Virus record (IMG/VR): IMGVR_UViG_3300033074_001483
Location: 1-64,000 of that record
Length of the DNA: 64,000 nt
Reading direction: 5' to 3' (one strand)
Origin: a virus
Taxonomy: Duplodnaviria; Caudoviricetes
The notes under the pieces are model-generated. The model saw nothing but the letters and a program-made list of their open reading frames with translations, was not told where the DNA came from and searched no databases. Every line of letters starts with the position of its first letter. Position 1 is the first letter of the stretch. The position numbers were made by a program, and so were the translations under genes. Shown in pieces: positions 1-64,000 of the stretch.

Positions 1-2029
1 TTGGGGGGGAATGTGTTGGATAATGCCATCCAAGAAGGCGAATTCCTACTTGTGGACATCCAAGAATGTTTGGAAGGAATAAACTTTGAGATACAGTAAA
101 ACTTCCAGATACTTTTGTTGTTTGAGTAGGGTCGGCATTTGCTCCACCAATAACAGTATAAAAGCTTTCACCATCTGGGTCAAATGTCTGAATTGTATTC
201 AAATCAGAATAAACCAATGTAGAATTAACATCGAATAGTTCTGCTTTGAACTGGAAAGTTTCATTTCTTACATGGAGTGGGAATGGTATTTTCGTGAACA
301 AAATATCAGGTGAAAATCCATAATCACCGTACACCTTTAAGGACAATTCGGAAAAAGTTGGATAGCAACGGTATGGTACTATGACAAGAGTTCCATAGTA
401 ATCTTCCAGCGGTGTAAAGAATATCATTTGCTTATCGGGAAACCTTTTTAGAGTTGTTTTTTCCTTCGTTGTAATTTCGCCAAGCCAAAGACCATGTGGA
501 GATCTATAGTTCTTTTCTTGCCGAATAGACGGTATGGAACTTGTGAAATAGAACGATATCTTAGCACTTGTATCACTTAATGCTTTTTCAAACTGACAAT
601 TGAATGATAGGACATACAACGCTCCAGCCTTCAAACTAATGAAATTAGAGTTGTATGCGTCCCCCTGTAAATTGAGGAAGGAAGAACTTTCATAAGGAGC
701 ATATTCAGCACTTCCCGTAGTCCTCGGGGAATCTGCTTTCACAATGACATAACTTCCTCCATCTACCTTGGCGAATGAAGACGATGCTCCCATAATCTTC
801 ATCGCATCAATGTACGGGGTGACGGAATGTGATAGTTGTAATTCTCTTGAACTCGTAAACCAATACTTGCCAATATGGACTTGATTGTAGAACCTTCCCA
901 TTTCGGGATAAGTTTGATTGGCAGTAATTGCCCCGAGAGGTTCATCCACAACTAGTTGAAAGTCACCGGGATAAATCAAACTCTTACGATAGAGTTTGTG
1001 ACGAGCAATGAATCCTGAAAATGCTTTAAGATTTCGGTACACGATTTCTGCATATGACTCCTTGATGAAGAATACATTTCCCTGAGCATCTTTGGTTTTG
1101 GCATAAGCGTCAGAAGCAGTATTGTAAGCAACCCATGTATAGGAAGCAGTGAAAACACCGGCGTTGATACTTGATACAAATTGATCTTTGCCTTGGGTAT
1201 AGTAAAAAGCATCCGTCGTGATAAGAGTTTTGCTATCCAACACTTTCTTTACTTTGAAAGAAGCTGTTACGCCCGGAACGATACTTTCTCTATATGAAAA
1301 TGGTTGTTGAATGTTGTAAGCTTTGATATTAAACGATTGACCTTCCATCTGACTATTGAAAGATGATGTTGGAAAGATCGTCGGCGTGATTACGTTTGAT
1401 GGACCTGCGGCTAAAGAAATCCGATAGTCAATATCGGTTTTCTTCAGGTCTATTTTTCTACGATTTGTATCTTTTGGAGGGTTGGCGGGATATGAATGAA
1501 AACTTCCGGTAAATGGAATTGTTCTCGTCAAAATTTCGGCAACGTCATTCGTAACGACGGGATAGAGCAGACCACGAACCTCAAGCGTTGGTTTGTTATA
1601 GAAACGAACTTTGGATGCGTTATGAAGAGTCTTATCAATGGTTATATTCGTTCTCCATCTAACGACCTCACCTTTTTTTGTTTTCCCGACAAAGATAAGT
1701 TTACCTGCCCCGTTGTACGTTTCATCAAAAATATTGACAGAAACCACATATTGGGCAACGTCGGCGTACTGGACATTGCTTTTGGGAAACTCTATGAAGA
1801 GGGAGTTGCCATCAGAATCCAAACATTCAACTTGAATTTCGGAACCGGGTTCCAAGAAGTCAGACCCGTTAAATGCAACTGGATTTTTACCCGCCGTAAA
1901 GACAGGATTGAACTCGGCAACTACGAAATACTTGGATAGATAGGTGGTATCGTCAATATCCACCTTCATGGTGTCAAGACCTAACTCGACACCCTTCTTT
2001 CCAAAACTTGAGAGTATTTGATGGGCCAT
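1..2029 (-). CDS. Putative virion structural protein, partial (runs off the left edge; absent from the ORF track)
   Basis: Manual translation from ATG at 2029 (MAHQILSSFGKKGVELGLDTMKVDIDDTTYLSKYFVVAEFNPVFTAGKN...) is open for 676 codons to base 1. Preceded by the TATTTATA motif at 2035-2042. Beta-rich composition like the other structural genes; function inferred. Confidence 0.8.
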   Translation of the reverse strand, partial: MAHQILSSFGKKGVELGLDTMKVDIDDTTYLSKYFVVAEFNPVFTAGKNPVAFNGSDFLEPGSEIQVECLDSDGNSLFIEFPKSNVQYADVAQYVVSVNIFDETYNGAGKLIFVGKTKKGEVVRWRTNITIDKTLHNASKVRFYNKPTLEVRGLLYPVVTNDVAEILTRTIPFTGSFHSYPANPPKDTNRRKIDLKKTDIDYRISLAAGPSNVITPTIFPTSSFNSQMEGQSFNIKAYNIQQPFSYRESIVPGVTASFKVKKVLDSKTLITTDAFYYTQGKDQFVSSINAGVFTASYTWVAYNTASDAYAKTKDAQGNVFFIKESYAEIVYRNLKAFSGFIARHKLYRKSLIYPGDFQLVVDEPLGAITANQTYPEMGRFYNQVHIGKYWFTSSRELQLSHSVTPYIDAMKIMGASSSFAKVDGGSYVIVKADSPRTTGSAEYAPYESSSFLNLQGDAYNSNFISLKAGALYVLSFNCQFEKALSDTSAKISFYFTSSIPSIRQEKNYRSPHGLWLGEITTKEKTTLKRFPDKQMIFFTPLEDYYGTLVIVPYRCYPTFSELSLKVYGDYGFSPDILFTKIPFPLHVRNETFQFKAELFDVNSTLVYSDLNTIQTFDPDGESFYTVIGGANADPTQTTKVSGSFTVSQSLFLPNILGCPQVGIRLLGWHYPTHSPP

Positions 2030-2102
2030 ACGAGTATAAATACTCGCTGGCCCACCTTTTTACTCAAATTCTACCTTGGAGAAACTGCCTTCCCTCTTGA
2101 TT

Positions 2103-3245
2103 CTATGTTAAAGAGACTGGTATTAAAGTTTTTAAGACATTTTTCAAGCTTCCCGCCCCCTTGTGATACTCTTGACGTATGAAAAGTGATTTCTTTCCTT
2201 TACTGCGGAATTCCATTGTTATTGAAGGATTGCCATCAACGTCTATAGCAATTGACTCAGCTCTAACACGGATTTCCCCGAAATTGAGATAGTGGTCAAT
2301 AATGTCATTGAATTTGTAAAACTGATAGGTTCCGTCTTCTTGCTTGGCTCCAAGCACATTGGCATTTCCATCATCTGTCAGATACTTGGTTAAAAATTTT
2401 CTCAGTTTTTCTATATCGTTAAGCTCGGCAAGAATGGCAGTAAGTTGTTCGCTCACACCAAAGGATTTTCTCCGTTCTTCCATGTAATCATCGAATCCCG
2501 TGTGGTGTTTTCGCAAAAATGCATAGATGGTTTTTTTATCAATTCCTTCCCTGTACATTTCCCTGCACGCATTTAGGTGTTGGGAAAGGTTGACCTTAAC
2601 CCATTCGATTACATCTGTCTTCTCTTCATCGTGATGTTTATCCCGACATGCACAAAACTTGTAGAGTGGATGTTCCTTCCCCCAGTAGTCCCCAACTTCG
2701 TTCGTGGCGTGCAAACACCACTGCACTATATCAATGTCTCCTTTAAGAGACATACGATATTCTGTATCCGAAGTGGTTATCAGTGTAACATCCCGCTTTT
2801 CCGAATTGTGTTCGACGACAACCGAATCGTGTAAGTTTTTGGGGCGTTTAGACCTTCCGTGTAAGGTAGTCTTTTTGACTAGAGGATCGGTAGTGTATTT
2901 GTTACAGAAAGTAACTTCGTCATCCATTCCCCCCACCTTTTGCCGAGATGCTTCTTGCGAACGCTTGACCTTGGCGTTCCCTTTCAATACTTCTATTTTG
3001 GCAGGTATTGTTTGGTCTAAGTCCTGCCAGTACCGCAATTCACGACGCCACTCGTCGCATATTTCTTCCTCGGTCATTTTGTCAATTTTCCAAGAAGGAG
3101 ACCCCACGAAAGAAGGATACGGATTTATCCCCGCCTTATTGGCTAGGACATTGTACTCTTGAATTAGAGGGTTATTTTTGTGCCGCAGCATCGAGCATTG
3201 TGCTACCAATGGTTTCCGTGCTGCATCAAATTCATCAATTGTCAT
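2103..3245 (-). CDS. Hypothetical protein, candidate PD-(D/E)XK restriction endonuclease
   Basis: Contains KRDVTLITTSDTEYRMSLKG, resembling the K-x-D...S-L-K active-site variant of some type II REases. Lies directly downstream of a DNA methylase. Start placed at MTIDEF. Confidence 0.45.
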   Translation of the reverse strand: MTIDEFDAARKPLVAQCSMLRHKNNPLIQEYNVLANKAGINPYPSFVGSPSWKIDKMTEEEICDEWRRELRYWQDLDQTIPAKIEVLKGNAKVKRSQEASRQKVGGMDDEVTFCNKYTTDPLVKKTTLHGRSKRPKNLHDSVVVEHNSEKRDVTLITTSDTEYRMSLKGDIDIVQWCLHATNEVGDYWGKEHPLYKFCACRDKHHDEEKTDVIEWVKVNLSQHLNACREMYREGIDKKTIYAFLRKHHTGFDDYMEERRKSFGVSEQLTAILAELNDIEKLRKFLTKYLTDDGNANVLGAKQEDGTYQFYKFNDIIDHYLNFGEIRVRAESIAIDVDGNPSITMEFRSKGKKSLFIRQEYHKGAGSLKNVLKTLIPVSLT

Positions 3246-3282
3246 ACTTCGAGAGTATGACATAGACACTCATCAAAGTCAA

Positions 3283-4347
3283 TTAAAAAGTGTCTGTTCC
3301 GGCAAATAATCCACTCGAAATAGCGTTCATTAAAGGAGCTGACGGGGATGTGTTGATGACCAAAACTTCGTGAGATTCTTTCTTTTGAGCTTGTTGCTTT
3401 TGTTCCTCCGTCATCTTCTTCTCAACCACGCCGACTTTCACTTCACGATTTACGCCAATTCGTTTTTCTCCCTGAGAATAGCTATAGTGCCATGTAGGAT
3501 ATTCAAAACGAAACTCTTTATACCATTCTCGGATGGTTGGGCAGTTGTTGTACGACAGAATAAACCCTCCCTTATGTGATTTCAGAAGATCACGTAAAGC
3601 ATCGTGATCAAATCCACGATGATGAATTGGGAAGTTGCAGTTTGGATACAAAGGCTTAAAGAGTTCATTTTTCTTACCCGAATCGGCATCCTCATCCATT
3701 CTCTCATAGTATGGAGGGTCTGCATAAACAAAATCATCGGAGTGTTTCGACATTACTTGTTGAAAGTCTCCCCACTTTACTTTGAGATTTGGGCACTTGA
3801 AGTCTCTTAGACGAGCAATAATTTGTTTATGTACTTTCGCCTTTAGATATACCGACGAAGGCCATCCAAGAAACATTGGTCCGTAGGAGTATTGATGATT
3901 GTAATAGTACATGGCAACAAACTTCAATCGTTTGATGTCATTCTCAAATAAAATCTTATCTCCACGCTTGACAATATCTTTGTGTTGCTCCCACCACTCT
4001 TTGAGTTCTTCCCGAGTCTCGGTAAAGCACGTTTTCGTAGGTTTGTATTCCGCAACAGCGTCGGACAATTCTTTCGGACTTTTCAAAACTAGATTCCAGA
4101 ATTCTACCAGAGGTTGAAAAATGTCGTATCCAACAACCTCTATGTCTGGGCGAATGGTTGCCATATAGAGTTCGAACGATGCTCCACCAATAAACGGGGA
4201 TATGATCCGTTTAACACCTGATGGTACGTGTGGTGCAATCAATTTTGCAGCTTTCGTTTTGCCCCCGGCGTACCTTATGGGAGAATAAATTCGCTTTGGT
4301 TCACTCATAGTCATGCATAAATTATCACATTTCTTTACTATCATCAA
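3283..4347 (-). CDS. dam: D12-class N6-adenine DNA methyltransferase (Dam family)
   Basis: Motifs SPIRYAGGK, ISPFIGGAS and FVYADPPY. The true start may be 4308 or 4314. Confidence 0.9.
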   Translation of the reverse strand: MMIVKKCDNLCMTMSEPKRIYSPIRYAGGKTKAAKLIAPHVPSGVKRIISPFIGGASFELYMATIRPDIEVVGYDIFQPLVEFWNLVLKSPKELSDAVAEYKPTKTCFTETREELKEWWEQHKDIVKRGDKILFENDIKRLKFVAMYYYNHQYSYGPMFLGWPSSVYLKAKVHKQIIARLRDFKCPNLKVKWGDFQQVMSKHSDDFVYADPPYYERMDEDADSGKKNELFKPLYPNCNFPIHHRGFDHDALRDLLKSHKGGFILSYNNCPTIREWYKEFRFEYPTWHYSYSQGEKRIGVNREVKVGVVEKKMTEEQKQQAQKKESHEVLVINTSPSAPLMNAISSGLFAGTDTF

Positions 4348-4358
4348 CTTATTTTAAG

Positions 4359-4985
4359 TTAAAATTTCACAAGCTGTCCTCGGTAAGCATCATACCTCCA
4401 AAATTCACACCCAAGATAGTCCTTGATCTGCCTCATACGCTCCACATCCTTTTCTCGCAGAGCACCATAGATGTAATGCCTCGGTTCATCATATTCCACT
4501 ACGATATTCAACGTAGGTTCATAGTAATCAACGAAATATCCAAGATGCTCAATGAAATGTTGTCGGTTTCCAAACCACCCACGTTCCTTTTCTAGCTGGT
4601 CGAAGTATTGCTGTTCATTTTTACCCAAATTGCTAATTCGTCCACTACCACTTCGTTGAAGGCGTAGCACCCGAAGGCAAGCAGCTACACGCATTTTTCT
4701 ACATGTTTCGAAGTCGTGCTTCTTTCCATAAAAAGGATTGAGATTATCATACCGATGGACTCCATACATTCCATTTCTTGACCCTCGCATTTTTTGTTTG
4801 ACACTTTCAGGATGTCTTCGCTTAGATTGAGATTCGGACATTTTATGACGAGTAGAATCCGAGGGATGTCTGCCAAAAAATGTACATGATCTACATAATC
4901 TCTTTTGTCGCTCTGCAAAATTCTTGTTTCCAATACTGCTGTAAGTCAAGATGTCATTACACTGCGGGCATTTTCTTGTCAGCAT
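4359..4985 (-). CDS. Putative homing endonuclease (Zn ribbon + NUMOD3 + Vsr/DUF559-like nuclease domain)
   Basis: CPQC...CRSC, NUMOD3-like HPSDSTRHKMSESQ, C-terminal VDYYEPTLNIVVEYDEPRH. Start placed at MLTRKC. Confidence 0.75.
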   Translation of the reverse strand: MLTRKCPQCNDILTYSSIGNKNFAERQKRLCRSCTFFGRHPSDSTRHKMSESQSKRRHPESVKQKMRGSRNGMYGVHRYDNLNPFYGKKHDFETCRKMRVAACLRVLRLQRSGSGRISNLGKNEQQYFDQLEKERGWFGNRQHFIEHLGYFVDYYEPTLNIVVEYDEPRHYIYGALREKDVERMRQIKDYLGCEFWRYDAYRGQLVKF

Positions 4986-5106
4986 AGTATCGTTGCATAC
5001 GCTCTCGGTTGACTCGTTTTTTGTTGCGATGATACCATTCCCGCCTCCATCGTCGTTTAGATTCAAGTTGTGCATCTTCTGTCTTGTATTTTAGTTTTCG
5101 TCCCAT
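4957..5106 (-). CDS. Small basic protein (49 aa, MGRKLKYKTEDAQLESKRRW...)
   Basis: AGGAG Shine-Dalgarno and TACTTATA motif (5119-5126) upstream. Overlaps the start of the downstream endonuclease by 29 nt. Confidence 0.6.
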   Translation of the reverse strand: MGRKLKYKTEDAQLESKRRWRREWYHRNKKRVNRERMQRYYADKKMPAV

Positions 5107-5156
5107 TGGACTCCTTTCTATAAGTATATTACTCCAAGCAAAAAACTCCAACTATT

Positions 5157-8100
5157 TCACTCAAAAACGACTTTGCTCAGGCTACCCGAGCGGGTAATCT
5201 CGATCTGTTTATCTACTGCATCTTTCAGTACATCCAAATGTGAAATGATAAGTATGAAATCAAATCTGGATTTCAAAAACTGGAACAGCGTGTACATAGA
5301 CGCAAGGTTATCGGGGTCGAGCGTTCCGAAGCCTTCATCCACAGCACAAAAACTACATTTTGGTAGATTAGAAATCTCCGTAAGAGCAACTCGAATTGCC
5401 ACGGATGCCACAAATCGCTCATACCCCGAAGTCAGTTCAATTGGCCAACGTCCGTGTTCATAGACCACGTACGGAATGACATTCTTACCATCTGTCTCAA
5501 ACTGAATAGTATAGTCAACCACTTGACTGAGAATGGAGTTGACTTCTTTCTCAATCTCGGGAACGGTATTGCAAATGACTTGGTAAGGAATACCATCCCG
5601 ACCCACAGATTGTAGATAGAGTTGATAGGAATCAAATTCATACTCCATCTCCTGCACTTCCTGTATCGTCTTGGTAAGAGTTAAGATTTGATTGCGGAAC
5701 AATTCTCGCTTACCCGAGATTTCCATAAGCACTCGGTTTTGTTTCTGGAATTCAACGTCCAACTTGGTGAGCGTATTGCGATATGAATCAATCTTCGATT
5801 GAATCTTAACATTGGCTTCTACCGCTACTTGATTGCGATGGTAGAGTTCAATTTGCTGTGTAATGGTCTTGGCGGCAGTATCCAGCCTCTCCAACTCATT
5901 GGTTGCGATAATGATGTTTTTGCTGAACTTCGCACATTCATCCTTGATTTGACCACGTATAGTCAAGAGTTTAGTGTACGTTTCATAGGACTTCTCGACC
6001 CATTGGAATTTGGCAAGTTCGGAGCGGAGACCTTCCAACACGTCCATCATTTTGTCCGCTTCTTTTTTGTCTTCGGCAAGTTCTTTCTTCGCCTTTGTTG
6101 CATCTTTGACAAAGGCATTGTTGCAACAAAACTTGCAGTTGGGGTCATATTCATGTTTGTCTAGCTTGGCAGCCTTTTCCAACTTACCCTTGATTTCAAC
6201 CTTCTTGAGGTCAATCTTTTGCTTCAAGGCAGTAATCTTGTCGGACAACTCTTTGTGAGTCTTGTGTGCCTCAACAAAGTTGGACTTCTCAATCTTATCA
6301 ATCTCTCCATTGTGTTCCAATAGATTTTTCTCGGCAAGAGCAAGTTGCCCTCGATTATCATCAATCAGCTTTCGCTTCGCCGCCAACGTTTCCTCGGCAG
6401 TTTTTCGGCGTGCCTCCAAGAAACCAATGTCCGTTGGAACGTCAGTATCCAACTTGATAAGGTTTGCCGTTTCCGCAATAATCTGGTCATTGACGGCGGC
6501 AATCTGATTCTTCAGACTGGTCACTTCCTTGTCCACTTCTGCAAACAAACTGTCGGCGTGGGCAAGAGCATTCTGATTCTGTTGAATCTCGTGGGGATAG
6601 TTCTTATCCTTGTGAAGCTTGAGCACGGCAGTCAATTCTCGGTTTCGGTCACGGGCAGATTCGTCCAAGCGATCAAACACATTAAGTCCGATGAATTGTA
6701 CAAGCAAATCCTTGCGCTCACTGTTTCCCATGTCAATGAACGATGACAGATTCTTGGCACTTTGAAATGACGCAGCTGTAAGAATGAAATCCTCATATGT
6801 CCCAATGTAATCACGGATGATGTCATTGGTATCACGACGAGCAGTACCATGAAGTTCTTCTTCCACTCCATTTACAACCTTCCAAAACTTCACATCAACC
6901 TTGACATTACCCGAGCGAGTAGTTGAACCCTTACGTTCAATGAAGTATCGGACACCAGCAATCTCAAACTCCAACTTGCATTTGAAGCTGGTCTTTTGCA
7001 CATTGAGGACGTGCATACCTTTGAATCCTCGGTCGAACTTGTCAAAGAGACAGAAGATGAGAGCAGAGAGAATACTTGATTTACCGGACCTGTTAGGACC
7101 AAAAATACCATAGACACCACTCATCTGAGTAAAATCAATGACATTGTTTTCCCCATAGGTAAACATATTGTCAAACTCAAAACGGATGGGTTTCCACTTG
7201 AGATTGCGAGAGAATTCGTCACGCTTGATGAGCTGATTGGTATTCCTATTGATGGCAATGATAGCATCAATTTTGGCAGGGTCAACGATCTGAAGCTTCT
7301 TCTGTAGGAACTCAGTAATGAGACGATTCTGATAGTCAACGTTCGTCAAGTCTGTCAGAACAATGTCTTTGCATAACGGGATAATGTCTTTCTTGTCTCG
7401 CTCTTGATCCATGCGGACATAGGCAATCTCAACTACTTGTGCCTTCTGTTTAATGTCAGCAATGACTTGTTTGACTTCGGAGGCAATGGTCTCGAAACAC
7501 TTAGCACGGAGACGGACTTTCTTTGGCAAATCTGCCAAGTCGGTTACGAGTTTTCCCTTGTTGATGTCAATGGTGAAATATCCGAAATCATTTTTGAGTT
7601 CATGGAAGGTGTACTTGCGAGTAGCCAGATTCCACAGAGAGTATCCGTGATTCTTCAATGTCTCACCATGATTCTGTTGAATCATGCTACCAACATAGTG
7701 TATGCAAGGCTTATGGTTATCTGGGTCATAGTCCTGCATATCTTGCTTCTTATGTATGTCACCGAGAAGTGCAATATCATGCCAGTCAAATAATGGCGGC
7801 ATAATGGCGGGGTTGCTGATAGCGTATCCAGTATCCAATGATGCCTTATCTACTGGGCCGTGGAACATAGCGATGATATGCTCATATTGATTCCGATATA
7901 CATCTGGTATCGTATTGCCCATAATGTAGTGTTCAGGTTGGTCAAATACGCCCATATTATTAAAGAGAACATTCCCAAATCCATACAACCCCGTCGTCTT
8001 GAGATAGAAGACGTTGTTGTGATTGAGTGCATCAACAATGGGGGTCAAGCTATCCAGACGGCTCTTATTGGATAGAGTTGCGTCGTGATTGCCAGCTATG

Positions 8101-8363
8101 AGAATCAATGGGCGAAGATCGGCAATACCTTTGAAAAGGTCGGTCGCCATTTGTACGCACTCCGGGCTCAAGTCAGACTTGCTGTGGAATACGTCGCCGA
8201 GAAGGGCAACCAATGTGGTAGGTGGAGTCTTCTTGATTTCTTCGTAGAGGTTGTTGAACACTTCACGATATTCATCGTGTCGCTTATTCAGACGAATGTG
8301 TATGTCTGCTACGTGCAGAATATGTGAGTATTTGGGAATGGGAGAGTTAAGTAGAGTAATCAT
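5157..8363 (-). CDS. SbcD-SbcC (Mre11-Rad50 / gp47-gp46) fusion recombination nuclease-ATPase
   Basis: N-terminal metallophosphoesterase motifs (ADIH, GDVFH, GNHD, LGDIH), Walker A GPNRSGKS, long coiled coil with CKFC zinc hook, signature LTSGYE, Walker B AVDEGFG. Confidence 0.9.
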   Translation of the reverse strand: MITLLNSPIPKYSHILHVADIHIRLNKRHDEYREVFNNLYEEIKKTPPTTLVALLGDVFHSKSDLSPECVQMATDLFKGIADLRPLILIAGNHDATLSNKSRLDSLTPIVDALNHNNVFYLKTTGLYGFGNVLFNNMGVFDQPEHYIMGNTIPDVYRNQYEHIIAMFHGPVDKASLDTGYAISNPAIMPPLFDWHDIALLGDIHKKQDMQDYDPDNHKPCIHYVGSMIQQNHGETLKNHGYSLWNLATRKYTFHELKNDFGYFTIDINKGKLVTDLADLPKKVRLRAKCFETIASEVKQVIADIKQKAQVVEIAYVRMDQERDKKDIIPLCKDIVLTDLTNVDYQNRLITEFLQKKLQIVDPAKIDAIIAINRNTNQLIKRDEFSRNLKWKPIRFEFDNMFTYGENNVIDFTQMSGVYGIFGPNRSGKSSILSALIFCLFDKFDRGFKGMHVLNVQKTSFKCKLEFEIAGVRYFIERKGSTTRSGNVKVDVKFWKVVNGVEEELHGTARRDTNDIIRDYIGTYEDFILTAASFQSAKNLSSFIDMGNSERKDLLVQFIGLNVFDRLDESARDRNRELTAVLKLHKDKNYPHEIQQNQNALAHADSLFAEVDKEVTSLKNQIAAVNDQIIAETANLIKLDTDVPTDIGFLEARRKTAEETLAAKRKLIDDNRGQLALAEKNLLEHNGEIDKIEKSNFVEAHKTHKELSDKITALKQKIDLKKVEIKGKLEKAAKLDKHEYDPNCKFCCNNAFVKDATKAKKELAEDKKEADKMMDVLEGLRSELAKFQWVEKSYETYTKLLTIRGQIKDECAKFSKNIIIATNELERLDTAAKTITQQIELYHRNQVAVEANVKIQSKIDSYRNTLTKLDVEFQKQNRVLMEISGKRELFRNQILTLTKTIQEVQEMEYEFDSYQLYLQSVGRDGIPYQVICNTVPEIEKEVNSILSQVVDYTIQFETDGKNVIPYVVYEHGRWPIELTSGYERFVASVAIRVALTEISNLPKCSFCAVDEGFGTLDPDNLASMYTLFQFLKSRFDFILIISHLDVLKDAVDKQIEITRSGSLSKVVFE

Positions 8364-9301
8364 AATCCAAGTCTGTGTTTAAGAAAATCCATGAAGTCCA
8401 CCGCTTCGGCAGGATGTCGGATTGCGGCATGAGTTTTGGCAAATCCCATTGCGGCTGGGTCTTTACCATTAAGTTTAACCAGTTTGACTTCAAGACCGGG
8501 AACTTGTTTCATCAACAATTCACAATTGCGTATTGAATCTTCTGGGGCATCGCTGTCCAGAATCATGTTGACTTGTTTCGTTTTATTCAAAATCATTCGC
8601 TCTCTCAAAGTCTTTGACGGATACTTTCCAAAAAGAGGAATCGCATTGTTTCGGATGGCAATCGCATCGAAAACTCCTTCACAGAGGTTGAGTGGTTCAT
8701 GGTAATTGATGAAACTTTCAAACCCGACCAGCTCCATCGGAACTTCTGGTTTCTTATGTGGGATTGCTCCTTCTGTGTCATAATATCTTCGTCCAATGAA
8801 AAAGTTGAGATTGCCGTTGGCATCGTAGGAAGGAACGATAATATGATATGCATAGTCACCTTCTTCACAATACCCGATATTGTACCTAACTATGTCTTCG
8901 TGAGTGATTCCACGTTTCTTTAAGTAAGTGAAGGCATTCTTATATTCCACGTCATTTCGAGGAATAGAAAGCGGAATGAACTCTTCTGGAAGAACAACAT
9001 CGTTTGGGGAAGGCTTTTTACGACTGCGGACAGAAAGGCGAAGGTCGCCGGTGAGTTTTAGAAGACGATCCCGATAGGATTTGGGTGCTTTAACTTTGGT
9101 CAGAAAAGACCCAAGAAACGAACCCTTGATATTGCACGTCCAACAATGCCATTGTCCCGTCTCCAAGTTGATTTCTAGCTTGCGTTTGTAGTGATGGCAG
9201 CAGGGACAAAAATAAACCGCTTGGTTTCCTCCCTTTCTCAATCGGGCGGTTTGATTTAGCAGTTCATTGAGCAGAGAAACAATCTGCGACTGTACGAGCA
9301 T
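8360..9301 (-). CDS. DNA primase-like protein (Zn finger + Toprim)
   Basis: CPCC-H...WHCWTC zinc-binding domain, CEGVFDA and ILDSD Toprim motifs. Confidence 0.8.
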   Translation of the reverse strand: MLVQSQIVSLLNELLNQTARLRKGGNQAVYFCPCCHHYKRKLEINLETGQWHCWTCNIKGSFLGSFLTKVKAPKSYRDRLLKLTGDLRLSVRSRKKPSPNDVVLPEEFIPLSIPRNDVEYKNAFTYLKKRGITHEDIVRYNIGYCEEGDYAYHIIVPSYDANGNLNFFIGRRYYDTEGAIPHKKPEVPMELVGFESFINYHEPLNLCEGVFDAIAIRNNAIPLFGKYPSKTLRERMILNKTKQVNMILDSDAPEDSIRNCELLMKQVPGLEVKLVKLNGKDPAAMGFAKTHAAIRHPAEAVDFMDFLKHRLGL

Positions 9302-9309
9302 GACCCCAC

Positions 9310-9338
9310 TATACTCGACTTACCGAGGAAACTCAACT
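9310..9338 (-). promoter_or_regulatory. Sigma70-like promoter upstream of primase/SbcCD
   Basis: TTGAGT-17 nt-TATAGT just upstream of the ATG at 9301. Confidence 0.6.
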
Positions 9339-9662
9339 TATTTTAATCTCACACTTGGGTAGGGTGAGTTGGGAGTTATTATACTCGTCCAATTGTTCTT
9401 CGAGGCGACTTTTCGCCATGTGAAGGTCAATCCGATACCATTCCCCTTTTATTTCGAGGGCAAAAGGTTTCATGGTTTCCTTGATTCGCTTCTCTGCTTC
9501 ACGAAATTCGGGATGATGAAGAGAATAGACAATTCGATAACGTCTGAGGGGGTCTCCCGTTTGGTAAGTATGAAGGCGAGTGGTCAAGTCGGCAGTAGTG
9601 CCAACCTTAATCCAGCCGGGGAAGGCTTCATTGATAATGATGTATAAGTAACCTGATTTCAA
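9333..9662 (-). CDS. GIY-YIG superfamily T5orf172-domain protein
   Basis: GYLYII...WIKVGTTADLTTRL...QTG and GEWY motifs. TTG start assumed. Confidence 0.75.
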   Translation of the reverse strand: MKSGYLYIIINEAFPGWIKVGTTADLTTRLHTYQTGDPLRRYRIVYSLHHPEFREAEKRIKETMKPFALEIKGEWYRIDLHMAKSRLEEQLDEYNNSQLTLPKCEIKIS

Positions 9663-9667
9663 TGGTG

Positions 9668-9892
9668 TTATTCTTGTTCCAGACCTACCCCATAGATTTT
9701 CTTGTACTTGGGGCAGGAATGCATACAATCGTCACAAACTATTTCTTCGTCCCAACGAGCAAAATCTTTCCAATTTCCCTCTGCAACATTATAGTATCCA
9801 CCAGTGACAATTGCGCCCGTGGATGGGCATACACCAATTGTTCCATGAACAACTTTCCCACAACGATCACATATTACGGTGATGTCTTTCAT
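9668..9892 (-). CDS. Small Cys-rich (zinc-binding) hypothetical protein
   Basis: CDRC...C...CDDC..C pattern. TATTTAT motif 7 nt upstream of ATG 9892. Confidence 0.6.
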   Translation of the reverse strand: MKDITVICDRCGKVVHGTIGVCPSTGAIVTGGYYNVAEGNWKDFARWDEEIVCDDCMHSCPKYKKIYGVGLEQE

Positions 9893-9928
9893 ACATCGAA
9901 TAAATATCACTCTGCCATAGCAATCGTA

Positions 9929-10423
9929 TTAAGGATTGTAGCACGCTATAACAATTGCATCATAAATATCTTCCATTCGTTTATCCGGGTTTCCGTTTCT
10001 ATTTAATTTCATCCACGGTGTAACATCGAACATTTTGGTTATATGTTGTTTAACAAACTCTTTAGGTTTCATGCCCCTGATCCTTGAAACACCAAACAAC
10101 TGCTTACGCATAGTCACGGCATTTGCATAAAAAATGGGACATTTGTAGTGTTCTTCAAGAATGAAAGAAATGACAGCTTTATTTTTTGCTAATTTTAATA
10201 AAGTTTGTTGAGAAGTTTTTCCGAATGCGAATCCCGAAAGAGTCTCTTCAATAATTATCCTATTAAATACTTTACTGTCAAGTCCATCAATAATGAGATT
10301 TGCCTTTTCTTTATATTTGTTTACCTTTCCTATATCAAAAAATCCGGCATCCATAATGACTTTATTATCCACAATGGCAAATCCGCAAACCGAAGTCGAG
10401 AGGTCTAACCCAAGAGTTTTCAT
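9929..10423 (-). CDS. RuvC-like Holliday junction resolvase (RNase H fold)
   Basis: LGLDLSTSVCGFAI, IIIEE and DIYDAIVIA acidic motifs. Confidence 0.75.
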   Translation of the reverse strand: MKTLGLDLSTSVCGFAIVDNKVIMDAGFFDIGKVNKYKEKANLIIDGLDSKVFNRIIIEETLSGFAFGKTSQQTLLKLAKNKAVISFILEEHYKCPIFYANAVTMRKQLFGVSRIRGMKPKEFVKQHITKMFDVTPWMKLNRNGNPDKRMEDIYDAIVIACYNP

Positions 10424-11079
10424 ATATTTCTTTTCTTTCGTAAGGTGGCTTCACGAAGTTTTATTTTTGACTCTTCGGAATGATGTTTTCCTTTGAATGG
10501 TGATGGTTTTCCGAGTTTTGCCATTCGTATTTTATTTCTTGTTTCGACACCATAAGAAAGACCTTTATTCCACGCAACTTGGACACCGATCTTTCCTTTA
10601 TTCCACGGCACACGACCAAGTTGAGATGCACTTATATTGGATCGATGCTCTTTTGAAAATATCATTCCCTTTCGTGCATCACTTATTCTTTGCTTCGTTT
10701 CCTCATTTACAACCTTCCCCATTAAAGAATTACTTATCTTCTTCCTGCTTTCTGAGGACATTTTTCTTCCTCGCATTGGAGCAGTTGGGTCGAATGACAA
10801 ATTGTAACTCAATTCTGGATGTTGACGACATTCATCTAGGTATTTTTGTTCTATTGCTTCTAATTCAGTACTAGAAATGGTTTCTATAACCTCGAACCTA
10901 AATGCAATCTGACCATATTTATTCCACGCCGCCTGAAGATGGGGATTAGCATGATGTTTATGGTTTAATTTACATTTGTGAATGTACCAACGATAATAAA
11001 TGTTGGTTGAACTCCCCACATAGTACATTCCTGTGTGAACATTTGTTATTTTGTAAATCCCAGATATAATAGTGCTCAT
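10420..11079 (-). CDS. GIY-YIG homing endonuclease with NUMOD3 repeats
   Basis: SGIYKITNVHTGMYYVGSS...RW..H; repeated ETKQRIS/ESRKKIS NUMOD3 motifs. Confidence 0.9.
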   Translation of the reverse strand: MSTIISGIYKITNVHTGMYYVGSSTNIYYRWYIHKCKLNHKHHANPHLQAAWNKYGQIAFRFEVIETISSTELEAIEQKYLDECRQHPELSYNLSFDPTAPMRGRKMSSESRKKISNSLMGKVVNEETKQRISDARKGMIFSKEHRSNISASQLGRVPWNKGKIGVQVAWNKGLSYGVETRNKIRMAKLGKPSPFKGKHHSEESKIKLREATLRKKRNI

Positions 11080-11080
11080 A

Positions 11081-11215
11081 TCACTTTGACATTTCCATTT
11101 TCAGTACTTTTGCAACCCACTTATAAATCTTCAATCCACGGAGTTCGCAATATGCCTTGATTTCTTTGTAAACTTGTTTGTCTATGCGAATTGTCGCTAA
11201 ATCTTTTTGTTTCAT
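11081..11215 (-). CDS. Small ribbon-helix-helix-like DNA-binding protein (44 aa; below the ORF-track cutoff)
   Basis: Manual translation MKQKDLATIRIDKQVYKEIKAYCELRGLKIYKWVAKVLKMEMSK. Stop lies 1 nt before the GIY-YIG ATG. TATTTAT motif upstream. Confidence 0.6.
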   Translation of the reverse strand: MKQKDLATIRIDKQVYKEIKAYCELRGLKIYKWVAKVLKMEMSK

Positions 11216-11266
11216 ACCAATAAATAGCAAAATGAAATACAAAAAAATACAAAAATGTGATGAAAT

Positions 11267-11298
11267 AAATAGCGTTCGGGAAATCCAAACGCCATTTT
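11267..11298 (-). terminator. Putative intrinsic terminator
   Basis: ATGGCGTT...AACGCTAT hairpin followed by TTATTT, downstream of 11314..11631. Confidence 0.45.
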
Positions 11299-11313
11299 CG
11301 TAACTAATTATTT

Positions 11314-11631
11314 TTATCTGCCAGATGGGGCGTATCTTCGAGTGTCAAGTCCTTTGATATAGAGCGACAATTCTTTGGACTTTGGAGCCGGGGAAGCGTT
11401 AGCTTCAATAGCATCCAAAAGTTCGGTCACACCTTGCATTGGTTTCACGGCAAAATCGTCAACGCTGACGAGAGCTTCGTTACCATCAATCGGCATTCTG
11501 TCACCAGTCTGTGGTGCTTGGCCGGGTGGCTTGAGTCTCTGCTTTACTTCAAAGGCACCACCAGCACGCTGCGTAGCGTAGCGTTCTTCGAGGTTCTTTG
11601 ACAATGATGGTCTTTCTGAGGGGGTAGGCAT
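11314..11631 (-). CDS. Hypothetical protein
   Basis: 105-aa ORF, co-oriented and tightly packed with its neighbours. Confidence 0.65.
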   Translation of the reverse strand: MPTPSERPSLSKNLEERYATQRAGGAFEVKQRLKPPGQAPQTGDRMPIDGNEALVSVDDFAVKPMQGVTELLDAIEANASPAPKSKELSLYIKGLDTRRYAPSGR

Positions 11632-11641
11632 GGTTATCTCC

Positions 11642-12256
11642 TTATACCTGTACAGGTAATTCTATGTTTGTTATGGCATCGTAAAGACGCCTATTTCTTT
11701 CATCATAACGCAAAAACAAAATTGGATTTATTCTTTTTACAATCCTTTCTTGTCTTCGGAGATCTTTTTCTTTTCTAATCGGAGTGTTATGATTTCTCGC
11801 CTCGTCATATTCAAAAACTACATTTTTTTCTTTGTCATATCCGTCCAAAGAATATCCTGAAATTCTAATCTCTCCACCATTCTCAGCATGTTGTAACTGA
11901 ATGCCCATCATATCATTGATCTTTTTGATAAACAAACACGCACGTTTGTTGTATGCGGGACCACGATACCCAAGTCTATCAATTTGTTGTAGTCGTCGCT
12001 CTCTCAATTTTTCTCTGGTATTTTCCGTTACTATTTTCCTACGAAGTTTTTCTCTACTCTCATTGGAAAATTTATATCCCAATGTTCGTTTATTTCCCAC
12101 CATACTCAAAGAAATTTTTCGTTTTGCCTCAAAAGAAAGTCTGTTTCCCTTGTGAGAACATGATCTACACATCACTCCATTCGTTTCAGCACGATTTCTT
12201 TCTGCCAAAGAAACATAGGACATTGGGCAACGACAAGATGGACAGTTTCTCTCCAC
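11642..12256 (-). CDS. Putative homing endonuclease (Zn ribbon + NUMOD3 + Vsr/DUF559-like domain)
   Basis: CPSC...CRSC and SLDGYDKEKNVVFEYDEARNH; same architecture as 4359..4985. Confidence 0.75.
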   Translation of the reverse strand: MERNCPSCRCPMSYVSLAERNRAETNGVMCRSCSHKGNRLSFEAKRKISLSMVGNKRTLGYKFSNESREKLRRKIVTENTREKLRERRLQQIDRLGYRGPAYNKRACLFIKKINDMMGIQLQHAENGGEIRISGYSLDGYDKEKNVVFEYDEARNHNTPIRKEKDLRRQERIVKRINPILFLRYDERNRRLYDAITNIELPVQV

Positions 12257-12258
12257 AA

Positions 12259-12516
12259 TTATTTACTCCCAACTTTTTTCAAATGAAGCATTAAAGTCAA
12301 AATCCTATCACGCATCACTTGAGATTGCTCTTCATCTTGCCAATCACCAGTTTTTATCATATGAATTACTTCATCGGCGATTTGAATTTCAATTTTTGTA
12401 TTTCGCTCATATTGTTTATTATGTGGTTCTACAACAGGATCATCTCCCGGAAGAGTTGCTTCTTGACTCAGCTTAAAAGAATTGCCGCCTACATTTTCAA
12501 ACAATTTTGATTTCAT
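12259..12516 (-). CDS. Hypothetical protein
   Basis: MKSKLFENVGGNSFKL... with a TATTTATA motif at 12526-12533. Confidence 0.6.
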   Translation of the reverse strand: MKSKLFENVGGNSFKLSQEATLPGDDPVVEPHNKQYERNTKIEIQIADEVIHMIKTGDWQDEEQSQVMRDRILTLMLHLKKVGSK

Positions 12517-12537
12517 GTCCTTTTCTATAAATATCAC

Positions 12538-14973
12538 TTACCAGTCCATTTTAACCACAAAATTGATCGGAAGTTCGGGGGTGATTTTGATTGGTGTACC
12601 CAACTTGGCAACAGCTACAAGGTCCAATCCATCGTAAAGTCCAATGGTTGTTGTATATGGCGCAAGGAAGGAACCTGTTTTATCAAGTGCTGTCAATCTT
12701 TCATAGTCTTGAAACTCGTGATTGATTTCTGGTAAAGCATATCGCTGAGACATGAAATTCAAATAATCAATGACATCACTGAACAGCTTTTTCTTACAAG
12801 AAGGAGTGATGTATGTTGCATAGTTTTCTTGAGTCAGACGATAGGTGAAATATTTCCACACAATATTCATGTCCCGAACATCAATCTTGTTATCTTCATT
12901 CAAGTCAAGCACATTTTGAACCCATGTATCTTCGGTTTCCCATCGTACAATACTTTCACTGGCAAGTGTGGATGTTGCCTCAACATTATAGAATGATTGA
13001 CTGATATTCCATTCATACAAACTCTTTTCATCATCTGTTTTGAGAAGAGATGAGGTCCAGTCTGTTGATACTGTCGTGCCGAGGGTAGTTGTATTCTTGT
13101 ACTGCATATAGCGAAGAATTACATCTACATCTTGGAAATCGAAAATACCATTTCCATTGACATCAAATGAACCCGTCAGACGATGAATTGCTGATGGATT
13201 AGTACTTACATTGAACTCGCCGGGAGCAACTTGGCAGATGATTTGTTTCTCATAAATGGTATGTTGTCCTTTGAACTGTAAATCATATTCGTATGTGTTG
13301 GCATTGATCGGGTTAAAGAACAACCCATCAAAAACAGAACCAGAAGTCATGATGACAATTTTACCATTACGATAGAAAACATTTCCGACGTGGAACTCGT
13401 CTCTCAAGTTAGCAAGATTGTAAATGTATGCTTTGCCAGAAATATCATCCAAAACCATACCACTGCTTGACGTTGTATTCAAATTGACAAAGCGATTGGA
13501 ATCTGTTAGAAGCAATGGTGCTCCAACGACCATAGAGCGTCCATCAATAGAAACATCGTTTCCGTAGCTTCGGTATGGACTCAGGTATCTCTTCTTTCTT
13601 TGATATACATTGACGATTTCCCAATCTCCAGAAGATGTGTTTTTCTGAAGAAGCATCGCTTGCCCCGTCAAAGCATTTTCCAAATCGGACGCACATTGAT
13701 GAAGTTGATCAAGTGTACCACCCACATAACAAGAAGTAATTCCTTCATTGTTAATCTTAGGAATGCCCGAGACAGCATATCCAAATCCCGCATCTACAGA
13801 GTATCCCATGCGATTGTTTTTGATGGTCAGTGGGGTGCCGTAAGTTTTAAGATTCAAGACAAACTGTGAGTATGGAGTTTCCAAAGAGCTTGTTATATCA
13901 AGACATTTCTCATAAACATATGTTGCTCCCTGTTGATACAACCCCGACCCGCTAAATTCATAAACTGCTCTATCATATGGAGCACCAATCACAACAGTCG
14001 AATCATAAAGCGAAACCGCCCGCCCATAACCATTGGAAACATTCATTACAGATGAAGTATCCATGTCATATGGCATGAATGGTCCAAAGGTCAATGATTT
14101 CCAATTAGTTGTCGGATTAAAAATATGAGTTAATGTCCAACTTCCAGTAATAATTTCGTAATAGTAGGCTTGAGCATTGGCATTATTACCACATCCGACA
14201 ATCATACTTTGACTATATGATCCACTTTGCTTATTGAGTTTCAAATCCCATCCATAGAGAGCTTCTGAAATAGAACCGCTTGGTGCATTTAATTTTTGAT
14301 AGAGTGACCAAGTAACCGCACTTCCAGTTGTGAGATTTCTATACATGTAAATCATACCCGCCGAAGAACTGACATATGGAGAACTAATCGCTATCCATTT
14401 TGAGTTGATACTGACACCGTGACCAAAAGAATTTGTAATAGTAGTATCAGGATTGTAAATGGTGTAAAGATAAGTGCTGACGGTTGCTCCAAGTTCTGTC
14501 TTTGACAAATCGTGAAGTTCAACTGTTGTTCCTGAAGCCGTGGTAACGCTGGCACTTGTCGCAACAATTTGGGTAAAGTATGGAGAACCTACCACAAGAG
14601 TTTTTCCGTACATGTCCAGCGAAAATCCAAATCCATCTTCTACGGAAGATGTGTACAATGTTTTGTCAATGAGAATATCTTCGGTAAAGGATGGGAGTAA
14701 AGCATCCTCTGTATTGATGTTATAAAAAGGATACGCCCCCGTATTTTCAGTTGCCAAGATTACATCAATATCTTCTACATTTTTGAAGATCGTGCCAACA
14801 TAATCATGTTGGTCAGTATTCTTATTATAACGGAAGTAGTCGAGAGAACCAGTACGAAGAACACTCATTGATTCTGCTGTCCATCGGAGAATGGCAGGGT
14901 TTCCGACAGCCACATAATCTCCGTAGGTGGCTACTGCGTAACCGTAGTTTTCGTTCTTTATGAAGGCATACAT
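12538..14973 (-). CDS. Baseplate/tail-associated structural protein with FG-GAP-like repeats and a dockerin/EF-hand-like pair
   Basis: Repeats like FGFSLDMYGKTLVVGSP and YGRAVSLYDSTVVIGAP; Ca-loops DVNGNGIFDFQD and DLNEDNKIDVRD. C-terminal TTIGLY...LVAVAKL shared with 25703..26848. Confidence 0.65.
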   Translation of the reverse strand: MYAFIKNENYGYAVATYGDYVAVGNPAILRWTAESMSVLRTGSLDYFRYNKNTDQHDYVGTIFKNVEDIDVILATENTGAYPFYNINTEDALLPSFTEDILIDKTLYTSSVEDGFGFSLDMYGKTLVVGSPYFTQIVATSASVTTASGTTVELHDLSKTELGATVSTYLYTIYNPDTTITNSFGHGVSINSKWIAISSPYVSSSAGMIYMYRNLTTGSAVTWSLYQKLNAPSGSISEALYGWDLKLNKQSGSYSQSMIVGCGNNANAQAYYYEIITGSWTLTHIFNPTTNWKSLTFGPFMPYDMDTSSVMNVSNGYGRAVSLYDSTVVIGAPYDRAVYEFSGSGLYQQGATYVYEKCLDITSSLETPYSQFVLNLKTYGTPLTIKNNRMGYSVDAGFGYAVSGIPKINNEGITSCYVGGTLDQLHQCASDLENALTGQAMLLQKNTSSGDWEIVNVYQRKKRYLSPYRSYGNDVSIDGRSMVVGAPLLLTDSNRFVNLNTTSSSGMVLDDISGKAYIYNLANLRDEFHVGNVFYRNGKIVIMTSGSVFDGLFFNPINANTYEYDLQFKGQHTIYEKQIICQVAPGEFNVSTNPSAIHRLTGSFDVNGNGIFDFQDVDVILRYMQYKNTTTLGTTVSTDWTSSLLKTDDEKSLYEWNISQSFYNVEATSTLASESIVRWETEDTWVQNVLDLNEDNKIDVRDMNIVWKYFTYRLTQENYATYITPSCKKKLFSDVIDYLNFMSQRYALPEINHEFQDYERLTALDKTGSFLAPYTTTIGLYDGLDLVAVAKLGTPIKITPELPINFVVKMDW

Positions 14974-15012
14974 ACCTGATTATAAATAGACCTCTCCACT
15001 ATTTTTATGGAG

Positions 15013-18000
15013 TTATGCCGGGAAGTATTGTAAACTTGCCGTATCACTATAACTAGACGTTCCATTTGCATTAACAGCAGCAACTTGATACCAATACCAA
15101 TTGCTTGCGGTTACGTTGTAATCATCGTAGTAGCTTTGACTAATTGAACTTGTGGCATACGATGAAGTATAGTTGATACCATCCGTTGATCGGTCTATTA
15201 CAAAATATTCCTGATTATCGCTTCCAGATTCCCACGTTAACTGAACATATGTAGTTACTACGCTTGCACTCAAAGAATATGGGGCTGCCGGTGGAGCAGG
15301 AGGATCTGGAATGGCATATGGTTCACGCATATAGACTTTCACAGAACCAGTGTATGCCGAAATATCTCCATCAAATCTTTGTGGGAAATAATATTCCCCG
15401 TTGGATGGATTTACTCCAAAAGATGCTCCCGCCGAGGCTCCAATAATCGAATCAAAAGATGTCTCTTCAAGAGGCGAAAGCTCGCAAACAACTGTGTGAG
15501 CAACTGGATCAATCAACAATGTCCATCCGGGTACATCTGACCAGTAATTGTAAGCAATTAGTTTGTGTCCTCTGGCATCCCACTTGATGTCATCCACTCC
15601 TCGGAATCCACTGCCCGTGTACCATGAAAGATCATAGGTGTAAACGTCCGTCATATCCGGGTTTACTTCAATTATCAATGGAGGATAATCGGGACTTGTG
15701 CCCCAAGCTCCAATAAACACCGTATCGGTCAACGGACAATAGCATATGGACCCCGCCCATCCACCATATCCAGTTGTTCCATCATCCACAAATGATTTGC
15801 GATAACCAGAATATCCAGAATATCCACTTTGGAATGACCACAACATGTCTCCACTACCACTTTCAGTAGCAGTATTGTCGAGGACATTGTTTACAATGTT
15901 CCACGAACTACCATTGGAATCAATAAACGAAAGCATCTTTCCGTAGTAATATCCATAGTCAATTCCATTTTCAAACGAAGCTGTATCAGAAATCACAGCT
16001 GGATCAAACGCCCCATTCACATAGAGGTTATAAGTATTTTCGATGGTACTGTTGGACCCCGTGATTTGTTCAACATAAGCATTTGTCCCATCATGTTCAA
16101 ATACCCAAACGCTTTCTCCATCACTACACCAGTCCATTGCTCCATAGGTCAGAGCAATTGATGCTGACAAGCTACCAGTGCTATCAAACACCAACATCGT
16201 AGATGCTGTAATTGCTTCTCCCGATGGACTTTGGTATGTAGTTCCATCTGATAGTATGTAATACTTACCATTGCACACTACAGCATTTCTGCCGGGCCAA
16301 GTGTGGGTGTATGATTCGGTATAATCATTGTAGCGAGTTTGTCCATCAGTACTGAAAAACCAGTTATGACGGTTATGCTGAAAAGTTCCGTCGAGCAGGT
16401 AATCGTTATCTGATACAACAGTTGTATTACCATCAGATGTGATGTATCTGGGATATGCTCTTCCCATCCACTCCGTTGGTCCGGGTACAGAGGAAGTAAT
16501 CTTGTAGCTTCCTGAAAACCATACACACGATGCAGTATCTACCTCTGAAGCCGTATAAGGCGCAATCCATCCTGTATCACGAATTCTACTCAAACGAATG
16601 GAGTACAATCTACCTTCAGTAGCACCATCATAAGTTTGTTGTGCTGAATAAATGCGGGATACATTTGGAGCAAAACATAAACTGTATCCATAAAATCCAT
16701 CTGGAGTAAATGGATCGTTAGAAATCGTCTCACTATTAAGAGCCAAATAGTTCATCGGAAGATAAGTATTTCTATCCAATAATGCAACTGCTGGTACATT
16801 TGGCCCACCCTGATCATCAATACCAAAAACATAAACATTAGTACATGCGTCACCCACACCAGCTGCCTCAAATAATCCCGATGATGGTAAATCATCTTGA
16901 GTATGGATAATTGTATCCGATACTGGATCATACAAAGCGACTTTACCCGGGTTGCCGGGAAGACGAATGGACATCGTATTACTTTCTGAAATATAGCTTA
17001 CTACGATTCTAGCCTTAACACTTGTGCTACTTGTCGTAAACGTAGATCCATCTACTTTGACCATACCACGTCCCGGCAAAAGACTAGAATTATACGTCTG
17101 AGCGACATAGTAAGAGTTATTGATTGCTGAGTAGCAAGACATCCAGAAACCATATCCTCCTTGTAAGGCCGAAGAACTCAAAGCCGCAACCGTACTTCTG
17201 GTTGCACAATCCCAAATAATGATATTTGCTACAGTACTGTAGTTATAACGAGCAAAGAGAATACGATCATTGAATTCATCATATGACAAATATCCACTGA
17301 AATCAGGAACACCTACCTGCGATTGTCCACTATAACGAGGATATTCCGTAGCAGTTACATAATTTCCAACATTGTCATATTCATCAATAGACATCGTTAA
17401 AACTCCACTCGGTCCTTGCTTATAAACCCAAGCGAATACACGATCTTGAGTAGGACTGTAACACGCACCATTGATTCCTTGACTATAATGAATGATGGAA
17501 CCCGTATTGTTTACTGTATCCCAAAATACAAGTTTGGTCCCCGACTCTCCCACAACAACATAGTTTGAGGATGAAACATAAAAACAATCTGTTGGTTCTA
17601 TTGATGTGCTCCAGCTCGTTTCCAAACGAGCACCGGGACTAATGTAAAGTTTATATCGTCCAATGGCATTATCAGTAGATGACAATTCAATGTTATAGGT
17701 ATATCCACCTTTCAACACATAGTTGAATGCAGCATTACCAAAGCTTACATCACCACTCGGCACCCATCCATTCCAATCACTTTCTACGACAACACTACCT
17801 GTTTGGTCAACAAGTGCCAAATAGACATCGAAATCCTTAGAACGACCCCAAACAGAAATGCTCTGTGTTGCTAAACTGGTTGAGATTGGAATAAATTTTC
17901 CATAATTGTTTCGGTAAGTTGATATATCGCCATGATTTATGTATCCCTCTCTCATGTACGCTGCAAAATCATGCCCAACACAAGAAATCAAATCAAGCTC

Positions 18001-19962
18001 TGCTTCATTGCTTTCTGCCGATTCGCCCCCCGCATTTACGGCAGTTACTTTGTACCAGTAGGTATTACTTGCTGTTACGTTGTAATCAACCGAGTGAGTC
18101 GTTGGTGATGTGCCGATAAGAGTGTATGGCCCACCCTCCGATGGTGCTTTATAGATATTGTAATAATCCGCTTGGACGCTTCCGCTCCAATCGAGGATTG
18201 CCGATCCGCTAGATACCATTAAGAACAAAGGAGCCTCCGGTGGTGGTACGGGTGGTGCTGATGATGAAATGAAAACTTCAGCGACATTACTATATGGTTC
18301 TGTTGGCCATAACAGATGGCGAACTTTATACCAATAAGATGTATCAACAGCAACCGCTGTATCTTCATAACTGTAAACAAATGGGTCAATAGAATAAGTA
18401 ACTGGCCATGTTGACCCCGAGTCCACAGATCTGAATAACGACTGTGAAAATTCTCCACTGAAAATCCAGCTGACCGATGCTGTCGGTTCTCCACTCTGAA
18501 TAGCACTTGCGGTTGGAGGAGCATACCACGGCTTCATCAACACAGTACTATACCCCGCTTTCATTGCATTCACAATGTCCGTAGAACCAGTATCTTCTAC
18601 TTTAGTGGAACCAGAATAGAAAGACATGGAGAGAACGTGATGATTGCTACCAGAATTTATCTCAAGAAGTGCCCATACGTAATCAGCGTCTCCCTCGCCA
18701 GTGTACCACCATTTAGTATCCAAGGATGCCGTTGTGATAGAACGCTTGTCACTTCCCATTAGAGAAGTGTTTAAGAAAACCACAGACGAACTTTCAATTC
18801 GCTCTACCCAATGGACGTGACCCGAAACCATGATATCAATACCCCACTCTTGCCAAGGAATAGCCGCAAGATGTGGATTTGGTGCGTGACTTCCAGAAGA
18901 ACAAATGGCGGGGACATGAACTACTGCAATTCTCCATTGAATGTTAGGATTGTTTCGGGAATATTCCGTAGATTGGCTCAACCATGTCAGTTGTGGCATA
19001 CTCTGTGATAAAGCAATACCACTTGTACTCGTCGTATCCAAAAAGAATACATCCACTGTATTCAGGCTTTGTGTATAAACTCTTGCTGAACCAGTATATC
19101 CGGCAGGTGGTTTGAAATAGTTTAGGAAATAAGATGCTCCAATATCACTTAGATCATGATTTCCAACACATGCCCACAAACTTGAAGATGGTCCGAGCAT
19201 TCTGCCAGCTTGCCCTTCATATCCACCATAGGTATTTGGATCGAGTGCGCCCGGGTTTTCCGCATTGTAATAGTTGTCACCAGCCAAAATCCATGCATTG
19301 ACACTCATGGTTGCTCTAGCAACTCTATTTGCTTCGTGAAGTGAAGCGGTATGCAGTCCCCACGGAGTATCATCTATATCATTGTATTGATATCCGGCAT
19401 CGGCAGTTACAGCAAATGCTGTTCTTGAAGATGTCTCGGGAAGTATAGTAACGGATGCGAGGGAACTCGTCGGTTCAATGCTCGCCGAAAAGATTTCTTG
19501 AACTCGATATGTGTAAGTATTTCCTACCGAAACCGTATCATCAATGTAATAGTATGCAGAACGACTATCCGTTTGCATAGGTGGAAGCTCAATACCCCAA
19601 TCCCAAGTTGAACCCCCGTCCGAAGAACGGGAAAGAGACATAGTATGACGACCTTCAAAATGCCAGAAGACAACCGATTGTGTTGTGGTCCCGTGTTGCC
19701 ACGCCCAAAGGTCGGCAGGAGGAGGAACAATGAAAACAGGAGCAATAGAACTTGTTGGACCAGTTCCCCAATAGTTTACTGCCGATACTCTGTACAACAA
19801 AACATCGCCCCACCATGCGGCGTCATCATAATATGTCGTGACGACATTGGAGCACGTAAAAACTGTTGTCCACGACCCTGACTCTGGGGTAGAGCGTTCC
19901 AGCTTGAATCCCGTATGGTCAGAACCCGTGTAACTCCAGCTTACATATGATTGTGTATTCAT
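15013..19962 (-). CDS. Large multidomain protein: FN3 repeats + calcineurin-like (purple acid phosphatase-type) metallophosphoesterase + beta-propeller-like region
   Basis: FN3 signatures (YRVSAVN, YWYKVTAVNAGGES, YWYQVAAVNANGTS) and complete phosphoesterase motifs ADAG, GDNYY, GNHD, GHVH. Confidence 0.75.
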   Translation of the reverse strand: MNTQSYVSWSYTGSDHTGFKLERSTPESGSWTTVFTCSNVVTTYYDDAAWWGDVLLYRVSAVNYWGTGPTSSIAPVFIVPPPADLWAWQHGTTTQSVVFWHFEGRHTMSLSRSSDGGSTWDWGIELPPMQTDSRSAYYYIDDTVSVGNTYTYRVQEIFSASIEPTSSLASVTILPETSSRTAFAVTADAGYQYNDIDDTPWGLHTASLHEANRVARATMSVNAWILAGDNYYNAENPGALDPNTYGGYEGQAGRMLGPSSSLWACVGNHDLSDIGASYFLNYFKPPAGYTGSARVYTQSLNTVDVFFLDTTSTSGIALSQSMPQLTWLSQSTEYSRNNPNIQWRIAVVHVPAICSSGSHAPNPHLAAIPWQEWGIDIMVSGHVHWVERIESSSVVFLNTSLMGSDKRSITTASLDTKWWYTGEGDADYVWALLEINSGSNHHVLSMSFYSGSTKVEDTGSTDIVNAMKAGYSTVLMKPWYAPPTASAIQSGEPTASVSWIFSGEFSQSLFRSVDSGSTWPVTYSIDPFVYSYEDTAVAVDTSYWYKVRHLLWPTEPYSNVAEVFISSSAPPVPPPEAPLFLMVSSGSAILDWSGSVQADYYNIYKAPSEGGPYTLIGTSPTTHSVDYNVTASNTYWYKVTAVNAGGESAESNEAELDLISCVGHDFAAYMREGYINHGDISTYRNNYGKFIPISTSLATQSISVWGRSKDFDVYLALVDQTGSVVVESDWNGWVPSGDVSFGNAAFNYVLKGGYTYNIELSSTDNAIGRYKLYISPGARLETSWSTSIEPTDCFYVSSSNYVVVGESGTKLVFWDTVNNTGSIIHYSQGINGACYSPTQDRVFAWVYKQGPSGVLTMSIDEYDNVGNYVTATEYPRYSGQSQVGVPDFSGYLSYDEFNDRILFARYNYSTVANIIIWDCATRSTVAALSSSALQGGYGFWMSCYSAINNSYYVAQTYNSSLLPGRGMVKVDGSTFTTSSTSVKARIVVSYISESNTMSIRLPGNPGKVALYDPVSDTIIHTQDDLPSSGLFEAAGVGDACTNVYVFGIDDQGGPNVPAVALLDRNTYLPMNYLALNSETISNDPFTPDGFYGYSLCFAPNVSRIYSAQQTYDGATEGRLYSIRLSRIRDTGWIAPYTASEVDTASCVWFSGSYKITSSVPGPTEWMGRAYPRYITSDGNTTVVSDNDYLLDGTFQHNRHNWFFSTDGQTRYNDYTESYTHTWPGRNAVVCNGKYYILSDGTTYQSPSGEAITASTMLVFDSTGSLSASIALTYGAMDWCSDGESVWVFEHDGTNAYVEQITGSNSTIENTYNLYVNGAFDPAVISDTASFENGIDYGYYYGKMLSFIDSNGSSWNIVNNVLDNTATESGSGDMLWSFQSGYSGYSGYRKSFVDDGTTGYGGWAGSICYCPLTDTVFIGAWGTSPDYPPLIIEVNPDMTDVYTYDLSWYTGSGFRGVDDIKWDARGHKLIAYNYWSDVPGWTLLIDPVAHTVVCELSPLEETSFDSIIGASAGASFGVNPSNGEYYFPQRFDGDISAYTGSVKVYMREPYAIPDPPAPPAAPYSLSASVVTTYVQLTWESGSDNQEYFVIDRSTDGINYTSSYATSSISQSYYDDYNVTASNWYWYQVAAVNANGTSSYSDTASLQYFPA

Positions 19963-19968
19963 TCTCGT

Positions 19969-20652
19969 TTACGTTTGGATTGCAGTAATCATCGGAATTC
20001 CAGCCGGAACTTCCGTATATGTTTCGCAACTATTTGTCACGGAACCAGATAGGATAATGTTACCCAAAGTCCGAATTTCTTGAACTTTGGAGAACAAGTC
20101 GTTCCCTGCGATCAGATTACCAACCCCATCATCATAAATATCAACGTTATCATCAAGGTTGGTGTCATACATGCGAATAGTTCCCGCAACCAAGCGATCT
20201 CCCATCATATTTCGGGGTATTGAGAACATAAGAAAACGATTTCCGATGATTCTTATGGTTTCGCTTCTCGGGAAATCAATGTTTTCCATTCCAAAAATTT
20301 GAAGAGGATTGCGATATAAATTGTAAAATGCCTTCTCTATCTGGTCATAAACCAAACGTTTGTACGTACCATTGGCATTTTGAGGTTCGTCTGGATAGAA
20401 ATATCCGCTTCCACTCACACCTTCTTCATATTGAGCAAGGTCGTCCTCTTGTTGCTCCAAAGCGATACTACACTCACGATTCAGAATAGGAGTTCCTGAA
20501 TAATCAATGTAATCAAGAGCAACGGCAATTTCTGGAGTATCTGGTGGTTCAATTAAAACAAGGTCATCATTGACAACATTAGACAGTTCCCATGCCTTTA
20601 TCGCCGGAAAGGGTGATAGCACTTTACTGCTTTTTCCAATTTGCTTAATCAT
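19969..20652 (-). CDS. Structural protein, paralog of the N-terminal part of 24553..25692
   Basis: Aligns by eye with 24553..25692 (PPDTPEIAVALDYIDY vs PPDSPEVPVAMDYVDY; LFSKVQEIR in both). Confidence 0.7.
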   Translation of the reverse strand: MIKQIGKSSKVLSPFPAIKAWELSNVVNDDLVLIEPPDTPEIAVALDYIDYSGTPILNRECSIALEQQEDDLAQYEEGVSGSGYFYPDEPQNANGTYKRLVYDQIEKAFYNLYRNPLQIFGMENIDFPRSETIRIIGNRFLMFSIPRNMMGDRLVAGTIRMYDTNLDDNVDIYDDGVGNLIAGNDLFSKVQEIRTLGNIILSGSVTNSCETYTEVPAGIPMITAIQT

Positions 20653-21968
20653 TATTCAAGAATTCTTCCCCAAGTGTATTTGAAATACAGTGTCAGAGTT
20701 TGTGTATCTGTCTTTACTTGTGGTTGGTCAAATCTCATTGTATATGCACACGCCTGAAACCAAGGGTCATAAAAGAGCGGGGAGCCATGTCTGGAACCCA
20801 AACCACAAGTGTATAATCTATCACTATTGGAATCATTCAACCCAAAAGTTGCGTACTTAAATCTGCTATAGCTACCACAAGTATAAGGTGTAAGAGTAGA
20901 GCTTGCCAAGGAAGCACTCTGACTTCTATTAATCTTGCCCGGTGATCCAAGCGATCCTGTTGGAGGAAATAAAGATTCTGAATTTGCCGACAACCAAAAA
21001 TAACAATTCCCTTCAGAAGTAAATGGTTCAAAATTAGATTGACCGACAGCACTATCTGCTCCACTGGAAAAAATTCTATTTTGCCAAGTATATAAATTTA
21101 GAACTTGAATGGATTGAGTTACATTCGTATTCGTAGATGGTGCTACTGGCCATCCAGAAATAGGAACATTTGACGTATAAACAGAGTTTGTCGGAGAAAG
21201 TTGAATGAACAATCCATAAACCATTCTTAATCTTTGGTCGAAGCTTAATGTTACTGGAGCTGGAAGACGGATTCTTGAAAACACGGTCTTGCTTTGGGCA
21301 GTTACCGACCATCCCACTCCAACTTCTGTATAGCTTCTGGAAATGCTTTCACTTCCGAAATCATACGTTCGATAATGCATAACAGTTCCATTTGGAGCAT
21401 CCATGATAGTTCCATTGTACAAATCCAAATAGGAAGAAGTTGTAATTCCCGTACCGGCACGACGAACTTCTTGTTCCAATCTATCTTGTGATGTTTTCCA
21501 AATAGTAAAGGATTGGGTGGAAACCACCAATAGGGAATTGTTAACAGAAGCGGATAAGTCGCTTACCACTGTATCAACAGAAAATGACCCAGTTACCATA
21601 ATTTCGGTCCCATCTTCAAACTTAATCATATCCCCGGCTTGAAGTGACCCGGAATAACCTTCATATATGGAGGAAGAAAAATCTTGGATTCCACCCGGCT
21701 TAACATCAAGATATAAAAATCCATTGATTACAGACCCCGAAGAAGCACTGCTCGTGATGAAATTCATTCTGGTTCCAGTTCCCGCAATACCAAGTCTCAT
21801 ACACGTCATATAAGGATGGGCTGCAACAGCATCCATACCGTTATTAAGAATAAGGTTCTTTCTCCATTCCGGCTGACGCCAGATTTCTTTTCCAGTATTG
21901 GTATCTACAACGGCTACTTTGTAAAATCCTTGGAGCATTGCCCCGCATTGATGTGGTACGTAATTCAT
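20652..21968 (-). CDS. Tail-fibre/collar-like structural protein, paralog 1 of 3
   Basis: Shares GFYKVAVVD...W.KNLILN.GMD and EVGV...FSRI motifs with the next two ORFs. Confidence 0.65.
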   Translation of the reverse strand: MNYVPHQCGAMLQGFYKVAVVDTNTGKEIWRQPEWRKNLILNNGMDAVAAHPYMTCMRLGIAGTGTRMNFITSSASSGSVINGFLYLDVKPGGIQDFSSSIYEGYSGSLQAGDMIKFEDGTEIMVTGSFSVDTVVSDLSASVNNSLLVVSTQSFTIWKTSQDRLEQEVRRAGTGITTSSYLDLYNGTIMDAPNGTVMHYRTYDFGSESISRSYTEVGVGWSVTAQSKTVFSRIRLPAPVTLSFDQRLRMVYGLFIQLSPTNSVYTSNVPISGWPVAPSTNTNVTQSIQVLNLYTWQNRIFSSGADSAVGQSNFEPFTSEGNCYFWLSANSESLFPPTGSLGSPGKINRSQSASLASSTLTPYTCGSYSRFKYATFGLNDSNSDRLYTCGLGSRHGSPLFYDPWFQACAYTMRFDQPQVKTDTQTLTLYFKYTWGRILE

Positions 21969-21972
21969 ATGT

Positions 21973-23280
21973 TTAACTGCTTGTTAGTACTCGGTTCCAA
22001 CTCCACAAATAACGGAAAGTAAGTGCCTGAGTGTTGTATTTAGATTGAGTTTGCTCAAACATCACTGCAAACGTTTGTCCATTTGACGTGGAAGTTCCAT
22101 ATCCACCATTATTATTTCCAAATCCAGTAGTCTTCAGAGTTGTAAAGTTGATCTGTGTCGGATTGAAAGTAGCATATTTAGTCCTCTGATAACTTCCAAG
22201 AACATACTCGTCCAATTCCGAACTTGCTGTTGCCGCTGTCCCAAAACTTGTTCTGGTTGGTGGAGACGATGGCATCTGAACAAGTGATTGAGAATTTGTG
22301 GATAACCAAAACCCGCATATTTGTCCAGAGGAAGGTACATCCAATGTTCCGTTGTTCGTAACAGATGTTCCGTTCGAATTATTTATGTAGGAATAAAACG
22401 GTCTTCCAGTAACCGTTGTATGTTGCATCGCCTGTAAAGATTGAGTTATATTTGTGTTTTTGGCCGGTGAAACTGGCCAACCAGAAATAGAGGGATTGGT
22501 CATATAGCTTGCAGATTCAGGAGAATAACACACATTCAAAGTGTAGTACAATCTTAACCTTTCACTTATTCCAACTGCCACTGGCGAGGTCAAAAGTATT
22601 CTTGAAAAAGTGCTTTTTTGAGGGGAATCGTCTGCATCCCACGCTACTCCTACTTCATTATAATTTCTTAAAATGCTTTCAGAGGCAAAGTCAAAAATCC
22701 TTTGGTGATGGATTTGATTTACAGATGACGAGTAAGAATAACAAGACGTTGCATTTTCTATGAAATAGGACGCATTGGTTATTCCAGTTCTGGCACATCT
22801 TTTAACTTCTATTTGAAGTCCTGTTTGTGATGTTTTCCATATAGCAAACGATTGGCTGGCAACAGTTATAGTTGAACTTAATGATGCAGAAAAGTCACTG
22901 ACTCCTGTTACTACAACATCCGTTCCATCGTTAAAACGAATAAGATCACCTGCATCCAGAATTCCTCCAATCCATCCTCCATATGTTGTGGTATTCAAAT
23001 CTTGAATTCCGCTTCCAACGGGTAATAAATAAAACCATCCACCAATCGCAGACCCCGAGGATTCTCCTCCTTGAAGATTGTTTACACGAGTTCCCCCTCC
23101 AGCAATTCCGAACTCCATCACTTCAACTGGATACATCGAAGCAAGAGCGTCCATTCCCTGATTTAGAATCAGGTTCTTTTTCCACTCTGGTTGTTTCCAA
23201 ATCTCTTTTCCAGTTGCATCTACTACCGCAACTTTATAGAAACCTTCGAGAGTTAATCTAATTTTTCCGTCATAGTTCAT
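21973..23280 (-). CDS. Tail-fibre/collar-like structural protein, paralog 2 of 3
   Basis: Same motifs. Start placed at MNYDGK, giving a TAATG overlap with the upstream gene. Confidence 0.65.
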   Translation of the reverse strand: MNYDGKIRLTLEGFYKVAVVDATGKEIWKQPEWKKNLILNQGMDALASMYPVEVMEFGIAGGGTRVNNLQGGESSGSAIGGWFYLLPVGSGIQDLNTTTYGGWIGGILDAGDLIRFNDGTDVVVTGVSDFSASLSSTITVASQSFAIWKTSQTGLQIEVKRCARTGITNASYFIENATSCYSYSSSVNQIHHQRIFDFASESILRNYNEVGVAWDADDSPQKSTFSRILLTSPVAVGISERLRLYYTLNVCYSPESASYMTNPSISGWPVSPAKNTNITQSLQAMQHTTVTGRPFYSYINNSNGTSVTNNGTLDVPSSGQICGFWLSTNSQSLVQMPSSPPTRTSFGTAATASSELDEYVLGSYQRTKYATFNPTQINFTTLKTTGFGNNNGGYGTSTSNGQTFAVMFEQTQSKYNTQALTFRYLWSWNRVLTSS

Positions 23281-24539
23281 TATGCCAAGACTCTGCTCCA
23301 CGTCCATCGGTAAGTGAATGAAAGCGTTTGTGTATTGTACTTCGATTGTGTTTGTTCAAACAACATTGCGTATGATTGTCCCGTCGAACGATAAGCATAG
23401 TATGTTGTTGGTGAGTGATAACCAAATCCAAATGAAGCCAGATCTTGGTAGTTCATTTGGCTAAGTCCAAACGTTCCATTCTTATACAATGTATATGAAC
23501 CAGCAATATAAACATCTTGTGTAGATGTAGTTGTATCTGCGGTTCCAAAAGAATCTCTGTTGACGGGAGTATTTCCAAACGTCACGAGAGATTGTGAATT
23601 GGTTGATGCCCAAAATGCACATTGGTTTCCAGTTGAAGCTGGTTCCAGCGGCGTGATAGTTGTTGCAGAAACACCATTCGTGTTAATTGATGATACCAAG
23701 ATTTGTTGGATAGATTCCGTCATATTGGTATTCGTAGATGGTGCTACTGGCCATCCATTAACAATTGCATTTGAAACATATTGAGACGATGTTGGTAAGA
23801 ACGTTACTTGTAATTGATAAACCAGACGCAACCTTTGTCCTGTATCAATGGATACAGTTACGGGCAAAAGAATACGTGAGAACGTAGTTCCTACTCCCGA
23901 TGTCGCCCTAGATACTCCGACTTCCGCATAAGTAGTAGGAGATACTTCTACTGCAAAGTCATAGGTTCTCAAATATGTTACCACATTTTCTGAAATACTG
24001 GATCCACAATTGCCAACACCAGTTAGATAGGAGGAACCTACAATACCGCTGCCGCCACGCTTTGATTCATATTGCATCTCCGTTTGTGATGTTTTCCAGA
24101 TGGTGAATGATTGGGAAGAAACAGTGTCGGTTGGAGTAACCGCACAAGTTGTTGACCCAACGCCTCCGACCTTTACTTCAGTTCCATCGTTAAATCGAAT
24201 TATATCACCCGTGGCCAAACTTCCACTCCATCCACCCCAAATTTCGGTGTCAAAATTTTGGATTCCTCCCGGTTGAGGATCAAGGACCAATCCTCCAAGA
24301 ATGACGGATGCGGATGACGCACTACTGGTAATTGAATTTACACGACTCCCAGTGCCGGCAACTCCGTAACGCATTACTTCGGCTAAGTAAAAAGACGGGA
24401 GCATATCCATTCCCTGATTAAGAATAAGATTCTTCTCCCACTCTGGTTGTCTCCAAATTTCATTTCCATCAGCACCTACAACGGCGACTTTGTAGAAGCC
24501 TTCAAGTCCCAGTTTGAATTCTTGTGTTATTTCTTTCAT
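23280..24539 (-). CDS. Tail-fibre/collar-like structural protein, paralog 3 of 3
   Basis: Same motifs. Start placed at MKEITQEF. Confidence 0.65.
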   Translation of the reverse strand: MKEITQEFKLGLEGFYKVAVVGADGNEIWRQPEWEKNLILNQGMDMLPSFYLAEVMRYGVAGTGSRVNSITSSASSASVILGGLVLDPQPGGIQNFDTEIWGGWSGSLATGDIIRFNDGTEVKVGGVGSTTCAVTPTDTVSSQSFTIWKTSQTEMQYESKRGGSGIVGSSYLTGVGNCGSSISENVVTYLRTYDFAVEVSPTTYAEVGVSRATSGVGTTFSRILLPVTVSIDTGQRLRLVYQLQVTFLPTSSQYVSNAIVNGWPVAPSTNTNMTESIQQILVSSINTNGVSATTITPLEPASTGNQCAFWASTNSQSLVTFGNTPVNRDSFGTADTTTSTQDVYIAGSYTLYKNGTFGLSQMNYQDLASFGFGYHSPTTYYAYRSTGQSYAMLFEQTQSKYNTQTLSFTYRWTWSRVLA

Positions 24540-24552
24540 ATGTTTGTTTTGG

Positions 24553-25692
24553 TTATTCTGGAATAACTGTTCCGTTGGAACTTGTGGCGAATCCTGTTCC
24601 TCCATAAACAATACTCCTTGTTCCATTCAAAAATCCTATACTCATAGTTTGATATGCATTCTTAGCAGGTGCAACTATTGCTTCATTCTTTATGGATGCA
24701 CTATAGAAATTGACATCCCACGATGCACTTTCTGCATGTTCGATTTCGACAATTATATCAGAGAGCGACCCGCTATAGAATGTGATGTCCAACGATTGCG
24801 ACTCCACACTTGCACTAATTGTCATAACCCGATCAAATATCGAACCACTTAGGAATATAATATCCAGTGATCCAGTATCATTACCATACATTTCTACCGC
24901 TTGATCAAACAAAGTTCCTTGATAGAACCTTGTAATGGCAGTAGTCATGATATCTTCCTCAGTTCTATAATCCAAAGAACCATATACATATCCAACTCCA
25001 ATTCCAGCTTGAATTCCTCCAACGCTTATCACTTCGTTAATGTGGGTGTCGTCATAGACTTCACAACTATTGGTGACTTCACCATCTATAATTATGTTTC
25101 CAAGTGATCTTATCTCTTGAACTTTGGAAAACAAATTAGTGCCTGCCAAGAGGTTTTGATATCCATCATCATGAATTTCTACATTATCATCAAGTGAAGT
25201 ATCATACAATTGAATGGTATTGGGTACAAGACGATCTCCCCAGAAACGTTGGGGAATGTTAAATAAACGAATGAATTCGGAAATTTGTCGGTCAGTTTTA
25301 CCAAGCGGGAAATCAATGTGGTCCATCCCGAAGATTTTGGTGGGGTCTCGGTAAAGATTATAAAAACTCCTCCACGTTTGATCCCAAACGAGGCGTTTAT
25401 AGGTTCCGTCTTGATTCTGAGGAGCATCGGGGAAAAAGAATCCCGACCCGCTCACTCCTTCTTGATAAATAACCTCATTTCCATCCTGTTGCTCAAGAGC
25501 AATATTACAGACACGGTTTAGAATGGGGCTGGAGCCGCCATAGTCAACATAGTCCATCGCAACTGGTACTTCTGGACTATCAGGAGGTTCGATTAAGACT
25601 ACATCATCATTCTGAACATTGTACAGCTCCCACTGCTTACTCGCAGCGAAGGGAGTTGTCAGAAAGTTCTGGTGATTGATGTGCTTGATCAT
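24553..25692 (-). CDS. Structural protein (paralog of 19969..20652 with a C-terminal extension)
   Basis: Sequence similarity noted above; position within the baseplate cluster. Confidence 0.7.
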   Translation of the reverse strand: MIKHINHQNFLTTPFAASKQWELYNVQNDDVVLIEPPDSPEVPVAMDYVDYGGSSPILNRVCNIALEQQDGNEVIYQEGVSGSGFFFPDAPQNQDGTYKRLVWDQTWRSFYNLYRDPTKIFGMDHIDFPLGKTDRQISEFIRLFNIPQRFWGDRLVPNTIQLYDTSLDDNVEIHDDGYQNLLAGTNLFSKVQEIRSLGNIIIDGEVTNSCEVYDDTHINEVISVGGIQAGIGVGYVYGSLDYRTEEDIMTTAITRFYQGTLFDQAVEMYGNDTGSLDIIFLSGSIFDRVMTISASVESQSLDITFYSGSLSDIIVEIEHAESASWDVNFYSASIKNEAIVAPAKNAYQTMSIGFLNGTRSIVYGGTGFATSSNGTVIPE

Positions 25693-25702
25693 TCATTCAA
25701 TC

Positions 25703-26848
25703 TTAGAAGTCGAGACGAACTTTGATCAGCAGTTCTTGGTCAAACGATTTAACAGCCGGTCTGCTCATTTTGGCAACTGCTACAAGTTCGTTGCTATCAT
25801 TGTACAATCCAACCGTTGTGATATAAGTTTTTGGGTCGTTGATGAAATCAGTATTGAAAATCGTTCCCTTGGAATGACCAGCAATACCATCGGTTCCATC
25901 GTACACGTAAGTTGGATTGTTGCTGTAGTTGAAGTCTCGGTTCATAACACGCACGAAATAATGTCGTGCGGGAACATATTCACTTTTACGGATCTTAATA
26001 GTAGTATCAGCACTTTGAAGCATTGCTGCTAGAGTTTTGTGATTGTAAGTGTAATCGGTCGAGATCGTAGTGCCAGGAGTATATGGCCACGTACTGTCAG
26101 TTCCCGGGCCTCCAGTACCTATGCCAGCACCAGTATTTCCACTAAGACCAAGTTTTTCCGCAATTATGGCAGCGTTGAGAATTATGATACCATCATTTGG
26201 ATAGAAAAGTCCAAACCCTTCATAAGTCGGTTCGGCAGGAGGATTATTCAAAGTTCCACGAATGATTTGATAGACAGATGATTGTTGAGTCAAATACTGA
26301 GAATTATCAATGAACGTAATGGAATTTCCATCAGAACCGCTTAACGTAAATTCAATTAGCCCTTCATCAATTCGGTCTTTCATCTTGTACGCTGAAAAAT
26401 TCATGACCCATATATCCGTTGCATCTGTTGTCGTACTCGCACTCTGCATTGTGAAAACACCATCCAAATCAGATGTTCCAAGAAGAATATTTTTGTACTG
26501 AGTGTAAACGGTTTTGGCAGGAGAAGCCATAATATTTGCCGTTTCATTTGGGAATGATCCGCTACCAATATCTCCTGCCACACTTCCATAAGCAATCGAG
26601 AAGTACGGATCGTTATTCACATATGCCGTGTCGCCAGGATACATGTTAAGGTAATACATCGTGCGGCGAACATCATAAAAAGATGTCCCATACGATGGAT
26701 TTCCTGCGGAACCTGTTAGTGAAAAGAAGTCATCACGCAATGTGCTTTGACTGATATTCGTAATACCACTTGGCCAAAATCCACTTGCCACACGGGTCGT
26801 ACGTCCAGCTACAACGTCTTGATCGGGATTAAATGTTTTGAATATCAT
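25703..26848 (-). CDS. Baseplate/tail structural protein
   Basis: C-terminal PKTYITTVGLYNDSNELVAVAKMSRP domain shared with 12538..14973; cluster context. Confidence 0.65.
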   Translation of the reverse strand: MIFKTFNPDQDVVAGRTTRVASGFWPSGITNISQSTLRDDFFSLTGSAGNPSYGTSFYDVRRTMYYLNMYPGDTAYVNNDPYFSIAYGSVAGDIGSGSFPNETANIMASPAKTVYTQYKNILLGTSDLDGVFTMQSASTTTDATDIWVMNFSAYKMKDRIDEGLIEFTLSGSDGNSITFIDNSQYLTQQSSVYQIIRGTLNNPPAEPTYEGFGLFYPNDGIIILNAAIIAEKLGLSGNTGAGIGTGGPGTDSTWPYTPGTTISTDYTYNHKTLAAMLQSADTTIKIRKSEYVPARHYFVRVMNRDFNYSNNPTYVYDGTDGIAGHSKGTIFNTDFINDPKTYITTVGLYNDSNELVAVAKMSRPAVKSFDQELLIKVRLDF

Positions 26849-26854
26849 AATCTA

Positions 26855-27493
26855 TTAGGATGTTGGTGCGGTAACGGTGACTTCAATTGCAATGCTTCCG
26901 CCAGATTCATTTCCAACAATCGTCAAGTTGGTCGTGGTTGTTCTACCAAGACTGCTGTTTGGGACAAAGCGAAAAGTGTTGCCCACAACGACTTGAGCAC
27001 TAGTCGTGTTGACATCACCTGCAAATGTTGGAATTGTATTTGAAACGGCGTTTACCGCATTGGTTTGTTGAACAATGAGAGTTCCTACATTTTTGTTTCC
27101 AAGAATGGCAGTGTACCCGGCCTGAAGGTTATATGCTGGATTCGTGGAAGGGCTGATGATGATTTCACCAGTGTAGTCTCGTGTTACCAAAATCTTATCT
27201 TGAGCAATCGTGATGACTGGAATCGCCGTCACACCTTGGTTCAAGGTTACAAGTTTGTACTTCATCACTTGCGTCTCATCCGTCAACGGTTCAAAGATAG
27301 GAGTATTCCTCAACGCAATATCATAGAATGCGCTGCCGTTGGGGTGGTTGGGCTGATAGAGCCGGTAGTCAATCTCATCATCCGCTAAAGCGAACGACGT
27401 GATATTCAAATTGCCGTTTTTTGCAAGAAGTTCACGACCCTTCTTGGTCAGAACGGCATCAACCGTCACAGTTTGATTGTCGAGATATGCCAT
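26855..27493 (-). CDS. Virion structural protein (tail-collar-like N-terminus)
   Basis: MAYLDN..VTVDAVLTKKGRELLA...ITSFALADDEIDY pattern that I recognise from jumbo-phage structural genes. Confidence 0.65.
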   Translation of the reverse strand: MAYLDNQTVTVDAVLTKKGRELLAKNGNLNITSFALADDEIDYRLYQPNHPNGSAFYDIALRNTPIFEPLTDETQVMKYKLVTLNQGVTAIPVITIAQDKILVTRDYTGEIIISPSTNPAYNLQAGYTAILGNKNVGTLIVQQTNAVNAVSNTIPTFAGDVNTTSAQVVVGNTFRFVPNSSLGRTTTTNLTIVGNESGGSIAIEVTVTAPTS

Positions 27494-27499
27494 AAGTTA

Positions 27500-28273
27500 T
27501 TATACTCCAATACGTTGTAAAAGTTTCTGCATAGAAGATGGATTTATTCCATATTTGAATGCTAATTGTCTCTTGTTTATATTACCGGATAAATACATTT
27601 CTTTTATTGTTTCATATTCTTCTTTTGGAACTTTATTTTTGTGGTATCTGCCTTCGGCAACTGCTTTCTTTACTCCATCTTTTATTCGATTTCGTTCTTT
27701 ATCCGTGAACATCTTCGGAGATTCTAATTTACCTTCCGAAATATGCAAACAATGCTCTGAAGAATAAATCCTTCCAAGATTTGCCTGTTGTGCTTTTTGT
27801 ATATTTTGACGTGAGGTTACTCTTCCCGCCATTTTCTTTATGGTTTCCACAGAATGGGTTCTTCCCGCTCGGTCAACAGACATCTTCATCTTCTGCTCAT
27901 TAGTCCATCGTGGAACTCCTTTTTGAGCCGCCGATATTTTTTCACGTACCCATTGTGGCCTAACCGAGCCGGAAGCTACAGGACATACTGCACTTTTTCG
28001 TATATTGTAACAGTTTGGTGTTCCAACATATAAATCCAATTCGGTTTGTTCTTTTACCAATAATTCTTCGAGAGAACATTCTTTATAAATTTCAAAAATG
28101 AATGAGTCGCCACCATACTTATTCCACGCATTTTGCAAATATGGATTATCGTGTCTGTTTTTCTTCAGATCCAACAAGTGCCTGCTCCATCGGCGAACAA
28201 CATCATCGGAACTTCCGATGTAGAATTTCCCATTCTGTTTATTTGTTATTCGATATACACCGACAAAAGCCAT
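27500..28273 (-). CDS. GIY-YIG homing endonuclease with NUMOD3 repeats and C-terminal HTH
   Basis: GVYRITNKQNGKFYIGSS; HTH-like INKRQLAFKYGINPSSMQKLL. Confidence 0.9.
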   Translation of the reverse strand: MAFVGVYRITNKQNGKFYIGSSDDVVRRWSRHLLDLKKNRHDNPYLQNAWNKYGGDSFIFEIYKECSLEELLVKEQTELDLYVGTPNCYNIRKSAVCPVASGSVRPQWVREKISAAQKGVPRWTNEQKMKMSVDRAGRTHSVETIKKMAGRVTSRQNIQKAQQANLGRIYSSEHCLHISEGKLESPKMFTDKERNRIKDGVKKAVAEGRYHKNKVPKEEYETIKEMYLSGNINKRQLAFKYGINPSSMQKLLQRIGV

Positions 28274-28327
28274 ATTCTTTTATAAAAAGGTACTCATCTA
28301 TAAGTATTATCCTGAGACCTTTTTCTT

Positions 28328-29005
28328 TTACTTGTTTATGACGTTATCACTCTGAATCAGGTTCAAATTGCTCACTTGAGTCGCCTGAACAGGAGATGTT
28401 CCGTCTTCCAATCCATCTTCCCCCACTGTAGAGAGATTTGTTTGTTGATTTCTCTTATACGATCCCGAGGTAATTTGGTTGTTTTCTTTACCATAAGTCA
28501 CAAGACTGTACAGCGAAAACAAATGTCTTTTGTGAGTAAAGTGATTTCTGGGGTATCCACCAACAATTTCAAAATAAGTACCATCATCCCTAAAAATTGG
28601 GGGAGGACCATAAACATCCCTCGATTCCAGACTTGAACTCAGAGTGTTATAGGTGTACGTATAATTATTGGTAACGGCGTTTGGGCTGTTTCTAAATGTA
28701 CTCTCCGTATGTGACCATAAGTCGGGAGGATATTGATACTGTGGGGCTGCTGGGGTACGATCTTCTATGCTTGCAGAATAAACAATAGAATCAAACCATT
28801 CCTTTGATACGACTACATAATCGTACAAATAAATTGAACAAGTTGAATACAATGCATCTTTTGGGTTATCTGTTCTGCTGTACGATCCACTACGAGCATA
28901 AATGGTATGCTTGGTCCATCTCTTTAACAAAAAGGACGAACTCCCATACAAAGGATGGGTTGTTTTAGTCATGTCAAAAAATATTTCGCCTTTTCGGTTA
29001 TGCAT
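28328..29005 (-). CDS. Hypothetical structural-cluster protein
   Basis: 225-aa ORF packed between structural genes. Confidence 0.65.
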   Translation of the reverse strand: MHNRKGEIFFDMTKTTHPLYGSSSFLLKRWTKHTIYARSGSYSRTDNPKDALYSTCSIYLYDYVVVSKEWFDSIVYSASIEDRTPAAPQYQYPPDLWSHTESTFRNSPNAVTNNYTYTYNTLSSSLESRDVYGPPPIFRDDGTYFEIVGGYPRNHFTHKRHLFSLYSLVTYGKENNQITSGSYKRNQQTNLSTVGEDGLEDGTSPVQATQVSNLNLIQSDNVINK

Positions 29006-29015
29006 AGTCTCTAAA

Positions 29016-32000
29016 TTATGTTGGGCATCCCAATGTTAAACTCCACGCCGTTCCTCCAAGAGGAGCATAGATTTTAACCGTGGCATAACGACTACTTTCA
29101 TTCTTAATGAATGACGTACTTCCCGCTCCCGGTCCTGTAATTGCTTCGGGTGGGTATCCGAGAGAAGTTAACGCATTGTTCAATTGAGATTGATAGCTAG
29201 TACTACCTCGGTATCCAGTGTTAATTACAACACCACCATTCCATTCAACGATAAATTTATCTGGAACATTTTGAGCATTAAATGTTAAATTGACAGTTCC
29301 GGTTCCGGTTCCCAAATCAACAGTGAACGTAGATGGCATGGTTTGTCCTCCCGAGAACGATTGTGCTCCACCACACGGGATAGATGGAATCAATACATCA
29401 ATTACATTGTTTGCATAATCAACATCTTCACCACGGGAAGCAGTTAGTGCCACATAATATGTTCCACCAACAGCGTAAGTATGAGATGGATTTTCTTCCA
29501 CACTTGTCCCTCCATCACCAAAATCCCATTCGAATCCATTAGCATTTTGACTTAGATTCTGAAAGACTACCGTAAGTGGTTCAAAACCAGTAGATGGAAT
29601 TGGAATAAAATTGGCCACTGGCACAATAGGTGGGGGTTGTACCACTTCGGGGTCTCCAATAAGGTATCCACCGGCAAACGTACCCAGTTGATATACGTCA
29701 GCAAAATCACCTATGTAATTTCCTCCGTAATTAACTGGCAAATCTCTTGTTGAAAGGTTTATGTAGGACAAATCCAAATACATGGAACTACTTTCTTCCA
29801 AAGACATTGAAAGACGTAGAAGTTTTGTATTTGGGTCTTGAAAATAATGAGATGCAGTAATGTCAGCATAGAATACTGAACCAGTATTCATTTCACTCAT
29901 TATCTCCTTATGAGTGTATTTTGGTCTTTCCAAAACAGTTGGCTCAATCAAAATTCCGACAATAGCATTTGAACGTGCTGGAACAACATTCTTGATTGCT
30001 TCAAAGATGGATCTATTAAAGTACATCTTGTAGAGAATCATCAGTTCATTAAACAATGTATTACTTCCACTGTATTCATTCAAAGAAGTAGCATATTGCT
30101 TACGGAAATTTTTCAATGTCTGGTAACTGGAAGAGTACTGATTTGTTGGATCTCCAATAGCATCCATGAAATCATAGTTTCCGAAATAACGGATGATATC
30201 TTTATTCCTGAAATCTTGGGGGTCTGCAAAAAATCCAATTTGATTGGAGTCTGGTGCTACACTTATTGGGTTTACCCAAGTGGAACGCTCTTTATCATCA
30301 AATCTTGTTTCAATGGATTGAGAAACGTGGCGAACCTTTTCGTTTCGGAATTTGTTCGGTCCATATTTGGAAACACCCCAAGTGCTCGGATAATCTACAA
30401 CTTTGAACTGGAATGGATAGCAAGATTGAGAAATCCAACATCCCGACCCGCTATCATAAACAAGTTTTTGAGAACCGCTCCAAGGATACCATACTATAGA
30501 GTAATCCATAGTAGATACCTCAATTCCAAGGTATTTATCAATTTTTATAGATGAACTAACAGCATAAAATGGATTTGCATTTTTCCAAATGCCCCAAGGT
30601 TGGGAAGACGCTCCTACGATTGGATCTGCAACGCCAATAGGATTTTGTCTCAAATCAAATGGGTAGTCCGTATGTTGACGGAACATCAAAAATTCATGGA
30701 ACGGGCGGGATCCACTAAAAGCATACGAATTGATGTTATTGACGTAATCTTCGAAATTGGAATCTGTCAGTGGATCATACCATACCTGAAGTTTGTCAAA
30801 TACTCCATGAAATCCTTGACCATTGTGGTAGGTAAACCATCCACCCCGTAGCAAATAATTCCCGACTCCAATTGAAGAAAATTTCTGGTTGGAGTCATAA
30901 TCATATGATATCGCACTTGAAGTTAAGCGCATTAGTGTCTGTCCACGCTCATTCTTTTGTACGTACAAATCAAAGACACACGGTACAGCATCAGGATTTT
31001 CATCAAATTCAAATCCATCTGGTGAAAGGTTTCGGCGAATCATTACGCTATAAATGCTTCCATCGAACAGAGGAAATGTATCACTGTACAACTTCAGTTG
31101 TGGATTATCTTTAAGTCCTATTCTAAACCACATCTGTCCAACATTTGGACGTTCACGACGAACAAACCCAACTGCCCATGCCCCAGAACCAGATGGAGTA
31201 TTTGCTGCTATACTTGATGTAACCGCACCCATGATAGCAATTTCTTGGTTATAATTGTAAATGGATGCGTCATCTAGGCACAATTTGAATAAGAATGTCT
31301 TGGCATCTGTCGGGTAGTTGTTGTACATTGTATTGTACTGCGACGATGTATCAAACATGTATAAATACGTTCTTTCATACGTTGTATAAGATGCCCGAGC
31401 ATCTGTATAAGAAATTCCACCATACTCACGCATGGTAAGAAGCGTGGACGGAATTCCATAACATGCCAGAATCAACTTAACTGCTTCTTCCGTACCTTTG
31501 GTCTTGTAAATCTGTGGAAGATTTATGAGAAGACGATTGCGGATAGCCTTGAAGCGTTCTTCCGCCGACATCTCATTCAATCCATCTATTTGTTCCGAAG
31601 TCAAATAGTTGTTTAAGAGGTTGGATTGTTCTAACGAGTCGTCTAATGTCCAACCAAAAGTTTCCAACATATAGTCAACGACATGTCGAGTGAACTCTTC
31701 CGTTGCTCCATGTCCAATTCTTCGTTCGGATGGAATGTTGGCAACATATTCATAAATCTGGTCGAAGAAATGACCAATCATAGACAAGAAAATGATGTAA
31801 TCATCATTATCGGTATTGGTCAAAATGTGTTGTGGGCAATTGTTGACTAAACTATCCAAATTGTTCTTATCATAGGCACTTGCCGAAATATCCATGTCGG
31901 CAACATAGCTGGCACTGATAAATGCCCCACTAACATAAGTGTAAGCACCACTTCGATAGAGATACGATTCATATCCATCAAAGGAGTTTACAATTTCTGT

Positions 32001-33599
32001 CATCTTCCCCTGAAGATTATTGTACTCTTCTGTATAGAAGGGGTAATAGCTACCACTCGCCAGATAGAATATTTCATTCTTATCATTCAAAGTTTGAAGC
32101 GACGAGGTATAAGATGCCAAACTTATAACCTTATTCTTGAAAATGTTAAGGCGAAGTTGTACCGATGAAAATACAACGAAATTGCTAAAGTTGGTATAGT
32201 CAACGCTGAGTTCGGTCAAGTTTCTGCTGACTGTCAAATCTCTATCCGTTTGATCATCTACCGCCAAATCTTCGGCAGTATAAATCATGTTGGTATTGGT
32301 CAAACTAACATTTGGAATCGGAAGGGAAAAGTTTGGAGGACCAATTTGATGAATTATTCCATCTTGCGGACTCTTAACAATAGCATTGAGAACGTATGGT
32401 GTAAGCGATATGTTAGAAACCCAACACTTATCTTGAATTGAAATATTGGCCGGAAGCTCATCCTTCAACTTTACGATTAGCGTTAAAGGATCACTTGGAT
32501 TGACCTTTTCATCCAACATCCCATGTTGTAAAATCGGAAGGAGGAGATTGTTTCCAAAATCCAAAGCATTTCGTAAATACGAAAAGTATTTCTCTTTGTA
32601 AGTTGTTGCTAGAAGATTTGATATTGGTTGATAGTAGTACTTCGTAAAGAAATCATAGACAAATGCCTTTGCCTCTACATAAGGTTGAAGAGGATGTGCT
32701 CCAATTGGTTTGAACTTACGTTCAATAGATGCCGAAACATATCCGTTGAACTGGCGGTCTAGCTCAGAAAAATCAACAATCTCGGACGAATTGGAGAGGA
32801 GATAATTGCTGAAGTATGTTTGAATACCTTGAATTCGGACGATACTTCCAGTAATAGTATCAATGCTGCCCTGTGCTCTTGGAACAGTAGTATAGATAAT
32901 CAAATCTTCGTAAAGGTTACGAAGGAAAGTAAGCATAGCACCATCCGTTGCCAAAAAGAAAATGCTCTTGACAACATTGATCTCTTTGGTGTAGAGAGGA
33001 CTTATTTTATTGTAAATCTGTTCGTATGGGCACTTTGCCGTTGATGTGAGGTAAAGAGGAGAAACATCTTGGACAATGACTTTCTTATTACAAAATGCAT
33101 TGTAAGTTGGAGAATCCGTAGCTAACGGAATGAGCTTGACTTCTTTTCTCGATGGAGAGATATCTTTGATAATCAAAGGATCGGCAGAACTTCCTGCCAT
33201 CTCTCGTGCAAAGTTGTAAGTGAAAAAGTAGCTTCCAGAATGAACATTGATAGACTCTGAAAGTTGTTCTGGAGGACTGGTCAGAATCTTTTCATTCTTG
33301 AAAAGAATGAAATCAGGTTTTAATTCAGCATAAGAATATGTTACAACCGAGTCAAGAGTATTCAGATAAGAAAGAGTCGTGATATTGTAACTCTTGGACT
33401 GATTTAGAACATTCCATCCTACAAAATTGTTTTGTCTATCCCACGCCCCAAACTCAATGATATCGTTCGCAGAAAATCCATACCATAGATCGGAAGTAAA
33501 TCCCTTTACAAACAGGGAGTGTTCCGTACGGTTCAAATACGAACCCGTATTCAAACTTGCAGTATTCTCTGCAACCATTTGGTATGATGTAAACTCCAT
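29016..33599 (-). CDS. Large baseplate/tail structural protein with a C-terminal PKD domain
   Basis: IYKTKGTEEAVKLIL segment resembles baseplate wedge/tail protein I; PKD motif ANF...WDFGDGGTS...PSHTYAVGGTY. Confidence 0.7.
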   Translation of the reverse strand: MEFTSYQMVAENTASLNTGSYLNRTEHSLFVKGFTSDLWYGFSANDIIEFGAWDRQNNFVGWNVLNQSKSYNITTLSYLNTLDSVVTYSYAELKPDFILFKNEKILTSPPEQLSESINVHSGSYFFTYNFAREMAGSSADPLIIKDISPSRKEVKLIPLATDSPTYNAFCNKKVIVQDVSPLYLTSTAKCPYEQIYNKISPLYTKEINVVKSIFFLATDGAMLTFLRNLYEDLIIYTTVPRAQGSIDTITGSIVRIQGIQTYFSNYLLSNSSEIVDFSELDRQFNGYVSASIERKFKPIGAHPLQPYVEAKAFVYDFFTKYYYQPISNLLATTYKEKYFSYLRNALDFGNNLLLPILQHGMLDEKVNPSDPLTLIVKLKDELPANISIQDKCWVSNISLTPYVLNAIVKSPQDGIIHQIGPPNFSLPIPNVSLTNTNMIYTAEDLAVDDQTDRDLTVSRNLTELSVDYTNFSNFVVFSSVQLRLNIFKNKVISLASYTSSLQTLNDKNEIFYLASGSYYPFYTEEYNNLQGKMTEIVNSFDGYESYLYRSGAYTYVSGAFISASYVADMDISASAYDKNNLDSLVNNCPQHILTNTDNDDYIIFLSMIGHFFDQIYEYVANIPSERRIGHGATEEFTRHVVDYMLETFGWTLDDSLEQSNLLNNYLTSEQIDGLNEMSAEERFKAIRNRLLINLPQIYKTKGTEEAVKLILACYGIPSTLLTMREYGGISYTDARASYTTYERTYLYMFDTSSQYNTMYNNYPTDAKTFLFKLCLDDASIYNYNQEIAIMGAVTSSIAANTPSGSGAWAVGFVRRERPNVGQMWFRIGLKDNPQLKLYSDTFPLFDGSIYSVMIRRNLSPDGFEFDENPDAVPCVFDLYVQKNERGQTLMRLTSSAISYDYDSNQKFSSIGVGNYLLRGGWFTYHNGQGFHGVFDKLQVWYDPLTDSNFEDYVNNINSYAFSGSRPFHEFLMFRQHTDYPFDLRQNPIGVADPIVGASSQPWGIWKNANPFYAVSSSIKIDKYLGIEVSTMDYSIVWYPWSGSQKLVYDSGSGCWISQSCYPFQFKVVDYPSTWGVSKYGPNKFRNEKVRHVSQSIETRFDDKERSTWVNPISVAPDSNQIGFFADPQDFRNKDIIRYFGNYDFMDAIGDPTNQYSSSYQTLKNFRKQYATSLNEYSGSNTLFNELMILYKMYFNRSIFEAIKNVVPARSNAIVGILIEPTVLERPKYTHKEIMSEMNTGSVFYADITASHYFQDPNTKLLRLSMSLEESSSMYLDLSYINLSTRDLPVNYGGNYIGDFADVYQLGTFAGGYLIGDPEVVQPPPIVPVANFIPIPSTGFEPLTVVFQNLSQNANGFEWDFGDGGTSVEENPSHTYAVGGTYYVALTASRGEDVDYANNVIDVLIPSIPCGGAQSFSGGQTMPSTFTVDLGTGTGTVNLTFNAQNVPDKFIVEWNGGVVINTGYRGSTSYQSQLNNALTSLGYPPEAITGPGAGSTSFIKNESSRYATVKIYAPLGGTAWSLTLGCPT

Positions 33600-33600
33600 A

Positions 33601-34062
33601 TTACGTATTCTTGTTCTTCACGATTGGGGTGTATGGGAAATCTTCCGAAAAATCCGTCTCAACTCTACCTTGTCCAAGTGCTTTCCTGAGTTCCAAGATA
33701 ACGGTCTTGGTTGCCATTTGATCGGCGACAGACCCACTTACTTCATTCTGTGTAATCACTGAATCGAGTTGTGTTTTGAGCGTGACATTCTCTTGTTGCA
33801 CAATATCCAATTGCTGCTGTAAATTGCTGACGCTTTCTTGTGTATCTTGAATTACTTGAGGAACAAACTCTTCAAAATTGACATTGTACATCGTCTCAAT
33901 TTTGGAGTTATCGTACACCGGATTTTGCAATGGGAAGGCGACATAAACTTGATTGAAGTTTACCGAACAACTATCAAAAATCATATTACCTACACTATCA
34001 AATTTGTAAGTGTAGGTGCCATATTTTTGAAAGTTCCAGATGTCTTGTGAAAAGTCTGCCAT
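33601..34062 (-). CDS. Hypothetical coiled-coil protein
   Basis: 153-aa ORF with a heptad-rich centre, coupled to its neighbours. Confidence 0.65.
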   Translation of the reverse strand: MADFSQDIWNFQKYGTYTYKFDSVGNMIFDSCSVNFNQVYVAFPLQNPVYDNSKIETMYNVNFEEFVPQVIQDTQESVSNLQQQLDIVQQENVTLKTQLDSVITQNEVSGSVADQMATKTVILELRKALGQGRVETDFSEDFPYTPIVKNKNT

Positions 34063-34063
34063 A

Positions 34064-36643
34064 TTACGGTGTCTGACTTGCGCTGATGTATGGAATACCC
34101 AACGGCCAAGTAAAGAATGTTACGCTAGATGGATATTCTACTCCACCACGGACAATTTTGAATGTTTTACCAGTGTCAATGGTATAGATTTCATCCTCAT
34201 CTTGAACTCGGATTAGAACTCGATAGTAACGCTCTTGTGGAAGTGCCGTTGTATCCACAAAGAAGTAATTGCCATGAGGGTAATTACAACTTATCTGAGT
34301 ATAACTATCAAAATTGAGCACAATTTCCTCAGTTTGATCATCTTTAAGCGCATAGAAAGACGACGATGGAAGGTACTCTGGAATCATGTATTGTTCTTGC
34401 TGAGTTGCCTTTCCGAAGTATTTCAATGGAAACTTTTTACGTCCAAACACATTCATTCTTACAACATCTCCCACTCTATATTGGGGTTGGAGGTTCTGTA
34501 AGTTAATGCTAAACGGATATGAAATGTCCATAGCAGTCATAACACTGGCAGACATTTCTACGCTGCTGGTGTATTGATAGCTTGACGTAAACACGCTTCC
34601 GCTCAGTTGGAGATTGACTGCTGCTCCGAGAAGCGGACCATCAATTAACTGGCCGACAAAACTTGCACTATTTGCTCCCGCACTTGCTGTATCAGGAGAA
34701 CCATTGGAACCACTGATTGTATAGAGACCAATAGCATTTCCCCAAACGTAAGTTCCATTGATGTAGGCATACGCATATGGTTCAATTGCAGACGGCAATA
34801 TAATATTGACTCTTGCGCCAAGCAAGGATGCCTCTGTCCAAGAACCAGTCAAATATGCATTTTCAAACTTATGGTCCACGTAGAATGCACCAAATGTGCT
34901 TCCACTCCACACTCCGTTCAAAAACGATCCGGATGCAAATGATGCACTGAAAGATTTTCCGCAAGGTCCATTGACAAGTGATTCAGAAACAGAAACCAAT
35001 CCTGAGACATTTCCGATAACCGGCAATCCGAGAATATTTCCGCCCAATCCTTGACCAACAACAAATCCATAGAACCAGTTACTTGCTGTATCGAAGTAGA
35101 ATCCATTAAATGAACCCGAGAAATCAATTACAGAAGCAGTTACTTCTCCAACATAGGCATAAATACTACCAGTTGTCTCAATAGACCCACTCAGAATGCC
35201 AATGATACTTCCAGAAATTCCAGTATCACTGACTTCAACATCTATTCCTTCTACCGACCCGCTGAAATATGATGATGTGAAAATGCCACTGCCCGACAGA
35301 GATCCTGACACATAAGATGCTCGCCCATCCAAAGCTCCCGAAACATTTGCTTCTACTCGATAGATAACACTATCAAAACTAGGATTGCTTTCTGTAATGT
35401 AGTGAGAAGTAAGCGTTAATAACGCACTTCCTGAAAATATTCCGGCTACTCCACCAGCAATTGTTAATGATGAACCACTCTGAATAGACGCAGAAATTCC
35501 AGAACCAGTTGTGGCAATAGTCACGCTTCCTGTTGAAATACTGCCGGTGACATAAACGGAGTCATTCCAACAAACATCCAGAACAGGTGAGTAAATTGTA
35601 TTGGTATCTTTGCTGAAGAACTTCAGCACAAAACCAGAACCAGTAGAAACTAGTTCGTCGGAACTGATAAGAATAAATCCATTGTTCGGATGACTACCAC
35701 TAATCCATCGCATTACCATTGCCGTGACATCCATATCAATGTCGGCAGATTTGTATCCGAAATTTTGATGGCTGTACATGTCAGTGTACCATGTTCCACC
35801 ACCATATCCGAATGATTGAGTAGCAAGAGAAGGAGTGTTGATGAAGTCAATATCCCCACGAGTTCCGCTCACATAGGTATTATACCAAGGAGTTCCATCG
35901 TTGTTATCCCTATACAACCAACTCACACCTTCATCTGACCCACCATCTGACCAATAACCATTACCCATGTTCCAACTTTGACTTACTGCCAAAGCAAAAA
36001 TGGTATAGTTGATTGGAAGTTGGTATTCATTACATATCTTTATCTTGAGATAGAACTTGGGGTCTGTAATGACACCCTCGGCAATTGATTGCGAAATCAC
36101 AGTCAAATCAAATCCAAGCATGGCTCTATCAACGTATTTGACTGTTCTCGTTGTCCAATTTCCTTCGTTGCGTGTATCTATACCCGACCCCGTTCCCGTC
36201 AAGCACCCACTGGAACCGCTCAAAGTTCCTTCAAATAATCCTGTGGAATAGGTAGCCGAAATAGAACCAGTGATGTAACCATCAACCAAACTTCCCGAGA
36301 CTACACTTGCACTTAACTCTTGAGGAGTTCCATCAATTGAACCCGAAAAATATGAGGCACTGAAATCAAGATTGCTTCCTGAAATGCTTCCACTTGCGAA
36401 ATCTACCGTTCCAGAAAAAGAACCCGTGAAGATAGCTGTAAAATAAGTAACCTGTTGGTTATTGAAGATGGCATTGGTATATGGATAATCCTTTGTGGCA
36501 CTATACACTCTCTGAGGAATGTTTGTTGTACCTATTTGTAGGATTTCGTCAATACCAAAGTTCTTATCTTCATAACCTGAGCGGTTACTGATGTAGGTAT
36601 CTTCTGCTGGATATATGAAATGATGCACGGTTATCCCTTCCAA
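34064..36643 (-). CDS. Structural protein with a DNRLRE-like N-terminal domain and S/G-rich beta repeats
   Basis: FIYPAEDTYI...NFGIDEILQIG and RAMLGFDL motifs; many SGS repeats. Confidence 0.6.
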   Translation of the reverse strand: MEGITVHHFIYPAEDTYISNRSGYEDKNFGIDEILQIGTTNIPQRVYSATKDYPYTNAIFNNQQVTYFTAIFTGSFSGTVDFASGSISGSNLDFSASYFSGSIDGTPQELSASVVSGSLVDGYITGSISATYSTGLFEGTLSGSSGCLTGTGSGIDTRNEGNWTTRTVKYVDRAMLGFDLTVISQSIAEGVITDPKFYLKIKICNEYQLPINYTIFALAVSQSWNMGNGYWSDGGSDEGVSWLYRDNNDGTPWYNTYVSGTRGDIDFINTPSLATQSFGYGGGTWYTDMYSHQNFGYKSADIDMDVTAMVMRWISGSHPNNGFILISSDELVSTGSGFVLKFFSKDTNTIYSPVLDVCWNDSVYVTGSISTGSVTIATTGSGISASIQSGSSLTIAGGVAGIFSGSALLTLTSHYITESNPSFDSVIYRVEANVSGALDGRASYVSGSLSGSGIFTSSYFSGSVEGIDVEVSDTGISGSIIGILSGSIETTGSIYAYVGEVTASVIDFSGSFNGFYFDTASNWFYGFVVGQGLGGNILGLPVIGNVSGLVSVSESLVNGPCGKSFSASFASGSFLNGVWSGSTFGAFYVDHKFENAYLTGSWTEASLLGARVNIILPSAIEPYAYAYINGTYVWGNAIGLYTISGSNGSPDTASAGANSASFVGQLIDGPLLGAAVNLQLSGSVFTSSYQYTSSVEMSASVMTAMDISYPFSINLQNLQPQYRVGDVVRMNVFGRKKFPLKYFGKATQQEQYMIPEYLPSSSFYALKDDQTEEIVLNFDSYTQISCNYPHGNYFFVDTTALPQERYYRVLIRVQDEDEIYTIDTGKTFKIVRGGVEYPSSVTFFTWPLGIPYISASQTP

Positions 36644-37266
36644 TCCAAATGATTGTGTTTTTTGAGATTATCCTCTTTTGATAGAGGTTGTAAATTGGTA
36701 TAATGAAATGCTTTTTTCTGTTCGTCTTCATCAGCCAAATTGAACTTACTAATTGGATTTATATGGTCAATATGCCACACAAGTCCATGATTTTCCCACG
36801 TCCATTCTTGTCTAAATTGACGTTCTAAATGAAGTTTTAGATCATTCAATGTACATCCAAACAATTCCGCCGATTTTTTGACTAATTTATTAGCGTTTTG
36901 AGTTTTCAATGCATTGCGTAATCTGCTACGATGCAATGATATAATTTTGTAAATAGGGTCCGTATGATATTTGTTTTTTGTATAGTGTTTATGATGATTT
37001 TTATATTCAATACTACTGTATTTTTTCAAATATCTATCACGCACCAATTTCTTGTTTTCAGTTCTGTATTTTAGGCAGGTATCTAAAATGTGTTCCTTTT
37101 TCTCCAAATATCTATCGGCATTATAAGTAGCGATTTTATCCTTATTTTTGTCTTGCCATTTTTTACAAGCCATAAGAATTTGCTTTTTATTTTGTTGATA
37201 ATAAAGACGTTTACGTTCTTTTTCACGCTCTTTATTAGCTTGATAATATGATTGATTCTTATTCAT
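36631..37266 (-). CDS. HNH homing endonuclease
   Basis: WHIDHINPISKF...HYTNLQPL...NLKK. Start placed at MNKNQSYY. Confidence 0.85.
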   Translation of the reverse strand: MNKNQSYYQANKEREKERKRLYYQQNKKQILMACKKWQDKNKDKIATYNADRYLEKKEHILDTCLKYRTENKKLVRDRYLKKYSSIEYKNHHKHYTKNKYHTDPIYKIISLHRSRLRNALKTQNANKLVKKSAELFGCTLNDLKLHLERQFRQEWTWENHGLVWHIDHINPISKFNLADEDEQKKAFHYTNLQPLSKEDNLKKHNHLDWKG

Positions 37267-37267
37267 A

Positions 37268-39247
37268 TTATAATACCGATCCTCGTATGTCGGAATCTGG
37301 GTATTTGACCTCAAAAATTGATGGATCAACAGATGGATAAATGATTCCATTTTTGGTTGCCGAAACAATGTCATACTCTACGGTAGAGTAATCACCATCT
37401 AGTGATGTCTTATTGTAAACCTTAATGTCCACCACTGCTTGAACCCCATCTCTTTTGGCAATCTCAAGACTCAACTGACTCAAGTTAATTGGTTGTGAGA
37501 AGTTCCATTGGTCAATGTTGAAAAAGTCCTTGACTGTATTGATACAATCTAAGAGGACATCCTTCTTGTTAAATCCTTTGTACACCGTAATTGTAAAATC
37601 CACACCGATGTTAATAATATAACCATCAATGATGTTTACAGCATCGGTCAACATCCTATACTGCTTCAAGTAAGTGATTAGATTTGTAATCAGTGCTTGA
37701 TTTGGTCTCGTCAGTTTTTTATTGGCATCAAATGAAAGCAAATATAAGTTGATGGCAAATGGATTCGTGGTATCATATGTCAATCCTCGGAAATAGTTAG
37801 TACTGACATTATTGACCAAGGATGCCATGTTATCTTGGTCAACGACTCCTACCAAAATCTTATTTACACCAACTGCCAGATTTGTATCTGTAATCACCTG
37901 TGCTTTAGCAATAGAACCAAATTTGGGTGGTAATGAATAAATACGAGCAAGGAAATCGTTCTGGGTTACAGCACGATTTTGGGCGGCAAAGTTTGCCATT
38001 GCGTTGAGTTTGATTTCCTCGTCTGTTTCTGCCTCGCCTCCTCCCACGATTGGTGCAAGATTGGTTACTCTTAAAGAATTCTTGACCGTGGTGAGCATAT
38101 CCACTTGTTCTGGCAACAATCCTTCGGACGAGTTATCAAACTCTGCCTGAACAACATTTCGTATTTCATCTCCTTGACAATTGCTTGCCAACCCTCCCCC
38201 AACAAGATACTTAATGGTCAATGTTGTATTCTGCGGTGCAATACCATAATTTTCACTCTTGAGGAAATTACTTGGATCAATTGGAACATTGACATTTCGG
38301 ATGTTCCCGAGTCCTTGCCCAATCAGGGCAGAATCGAACGTGACAAGTTCATCATCCATTCCATTGATGCCTGCTCCAAATTGTAAAGTGGTAATATTGT
38401 TTTCATCTACCCGTGTAATGAAGCGACGAGAAGTTTTGAGATACTTCAAAATATATGGAACAGAATCCTTGTACTGTTTCAGCGATCCTTCATATTCAGC
38501 ATCGTTGGGAACAGAAGTTGGGACCAATTCTTGTGCCAAAAAATCTACTTCATACCATTTATTGTTATCCGAATCTACCACTTCAAGTACTGCCAGAACA
38601 TTATTCTCCTCCAACTGTACTTCATAGAAAGATGTCGGGTCATTAACTGTTATTTCTTTTGTCAATATTTGACCAGCACTTACCGGACCTTCTTTTCCAA
38701 GAAGGAAAAATTCAGGAGTTCCGTCATCATTTCTTGAGTAAACTGTTTCCGTTCTTGGAGAATTGGAAGAACTAACTGAAAAATCAACCCCCGAAGTCAA
38801 AACGTAATAGGAATTGGCGTTGTTTGAAAACTGACTATTTTCTCTAACCAACAACATGTAATCGGGATCTGGATAGTAGTTTCCTGCTCCATCGTCGGCG
38901 GATGGACAAATTTGATACAACATGACATTACCAGAAGCTGCACGAGAAGTCTTTACTCTGTATCCAAGAAAATTAGCAAGACTAAGAATATTCCTACGTT
39001 CCGTTGCACTCAACATCAAACCTTCTTTGAATGCATAATCGGTATAATAACTCAGAACATCACCTACATATGCCGCTTGTTCAATGAACATCATGCCGGG
39101 GGAAGCTGCCGAAAAATCTTTGTAGGTATTTGGATAGTAGGTCTTGGCAAAGTTAATCAGGGCATCTCGCAACTGTGCAAAATCACGGTTTAGATAGCGA
39201 ATATCCTTGCTATTTGGGGTGAATGACTTTTGTACTGTGCTTGGCAT
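37268..39247 (-). CDS. Baseplate wedge subunit (T4 gp6 / baseplate J-like)
   Basis: YLNRDFAQLRDALINFAKTYYPNTYKDF...GMMFIE and QNRAVTQNDF motifs. Confidence 0.85.
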   Translation of the reverse strand: MPSTVQKSFTPNSKDIRYLNRDFAQLRDALINFAKTYYPNTYKDFSAASPGMMFIEQAAYVGDVLSYYTDYAFKEGLMLSATERRNILSLANFLGYRVKTSRAASGNVMLYQICPSADDGAGNYYPDPDYMLLVRENSQFSNNANSYYVLTSGVDFSVSSSNSPRTETVYSRNDDGTPEFFLLGKEGPVSAGQILTKEITVNDPTSFYEVQLEENNVLAVLEVVDSDNNKWYEVDFLAQELVPTSVPNDAEYEGSLKQYKDSVPYILKYLKTSRRFITRVDENNITTLQFGAGINGMDDELVTFDSALIGQGLGNIRNVNVPIDPSNFLKSENYGIAPQNTTLTIKYLVGGGLASNCQGDEIRNVVQAEFDNSSEGLLPEQVDMLTTVKNSLRVTNLAPIVGGGEAETDEEIKLNAMANFAAQNRAVTQNDFLARIYSLPPKFGSIAKAQVITDTNLAVGVNKILVGVVDQDNMASLVNNVSTNYFRGLTYDTTNPFAINLYLLSFDANKKLTRPNQALITNLITYLKQYRMLTDAVNIIDGYIINIGVDFTITVYKGFNKKDVLLDCINTVKDFFNIDQWNFSQPINLSQLSLEIAKRDGVQAVVDIKVYNKTSLDGDYSTVEYDIVSATKNGIIYPSVDPSIFEVKYPDSDIRGSVL

Positions 39248-39249
39248 AA

Positions 39250-39669
39250 TTATACTTTGCTCTTGTTAAGGACAATTTCAACAACATCCTCTTGATTGAT
39301 AGCATCAACAGTAAATTTTACTGCGATGTACAGTTTATAAATATCTCGTAGGTCTGTACTTTCGTCGTTTTCAAAGTATTTCACTTCAACAGAATTTACT
39401 GTGACCCCGGGAATCCACTGGGCGATGTCTTCTTTTATCGTATTTTCTACCTTGGCTGGTATAAAATCATCATTCGGCTCAAAGGTAATATTCCACAAAC
39501 GACTCCCGAATGTTGGGTTCATTCGACGTTCTCCCGGTGCTGTCCGAATGAGATTGATGATATTCATTCGGTACGCAGTAAAGGTATCAGTAGATTGGTC
39601 AAAATATCCTACTGGTCCGCTGGTGATTGGAAGGTTAATCCCAATCGGAGTATTTTTGACTACTGCCAT
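39250..39669 (-). CDS. Baseplate wedge protein (gp25/GPW family)
   Basis: NIINLIRTAPGERRMNPTFGSRLWNITFEP. Confidence 0.9.
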   Translation of the reverse strand: MAVVKNTPIGINLPITSGPVGYFDQSTDTFTAYRMNIINLIRTAPGERRMNPTFGSRLWNITFEPNDDFIPAKVENTIKEDIAQWIPGVTVNSVEVKYFENDESTDLRDIYKLYIAVKFTVDAINQEDVVEIVLNKSKV

Positions 39670-40346
39670 TAGTGTCTTGGTCCTTTAGATTGTTGGAGAA
39701 TTTTTCTCATACGATCAAAATTCGTCAACGCCGCTCCAACTGCTCCCGGCACTATTCCCGCCCGAGCTACGTCCAAGGCCGATACTTCGCCCATCGCTTC
39801 CATAGGGATATGTGTACTTTCTTGACCTTCGACAAGTTGAGGAGGACGTGCTAACGGTACTCCGGGGCTTACTCCCGGCATACTTGGCATACGAGCAAAT
39901 GATGGCATTTCAGATTCATCCATCATTTCTCCAACCCCAGTCATTGCCGTTGGACCTGTTGGCATACTTGCCATTGCTGCCACAACTCCCGGTCCACCAC
40001 CCATTGCCATTCTTTCTTGGCCACTAAATGGACGGGTTTGATTCAAAATTGAATTGAGAACTGGGTCTTTAGTAAATTGTTTAGGTTGTTTTGGACCCGA
40101 CGGTTGATTTTTCATTACTGGAGTACCCGCAAACATTTCTCGTAATGATTGTTTTAGCGTAGTTTCTTCGGTTTCCATTTCCTCTTGAACAGGTTGAGAT
40201 TCTGGTTGCCTTGCTTCGGCAACGACAGTTCTACCCATCATGTTTTGGAATGTTTCGGCAATAATCCCGGGAAGTTGCTTTCGCACTTCCTTTGCTACAA
40301 GGATTTCGATTATCTGTGTGAGTTGTGTAAGTTCGGACTTTTTCAT
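39669..40346 (-). CDS. Hypothetical protein (P/M/Q-rich)
   Basis: Start placed at MKKSELTQ, 3 nt after a TATTTATA motif. Confidence 0.65.
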   Translation of the reverse strand: MKKSELTQLTQIIEILVAKEVRKQLPGIIAETFQNMMGRTVVAEARQPESQPVQEEMETEETTLKQSLREMFAGTPVMKNQPSGPKQPKQFTKDPVLNSILNQTRPFSGQERMAMGGGPGVVAAMASMPTGPTAMTGVGEMMDESEMPSFARMPSMPGVSPGVPLARPPQLVEGQESTHIPMEAMGEVSALDVARAGIVPGAVGAALTNFDRMRKILQQSKGPRH

Positions 40347-40360
40347 AGGTATAAATATCC

Positions 40361-41959
40361 TTACGCTGGCCGATAGTTCGCACCTTTCCATCCTCCCGGT
40401 ACTCCATTTCCAGACCCCACGCTTATTTTTATAGGCGCAGAACCTTCGGGAATTGAAGCACCATCTTGCCCCGGGGCTAATCCACCACCCGTGGTGAATA
40501 CTCTTCGGCTCATTAGTGTGTGTAGTTTGTCTCGTAATGCAATCAACTGTTGTACTTGCACTGGCAATTGAGTCTGAGACGGGGACTCTTTACCAGCATC
40601 CGTGTGCGAATGCTTATACCAATGGGTATGTGCAAGTAACCAATTGCAAAGTTCATAAAGCCAATTGACTGCCGTTTGACCAAGAAGAACAGGCTCGCTT
40701 GTTTGGTCATATTCTCCCAAATAAATGGCGGGGGAGTTAATGACAGTCTTCGTGTGCGTTGTCATGACAATCTGTTGGTGGGCATCCACTGTATATTCGT
40801 TGTCGGTTACAACAGCATAACGTTTCTTAGAGTAATGGAATGTTTCGCCATAACGTGCCGAAAGAACTAGACGGTCTGTATTGATTACGATCTGATCACC
40901 ATTGAGTTTTGGATATTTGAATGAACTTTGTCCTTTGAATTTGGACACTTCTTCACCCTTTTCATCTCCAAACATTCTCTTATAGCACGTCGTTACCCAT
41001 TGACTTATGGTCTGACCGCACGAAATGAAAATTGTTGACCCATCGTGATTGATATTCTCATCCAAAAATCCCCCAACATTTTTTTCCATTTTTGTCCCGA
41101 CAACAGTTGCGGGGTTCGGACTGTGTTGTAAAGAAAGAGGTTGTCCTTCTTTTAATAATGGACGCTGGCGATTGCGAATGATAATCATTGGATTACCACC
41201 ATCTTTGTAATCCTTGTATTTGGGATCTCCTACATCGTTTCCTCTATTGGTGTCATATGCCGTGAAATGAATTCCCTGTCCATGACGACTTTCCAGTAAC
41301 AAGTCTCCTTCAAACCGACGAATAGTACGAATTTTCGGGTTAGCCCAGAAATACTTTCCAGCGTATCCATGATATCCACTGTCCTTTTGAAGCATTTCTT
41401 TGGAAGGAGCTTTGATGAGAGACTCTTTTCTACCAGTATAAGGGTCAGTTGAAAACAACTCGGTATTTGATTTTCCCGCAACCGATGTATTGGCAGTAAA
41501 ATCCAGATTGTTGTTTGGCCAGTTATGATAATTAAGTTTTCGGGTGTAATACAACTTCCCGTTTTGTGTCAATAGGATTACTGTTTCATTGATGAGGGGG
41601 TACTCGGAAATGTTGGCATCCAGAGGATATGCCCATTGAAGTTGATCCTTGTCCGTCAGTTTTTCCGATACTAGTGGTCTTACCAGTGCCCGTCCGATCC
41701 AAGTGTAATCTAAATCGTCTTTGAGAGGTTGGGCATCGTTCAAATCAACAGGCCATCGGTCAATATCAATCTTTTTATGAAGCTTATCTCCTTTAGTAAA
41801 AATAGGATGCCTTTCATCCATGACAACATCCAACACAACACCCGGTTCCATCTCATAAAATTCGCCCATCCCACCGCCCTGCCCGGGAGTGTGTGTCGTT
41901 GCTAGACCAAAGCTATCTAGCGTACGAGAGTTTTTTGATAGATTTTTCCAGTAAGACAT
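40361..41959 (-). CDS. Baseplate hub/spike protein (gp5/VgrG-like)
   Basis: OB-fold-like N-terminus (GRALVRPL...AYPLDANISEYPLINETVILL), GDLLLESRHG, beta-helix-like C-terminus ending in HTHWYKH. Adjacent to gp25/gp6. Confidence 0.7.
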   Translation of the reverse strand: MSYWKNLSKNSRTLDSFGLATTHTPGQGGGMGEFYEMEPGVVLDVVMDERHPIFTKGDKLHKKIDIDRWPVDLNDAQPLKDDLDYTWIGRALVRPLVSEKLTDKDQLQWAYPLDANISEYPLINETVILLTQNGKLYYTRKLNYHNWPNNNLDFTANTSVAGKSNTELFSTDPYTGRKESLIKAPSKEMLQKDSGYHGYAGKYFWANPKIRTIRRFEGDLLLESRHGQGIHFTAYDTNRGNDVGDPKYKDYKDGGNPMIIIRNRQRPLLKEGQPLSLQHSPNPATVVGTKMEKNVGGFLDENINHDGSTIFISCGQTISQWVTTCYKRMFGDEKGEEVSKFKGQSSFKYPKLNGDQIVINTDRLVLSARYGETFHYSKKRYAVVTDNEYTVDAHQQIVMTTHTKTVINSPAIYLGEYDQTSEPVLLGQTAVNWLYELCNWLLAHTHWYKHSHTDAGKESPSQTQLPVQVQQLIALRDKLHTLMSRRVFTTGGGLAPGQDGASIPEGSAPIKISVGSGNGVPGGWKGANYRPA

Positions 41960-41960
41960 A

Positions 41961-42350
41961 TTATTTTGTTGGAGGGGTTGGAACCACTACAGAATCGAGT
42001 TCTTTCTTGATTTCTGTAAGTTTTGCTGTAGTAGCACTTTGAAGAAGTTGCTCTTTCTCTTCGTCACTCAATCCGGTGGTATCTCCACCAGTTGCTTCGA
42101 TCTGAGTAGATTGCAGACGTTGAACTACCGAGGCGAGTTTCACAAGTTGCTCATCATTTTTGATACCTACATCGAGTAGTTCTTTGATGCGTGGAAGAAA
42201 GACTTGGGCATCATTGGCGTTCTTAATGAGGGAACGCACTTCTGAAAACAGGGTATCAAGTTGGTCCTTTTTACTAGTGCTTCTATCTAATATATCTTTA
42301 CACAAATCCCTAAATGATTTCCCGTCAGCAACCTCGAAGTCAAGATTCAT
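41961..42350 (-). CDS. Hypothetical helical protein
   Basis: 129-aa ORF coupled to its neighbours. Confidence 0.65.
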   Translation of the reverse strand: MNLDFEVADGKSFRDLCKDILDRSTSKKDQLDTLFSEVRSLIKNANDAQVFLPRIKELLDVGIKNDEQLVKLASVVQRLQSTQIEATGGDTTGLSDEEKEQLLQSATTAKLTEIKKELDSVVVPTPPTK

Positions 42351-43086
42351 AAATGTTTTCTTTCAGTATTTCTGGAATACGTTCAAATTCAAAATAAGGT
42401 ATTCGAACAAGTTTAATTCCTCTTTGTTTGGCATATTCGTTTTTTATTCCATCCCTCCATTTTGTTTCTTGTAAATCTTTTATAGTTTTATGATTTTTTC
42501 CAAGATACATTGGTCGGAAATGTTGTTCTCCATCATATTCTATAAGTATCTTCTTACCTAAAATATAAAAATCAAACTTGAAAGGATAATTGGTTTTTGG
42601 ATTTCGACAGTCAGAAAAGGTTTGTTGTTCTTTGAATAAAACATTGTTAGTTTCTAACCATTGTCGGATAGCTATTTCACCACGAGAAGAATTACATTTT
42701 GGGCATCCGTGTTTTAAGTTTATATGCCACGCAGGAGCTTGCCGAAATATGCCATGTTTTTTACATATTATATCCACCTTTTTCTTTGCATTGACATATT
42801 TGACCAGCGAATAGTCATATACATCTCCGTGAATTTTGCGTGCGTCTGTGGTAAACTTTTCAAAAGATTTTATACGATTGCATCCATTCCTCAAATATCT
42901 ACACTTTGGGCATCCTTGCCCTCTCATATGAGAATATGCAATTTGAGAAAATTGTCCATGTAAAGGACAGATGATTATTACCTTATCCGAACAACAAATG
43001 TAGTTCACTAAAGAATAATCATATCTTTCGCCATGAAAAAATTTCGATCTTCTAAGAAAAGTTTCTATTGACAATCTATGATTCAC
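42340..43086 (-). CDS. Putative homing endonuclease (DUF723-like repeats + Vsr-like nuclease domain)
   Basis: Two HG..YDYSLV.Y....KV.IIC..HG.F.Q....H..G.GCPKC repeats; FDFYILGKKILIEYDGEQH. Confidence 0.8.
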   Translation of the reverse strand: MNHRLSIETFLRRSKFFHGERYDYSLVNYICCSDKVIIICPLHGQFSQIAYSHMRGQGCPKCRYLRNGCNRIKSFEKFTTDARKIHGDVYDYSLVKYVNAKKKVDIICKKHGIFRQAPAWHINLKHGCPKCNSSRGEIAIRQWLETNNVLFKEQQTFSDCRNPKTNYPFKFDFYILGKKILIEYDGEQHFRPMYLGKNHKTIKDLQETKWRDGIKNEYAKQRGIKLVRIPYFEFERIPEILKENIYES

Positions 43087-43164
43087 ATAAATAAATATGG
43101 GTCAATACCTGAAAATCAAAGTTATTTATTCAGAACCAGCATTTATTTTAACTTTACGCTTAGC

Positions 43165-44058
43165 TCAGCTATAGCGTTCAGTTACCACATCCCCATTCTC
43201 AATGTAAGAACGCTGAATGTTATCGTGATATTGCTTCATCTTGTTAATAACCTTGGTTATCTGCTGTGTTTTACACGATGCCATTTCACGGATGTAAAGG
43301 TACAATGCTTTTTTGTTGAAGGCGTCAATTCTCTCCGAATTTCGGAACAGATTGACCACGGCATTGGCAATGTTTAAGTCTCGTTGTTTAGTGAAGATTT
43401 TGTCAACATTCTTTTCCCAAAAGTCAACAATCAATCTGATAAAGTCGGACATCTCCTGTTGGGCATAGTACTTATCATGTGCTTGAAGTTGGACTGTATG
43501 CTCGTCTCTTTCCTCACTTATCTCTACATTTTGATTGAACTTCTTGTAGTTTGTATTATTGAGAAGAATGAGATAGTGCTTGGCAATGATGGAAAAGTAA
43601 GCGAATGCTTTAGTCTTCTTGTTGGGGTCGGTCTTACTCTTGCGTGATGGGTCAAACTTGTGCATGTTGGCAACAAGGTGAGTTAGACATTCCTTCTGAA
43701 CATCTTGGGGACCAGTTTCAAAATAGGAAAACTTGAAAGTATTGAAAACATTCTCTACCAATTTTTGGAATGGATGAAGAATCTGTTCACGAAAAATTTT
43801 CTCACGAACATCTTGGTTTGTTTCTTTGTTGTACAAAATAATAGCATCCTCAGTTTCCTGAGTAAAATACATTCGTGAAACGTTTTTGGTCCGTCGTCTT
43901 CGCCGACGTTTAGGAGCTTGAACGGGGGGAGAAGAAACCAAAATTACAGGAGATTTAACGACGATTCGCTTTATGCGTCTTGTCTTTATTGCCCTGGTGA
44001 TTTTCTTTTTTGGTGTGCGCCGTGCCTTAACATGTATAACCTTTTTCTTTTTATGCAT
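43165..44058 (-). CDS. Phage sigma factor, T4 gp55-like (late transcription)
   Basis: YFTQETEDAIILYN...FKFSYF...DVQKECLTHLVANMHKFDP...KAFAYFSIIAKH resembles sigma region 2 of the gp55 family. Confidence 0.65.
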   Translation of the reverse strand: MHKKKKVIHVKARRTPKKKITRAIKTRRIKRIVVKSPVILVSSPPVQAPKRRRRRRTKNVSRMYFTQETEDAIILYNKETNQDVREKIFREQILHPFQKLVENVFNTFKFSYFETGPQDVQKECLTHLVANMHKFDPSRKSKTDPNKKTKAFAYFSIIAKHYLILLNNTNYKKFNQNVEISEERDEHTVQLQAHDKYYAQQEMSDFIRLIVDFWEKNVDKIFTKQRDLNIANAVVNLFRNSERIDAFNKKALYLYIREMASCKTQQITKVINKMKQYHDNIQRSYIENGDVVTERYS

Positions 44059-44064
44059 ACGGAG

Positions 44065-44355
44065 TTATTGTGTCCTCTCATTCAACTTCTCTATGAGGTC
44101 CAATAACTCCTTGAAGATTCGTCCCACTTGATCATCCGATTCGAAATTCCCCTTATCATTTAATGATGTAGCAAACGTACCTTCTTTGTCTATCGCTCGC
44201 ATCTCTTCGAGAGTATTTACCAAATCCATTTTGAATTCCAGTATCCAGTTCTCGTAAGTTTTGATTTTGAAAAGGAGTCTTCTGATAAGAATGAAAGCAG
44301 CGAAACAAAATCCTAACGAGATAATCAGGCCGAAAGTCAATAGAAAAGTAATCAT
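44065..44355 (-). CDS. Membrane-anchored hypothetical protein
   Basis: N-terminal hydrophobic helix followed by a charged helical domain. Confidence 0.6.
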   Translation of the reverse strand: MITFLLTFGLIISLGFCFAAFILIRRLLFKIKTYENWILEFKMDLVNTLEEMRAIDKEGTFATSLNDKGNFESDDQVGRIFKELLDLIEKLNERTQ

Positions 44356-44358
44356 GGT

Positions 44359-44544
44359 TTAATCTTCTTCACTGGGAGCGTCAGAATCAAGAAATTCCTT
44401 TAAGGTTTCGTTTGCTTCTTCGACGATATCCCAATCTTTATTTGCAATTGCATCTGTCAGTTGCTCTATGATGTATTTTATGTCGGATTGATCCATAGAA
44501 TGTTTTGCCTTTTCCAAGGTTAACCGACCCATACATATAGACAA
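44359..44544 (-). CDS. Small acidic hypothetical protein
   Basis: Downstream of a TTGACA-17-TATTAT promoter at about 44583-44611. Confidence 0.5.
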   Translation of the reverse strand: MSICMGRLTLEKAKHSMDQSDIKYIIEQLTDAIANKDWDIVEEANETLKEFLDSDAPSEED

Positions 44545-44624
44545 ATTTTCAAAAAAGGTAAAAATCTACCTTCATTGACGTAATAATATACTAACCAATT
44601 CGATCTGTCAACTTATTTTAAGTG

Positions 44625-45626
44625 TTACATCCAAGGCTGACGATTGTTGATTGGATGATGTCCTTCCTCATGTGGATGCTCATGAGTAGTTCCATCTTCG
44701 TGGGTATGTTTCTCAGTTTCTATTTTGGGTTTTTCAGCAGGAGTTTCAATTATTTCTTCTGGAAGGGAGGATTTTATAAACGGCATTGGAGGTTCCGGTT
44801 GAGGATTGCTAGTTGCTTCTTCCTCCCTGTTCTTATACGTTGCCACGTTATAGGCCAGAATTAAAGCAACGGCTAGTGGGTCAAATACGAAGATAAGAGT
44901 GATGATAAACCACTTGGCAACTTTGTCAAGACTTGTTCCGAATTGATCTGCTACAAACTTGAAGGTCTGAATGTCTTTCTTTTCCGCCGAAGAAAACTTC
45001 ATCTCATTTACTTGTTGGTCAATCTTAGCAATTTCATCCACGGTAGTCTGAATTTTATCGTTTTCAGAGCGAATATCACTATCCGCAGACTTGATAAGTT
45101 CGGCGGTCTGGTCTTGAATCTGCTTCAACTGAATAGGATTGCGGGTCAAGAAAGCATTGGTGAGTGCTTCGTTCATACGGCTTTCTTGCATAAGACGCAT
45201 ATCATTGAGGGTCTTGATACGAGTCTTGGACTGTGAAATCTTGTCTTGAAGATAGGTCTTTTGCTCCTCCACCATCACAATCTTGTCCTGTGCTGCCTTA
45301 AACTCAAGGGAAGACTTCTGATATGCTGCTGAAAGGTATCCAAAAATACCCAAGGAAGTCACGAGCATTAAAACAAGTGTTGCGATGCTAAGGTACGTCT
45401 TTAGAAATCCCTTGGTCTTCTTCCAGTAGCGGTAAAGGTAGGTTACGGCAACCAATTTACCAACCTCTAATGCAGATGCCATGATTGCTGTAAGGACAAA
45501 TGCCCCTGCGAATAAAGTAGCAATACCATATACAGAGAAAAATGCTGCCACGAGTGCGATAACGATGGCAGTAATGCCAAGCAATCTATCGAATCGGATG
45601 AATCGGTCAATTATACGATCTTTCAT
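44625..45626 (-). CDS. Membrane protein with a long coiled coil
   Basis: Three N-terminal TM helices, coiled coil, a C-terminal TM helix (IFVFDPLAV) and an H/E-rich tail. Confidence 0.7.
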   Translation of the reverse strand: MKDRIIDRFIRFDRLLGITAIVIALVAAFFSVYGIATLFAGAFVLTAIMASALEVGKLVAVTYLYRYWKKTKGFLKTYLSIATLVLMLVTSLGIFGYLSAAYQKSSLEFKAAQDKIVMVEEQKTYLQDKISQSKTRIKTLNDMRLMQESRMNEALTNAFLTRNPIQLKQIQDQTAELIKSADSDIRSENDKIQTTVDEIAKIDQQVNEMKFSSAEKKDIQTFKFVADQFGTSLDKVAKWFIITLIFVFDPLAVALILAYNVATYKNREEEATSNPQPEPPMPFIKSSLPEEIIETPAEKPKIETEKHTHEDGTTHEHPHEEGHHPINNRQPWM

Positions 45627-45655
45627 ACGTGGTTATAAATATCCCCTGTACATGC

Positions 45656-45678
45656 AAAAACCCCCGATTTCTCAGGGG
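45656..45678 (-). terminator. Intrinsic terminator after hsp20
   Basis: CCCCTGA-GAAA-TCGGGGG followed by TTTTT. Confidence 0.75.
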
Positions 45679-45699
45679 TGTGCATAACTACATACGTAC

Positions 45700-46173
45700 T
45701 TATTGAACCGCAATCTGTCTTACTTCGACGGGTTTGGGGTCTGGTTCTCTTTTTGGAAGAGTGACTTCAAGAACACCATTTTCAAACTTGGAAGCAATCT
45801 TATCGGTGTCAATGTTTTTTCCGAGGGCAAACGAGCGACAGAAGGCAGAATGCTTCAATTCACGATGAACGTAAGACTTACCTTTCTTTTCATCTACATC
45901 CTTCTTTTCGCCTTTGATACGAAGGATACCACCCTCAAGTTCTACTTTGACTTGCTCTTTTTTCAAGCCGGGAACCTCGGCCTCAATAACCATCTGAGTT
46001 TCTTCGTCACGAACGTCAACTTTTGGATAAGTTCCCTTTTCAAAAAAGTCCTTCCCAAAAACGTCAAACGAATCATTGAAGAAGTCGTCAAATAGAGTTG
46101 AGAATGGGGTTAAGAACTCGTCCTTGTTGAAGACCGCAGGACTAAACGGAGATGTAATTCTTGCGAGTTGCAT
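45700..46173 (-). CDS. Small heat-shock protein, Hsp20/alpha-crystallin family
   Basis: PKVDV...IEAEVPGL...L.IKGEK...F.RSF.L...ASKFENGVLEVTLPK. Confidence 0.95.
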   Translation of the reverse strand: MQLARITSPFSPAVFNKDEFLTPFSTLFDDFFNDSFDVFGKDFFEKGTYPKVDVRDEETQMVIEAEVPGLKKEQVKVELEGGILRIKGEKKDVDEKKGKSYVHRELKHSAFCRSFALGKNIDTDKIASKFENGVLEVTLPKREPDPKPVEVRQIAVQ

Positions 46174-46302
46174 AGCTTTTTTCCTTTCTTTAACTACAAG
46201 TTGTCAGTTAAAATATCTGCCCTCACAAGAGGCACAGATATGAATGCTAAACAGCATTCTATGGATACATATAATACATCCAACAAAAATTGTCAAGAAT
46301 TT

Positions 46303-47679
46303 TTAGTACACCACAATCTGAAACCACACATTTTCTGGATATCCAGACCAGTCACCTGTACCTCTTACGGAGGCAGTAAACTTGGTTGTCGTTCGACGTG
46401 CCCAAGGATAAGTCATGACAGTAAACACTTCGTTACCTTGTTCTCCACCCGCACCAAATGCAAAATACGTTGTATCAGACATTGCGGTTGTTAACGTAAC
46501 GATAAAGTTTCCAACATTCGTTGATCCATTGTAACTTTGTGTATATGGATAAGGAAATGATCTCACAAAGCTTGTGTTTATATCTGTAATTGTGTTAAAC
46601 CCAACCGCTGGGTTGATATCTCGTCCTGCCCATGATACATCAGAGATATTATGTCCGGCAACAATCATTGGTTTATTAAGAGCGTTTCCAGTGATTTGAT
46701 CTGCGGGAGTATTTGTGCTATAGTTCGAGGCTGTTGGCACAATAACATATGCCCACGCCTTTGCCGATCCGGGCATAAGTGCTCCATCAACATAGCTTGC
46801 AGTTTTTGCTTTGTCAGACCAACTGGACGTTCCAAGAAAACCTACCCGTTCTTCCCCAACAAGACTTGCTGTGAAATCAGTTGCTTCAACTTTTCTGACA
46901 TAAAGTTCTCCATTAGTTGAAAGAAACATGAGACTTGAACTATCCGAAGTTGAATAATCCCAAGTGGACCAGAAAAATCCCGGCTTATTAACGTATTGCA
47001 AATCAATATTGGGACCCAGAGGATATGGATCATCGTTATTATCAAGATGATCAAACCGAATATGTCCTTTATCCTGAACTTCTTCAATGAAATAGAGCCT
47101 TCCCCAGTCATTTTTCAAAGGATCAGGCCCGCCACTATTGGATCCTCCTTGGAAGAAAATACAGTTTGTGTGATTATCATAAGCCAGACTTTGTTTCATA
47201 GGAATGATAAGTCTTGATCCGGATGCCACCCTTATAGCAATGCTTGCGGTAAGAGTGCTTACATGACCACTTCCAGTAAGATAACTAGCCGTAAGGGATG
47301 AAGTAGCATAAAGTGACTGGGTAGAAAATAAACTTTGTGTAGCAAATCGTGACTGGGTAGCAAATGCACTTTGAGATGCATATAAACTACTGGTTGCGAA
47401 CAAAGATTGAGTTGCAAACTCTGCTTGAGTTGCATTTTCTATTGTTATTGCACTAATATTAACATAGCTGGCAGTTTCGGCAAAGCTTGCGGTTTCTGCA
47501 TAGGACGCAGAAATAGATGCAGTCGCATGTCCAACGGGAACACTTGCGGAAATAAACGCTCCAAGTGCGTCTAAGCTTGTGCGATACGTAGTCAATGAGC
47601 TACTATCAACAAGAGGAATGAAATCTTCTGCTATTACAGCAGAAAAGTCATTGAGTTCACTGATTTTGATGCTGGCCAT
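46303..47679 (-). CDS. Tail-fibre-like protein with ASYA/ATQS repeats
   Basis: MASIKISEL N-terminus and tandem SASYA/ATQS repeats. Confidence 0.55.
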   Translation of the reverse strand: MASIKISELNDFSAVIAEDFIPLVDSSSLTTYRTSLDALGAFISASVPVGHATASISASYAETASFAETASYVNISAITIENATQAEFATQSLFATSSLYASQSAFATQSRFATQSLFSTQSLYATSSLTASYLTGSGHVSTLTASIAIRVASGSRLIIPMKQSLAYDNHTNCIFFQGGSNSGGPDPLKNDWGRLYFIEEVQDKGHIRFDHLDNNDDPYPLGPNIDLQYVNKPGFFWSTWDYSTSDSSSLMFLSTNGELYVRKVEATDFTASLVGEERVGFLGTSSWSDKAKTASYVDGALMPGSAKAWAYVIVPTASNYSTNTPADQITGNALNKPMIVAGHNISDVSWAGRDINPAVGFNTITDINTSFVRSFPYPYTQSYNGSTNVGNFIVTLTTAMSDTTYFAFGAGGEQGNEVFTVMTYPWARRTTTKFTASVRGTGDWSGYPENVWFQIVVY

Positions 47680-47680
47680 A

Positions 47681-48772
47681 TTAGAATTCGATTACTGTTA
47701 AGCTAGATGTTCCAAACTTGGTTCCGTTGAAAGACCGATTGATATAATAGTCCCCATCGTCATTGTATGCCCGAGCTATGTAGTAAACCGTTTCTCCTTG
47801 CAATGCTGTTGGGGTATCAAGATAACTTGTACAAATTGTATCAACACTGTCTAAACTTGATGAAGATATACCAATTGTATTGATCAGAGCAACATCCCCA
47901 CCTATGGACGCACTTCTCCACAAGGATATACCTGTCACTCCTCCAACGGCTACGGACAGATTTACCAAATATGTTGGAGCATCATTTGTAACAGACATGG
48001 TAACAACCAAATCAATAATGTTATCGGGAGAAGTTTCAGTAATACTATTTCCTGTTTGTTTTTCGACCGAAATGGCAGATTGTTTATCTTGAATACCATT
48101 GTTTGCTGTTCCCGCTGTTCCTGCCACAGTAGCATAAGTTGCCGTATTTGCTGTTCCAGTAACAAGACTGAATGAAGCAGTTATGGCATTGGATGCTGTA
48201 ACAGCACTGGATGCTGTGTACATAAACGAAGCGGTATAAGCATATGCCGACGCTGTAGCATAAGAAGCTGAAAATGCAAAAAATGATTGTGTTGCATAAC
48301 TGCTACTTATTGCATAAGATGCAGTTCCATTTCCCACCAATGGCGAGTAAATCAAATAGGAAGCACTACGAGCATAATCAGCAAAAGCAGATGAATAAAT
48401 CAACTGAACAGAAGATGTGAGAGCATAGGAAGCAGTTATAACATACGATCCACTTAATGACCAAGATGCTGAAAGTGCTGTAAGAGCATGTGATGCTGTA
48501 ATAGCACTCAATGCAAGAGCGGCAATAGCGGCATAAGAGGAAGACGCTTGTGGGGGTGCCCAAGATGCTGAGACTGCTTTTTCCGCCCAACTTGATGTCC
48601 CAAAAAGTGAACCAGAAAGGTTGCCGCCTGAAAGCAGATAGCTGCTAAGTTCTGTGAGCGTTAACTTTTTGGATTCAGGATTCGGCGCAACATCTGCTAA
48701 GAGCAGGAGGTCGGAAGGACTCAACTCCGCAGCTGTGATTTGAACCAGTTCTGATACTCGCTTATTTGCCAT
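47681..48772 (-). CDS. Tail-fibre-like protein with ASYA repeats
   Basis: MANKRVSEL N-terminus and many ASYA/ASHA/ASFM repeats; paralogous in style to the previous ORF. Confidence 0.55.
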   Translation of the reverse strand: MANKRVSELVQITAAELSPSDLLLLADVAPNPESKKLTLTELSSYLLSGGNLSGSLFGTSSWAEKAVSASWAPPQASSSYAAIAALALSAITASHALTALSASWSLSGSYVITASYALTSSVQLIYSSAFADYARSASYLIYSPLVGNGTASYAISSSYATQSFFAFSASYATASAYAYTASFMYTASSAVTASNAITASFSLVTGTANTATYATVAGTAGTANNGIQDKQSAISVEKQTGNSITETSPDNIIDLVVTMSVTNDAPTYLVNLSVAVGGVTGISLWRSASIGGDVALINTIGISSSSLDSVDTICTSYLDTPTALQGETVYYIARAYNDDGDYYINRSFNGTKFGTSSLTVIEF

Positions 48773-48802
48773 ATACGATAAATAGCGACCACAGAGCTTT
48801 TT

Positions 48803-49591
48803 TTACTTGGCATTTGACGTATTGAGCGGGGTCGTCTCTTTTCGTATCTTACGAATAATGAACTGAACTAGACCACTTCGGACAATATCATCTTCAGTAA
48901 AGCGGAACACATGAATACCATTCGCACGGCTTTCTTCGTCGTCCAAATGTCCAAGCATTTTTATAAAACCACTCTTGCCATTGATGTCGCTTTGCTCTGG
49001 ATCACCCAATATAAATACTTTTGAAAACTCCCCGGTGCGTGTAATAAGCGTGAAAAGTTCCTTGAAGGTCATGTTCTGAGCTTCATCGGCTATAATAACT
49101 TTCGCATTCCAGTTCAATCCACGGAGGAATCCTACGGGAATGCCGGTGACACGTTCTTCTTTCAAAAGAATATCAATATCACCCTTTGGAAGCATTTCCG
49201 ACATCTTATCCAGTAGAGGTTGAATATAAGGTGCCAGTTTTTCATCCGCTTCACCGGGAAGAAATCCAAGTTTGGCGTCAGCACTCTCAACAGCACTGCG
49301 AATGTACACAAGATCACTGACTCGCTTTTCGTTAATCATGGTGAGAGCATGAAATACAGCAAGAAAAGTCTTGCTGGTTCCAGCAGGACCAGAAACAAAC
49401 ATGATTTTAGTTGTCTTGGATGCTGCAAGAGTTAGAAACTCTTTTTGTTTTTCGGTCAAGTCTCTTTGATACAATTTCAAGAGACCTTTCAGTTTAGATC
49501 GTTGTGGAATAATATGGCTTTTGTCTGTTCTTACTGACTCATTCGTTATCGGATTGATCTGGTCTTGGGCGATTCGGTTTTTCTTTTTCAT
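48803..49591 (-). CDS. phoH: PhoH-family ATPase
   Basis: GPAGTSKT, LGFLPG, FLRG...IIADEAQN, GDPEQSD and EDDIVRSGLV motifs. Confidence 0.95.
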   Translation of the reverse strand: MKKKNRIAQDQINPITNESVRTDKSHIIPQRSKLKGLLKLYQRDLTEKQKEFLTLAASKTTKIMFVSGPAGTSKTFLAVFHALTMINEKRVSDLVYIRSAVESADAKLGFLPGEADEKLAPYIQPLLDKMSEMLPKGDIDILLKEERVTGIPVGFLRGLNWNAKVIIADEAQNMTFKELFTLITRTGEFSKVFILGDPEQSDINGKSGFIKMLGHLDDEESRANGIHVFRFTEDDIVRSGLVQFIIRKIRKETTPLNTSNAK

Positions 49592-49916
49592 CAGTTTTTT
49601 CTTTAAGCAGTTTGCGTAACGCTTCTACTCTCGGGCACAACTCAAATATTTGATTTTCCGTATAGTATTTGCCAATGTGCTCCAAATTGATACCAAATTC
49701 TCGTTCATTGAGGGTAATAACAAACGGAGAATTGCTGAACTGAAAGACTTCCACAATAGGAAGTTTGTTTTCGATAGCGAACTTGATTGAAGATACAACA
49801 TGTTCCATCATGTCAACTTTGAATTTGTTGACGAAGACTCTCATCTCGTCATTAGGTGACGGGAGAACATATAACTCATTTTCTTTCATATTGGTCCGCT
49901 TACTTCTTTTGACCAT
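49539..49916 (-). CDS. Hypothetical protein
   Basis: Start placed at MVKRSK, 4 nt after a TATTTAT motif. Confidence 0.6.
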   Translation of the reverse strand: MVKRSKRTNMKENELYVLPSPNDEMRVFVNKFKVDMMEHVVSSIKFAIENKLPIVEVFQFSNSPFVITLNEREFGINLEHIGKYYTENQIFELCPRVEALRKLLKEKTDEKEKPNRPRPDQSDNE

Positions 49917-50014
49917 ACCAATAAATATGACGAAGCGTGATGAAGCACATAAACAAAGATCGGAAATGTACACAAAAAAGCACTATGACGTGCTTTTCTA
50001 TGATACTTATTTGT

Positions 50015-50458
50015 ATGAATACTGAAATATGGAAAGATGTTTGTGGATATGAAGGGTTGTATCAAATCTCATCATTTGGAAACGTGAGACGAACAACGGA
50101 GAAGTATAAACGTATGAGGACTATGAAGTTTATGAAGTCTAAGCGAGGTTATCTAAGGATTATGTTGTGGAAAGATGGCATTCGAAAACCGTATGCAGTT
50201 CATCGTTTGGTAGCAATTGCATTTATTTCTAATGATTGCCCAGAAAAGATTTTTGTTCATCATAAAAATCATAAACGAGATGATAATAGAGTGGAAAATT
50301 TAGAGTGGGTCACTGCTAAAATGAATTCAGATTACAATCCATCTGTTAGTGATGTAATCAATCATACTCTAAAAGAAGTATTTTATATTATGAAAATAAA
50401 AAAACCGAGCAGTATCACCTGCTCGGTCATTATGGACTCTCTTTACAGAGATATGTAG
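50015..50458 (+). CDS. NUMOD4-HNH homing endonuclease
   Basis: EIWKDVCGYEGLYQISSFGNVR; VHRLVAIAF...VHHKNHKRDDNRVENLEW. GATACTTAT motif at 50002-50010. Confidence 0.9.
   Translation: MNTEIWKDVCGYEGLYQISSFGNVRRTTEKYKRMRTMKFMKSKRGYLRIMLWKDGIRKPYAVHRLVAIAFISNDCPEKIFVHHKNHKRDDNRVENLEWVTAKMNSDYNPSVSDVINHTLKEVFYIMKIKKPSSITCSVIMDSLYRDM
50396..50427 (-). terminator. Intrinsic terminator of the converging minus-strand transcript
   Basis: ACCGAGCAG-gtgata-CTGCTCGGT followed by a T-run. Confidence 0.7.
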
Positions 50459-50488
50459 CAACATTTCATCCCCAATTGCTACACAAAC

Positions 50489-50746
50489 TTACCATACTCG
50501 ATGTTTCTTCGGGTCGAAGACTTCCACTTTCACGGGTGCTCCATGAGAATGGTATCTCTCCACCTTTGACCAAAATTCCAACTCGCTGACACAAGCTGGA
50601 TCATTAACATCGGAGTACTCCTTATCGGAGACCCGATAACCAGCACGAAGTACAACGTACGTTACTGGTCTCGCCTCTGCTGTTTTTCCGTCTGTCACCT
50701 GTTGAGGTTCAGGTGCGGCCTTCTCAGTTTTCTTTCGTTTTCCCAT
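50489..50746 (-). CDS. Hypothetical protein
   Basis: Start placed at MGKRKK. Confidence 0.55.
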   Translation of the reverse strand: MGKRKKTEKAAPEPQQVTDGKTAEARPVTYVVLRAGYRVSDKEYSDVNDPACVSELEFWSKVERYHSHGAPVKVEVFDPKKHRVW

Positions 50747-51017
50747 TTTGTAGGTACTTGTTGATGAACTCGGCAACCTGTTTTGCATGTTCTGGAGTTA
50801 CGATGATATTGTCTGCCCACGGGTTGCCCGTACGTAGGATATTCCAACACCATCGGATTCGTTCACGCCAACAGAGAGGTCGGGAAGGGGCGTGCTCCCA
50901 AATAGAAAACCAGAATTCGTCAGGACAATCTTTATTTGGCCAAAAAGTGACTTCAATGGCTTCGCCATGACATTCACACTTAACCATTAAGGACTGTTCT
51001 TTTAGTTCTTCAGGCAT
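50724..51017 (-). CDS. Hypothetical protein (CECH motif)
   Basis: Downstream of a TTGACA-17-TAAAGT promoter at about 51028-51056. Confidence 0.65.
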   Translation of the reverse strand: MPEELKEQSLMVKCECHGEAIEVTFWPNKDCPDEFWFSIWEHAPSRPLCWRERIRWCWNILRTGNPWADNIIVTPEHAKQVAEFINKYLQNGKTKEN

Positions 51018-51062
51018 TGTGCGAGAACTTTACCACGGATGTAACCTGTTGTCAAGTCCAAT

Positions 51063-51416
51063 TTACTGAGTCGGAGATGCAAAATTGGTCACGACTGATG
51101 GAGAACTCGCAGGGAGTTGAACAATGGCAGATTGATTAGTGCCGGTGCCAACTACATTGACGGCAAATGCTCGAAACTTGTAAATGAATCCGGGCTGGAG
51201 ATTTCTTACTACAGCAGAGTTAGTTGTGGACGGAACATACGTGATGTAAGTCCAATTCGTCACGGCAGGAATCTTTTGGTATTCAATTCGGTATCCAGTA
51301 ACCAGCTCGTGTGCTGGGTTTGGTGTCCAAGTGAAAGTTGCATTGTAAGATACAACTTGTGCAATGGCGACTGCCAAAGTTCCAACGAGTAGAATGGATG
51401 CGAGTAGTTTCTTCAT
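51063..51416 (-). CDS. Secreted single-FN3-domain protein
   Basis: Signal peptide MKKLLASILLVGTLAVAIA; FN3 pattern W.PNP...GYRIEY...NLQPGFIYKFRAFAVN. Confidence 0.75.
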   Translation of the reverse strand: MKKLLASILLVGTLAVAIAQVVSYNATFTWTPNPAHELVTGYRIEYQKIPAVTNWTYITYVPSTTNSAVVRNLQPGFIYKFRAFAVNVVGTGTNQSAIVQLPASSPSVVTNFASPTQ

Positions 51417-51432
51417 ACCTATAAATAGTTGT

Positions 51433-51780
51433 TTATTGTATCACCAGCCTAAAATCTTTTACCATACTTGGGAGACTTTGAGCATCTGATGGAGTTATTA
51501 CAGCTATCTCATTGCCGAGGTCGCCTTCTAATCCATTATATGCTTTCGCTCTTGAGGAAAGATAAAGTAAAGTATTTGGAGGTAGATTGGAAATTGTTGC
51601 ACTTGTCATATACCCGACATTGATTGAGTTAGTATAGTTTTGACTGGATGGACCATAGTACAAAACAAAACCCGCCGTATCATTAGTACTTCCTTGATAA
51701 GAAATGTTGACTTTCAAATCCGAAGCAAGTACAGCGCATACGGCGGCAATGCAACAAACAATGGCGAGTAGTTTTTTCAT
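51433..51780 (-). CDS. Secreted single-FN3-domain protein
   Basis: Signal peptide MKKLLAIVCCIAAVCAVLA; GFVLYYGPSSQNYTNSINVG...ISNLPPNTLLYL. Confidence 0.7.
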   Translation of the reverse strand: MKKLLAIVCCIAAVCAVLASDLKVNISYQGSTNDTAGFVLYYGPSSQNYTNSINVGYMTSATISNLPPNTLLYLSSRAKAYNGLEGDLGNEIAVITPSDAQSLPSMVKDFRLVIQ

Positions 51781-51785
51781 GAAAT

Positions 51786-51873
51786 TGGCGGATGGTAAGA
51801 GAATCGAACTCTTGCTCGGTTTACCGAGGCCACAGTTTTCGAAACTGGCCCATTACCTCTCTGGCAACCATCC
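51786..51873 (-). tRNA. tRNA-Ser(CGA), canonical 7/5 fold
   Basis: GGATGGT/ACCATCC acceptor, loop TTCGAAA, long variable arm, TTCGATT T-loop, G73, encoded CCA. Confidence 0.9.
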
Positions 51874-51924
51874 AAATTTTGACGGATAAGTGTGTTTTTG
51901 AAAATTTGTTTCATATTTATTTGT

Positions 51925-52638
51925 ATGAAACTTCTTATACCAATAAATACACTTGATAAATATAAAAGTCGTGATCAAATACCATTAGAATGTGAAATCT
52001 GTAAGATTACCTTTTATAGAAACAAAAATGATATTCAATGGGCATTGAAATGTAAAACCAAAAATTGTTTGAAGGTCTGTGGGAAAAAATGTCAACAGAT
52101 AATCAATGATAAACGTCTCACTCTTGAATGTTATCAGTGTGGAACTTCTATCAAACGACAAAGACAATCAATCGCCAAATCAAAATTCCAATTCTGTTCA
52201 AGCAAATGTTCCGCAACATATTGGAATTCTCACAAAACTTGGGGAAGTAATCGTTCCAAACTTGAAATGTGGATTGAACAACAACTCACTACTACATACC
52301 CCAACCTTCCCATTGAATATAACAAAACCGATGCCATCAATGCTGAGTTAGATATTTACATTCCATCTTTAAAACTTGCGTTCGAGCTCAATGGCATATT
52401 CCATTATGAACCCATCTTCGGGATAGACAAACTAAAATCATTCCAAACAAATGATGCTCGAAAATTCCAATCTTGTATGGAAAATGGAATAGGACTTTGT
52501 GTTATTGATACATCTTCAATAAAGTACTTCAAAGAAGAACGAGGAAAGAAATTCCTTTCGATAATCACCCAAATCATAGACAAGAAAGTGGCGGAAGGCA
52601 CAGAGCACGATTCTGATGCACATTTAAGGCACGTATAG
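51925..52638 (+). CDS. Putative homing endonuclease (Zn-finger repeats + Vsr-like nuclease), antisense within the tRNA array
   Basis: CEIC, CGKKC, CYQC, CSSKC; ELDIYIPSLKLAFELNGIFHY. CATATTTAT motif at 51912-51920. 3' end overlaps tRNA-Ser(GGA) on the opposite strand. Confidence 0.75.
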   Translation: MKLLIPINTLDKYKSRDQIPLECEICKITFYRNKNDIQWALKCKTKNCLKVCGKKCQQIINDKRLTLECYQCGTSIKRQRQSIAKSKFQFCSSKCSATYWNSHKTWGSNRSKLEMWIEQQLTTTYPNLPIEYNKTDAINAELDIYIPSLKLAFELNGIFHYEPIFGIDKLKSFQTNDARKFQSCMENGIGLCVIDTSSIKYFKEERGKKFLSIITQIIDKKVAEGTEHDSDAHLRHV

Positions 52639-52677
52639 ATTTCCAATCTATCCCCACACCTAGCAGGTTTACCTTCC
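52589..52677 (-). tRNA. tRNA-Ser(GGA), non-canonical 8/4 fold
   Basis: 8-bp acceptor GGAAGGTA/TGCCTTCC, 5-bp D-stem, anticodon arm ATAGA-TTGGAAA-TCTAT, long V-arm, 4-bp T-stem CAGA/TCTG with loop ATCGTGC, G73, CCA. Confidence 0.85.
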
Positions 52678-52679
52678 AG

Positions 52680-52855
52680 TTCTTGGCATAGTCTTATGGA
52701 AGTTTAATACCTAGACCATTTCGCCGTCATCGCTATCCCTCTTTAGGCTGGGAGACCTGTCATGGTCTTCGGGTGAACTTAACACCTTACTTATTGTCCA
52801 TGATTTCCCCGTGTGTCCACACTACGGGAGTTCATTTTTCGGTATTCCTGCTATG
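52680..52855 (-). ncRNA. Unassigned structured RNA (about 175 nt)
   Basis: Follows a promoter and boxA-like motif; no convincing ORF. Terminal CATAG/CTATG pairing, hairpin CCCGT-A-GTG-TGGA-CAC-ACGGG, TCCC/GGGA and GACCAT/ATGGTC complementarities. Confidence 0.5.
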
Positions 52856-52929
52856 TCAAAGAACTATAAATCTTCGAGCATAAATATAGCAGAAGTTTTC
52901 CAAGGATGCAAGAAAAAAGTTTAAGAAAA

Positions 52930-53253
52930 TTACTGTTTGAGTTCCCAGTGTAAAATATCGTGGCAATTACCACATAGAACTTTACACTTGGCAATTTCCA
53001 AAAGAATTCTCTCCTTACACCAGTTGTGTCGCCTGACAGCTGTGCTGACATCCAAATCTTTTTTGGAAGGATCGAGATGATGAAATTTGATTACTGCGGG
53101 ATGCTTGAAACCACATCCCTCACACTTCAATGTAGATTTGTAATCATCAAACCATTCAATGATTTCACGTTTGCGAGCATCAACACGTTTTCTATGGTGA
53201 ACTTTATTCTGTTCATACCACGACTTGTTTTGTTGTTTAGTGGCCATAGACAT
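52930..53253 (-). CDS. HNH endonuclease
   Basis: CEGCG...FHHLDP...CKVLCGNCHDILH. Confidence 0.9.
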   Translation of the reverse strand: MSMATKQQNKSWYEQNKVHHRKRVDARKREIIEWFDDYKSTLKCEGCGFKHPAVIKFHHLDPSKKDLDVSTAVRRHNWCKERILLEIAKCKVLCGNCHDILHWELKQ

Positions 53254-53288
53254 AAATATGTCTGAACCACAGAAAGAAGTTCAGAAAA

Positions 53289-53362
53289 TGGCTGGGACGG
53301 AAGGAGTTGAACCCTCACTGAACGGGTCAGAACCGTGTGTGCTACCATTACACCACGTCCCA
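53289..53362 (-). tRNA. tRNA-Gln(CTG)
   Basis: TGGGACG/CGTCCCA acceptor, loop TTCTGAC, TTCAACT T-loop, CCA. Confidence 0.9.
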
Positions 53363-53419
53363 GTAAAGCGGGGAAACCATATTTCAGATCGCCCCATCGC
53401 CTTGCGGCGAGAAGTAAAT

Positions 53420-53493
53420 TGGTGGAGCCACGGGGAATCGCACCCCGATCTCAAGTATGCCATACTCGTGTCCTACTGTTGAACGATGGCCCC
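53420..53493 (-). tRNA. tRNA-Ala(GGC), variant elbow
   Basis: G3:U70 identity pair, loop ATGGCAT, D-loop AACAGT and T-loop TGCGATT, CCA. Confidence 0.88.
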
Positions 53494-53747
53494 GACACCA
53501 AGGGGAAGTGCCCCTCGGGTGGATTCGCTACACCATAAGGTGCAGGAGTTCCGACGTTTTTTACAAGATTGTCTCAAACTTGTTCTCGGCAGAGGTCGCT
53601 AACTACAAAACTATGACCGCCTTGCCTTCTTGGAATTCTCCTAGAGCAGTGGACGGAATGACATTTTGTAATTCCCTCAGTCACCGAAAAGTAGCACGGC
53701 GTCTGGTGCGATTGTTGATGAAACATTTCGTACGCCGTTTGTTAAAT
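53494..53747 (-). ncRNA. Unassigned structured RNA between two tRNA-Ala genes
   Basis: String of stems: ACGGCGT/ACGCCGT, GGAATT/AATTCC, GGCA..GGTC/GACC..TGCC, ACAAG/CTTGT, TGCACC-TTAT-GGTGTA, CACC.GAGGGG-CACTT-CCCC.GGTG. No convincing ORF. Confidence 0.5.
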
Positions 53748-53822
53748 TGGTGGAGCTACGGGGAGTCGAACCCCGATCTGCGGCTTGCAAAGCCACCGTA
53801 TTACCGTTATACAGATAGCCCC
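53748..53822 (-). tRNA. tRNA-Ala(TGC)
   Basis: G3:U70, loop TTTGCAA, TTCGACT, CCA. Confidence 0.92.
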
Positions 53823-54149
53823 ATACTAGATGCCAGTTTTATACTCACTACGAGTCCCTTTCGGAGTTATGGTGAGCCCGGAGGCTCAATTATTGGTTGC
53901 AGTGTGCATCTATTTCTAAACACTTAATGTCCGTTTGGGTGTCACCCCACGCTCTTAGCCCGACAATTAGGCGGCTCGGTAGTCCGAAAGTTATGTTGAC
54001 AACATAACACACTCTTTAGCACAAGTGAATTGGAAATTGTTCTTGGGTTACAGGACTTATTGGCCAATGCCTACTCGCTCTCCATCATTCTAACCGGAGA
54101 TCATCCCGGCAGAGTATCAGCATCACGAGCTTGCTGAGAACAATTAAAT
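53823..54149 (-). ncRNA. Unassigned structured RNA (about 325 nt)
   Basis: AATTGTTCT/AGAACAATT closing stem, TCAGCA/TGCTGA, perfect GTTATGTT-GTC-AACATAAC, GAGCC-TCCG-GGCTC, TCC-GAAA-GGGA, TAGATGC/GCATCTA long-range pair. Confidence 0.6.
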
Positions 54150-54239
54150 TGGTAGCGGAAGTAGGAGTTACACCTACCATAGTTAGCAGTGCTAACGCAC
54201 GTTATGAGCGTGCTTGGCGTCTTCCGGCCTGTCCCCGCA
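54150..54239 (-). tRNA. Atypical CAU-anticodon tRNA with a long variable arm
   Basis: TGCGGGG/TTCCGCT acceptor (U1:U72 mismatch), GCACG-CTCATAA-CGTGC, inserted GTTAGC-ACT-GCTAAC hairpin, GTAGG-TGTAACT-CCTAC T-arm, A73, CCA. Confidence 0.75.
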
Positions 54240-54686
54240 ATAAATCTCAAAGAACTTTTGTCTGTACGACTGGCATTGAATACCTGTCCGTATCCGATGG
54301 CATTTTGCACATCTCACCGAACACTTTTCAATCTCCAATCTAATCTTATCCCACGAAAATCCTCTCACAAGCATTGCATACACGGCGTCTTCTTTTTGTG
54401 AAGGGTCTTCGTGATCAAAGTCTAATACTCGTATGTCTGTTTCCCCACAATCTACGCACGGATGTATCATCAAATACTCACACACTTTTTGCTGTGAGTC
54501 TGCCAGTCTGCGTTTCGTTCCTTTGTTTGAACGAGTGATATACTCCCGTCTATTCTGTTTGTAATGCTGTTTTACGTACTTCCCATGACACTCTTTACAT
54601 TCAGAACAACGAAGATTTTTCGCTTTATTTCGGAATGAGAAACACTCATCCTCTTTTGGCTTTTTACAAGTACAACATTCTCTCAT
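54192..54686 (-). CDS. HNH endonuclease with an N-terminal zinc finger
   Basis: CCTC...CSECKEC; CVDCG...LDFDHED...CSVRCAKCHRIR. Stop codon lies 48 nt inside the atypical CAU tRNA. Confidence 0.85.
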   Translation of the reverse strand: MRECCTCKKPKEDECFSFRNKAKNLRCSECKECHGKYVKQHYKQNRREYITRSNKGTKRRLADSQQKVCEYLMIHPCVDCGETDIRVLDFDHEDPSQKEDAVYAMLVRGFSWDKIRLEIEKCSVRCAKCHRIRTGIQCQSYRQKFFEIYCGDRPEDAKHAHNVR

Positions 54687-54739
54687 ACTCATAAATATCA
54701 TCGTGGAGTCAAAAACATCAAAGTATTTTGACTACAAAG

Positions 54740-54811
54740 TGGTTGCGGTCGCTGGAATCGAACCAGTCCCTCACCTTATGAGAGTGAGATGCACCATTAC
54801 AACTCCCCGCA
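54740..54811 (-). tRNA. tRNA-Met/Ile2(CAT), imperfect acceptor stem
   Basis: TCACT-CTCATAA-GGTGA anticodon arm, TTCGATT T-loop, A73, CCA; two mismatches at the base of the acceptor stem. Confidence 0.75.
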
Positions 54812-54813
54812 AT

Positions 54814-54870
54814 TCAAAGAACAATCTTACGTTCTGCCTATAAATATAGCAGGACTTTTGAAAATGTCAA
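54814..54870 (-). promoter_or_regulatory. Composite promoter (TTGACA...TATATTTATA) plus boxA-like GTTCTTTGA
   Basis: TTGACA-16-TATATT overlapping the TATTTATA motif, then TGTTCTTTGAA immediately before the tRNA. Confidence 0.65.
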
Positions 54871-54881
54871 GCCTCCACGAA

Positions 54882-55064
54882 TTATTTTATTCGGTCCTGA
54901 ATATCCTTGGAAGTCAAAGATTTCAATGCTTCCCGGTCCTCTTTTTTGAGGCGATTTACCAAATACCCCGGCTTTTTCGGACCAGTACCCAATGCGGCAT
55001 GAAGAAGCAAACTATCAAAAACTTCTTGTGCTCGGCGTCGTTGTCGTCTAGTCAGTGATGACAT
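54882..55064 (-). CDS. Small basic hypothetical protein
   Basis: MSSLTRRQRRR..., start overlapping the coaD stop. Confidence 0.5.
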   Translation of the reverse strand: MSSLTRRQRRRAQEVFDSLLLHAALGTGPKKPGYLVNRLKKEDREALKSLTSKDIQDRIK

Positions 55065-55503
55065 ATTTTCGGTATTCCTCGGGAGAAATTTTTTCAATTG
55101 CTCTCAATGCGCTGGAACTGATATGTCTCAAATTTGGATTGCAATAAAATGCAACAATCTTGACATAGGGTTCCATACTTCTCAGAAATGCAACGAAATT
55201 TTGTTCGTATTCCAAATCTGCACCGCTGCGGAGTCCACGAACAAGTGTTACATCGTAATCCAAATTCCTTTCAAGACCCCGAATGTAATCGGAAAGTAAT
55301 CCCCCGAATTCATCACTATCCACATCCATATCTTTCAAGAAATTAACAGGAAGAGGGTGAGTAGAAAGTGGTTTTTCTGGATTAACACCACGAGCAACAA
55401 TCACTTTGTCAAAAACTTTAGTTGCCTGTTTGACAACATCTAAATGCCCAACGTGAAAGGGGTTGAACGAACCGGCGTAAACTCCAACTTTTAGTTTGCT
55501 CAT
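55048..55503 (-). CDS. coaD: Phosphopantetheine adenylyltransferase
   Basis: YAGSFNPFHVGH, LVRGLRSGADLEYE and HISSS motifs. Confidence 0.85.
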   Translation of the reverse strand: MSKLKVGVYAGSFNPFHVGHLDVVKQATKVFDKVIVARGVNPEKPLSTHPLPVNFLKDMDVDSDEFGGLLSDYIRGLERNLDYDVTLVRGLRSGADLEYEQNFVAFLRSMEPYVKIVAFYCNPNLRHISSSALRAIEKISPEEYRKYVITD

Positions 55504-56099
55504 ACTTTTACGATTAGTGCTTTATAACTCGGCAAACCCTTGACTCCCATCAATGGTACAATCTTCTCGGGTTTATCTTTGAAAAATTCATCTGTGGCAA
55601 CTTTTGGTCCGGGCCACAAATCCGTTCCGTAATCATCTATCAATACCACTGCACCTTTTTCCAGATGATTGTATATCAATCTTAATGCCGACTCAGTACT
55701 TGTTTTCAAATCACCATCAAGATGTGCGAATGAAATCTTTAACGGAATGTCGGATTCGGTCAACTGTTCAAACCATCCTTTATGGATAATTGGGATAGGA
55801 ACATTATACGATCTGAATGTCAATAGAAAAGACTCTACCGAACTTGACATTTCTCCACCATGACCTTCAGCCCTTGGCAATCCCATAAAGCTATCATAAA
55901 CATGAACGGGACGATTTGTGAGAGCATTTATCATTCTGGCAGTGTAACCCTCATGACATCCAAACTCAACTACATCACCTTCCAAATGCTCGGTTTCCAT
56001 GACATAATGGCAAATGTGTACTATCCGTGAAAAGTCCTGCATTCCAATACAGGACTTCAACATTGTGGCAAGTTTTTGTGATAATGTTTCATCAAACAT
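55500..56099 (-). CDS. TylF/MycF-family SAM-dependent O-methyltransferase
   Basis: LEGDVVEFGC, VYDSFMGLP, KGWFE, FAHLDGDL and GAVVLIDDY motifs. Confidence 0.85.
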   Translation of the reverse strand: MFDETLSQKLATMLKSCIGMQDFSRIVHICHYVMETEHLEGDVVEFGCHEGYTARMINALTNRPVHVYDSFMGLPRAEGHGGEMSSSVESFLLTFRSYNVPIPIIHKGWFEQLTESDIPLKISFAHLDGDLKTSTESALRLIYNHLEKGAVVLIDDYGTDLWPGPKVATDEFFKDKPEKIVPLMGVKGLPSYKALIVKV

Positions 56100-56100
56100 A

Positions 56101-56487
56101 TTACCACCATAGATGTCGGAACCACTCGGCAAATAATTCTATTCCCGCTTCATAGCGTTTCCAGTTTTTGTCTTGTTCTTCGGCAGTAAGTTTTGAATAC
56201 TTTTCGTTTTCATGATTAAGAGACCAATCAAATGCAAAAATCATTTCGTCCAAGTAATCATCCCATTGTTTAGAAGTCAACTGGCCGGGGAATCCCATAT
56301 TGACTTCTTTGAAGCGAATAAGTCGTGGAAGAATAAACTCCGCAATCACCGAATCCAGACCCCAAGTTTCAGCATCCGAAAACCCTTGGGTTTTCAATTG
56401 TCTAAAATGCTTTTTGTATCGTTTGTCGGTTTTCTCAAGGTATAATGGTTCTTTGAGAGACCAACGACTTGTTAGTTTTTTGCTCAT
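56101..56487 (-). CDS. Hypothetical protein
   Basis: 128-aa ORF in the operon, ending in LFAEWFRHLWW. Confidence 0.65.
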   Translation of the reverse strand: MSKKLTSRWSLKEPLYLEKTDKRYKKHFRQLKTQGFSDAETWGLDSVIAEFILPRLIRFKEVNMGFPGQLTSKQWDDYLDEMIFAFDWSLNHENEKYSKLTAEEQDKNWKRYEAGIELFAEWFRHLWW

Positions 56488-56939
56488 AGTGATGCATATA
56501 GACGACGAAATGCTGCTTCTTCATCCCACGTTCCTCCTGTCAGAACCTCGATACATCTTCCATGTGGGAGTTCAAAATCTGGAACATGATACTTTTCTCT
56601 TCCTCGGATTTCTCCTGTGAAAACATGAATTTCAACAACATCATTTCGTGAACCTTTGAATTCTTCTCGAACATCACGATACGGATTAACTGTTGACACA
56701 ATGACATCAATTCCTTGATCTGCTATATGTGCTACAAACCGTTGGAGAGCACGAGTCTGTTCAATACGATATTCTTTGGTGAAATTTTCAGGTTTGTCGT
56801 AAGGAACAGCAAAGATTTTTCGGAGGTTATCACCATCAAGATGGAGAACTGCTGAACCTTTGGCACGCAATTCAGAAGCGAGTCGTTTTGCCAATGTAGT
56901 CTTGCCACAACCGGGTTGTCCTATAAACCAGTAAATCAT
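56484..56939 (-). CDS. cysC: Adenylylsulfate kinase-like P-loop kinase
   Basis: WFIGQPGCGKTTLA, LDGDNLR, VIVSTVNPYRDVRE; shorter than typical CysC. TTGACT-16-TATAAT promoter upstream (about 56946-56973). Confidence 0.7.
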   Translation of the reverse strand: MIYWFIGQPGCGKTTLAKRLASELRAKGSAVLHLDGDNLRKIFAVPYDKPENFTKEYRIEQTRALQRFVAHIADQGIDVIVSTVNPYRDVREEFKGSRNDVVEIHVFTGEIRGREKYHVPDFELPHGRCIEVLTGGTWDEEAAFRRLYASL

Positions 56940-56981
56940 GCCGTTATTATAGCATGGATACTATTGAAGTCAAGTGGAAAG

Positions 56982-57055
56982 TGGTGGAGCTAAAGGGAAT
57001 TGAACCCTTATCTTCGCAGTGCGAGTGCGATGTCCTGCCGTTGAACGACAGCCCC
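56982..57055 (-). tRNA. tRNA-Ala(CGC)
   Basis: G3:U70, TCGCA-CTCGCAC-TGCGA, TTCAATT, CCA. Confidence 0.92.
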
Positions 57056-57437
57056 ATTCGGGCAACTTGTCAGTCACCCACGATGTTACTCGTTATCCAA
57101 ACCTATTTCTACGAGCTGCACGTAGATGCCAGTCTTGACCCTACCTCGGAACCTCGGTCAATCCTATAGCACGTTACTACAACAAAAGCCGCCGTTCCGC
57201 AGCGACGTGTCAGTTTAGAAATTCGGTGCTCATGGTCTGCTTATAGTACTCTGGAGGTCTCGCAGAAGCCCTGACCCAGACACGAGCAAAATATCGTTTG
57301 CAGATCGTATCGTCGAACGATACGCTGTGCAAACGGAAAAATGGTGAGATGGGCAGTGCAAACTGCTTTCTACAGGGGGGACGGCACCACGTCTGTCCCT
57401 TATGGAGTACTCCTTTCGGGACGCCCATCTCATTCTG
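57056..57437 (-). ncRNA. Unassigned structured RNA (about 380 nt) between RNase P RNA and tRNA-Ala(CGC)
   Basis: GAGATGGGC/GCCCATCTC multibranch domain, GTTTGCA..CGTATCG-TTCGA-CGATACG..TGCAAAC hairpin, TGCTC.GTG.TCTG/CAGA.CAT.GAGCA, TTGACC/GGTCAA, CTACG/CGTAG. Confidence 0.6.
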
Positions 57438-57728
57438 TTTTTGTCGCAGCCGTAGCCGCAATTCTGTTCTATCTCTACATTTTTCTCAAGGTCAACCATA
57501 CGGTTGCCAAGTCCCTCACGGGATGCCTCAACCCGGGCTTTACAATGGGAAGCACTACCCTTTGCCCTGTTTGAGTTGCTGTTACTTTGTGGTGTTAACG
57601 AATGGTTTGCCCACGGTCAAGAGGGCGTCGGTAAAGACCCATTCTCCCAAACAGCTGCTTTACAGTTGCGAACTTCCTCTGGTTGCTCCTGTTCAGGCGG
57701 AACCAGCGTAGAGTCGCTTACGACAAAA
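57438..57728 (-). ncRNA. rnpB: RNase P RNA (compact, about 290 nt, reduced specificity domain)
   Basis: Manually mapped on the bacterial consensus: P1 TTTTGTCG/CGACAAAA, P2 CTCTAC/GTAGAG, P3 CTGGTT/AACCAG, P4 AG(T)TCGCAA/TTGCGGCT with bulged U after GAGGA and ACAGAA before the 3' strand, P5 CTGT/ACAG, J5/15 CAA, P15 CTCA/TGAG with L15 GGGT, P16 GGGC/GCCC, P6 AAGCA/TGCTT, P18-like hairpin. Confidence 0.88.
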
Positions 57729-57731
57729 TTC

Positions 57732-57775
57732 TCAAAGAACTGGTGGTACGATACCACACTTCGTCAAAATGTCAA
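57732..57775 (-). promoter_or_regulatory. Sigma70-like promoter plus boxA-like motif for the rnpB operon
   Basis: TTGACA-16-(TGG)TATCGT, then AGTTCTTTGAG 3 nt before P1. Confidence 0.6.
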
Positions 57776-57780
57776 CCTTT

Positions 57781-58137
57781 TTATGGGATGACTGCACCTT
57801 GCCCCGGTGCTGGAGGGGGAGTAACCACTGGTGGAGTTACAACTGGAGGCGTAACCACTGGTGGTTGAGTATTGACTCCTGTTTTATTCTCCAAAAATCG
57901 TCTTGCTGTATAAGTTCCACAGAGGACCAGAGTTACATAAACATATGGTTCTGGTACATCGGCAAGTTTGTCCGTTTTGAAAGTGACGTATCCGATAAGT
58001 GTCATAAAGAACACCATCCATATGAGAAACATCAGTCCTGTGCGGGACATTCTTCCTCGGTGGTCCAAGAGTAGTTCGATTGGTTTTGCCATATGTGATA
58101 AAAGTTGGTGCTGCCTATCAGATTCGAACTGATACAT
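57781..58137 (-). CDS. Two-TM membrane protein (holin-like) with a PPVVT-repeat tail
   Basis: Two hydrophobic helices and C-terminal (PPVVT)x3. Confidence 0.5.
   Translation of the reverse strand: MYQFESDRQHQLLSHMAKPIELLLDHRGRMSRTGLMFLIWMVFFMTLIGYVTFKTDKLADVPEPYVYVTLVLCGTYTARRFLENKTGVNTQPPVVTPPVVTPPVVTPPPAPGQGAVIP
57820..57866 (-). repeat. Three tandem 15-nt repeats encoding PPVVT
   Basis: Plus-strand ggagtaaccactggt/ggagttacaactgga/ggcgtaaccactggt. Confidence 0.8.
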
Positions 58138-58205
58138 TCTACCTTCTCAGGGTAGCGACTCCTTCCAGTTGGTCTAAGGCAGCGTTTGACTATCTATAAA
58201 TAGTT

Positions 58206-58562
58206 TTAGAACCCCTGTTCCGACTCACGAAATTTCTTGATGTCTTCTAGCAATCCTTCTCGGTCATCACGGTATTTCTGAATCATGTAGGCAAATCCCT
58301 CACGGTCTTCTTCCTCCACCATTTCTGTAACGAATCTGGCAATGTCTTCGTCGGAGGGTTGCCAGTCAAACTCTTCACAAACAGCGGCGATTTTGGTTCC
58401 CATCGGGGTCATGTTGAATGCACATTCTACAAGACCAAGCTTTTGAATTTGGTCAAGGTAATGGATAATCATCATTACCGAAATGGTTTGGGTTGGTTCT
58501 TCAAACACACCCTCTAACTTGAGGCGTTCGAGAATTGCCTTTACTGTTTCGTCAATTGTCAT
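58206..58562 (-). CDS. Acidic hypothetical protein
   Basis: 118-aa ORF with its own promoter. Confidence 0.65.
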   Translation of the reverse strand: MTIDETVKAILERLKLEGVFEEPTQTISVMMIIHYLDQIQKLGLVECAFNMTPMGTKIAAVCEEFDWQPSDEDIARFVTEMVEEEDREGFAYMIQKYRDDREGLLEDIKKFRESEQGF

Positions 58563-58574
58563 AGGAAATTTTAC

Positions 58575-58613
58575 CTTTCGGGAAGACTATAACATACATC
58601 TTCCCGAAAGTCA
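58575..58613 (-). promoter_or_regulatory. Sigma70-like promoter embedded in a perfect 12-bp inverted repeat
   Basis: TTGACT-17-TATAGT; CTTTCGGGAAGA (58575-58586) and TCTTCCCGAAAG (58599-58610) flank the -10 box. Confidence 0.6.
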
Positions 58614-58616
58614 AGG

Positions 58617-58988
58617 TTAAAACCAGAGCCAATCGGCGTCCTTCTTGAAGGTGGGCATTACAGCATCGTAGTCGCCTTGGCGGATTTTCGCCAAGACACG
58701 ACGCTCTTGTGCCTTGCGTTGTTTCCACAGAGTTTTACGGAAGTGTTTGGGAGCGTGATTCCAGTGTTTGTGAGTCCCATTTTCGATGGCACGGGCTTGA
58801 CGCTCAATGCTTTCGAAATGACTTTTGATTTGTTCCAAAGTATCCCACAATCGCACCCAGTAGTCACGGGGAGCAACGTCAATGCGATACGGACAGAGAG
58901 TCTCGTAGGGATGATTTTGGTTACGGATACGATTCCAGTGTTTGACACGGAAGCGTCGGTTGCGAATGTACTTGTTTTCAGTTCTCAT
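58617..58988 (-). CDS. Basic hypothetical protein
   Basis: 123-aa ORF, R/K/W-rich. Confidence 0.6.
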   Translation of the reverse strand: MRTENKYIRNRRFRVKHWNRIRNQNHPYETLCPYRIDVAPRDYWVRLWDTLEQIKSHFESIERQARAIENGTHKHWNHAPKHFRKTLWKQRKAQERRVLAKIRQGDYDAVMPTFKKDADWLWF

Positions 58989-59067
58989 TGGTTATGCGAA
59001 CCTACACCTTTATGATGTAAGTCACATACCAAAGAACATGAGTTGAGTTGTCATATACATAAGAAAT

Positions 59068-59145
59068 TGGTCGGAGTGATAGGATTTGAACCTACGACCT
59101 TCTGCTCCCAAAGCAGACGCACTAGCCAAGCTGTGCTACACTCCG
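59068..59145 (-). tRNA. tRNA-Pro(TGG)
   Basis: CGGAGTG/CACTCCG, TCTGC-TTTGGGA-GCAGA, TTCAAAT, CCA. TATTTATA motif 5 nt upstream. Confidence 0.93.
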
Positions 59146-59158
59146 TTGTCTATAAATA

Positions 59159-59506
59159 TCAGTACGGTCTTGGTTTAGTTTTACCATCAACAATTGTTAA
59201 AGTTCCTTTTATTTTTGGCAATTCTTCAACTAATCCACCTACCGAGACGAGCGATTCGTTTTCGATTTTCGCTTTCTCTTGCAAATTCTTCTCGTCACGA
59301 GCAATGGTTTCGTCGGCGAGTTTCTTGTATTCGTCGGGGAGAGACTCTCCAACAGCTTTAAGAACGTCTCTAGCGAACTCTGCGTCCTTCTGGAGCCTTT
59401 CTTTAACAAACTCTTGGGCGAGTTCGACCTTTTTGCGTTGCACTTCTTGTGCGATCCAAACGTTCTTGGCATTCAGTTTTCTCTTTGCTGATCTTAATCC
59501 ACCCAT
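59159..59506 (-). CDS. Coiled-coil hypothetical protein
   Basis: Start placed at MGGLRSAKRK to avoid a 170-nt overlap. Confidence 0.55.
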   Translation of the reverse strand: MGGLRSAKRKLNAKNVWIAQEVQRKKVELAQEFVKERLQKDAEFARDVLKAVGESLPDEYKKLADETIARDEKNLQEKAKIENESLVSVGGLVEELPKIKGTLTIVDGKTKPRPY

Positions 59507-59522
59507 AACTAATTCTTTCTCA

Positions 59523-59855
59523 TTACTTGTTTTTATTTTGCCCCTGTCCTTGCCCTTGCCCCTGACTTCCCGAGTTTTGGTTTCCACCACCCTGATTGCC
59601 GCCTTGATTCCCCTGATTTTCTTTGTCTTTCTTTTCCTTAATCTTTTTTCCATAGAAAAGACGACGAATCTTTTTCCATTCTTTTTCGTCATCGGTCAAC
59701 GGCTTCCCGTGCTTGACATCTGCTTCGATAAAAGAAGCAAGACTAGAAGATTCTGTAGTCATTACTTCTTCAGGGTCCAATGGACCAATGAAAGTAATAT
59801 CGAGAAATGCGTACTGCCTTGTCTCAATGAATTCTTGTGCTTGATCTTCTGTCAT
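59523..59855 (-). CDS. Hypothetical protein with a G/Q/N-rich tail
   Basis: Start placed at MTEDQAQ, just after the tRNA-Val CCA; tail NQGGNQGGG...QGQGQGQ. Confidence 0.55.
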   Translation of the reverse strand: MTEDQAQEFIETRQYAFLDITFIGPLDPEEVMTTESSSLASFIEADVKHGKPLTDDEKEWKKIRRLFYGKKIKEKKDKENQGNQGGNQGGGNQNSGSQGQGQGQGQNKNK

Positions 59856-59859
59856 AAAT

Positions 59860-59933
59860 TGGTGGGCCATGATGGTTACGCTCCATCGTCTCATCAGTGT
59901 CAGTGATGAATTCTACTATTAAACTAACAGCCC
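59860..59933 (-). tRNA. tRNA-Val(GAC), variant elbow
   Basis: GGGCTGT/ATGGCCC, CATCA-CTGACAC-TGATG, D-loop AATAGT, T-arm GATGG-AGCGTAA-CCATC, A73, CCA. Confidence 0.85.
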
Positions 59934-60005
59934 GTATTCCGTGATTAAAGCGGGTTCACGGAAAAAGAAACCATATCGCACGCCATAAGGCTGCGAGGAG
60001 CGACA

Positions 60006-60377
60006 TTAAGGAATGTCTCCGACCTTTAGCCACGTTGGGATAAACCCAATGTCATCAAGGACTCTTTTCTTGGTCTGGTTTATCACCGACTTGTAAACCC
60101 AATCGGGATACCCTTGACAATACTCACGAATCTCTTGAGGAAAGAACAAAGGACACTGCAATTGCCGATCCCACATTCCTTCTGACCAAAGTTTGATTTG
60201 AAGATTGACCGACTCTTTCCCTTCTTGGGCACGCTTCACTAAGTCCCATTCCCGTGTCGGCACCATCAATCCATTTTCCAAACAGAGAAAGCTATACATT
60301 CCACTTTCACCATTTGGTTCATTCGGAGGTAAAAATCCCGGATGACATTCAAAGAGCTTTGGGAAATTGATGTACAA
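60006..60377 (-). CDS. Hypothetical protein, start uncertain
   Basis: The frame stays open about 50 codons upstream of the TTG start (see findings). Confidence 0.55.
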   Translation of the reverse strand: MYINFPKLFECHPGFLPPNEPNGESGMYSFLCLENGLMVPTREWDLVKRAQEGKESVNLQIKLWSEGMWDRQLQCPLFFPQEIREYCQGYPDWVYKSVINQTKKRVLDDIGFIPTWLKVGDIP

Positions 60378-60489
60378 CTCCCAATTTTCAACAAATTCTT
60401 TTCTCTTAACCGCCCGATACTTCGGGAGATTAACAGGCTTTAGATTCCCTTGTCCTTCATTGCGTTTGGCATTGTCATAGCATCCTCCG

Positions 60490-60675
60490 TCATTTGTTTT
60501 GTTGATGTCGCAGTATGCGAAACACCGTACTAAGAATAATTACTATCGGCCACACCAAAACATTCAGTAACCAGAACGATATTCTCTCTTGCCAATTACC
60601 AAGGGGTGCCATTTCCATGTACAGCAAAAAACCCCATACTAACCCGACCAGTAAATAAAGGACGATGTATAGCAT
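60490..60675 (-). CDS. Small two-TM membrane protein
   Basis: Hydrophobic 61-aa ORF behind a TTGACA-17-TAGAGT promoter. Confidence 0.6.
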   Translation of the reverse strand: MLYIVLYLLVGLVWGFLLYMEMAPLGNWQERISFWLLNVLVWPIVIILSTVFRILRHQQNK

Positions 60676-60689
60676 GGGAGAACTCTACA

Positions 60690-60854
60690 CTATTTTGAAG
60701 TATCTGTCAAGTGCCATTTCTTGCACGCCTTACATCGGTAAGGGCGAAGACAAGCCCCGAAACCGCCAAGCGACTCTTGAAGGATGCGATGAATCTCCCG
60801 CATTACTTCTTCTTTGGAAGCGTACTCACGCTTTCCTTGGCAGTGGAACTTCAT
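60690..60854 (-). CDS. Small zinc-finger-like protein (54 aa; not in the ORF track)
   Basis: Manual translation MKFHCQGKREYASKEEVMREIHRILQESLGGFGACLRPYRCKACKKWHLTDTSK, with a Y.C..C..WHLT motif. Confidence 0.65.
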   Translation of the reverse strand: MKFHCQGKREYASKEEVMREIHRILQESLGGFGACLRPYRCKACKKWHLTDTSK

Positions 60855-60859
60855 GAATG

Positions 60860-60933
60860 TGGTAGGCGATATTGGAGTTGAACCAATGCCTGTTCTGTGT
60901 GAGAGAACTATTCTACCGTTATAATAATCGCCT
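60860..60933 (-). tRNA. tRNA-Val(CAC)
   Basis: AGGCGAT/ATCGCCT, GTTCT-CTCACAC-AGAAC, TTCAACT, CCA. Confidence 0.9.
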
Positions 60934-60937
60934 ATTG

Positions 60938-61234
60938 TTAGATTTTGACAAACTTACCGATGTTTCTTTCAATTGACTTCTTGGATTTGGGATCAAATCC
61001 CATTTCCCAACAATTGTCTTCGGCATCGGAATGACACCATAGAGATGGACTTCCCATTTCACCACCCGTATCAAAAATGACAACTTTCACTTTACTGCCA
61101 TCCTTGAGTTCCATCTCGTCTTTACATTCTCCCCAACAAATCATAAAGACATCAGCAAGTTTATGAATCTTGCGCTTCTTTACGAACTTCAATCCGAGGG
61201 ACTTCCAGTTTGTAACTAATTCTTGGTTTGTCAT
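60938..61234 (-). CDS. Hypothetical protein
   Basis: Start placed at MTNQELV, after the tRNA-Ser CCA. Confidence 0.6.
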   Translation of the reverse strand: MTNQELVTNWKSLGLKFVKKRKIHKLADVFMICWGECKDEMELKDGSKVKVVIFDTGGEMGSPSLWCHSDAEDNCWEMGFDPKSKKSIERNIGKFVKI

Positions 61235-61238
61235 AAAT

Positions 61239-61329
61239 TGGCGGTAGGCTGAGGTCACGCTCCCCACACCCGTCTAAGGGGTGCAATCACGTTAGCACCG
61301 TGTTCTGGGCCTCGCCCAGTTAACCTACC
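61239..61329 (-). tRNA. tRNA-Ser(GCT), non-canonical 8/4 fold
   Basis: GGTAGGTT/AGCCTACC 8-bp acceptor, D-arm CTGGG-CGAGG-CCCAG, loop GTGCTAA, long V-arm, T-arm GGGG-AGCGTGA-CCTC, G73, CCA. Confidence 0.83.
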
Positions 61330-61694
61330 AAAAACTGCGGTATTGTCGAAACACTTATTTGATTTCTTCCATCGAGAATGTTTGATGGAATGAGATACTT
61401 TTTCTCATCCCCATCTACAATGAATACCAAATCACAATCTTCTTTGGATAAATGTTTGATGTCCAACTTTTTTCCTCGTGTGTTACTTACGGTTCTCAAC
61501 TCAACATTATAAGTGTTGTGTTTGTTTTTCTTAAAGCACGTTTTTACTTGAACTCTAAGACACTTACCGTCCTTTTCCACAATCAAATCATAAGGTTGAC
61601 TATCAGATAGTGGAACTGCAACTGTATATTCCATTTTGAGGAAATACGCAATCGCATATCCAGTTCCAACATCACCTTGTTTTCGACTATTCAC
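61320..61694 (-). CDS. PD-(D/E)XK endonuclease (group I intron-associated type)
   Basis: KQGDVG...YDLIVEKDGKCLRVQVKT. Stop codon lies within the 5' end of tRNA-Ser(GCT). Confidence 0.85.
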   Translation of the reverse strand: MNSRKQGDVGTGYAIAYFLKMEYTVAVPLSDSQPYDLIVEKDGKCLRVQVKTCFKKNKHNTYNVELRTVSNTRGKKLDIKHLSKEDCDLVFIVDGDEKKYLIPSNILDGRNQISVSTIPQFLVG

Positions 61695-61820
61695 TTAAAT
61701 CGGTCCAGTATTTTCATATTGAAAACCTGTGTAAAAAGTCACGGATCAAGTTCGCCACAATTTCCTGCCTGTGGACTTAACCACTCAGCTCATGGTCGGT
61801 GTTGACCGAGTACCTCAGAT

Positions 61821-62078
61821 TCAACGAATGTATTTTGCTTTCTTTATTCGCTCAACACATTCAAATCCATATTCGTCTTGCCACTTTGCCGAAGCCGCCC
61901 ACATCGTTCTTACTTCTTCCAAAGTTGGTGGAGGCATTGCTCTCAACTTCGCCATTCGATCTTTCAACCATTGTGGTGCCCCAATAACCCATTCACCAAG
62001 TACCTTTGTCCATCGGTCTCGATGCTCACACTGGCAAAACCCCGGAATCAACCCGTGACATGTACCACATGTTTTCAT
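61821..62078 (-). CDS. Hypothetical protein with an N-terminal Cys cluster
   Basis: MKTCGTCHGLIPGFCQCEH. Confidence 0.55.
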   Translation of the reverse strand: MKTCGTCHGLIPGFCQCEHRDRWTKVLGEWVIGAPQWLKDRMAKLRAMPPPTLEEVRTMWAASAKWQDEYGFECVERIKKAKYIR

Positions 62079-62241
62079 GACATGCAACAAATAATTGCTG
62101 CCATCATCATTGCATCGTCAGAATCACGTCGGCGACGATCATCATCATCTTCATCTCGTTTGCGCTTACGCTCACATTCATCACATTCATTGCGATAGTT
62201 GAGATTTTTCACTTCTCGGTTGCATTTGTAGCACTTTTCAT
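62075..62241 (-). pseudogene. Small Cys/acidic ORF apparently frameshifted right after its ATG
   Basis: ATG at 62241 reads MKSATNATEK*, whereas the -1 frame reads KCYKCNRE...DDAMMMAAIICCMS. One A is missing from the ATGAAAA run. Confidence 0.4.
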
Positions 62242-62246
62242 AAATC

Positions 62247-62325
62247 TGGTGCGCTTGACAGGACTCGAACCTGTGATGATAAGTTGCGTGTAAAGCAACC
62301 GCCGTCGCCGCTGGGCCACAAGCGC
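62247..62325 (-). tRNA. tRNA-Val(TAC)
   Basis: GCGCTTG/CAAGCGC, GTTGC-TTTACAC-GCAAC, TTCGAGT, CCA; slightly enlarged variable loop. Confidence 0.9.
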
Positions 62326-62414
62326 ATTGTCGGGTATAAATATGCCACAAACTTCCAAAAAAGTCAAGCTGTTTCAGGGTTTAGACCACTACTTATAGTA
62401 GAGATGGTCTAAAT

Positions 62415-62834
62415 ATGAAACAGCAAAGCAATTGTTTATCTTGTAATTCCCTTATTGAGTATGATGACGGAAATGAGTACGGTCATTTTTGCAACAACCG
62501 CTGTCAACAAGAGTATCGGTATTTACACAATACGAAACCACGAATAGAAATGGGTAAGGTGTCCGAACGACATACCCTTAAAAGGTATCTAATTCGAGAG
62601 CGTGGAGAAAAATGTGTTATCTGTAACAATCTTCCTGTGTGGAATGGAATGCCCCTCTCATTGATTGTAGATCATATAGACGGAAATTCCGACAACCATT
62701 CCCCAATCAATCTTCGTTTAGTATGTCCTAACTGTAATTCTCAACTTCCAACTACAAAAAATAGGACAATGAAATCTGCGAAGCGAAACGTGTACCTGCG
62801 TAAGTATAAACAAACACACGAGGTTAGAAACTAA
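62415..62834 (+). CDS. HNH endonuclease, antisense between two tRNA genes
   Basis: CVICN...LIVDHIDGNSDNHSPINLRLVCPNCNSQ. Confidence 0.9.
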   Translation: MKQQSNCLSCNSLIEYDDGNEYGHFCNNRCQQEYRYLHNTKPRIEMGKVSERHTLKRYLIRERGEKCVICNNLPVWNGMPLSLIVDHIDGNSDNHSPINLRLVCPNCNSQLPTTKNRTMKSAKRNVYLRKYKQTHEVRN

Positions 62835-62837
62835 AAT

Positions 62838-62925
62838 TGGCGGTAGGCTGAGGTCACGCTCCCCACACCCTTTCAGGTGCGATCCGATTTCAAGTCGGTC
62901 CTGAGTCTCACTCAGTTAACCTACC
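62838..62925 (-). tRNA. tRNA-Ser(TGA), non-canonical 8/4 fold
   Basis: Same acceptor and T-arm as tRNA-Ser(GCT); D-arm CTGAG-TGAGA-CTCAG (compensatory changes); ACCGA-CTTGAAA-TCGGA; G73, CCA. Confidence 0.87.
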
Positions 62926-63043
62926 GTTTATTTGGGTCAATACAGTAAACGTCAAACATTCTTCCGTTAGGAAGACGAAAACGTATCACTCGTTCTTTCG
63001 ACTTCTCTTGTCTCCTAAACAGTGATTTGATCCATTTCATCAT
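62921..63043 (-). CDS. Small basic peptide (40 aa)
   Basis: MMKWIKSLFRRQEKSKERVIRFRLPNGRMFDVYCIDPNKR behind a composite TTGACT/TATATTTATA promoter; stop lies inside the tRNA 5' end. Confidence 0.45.
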   Translation of the reverse strand: MMKWIKSLFRRQEKSKERVIRFRLPNGRMFDVYCIDPNKR

Positions 63044-63078
63044 ATCTGTCTATAAATATACCACGTTCCCGATAAAAG

Positions 63079-63507
63079 TCAAGGAGAAGTTCTCAACTCT
63101 TTTGGAGGAACTGGTTTATCGTTCTTGTTGGTAATTGTGAACCCACATTTCGCTTCTTTAATGTAGGCGGTTTCCGTTCCGTCGGGATAAATGAATGTAT
63201 AGGCAGTGAAAATCTGGTTACTCAATACTAATCCATAAATCGGTATGCTGACGTAATTTGATACAGTTGATGGAACACAATTGTATTGGTCATACCCTGT
63301 GTATGGAGTAGAAGTAAAATTAGTCACCGCAACCGTTACACTATTGGTATATGTATTGGTTCTACTACCATAGTAAACACGAATGTATGCCGGAGGTTGC
63401 CCATCTTTGAGCGGAGCATTGTCAGGGTTCCATCTGAAAATAACCATTGCTGGATATGCTATGTAAATGGAGAGACATAGCACAAGCATCATGAATATCT
63501 TTTTCAT
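63079..63507 (-). CDS. Secreted FN3-like protein
   Basis: Signal peptide MKKIFMMLVLCLSIYIAYPA; W.PD...YIRVYYGSRTNTYTNSV resembles 51433..51780. Confidence 0.65.
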   Translation of the reverse strand: MKKIFMMLVLCLSIYIAYPAMVIFRWNPDNAPLKDGQPPAYIRVYYGSRTNTYTNSVTVAVTNFTSTPYTGYDQYNCVPSTVSNYVSIPIYGLVLSNQIFTAYTFIYPDGTETAYIKEAKCGFTITNKNDKPVPPKELRTSP

Positions 63508-63674
63508 TCATCTTTTTTGATTACTTCGTCCCGATAGTACCCGCACGGACACCACAGACGAATTGTGTTTTCTTTGTCAACTACCAAGTGTTCATCCCTT
63601 TTAGGGATTCGCCTACGTAATGGACCATGACATTTTGGGCAATGGTCATTGTTGAGAAAATACTGTTGCTCCAT
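63504..63674 (-). CDS. Small zinc-ribbon protein
   Basis: CPKC...WCPCGYY; TACTTATA motif upstream. Confidence 0.6.
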   Translation of the reverse strand: MEQQYFLNNDHCPKCHGPLRRRIPKRDEHLVVDKENTIRLWCPCGYYRDEVIKKDE

Positions 63675-63685
63675 ACCTATAAGTA

Positions 63686-64000
63686 TCAAGCAATTGCACT
63701 GTCTTTAGCGATAGTGCAATGAAAACATTTAGAATATCCCGGTGGGGGAATGGTAATGCGACTCTTTATAGAAAGACCAATCTCTTTACGAATGTCTTCC
63801 ATCGTCACACACCACAGATTGAACCACCAAAATCCACCTTCGTATAGAATTGTGGGGTCATAAACAAAGGGAACTATTTCACCCTCATGCTTTCCCCAAT
63901 TCTCAAGATTTGTTGGATTATCTTCGGGACGAACTACAGTAACGTGTGCTTTCCACCGAGGGCGAACGACCCGAAGCGATTTCGGGATTAGAGAATAGTA
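63686..64000 (-). CDS. 2H phosphoesterase-family protein, partial (enters from the right edge; not in the ORF track)
   Basis: Manual translation ...RWKAHVTVVRPE...YSKCFHCTIAKDSAIA* shows two H-x-T motifs. Confidence 0.65.
   Translation of the reverse strand, partial: YYSLIPKSLRVVRPRWKAHVTVVRPEDNPTNLENWGKHEGEIVPFVYDPTILYEGGFWWFNLWCVTMEDIRKEIGLSIKSRITIPPPGYSKCFHCTIAKDSAIA

Follow-up and report, generated by a model that had tools for sequence, protein, structure and literature searches.

Two short elements on the minus strand of the 64,000-nt stretch of phage DNA analysed here (the window) resemble serine tRNA genes of an unusual build. The question that they raise is whether they are genuine tRNA genes and, if so, of what shape, to what use and from what origin. 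The first, tRNA-Ser(GCU), occupies positions 61239-61329 (91 nt including an encoded CCA; anticodon at 61294-61296) and the second, tRNA-Ser(UGA), positions 62838-62925 (88 nt, likewise with its encoded CCA; anticodon at 62890-62892). A canonical tRNA-Val(UAC) lies between them on the same strand (62247-62325); it is found by ARAGORN and scores 56.4 bits with the Rfam tRNA model, which provides a comparison for the treatment of its serine neighbours. ARAGORN at default settings detects neither of these; the UGA gene comes up only with the threshold set to 80%, and at no threshold is the GCU gene correctly folded. The Rfam tRNA (RF00005) and tRNA-Sec (RF01852) models give no match to either gene, even at E<=10. 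The anticipation, in an earlier note on this DNA, that standard finders might miss both genes thus holds for ARAGORN at default settings and for the Rfam models, the two tools run. Both elements are nevertheless confirmed as real serine tRNA genes, with a shape that is rare yet already published.

Each gene has an 8-bp acceptor stem, a 4-bp T stem, a long variable (V) arm, G73 and the encoded CCA. In the GCU gene the 5' acceptor strand (nucleotides 1-8) is followed by AA (9-10) and by a D stem (11-16 with 20-25) around a GAG loop; the anticodon stem pairs 26-31 with 39-45, A43 being bulged, and carries the loop GUGCUAA, with G at position 32; the V stem (46-51 with 59-64) has a 7-nt loop; the T stem (65-68 with 76-79) is GGGG/CCUC, with T loop AGCGUGA; and the 3' acceptor strand (80-87) leads to G73 and CCA. 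The UGA gene has the identical acceptor stem, AA spacer, V-stem 3' strand and T arm, together with D stem CUGAGU/ACUCAG around the same GAG loop, anticodon loop CUUGAAA and a GAAA tetraloop closing the V stem. In both genes the anticodon stem is 6 bp long with a one-base bulge on its 3' strand, and anticodon stem, D stem, V arm and T stem abut with zero linker bases. The elbow is non-canonical: an A-G in the D loop replaces G18-G19, and the T loop lacks U54-U55, which makes the usual TrmA and TruB modifications impossible. The first 13 nt of the two genes are identical, as are the last 33, and the 3' identity extends 4 nt into the trailer (ATTT). The common 33 nt had been pointed out in the earlier note and are exact; the compensatory D-stem change described there is equally real (the fourth pair is G-C in one gene and A-U in the other). 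The D arm that it drew, of 5 bp with a 5-nt loop, is better read as 6 bp with a GAG triloop, since the sixth pair covaries (C-G and U-A in the two window genes; C-G in 16 and U-A in five of 26 homologs).

The 8/4 cloverleaf is the minimum-energy fold of both genes in RNAfold (z of -2.6 for GCU and -3.4 for UGA). There is another way to draw it: in both window genes GGGG is preceded by a U and CCUC followed by an A, and a pair between these two would yield an ordinary 7/5 fold, with a three-nucleotide connector (U8-A-A) and the terminal V-arm base forming a fifth T pair. Homologs from phages and from bacterial tRNA arrays bear directly on the choice. A fifth T pair is possible in only 29 of 76 homologs and impossible in the other 47 (and in 13 of the 26 that make up the first alignment). 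In contrast, the eighth acceptor pair is present in 73 of the 76, which are matches fitted to a covariance model and to that extent biased towards its structure, and also in 44 of the 46 matches that lack the T-arm sequence used for fishing homologs. It is of five types (UA26, GC22, AU22, CG2 and GU1), so that position 8 is often something other than U; a U8 retained for a tertiary contact would show no covariation. One genuine-looking homolog, L178, has G.G at this pair. On position-8 pairing and the missing fifth T pair, the 7/5 fold was rejected as extremely improbable.

The rest of the fold fares similarly. In the alignment of 26 homologs, which were pre-filtered for eight of eight acceptor pairs, every helix covaries, with 95.9-97.3% of cells paired versus 70% in shuffled alignments and ~50% with the partners slid. 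T stems vary in concert (GGGG/CCUC, GUGG/CCAC, GAGA/UCUC, CAGA/UCUG and others), pair 28-47 of the anticodon stem is present in 24 of the 26, and the 6-bp V stems, with loops of 4 and 7 nt, also covary. G73, found in both window genes, recurs in 72 of 76 homologs, and U33 and A37 are nearly invariant across the family. The elbow contact is maintained through covariation: T loops have G55 in 42 of 42 cases in which the D loop is without GG, and U55 is restricted to GG D loops (21 of 21). The support that covariation lends to the GCU gene is drawn from alignments A2 and A5. A family covariance model, R1, assigns 92.3 bits to the UGA gene and 83.9 bits to the GCU gene, both of them members of its training set, and 48-82 bits to 46 genes outside that set that are without the fishing T-arm sequence; its match to 8/4 genes exceeds chance. 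Simpler searches did less well. A 15-nt T-arm pattern picked up mostly chance matches in coding DNA of viral contigs and was replaced by a pattern anchored at the CCA end, and most matches in a scan of a genome collection fell by chance inside genes of high-GC actinobacterial and other genomes. The earlier note's 8-bp acceptor stem, 4-bp T stem and long V arm stand for both genes, minimum-energy fold and homolog covariation agreeing on an 8/4 structure that, by comparison of sequences, is well supported.

This shape has a history. (8/4) tRNA-Ser is known from phage tRNA clusters, and allo-tRNAs of 8/4 shape insert serine in E. coli (PMC5389517; PMC7609411); serylation and use by EF-Tu and the ribosome were shown in E. 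coli for other (8/4) members only (PMC5389517). The attribution of the fold to published phage (8/4) tRNA-Ser (Mukai et al. 2017, Nucleic Acids Res 45:2776, PMC5389517) is correct. As described there, the (8/4) tRNA-Ser and allo-tRNAs have in common with the window genes the 8+4 (12-bp) branch, the long V arm, G73, serine anticodons, a long D stem with a tiny loop, a lengthened anticodon stem, a location in phage tRNA clusters and a tendency to be missed by standard finders. The D loop is a GAG triloop in the window genes and a tetraloop in that paper's text, and in the window genes T loop AGCGUGA is paired with an A-G D loop; most allo-tRNAs proper carry non-serine anticodons, unlike the window genes. 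The SerRS identity set (a long variable arm, with G73 or U73 in the Mukai class) is present in the window genes, and the 3-nt GAG loop contains no obvious Y20, a strict allo-tRNA criterion.

Bacterial tRNA-Sec (selC, 8/5) also resembles the window genes in several ways: its acceptor stem has 8 bp, its D stem (with a small loop) and its anticodon stem have 6 bp each, its V arm is long, base 73 is G, and SerRS charges it first, as it presumably would the window genes. Its branch is 13 bp long, which excludes EF-Tu, whereas that of the window genes is 12 bp, and its UCA anticodon reads UGA, whereas theirs read AGY and UCA/UCG. Membership in that class was rejected on the 4-bp T stem, the serine-codon anticodons and the lack of any RF01852 match. 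Canonical class II tRNA-Ser (7/5), exemplified by the Ser(CGA) gene at 51786-51873 of the window, has the long V arm, G73 and serine anticodons in common with the window genes and presumably the same synthetase; it differs in its 7/5 branch, unpaired U8, 3-4 bp D stem, large GG loop and UUCGAUU-type T loop. Set against the canonical tRNA model (RF00005: 7/5, U8, G18G19 with U54U55C56), the window genes have position 8 paired, GAG as D loop and AGCGUGA as T loop, and were not placed in that class.

What might such tRNAs do for the phage? The two genes are members of an array that counts over 40 tRNA genes. It is carried by a jumbo phage with a genome of some 350 kb, of which the 85.5-kb contig represents ~24% (GC content of the window, 42%). 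In that contig the Ser(CGA) gene (minus strand) is the sole serine tRNA found by ARAGORN; it scores 49.2 bits with the Rfam tRNA model and only 23 bits with the 8/4 model. The earlier note took the GCU and UGA genes for a pair. Both are real, but the pair is not the entire 8/4 set, as a third such gene, Ser(GGA), lies at 52589-52677 on the minus strand (56.4 bits with R1, E 1e-10, outside the training set, and with the fold; ARAGORN only at the 90% threshold). Its acceptor stem is GGAAGGUA/UGCCUUCC, its T arm CAGA-AUCGUGC-UCUG, and its D loop contains GG. The three 8/4 genes contribute GCU, UGA and GGA without duplication and, with Ser(CGA), complete the serine set; all six serine codons are used, AGY accounting for 34%.

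We consider it rather likely, with a probability of roughly 0.8, that the phage's GCU and UGA genes give rise to functional serine tRNAs with the (8/4) tRNA-Ser/allo-tRNA architecture already published. The genes would be co-transcribed with neighbouring small genes and the tRNAs excised by host RNase P and 3' nucleases, CCA being already encoded; host seryl-tRNA synthetase would presumably recognise G73 and the long variable arm and charge them. Acceptance by EF-Tu and the ribosome is to be expected, since the 8+4 acceptor/T helix has 12 bp, the length of the canonical 7+5. The GCU copy would then decode AGY and the UGA copy UCA/UCG; along with 8/4 Ser(GGA) and 7/5 Ser(CGA) the phage would cover all six serine codons, and its serine tRNAs might supplement or replace those of the host in infection. 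No gene with the class II synthetase core domain PF00587, and no SerRS gene, was found in the 85.5-kb contig, so that charging would depend on the host enzyme; since the contig is only about a quarter of the genome, this absence says little.

An unlikely alternative is that the RNAs are made and do not decode, serving instead as tRNA look-alikes that soak up or evade tRNA-directed host defences (anticodon or variable-loop nucleases), or as regulatory RNAs, roles that have been proposed for some allo-tRNAs. There are precedents: some allo-tRNAs are translationally inactive and linked to toxin-antitoxin loci (PMC5389517), and a defence that cuts the variable loop of class II tRNAs is countered by amplification of phage tRNA genes (PMC13096335); moreover, the rebuilt T loop would remove the sites at which standard T-loop enzymes act. 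A decoy, however, has no need of a complete and non-redundant set of anticodons, and that is what is found: the three 8/4 genes supply exactly the serine anticodons otherwise absent from the array, and in the family the 72 members whose anticodon loop has 7 nt carry serine anticodons without exception, in balanced numbers (GGA20, CGA18, UGA18, GCU16). G73, U33, A37 and CCA are all retained. The two roles are in any case compatible, a nuclease-resistant tRNA still being able to decode.

The GCU gene has an additional peculiarity. Outside its D-apex and anticodon arm it is identical at 52 of 56 positions to UGA/CGA-type genes of the related phages G003 and G004, and at only 35 of 56 to the syntenic GCU gene of G003, the closest relative. 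A UGA/CGA-type framework where a syntenic GCU gene has another supports duplication or gene conversion, and these sequence comparisons support reading the GCU gene as a recombinant, with acceptor, V arm and T arm of UGA/CGA type and a D-apex and anticodon arm of its own. The middle segment resembles other GCU genes (19-20 of 32) marginally more than UGA/CGA-type genes (13-18 of 32), a difference too small for the donor of the anticodon arm to be named. Of the duplication followed by an anticodon-arm switch that the earlier note put forward, the chimera stands, a pattern compatible both with duplication followed by a swap and with an older GCU gene having undergone gene conversion.

A chimera can be a by-product, and the GCU copy might be a decaying pseudogene of recombination, leaving the UGA copy alone functional. 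It has G32, an A.A opposition at the base of what would be a classical 5-bp anticodon stem, no recovery by ARAGORN at any threshold, and an endonuclease ORF overlapping its first 10 nt. Yet all of its helices are intact, including the D stem, where its differences from the UGA copy are compensatory; the A.A opposition disappears once the stem is drawn in the form typical of the family, with 6 bp and one bulge, in which pair 28-47 is nearly constant; and the 84 bits that it scores with the family model also speak for a working gene. G32 is there, as had been noticed, but is not peculiar to this copy: it recurs in nine of the family's 16 GCU members, across unrelated phages and bacteria. The GCU gene is, moreover, the contig's only reader of AGY, a third of its serine codons. 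Intact helices, the recurrence of G32 and the sole AGY reader led us to reject the pseudogene as very unlikely, and the reading of both copies as functional tRNAs is retained.

How the chimera may have come about is suggested by its neighbours. Directly upstream of the GCU gene, at 61320-61694 on the minus strand, is an ORF for a PD-(D/E)XK endonuclease (Pfam PF11645, E 1e-19), whose UAA stop codon constitutes nucleotides 8-10 of the tRNA and which is missing from the equivalent position in G003. An HNH-type endonuclease ORF (62415-62834, plus strand; Pfam HNH_3/HNH, E 1e-4 to 5e-4, slightly under the curated cut-offs, with the HNH motif visible) stops 4 nt short of the CCA terminus of the UGA gene. 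The tRNA regions of T-even and T5-like phages are similarly interleaved with small ORFs for free-standing homing endonucleases, whose action is documented to duplicate and co-convert tRNA segments in those regions (PMC13096335); the endonuclease in question is the GIY-YIG protein SegB, whereas those of the window are PD-(D/E)XK and HNH. The two endonucleases may have had a part in making the chimeric GCU gene, which probably owes its origin to duplication or to gene conversion, in an array rich in homing endonucleases. The stronger proposal, that the GCU gene is a new isoacceptor created through modular recombination, a D-apex/anticodon-arm cassette having been moved onto or kept in a UGA/CGA-type 8/4 framework with double-strand-break repair at the flanking homing-endonuclease genes as the driver, is offered as a tentative one, and we think it on balance improbable. 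Were it true, phage arrays would owe the diversity of their serine tRNAs to exchanges of the anticodon arm on a single framework recognised by SerRS, and the rebuilt elbow (A18:G55, A54:U58) would hide the set from T-loop-directed enzymes or nucleases of the host.

Which host that might be is not readily read from the family's distribution. Bacterial carriers of homologs are Opitutaceae and other Verrucomicrobiota, Myxococcota and one Gemmatimonadota, the genes being located in dense arrays, where each 3 kb contains from 4 to 22 tRNA genes that were detected. Cultured phage carriers infect Xanthomonadaceae. Since dense tRNA arrays may themselves be mobile and the cultured carriers have these other hosts, host inference from bacterial homologs was dropped, and the homolog search that had been proposed as a route to the lineage using 8/4 tRNA-Ser has little prospect of revealing the host. 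To judge from its sequences, the family forms one coherent 8/4 lineage that decodes serine exclusively, has an elbow chemistry of its own and circulates among large phages and dense bacterial tRNA arrays. The kind has been known since Mukai et al. 2017; the window genes leave knowledge of the class unchanged and their added value is modest. They do illustrate that automatic annotation drops 8/4 serine tRNA genes: Stenotrophomonas phage DLP_6 and Xanthomonas phage BUDD, both of them cultured, carry such genes, which their GenBank entries leave unannotated. Phage tRNA repertoires, and statements about a "missing serine tRNA", are biased by such losses. With members present in cultured phages whose hosts are tractable, it is also possible to test directly how 8/4 tRNAs are charged and modified and whether they resist nucleases.

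Two upstream features remain to be mentioned. A sigma-70-like match, TTGACT-16-TATATT with TG (63055-63082, minus strand; 10 of 12 consensus positions in a consensus scan), lies ~130 nt upstream of the UGA gene, in a region whose count of such sites is not above that of shuffles. Between the two serine genes is a non-coding block of ~120 nt (61702-61822, minus strand), conserved in G003 at ~83% identity by BLAST and pairwise alignment. It has no significant fold (z of -0.6 and +0.4) and includes a promoter-like site at 61735-61707, sites of this kind again being no more numerous than in shuffles. In G003 the block is immediately 5' of the GCU tRNA gene, whose promoter and leader it probably constitutes; it is not read as an RNA gene.

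On the minus strand, window positions 61239-61329 and 62838-62925 read as tRNA-like sequences with the anticodons GCU and UGA, respectively. For both, RNAfold gives a cloverleaf as the minimum-energy structure: the acceptor stem (GGUAGGUU/AGCCUACC) has 8 bp, a spacer of two A residues precedes the D hairpin, the anticodon hairpin carries a loop of 7 nt, the variable stem has 6 bp, the T arm consists of a 4-bp stem (GGGG/CCUC) and the loop AGCGUGA, and the sequence ends in G73 and CCA. The two sequences are identical over their 5' 13 nt and, as the earlier note had pointed out, over their 3' 33 nt; the match runs on for a further 4 nt into the 3' trailer, and the 5' flanks are unrelated. Neither is found by ARAGORN at default settings, and the Rfam tRNA and tRNA-Sec models leave both unmatched (E<=1 on 14 kb, E<=10 on the surrounding 1.8 kb), so that the suspicion that standard tRNA finders may miss them holds for these tools. 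The tRNA-Val gene lying between them scores 56 bits in the Rfam scan. Relaxing ARAGORN recovers the UGA gene at the 80% threshold; the GCU gene is never correctly folded. These are real genes, and the 8/4 reading of them (8-bp acceptor stem, 4-bp T stem) is correct.

Searching viral DNA with a pattern that combines the T arm with CCA gave 49 loci in two groups. One comprises long-arm serine tRNAs with the T arm of the window genes and perfectly paired 8-nt acceptor ends; the other consists of 7/5 class I tRNAs of the ordinary kind (Asp, Met/Ile, Gln and others), whose T loop is AGCGUAA and whose D loop is AAUAGUA. Among prokaryotes, scanned at one genome per species, genuine serine-type members occur only in Verrucomicrobiota (mostly Opitutaceae), Myxococcota and one Gemmatimonadota MAG. 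An alignment was made of 26 serine-type sequences selected for 8/8 acceptor pairs (one sequence with G.G at pair 8 was left out). All its helices covary, with 95.9%-97.3% of cells paired, as against 70% in shuffles and ~50% with slid partners. The D stem has 6 bp (sixth pair C-G in 16, U-A in 5) and a GAG triloop, which replaces the 5-bp stem and 5-nt loop first proposed. The anticodon stem also has 6 bp (outer pair G-C in 13, C-G in 6, A-U in 5), with one bulged base on its 3' strand, and D stem, anticodon stem, V arm and T stem follow one another without an intervening unpaired base. The eighth acceptor pair is U-A in 11 sequences, G-C in 8, A-U in 4, C-G in 2 and G-U in 1; the pair needed by a 7/5 fold fails in 13 of the 26. 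Since this alignment was preselected for eight pairs, a family covariance model (R1) was built and every match in 26 loci was collected, giving 76 genes. In this larger alignment, which is itself fitted to the model, the eighth pair forms in 73/76 genes, and in 44 of the 46 that lack the T-arm search sequence (A-U 17, G-C 14, U-A 13), the rival 7/5 pair forms in only 29/76, and the T stems covary; by such comparison the 8/4 fold claimed at the outset is well supported.

tRNAs with 8/4 and 9/3 branches are described by Mukai et al. 2017 (PMC5389517), as are allo-tRNAs, which have tRNA-Sec-like long D and anticodon stems and insert serine in E. coli (also reviewed in PMC7609411). The window genes agree with the (8/4) class in every structural feature tested and, classed by structure, are new members of it. 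tRNA-Sec was considered and rejected, as their branch has 12 bp, not 13 bp, and their anticodons read serine codons. The additions to the class are modest: a refined anatomy, a third gene, the origin of the GCU gene as a chimera, G32 as a trait of the family, covariation within the family at the elbow (the D-loop/T-loop contact) and members in cultured phages that lack annotation.

The window (41.9% GC) spans the first 64 kb of an IMG/VR virus record of 85,516 bp, which CheckV rates as 24% complete, implying a genome of ~350 kb; a related 353,772-bp contig has a completeness rating of 100%. Large minus-strand genes, including those for baseplate wedge, tail fibre and SbcCD-like proteins, lie in window 1-50 kb, and at 51.8-78.8 kb of the contig ARAGORN finds 40 tRNA genes, all on the minus strand and with CCA encoded, among which small ORFs are interspersed. 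Within the array, an ORF at window 55500-56132(-) encodes a TylF-like/class I SAM methyltransferase (PF05711, E 4e-15), which might be an RNA- or nucleotide-modifying enzyme. An Rfam scan of 50000-64000 at E<=1 gave no RNase P family match at window 57438-57728; a very reduced form may escape such a scan. Running R1 beside ARAGORN, a comparison that the earlier note had proposed, adds a third 8/4 gene, with anticodon GGA, at window 52589-52677 (56 bits; outside the model-building set); beyond the three 8/4 genes there is no other strong R1 match anywhere in the contig. Together with a canonical Ser(CGA) gene at window 51786-51873, they provide four serine anticodons with exactly one gene each. 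In 30 large ORFs every one of the six serine codons is used (AGY 34%, UCU/UCC 36%, UCA 18%, UCG 12%), and the complementary anticodon set is the chief reason for thinking that the 8/4 genes would decode them.

The contig of a related phage (G003) matches window 48.9-67.7 kb collinearly (65-80% identity, tRNA genes in the same order) and carries 8/4 GCU and UGA genes at the corresponding places with a conserved non-coding 120-nt block between them (window 61702-61822; ~83% identity, the surrounding ORFs being less conserved). A promoter-like site and a hairpin (CCACA...UGUGG) lie within the block, whose overall fold is not significant. The G003 GCU gene differs from its window counterpart in acceptor stem and T arm (GAGA-GGCGGGA-UCUC). 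Leaving aside the D-apex and anticodon arm, the window GCU gene is identical at 52/56 positions, V arm included, to UGA/CGA-type genes of G003 and of a second related phage, and at only 35/56 to the G003 GCU gene; its middle segment is marginally nearer to GCU genes (19-20/32, against 13-18/32 for the UGA/CGA type). By these identities the GCU gene is a recombinant on a UGA/CGA-type framework. The chimeric pattern suits the originally suggested duplication followed by an anticodon-arm switch; it would be explained equally well if a GCU gene already in place had undergone gene conversion. Compared with G003, the conserved block and the GCU gene are separated by an inserted ORF for a PD-(D/E)XK endonuclease (PF11645, E 1e-19), with nucleotides 8-10 of the tRNA as its stop codon; an HNH ORF and the tRNA-Val gene occupy the interval from the block to the UGA gene. 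In phage T6, the endonuclease SegB is documented to drive duplication of tRNA segments (PMC13096335), and by analogy the same may have happened at this locus.

All 72 family members with a 7-nt anticodon loop have serine anticodons (GGA 20, CGA 18, UGA 18, GCU 16), and G73 is present in 72 of 76. G32, present in the GCU gene as noted before but taken then to be unusual, occurs (in the loop GUGCUAA) in 9/16 GCU members, from the window phage, another phage and several Verrucomicrobiota; it is a feature of the GCU isoacceptor rather than damage to this copy. Whenever the D loop lacks GG, position 55 of the T loop is G (42/42), and U55 accompanies GG D loops only (21/21). From this co-occurrence the D-loop/T-loop contact seems to be kept through an altered pair, A18:G55 instead of G18:U55, as one would expect of a working, L-shaped tRNA. 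The altered elbow is not specific to the serine genes, since it recurs in ordinary tRNAs of the array, Val(GAC) at window 59860-59933 and Thr(GGU) at contig 78438-78511. These two, and two further 7/5 tRNAs, Ala(GGC) at window 53420-53493 and Arg(GCG) at contig 74596-74670, have G55-type T loops (AGCGUAA or UGCGAnU) along with A-G for G18-G19 in the D loop; class I tRNAs of many identities combine AGCGUAA with AAUAGUA in >25 viral contigs. A 7/5 tRNA-Asp(GUC)-like gene with these two loops and U37 lies outside the window (G000:C1:75626-75699(-), equivalent to L004:11626-11699), directly upstream of a canonical tRNA-Asp(GUC) at 75548-75622. ARAGORN misses it at default settings and recovers it at the 90% threshold, and near-identical architecture is seen in viral contigs L124, L125 and L132.

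The homolog search, advocated as a way to the host lineage that uses 8/4 tRNA-Ser, is unlikely to identify the host. Bacterial members sit in dense arrays (4 to 22 detected tRNA genes within ~3 kb) that may themselves be mobile, or else be phage DNA assigned to MAGs by binning, and BLAST against GenBank phages found members (R1 52-78 bits) in Stenotrophomonas phage DLP_6 (KU682439.2, 106110-106194 and 105131-105214; L273:1497-1581 and 518-601) and Xanthomonas phage BUDD (ON758385.1; L274:1376-1461, 1473-1556 and 2048-2131). GenBank has no feature at any of these places; the anticodons across the two phages are CGA, UGA and GGA. Thus, carriage of 8/4 tRNA-Ser by a phage does not require a host with 8/4 serine tRNAs of its own; published evidence that allo-tRNAs are charged in E. 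coli is consistent with this. Some copies are irregular. In Verrucomicrobiota MAGs, three 8/4 tRNA-Ser(CGA)-like genes (L220:6181-6323, L168:387-535, L206:7438-7585) have a ~61-nt insertion in the anticodon loop, directly 3' of the anticodon; these inserts resemble one another in sequence and might be introns, or else an inserted element. The copy at L227:4580-4669, in whose anticodon loop there is a duplication of 7 nt, looks like a pseudogene. In a Verrucomicrobiae MAG (L208, ~3606-3700) the 3' two-thirds of an 8/4 tRNA-Ser is intact and unrelated sequence replaces the 5' acceptor strand, which could mark an integration junction.
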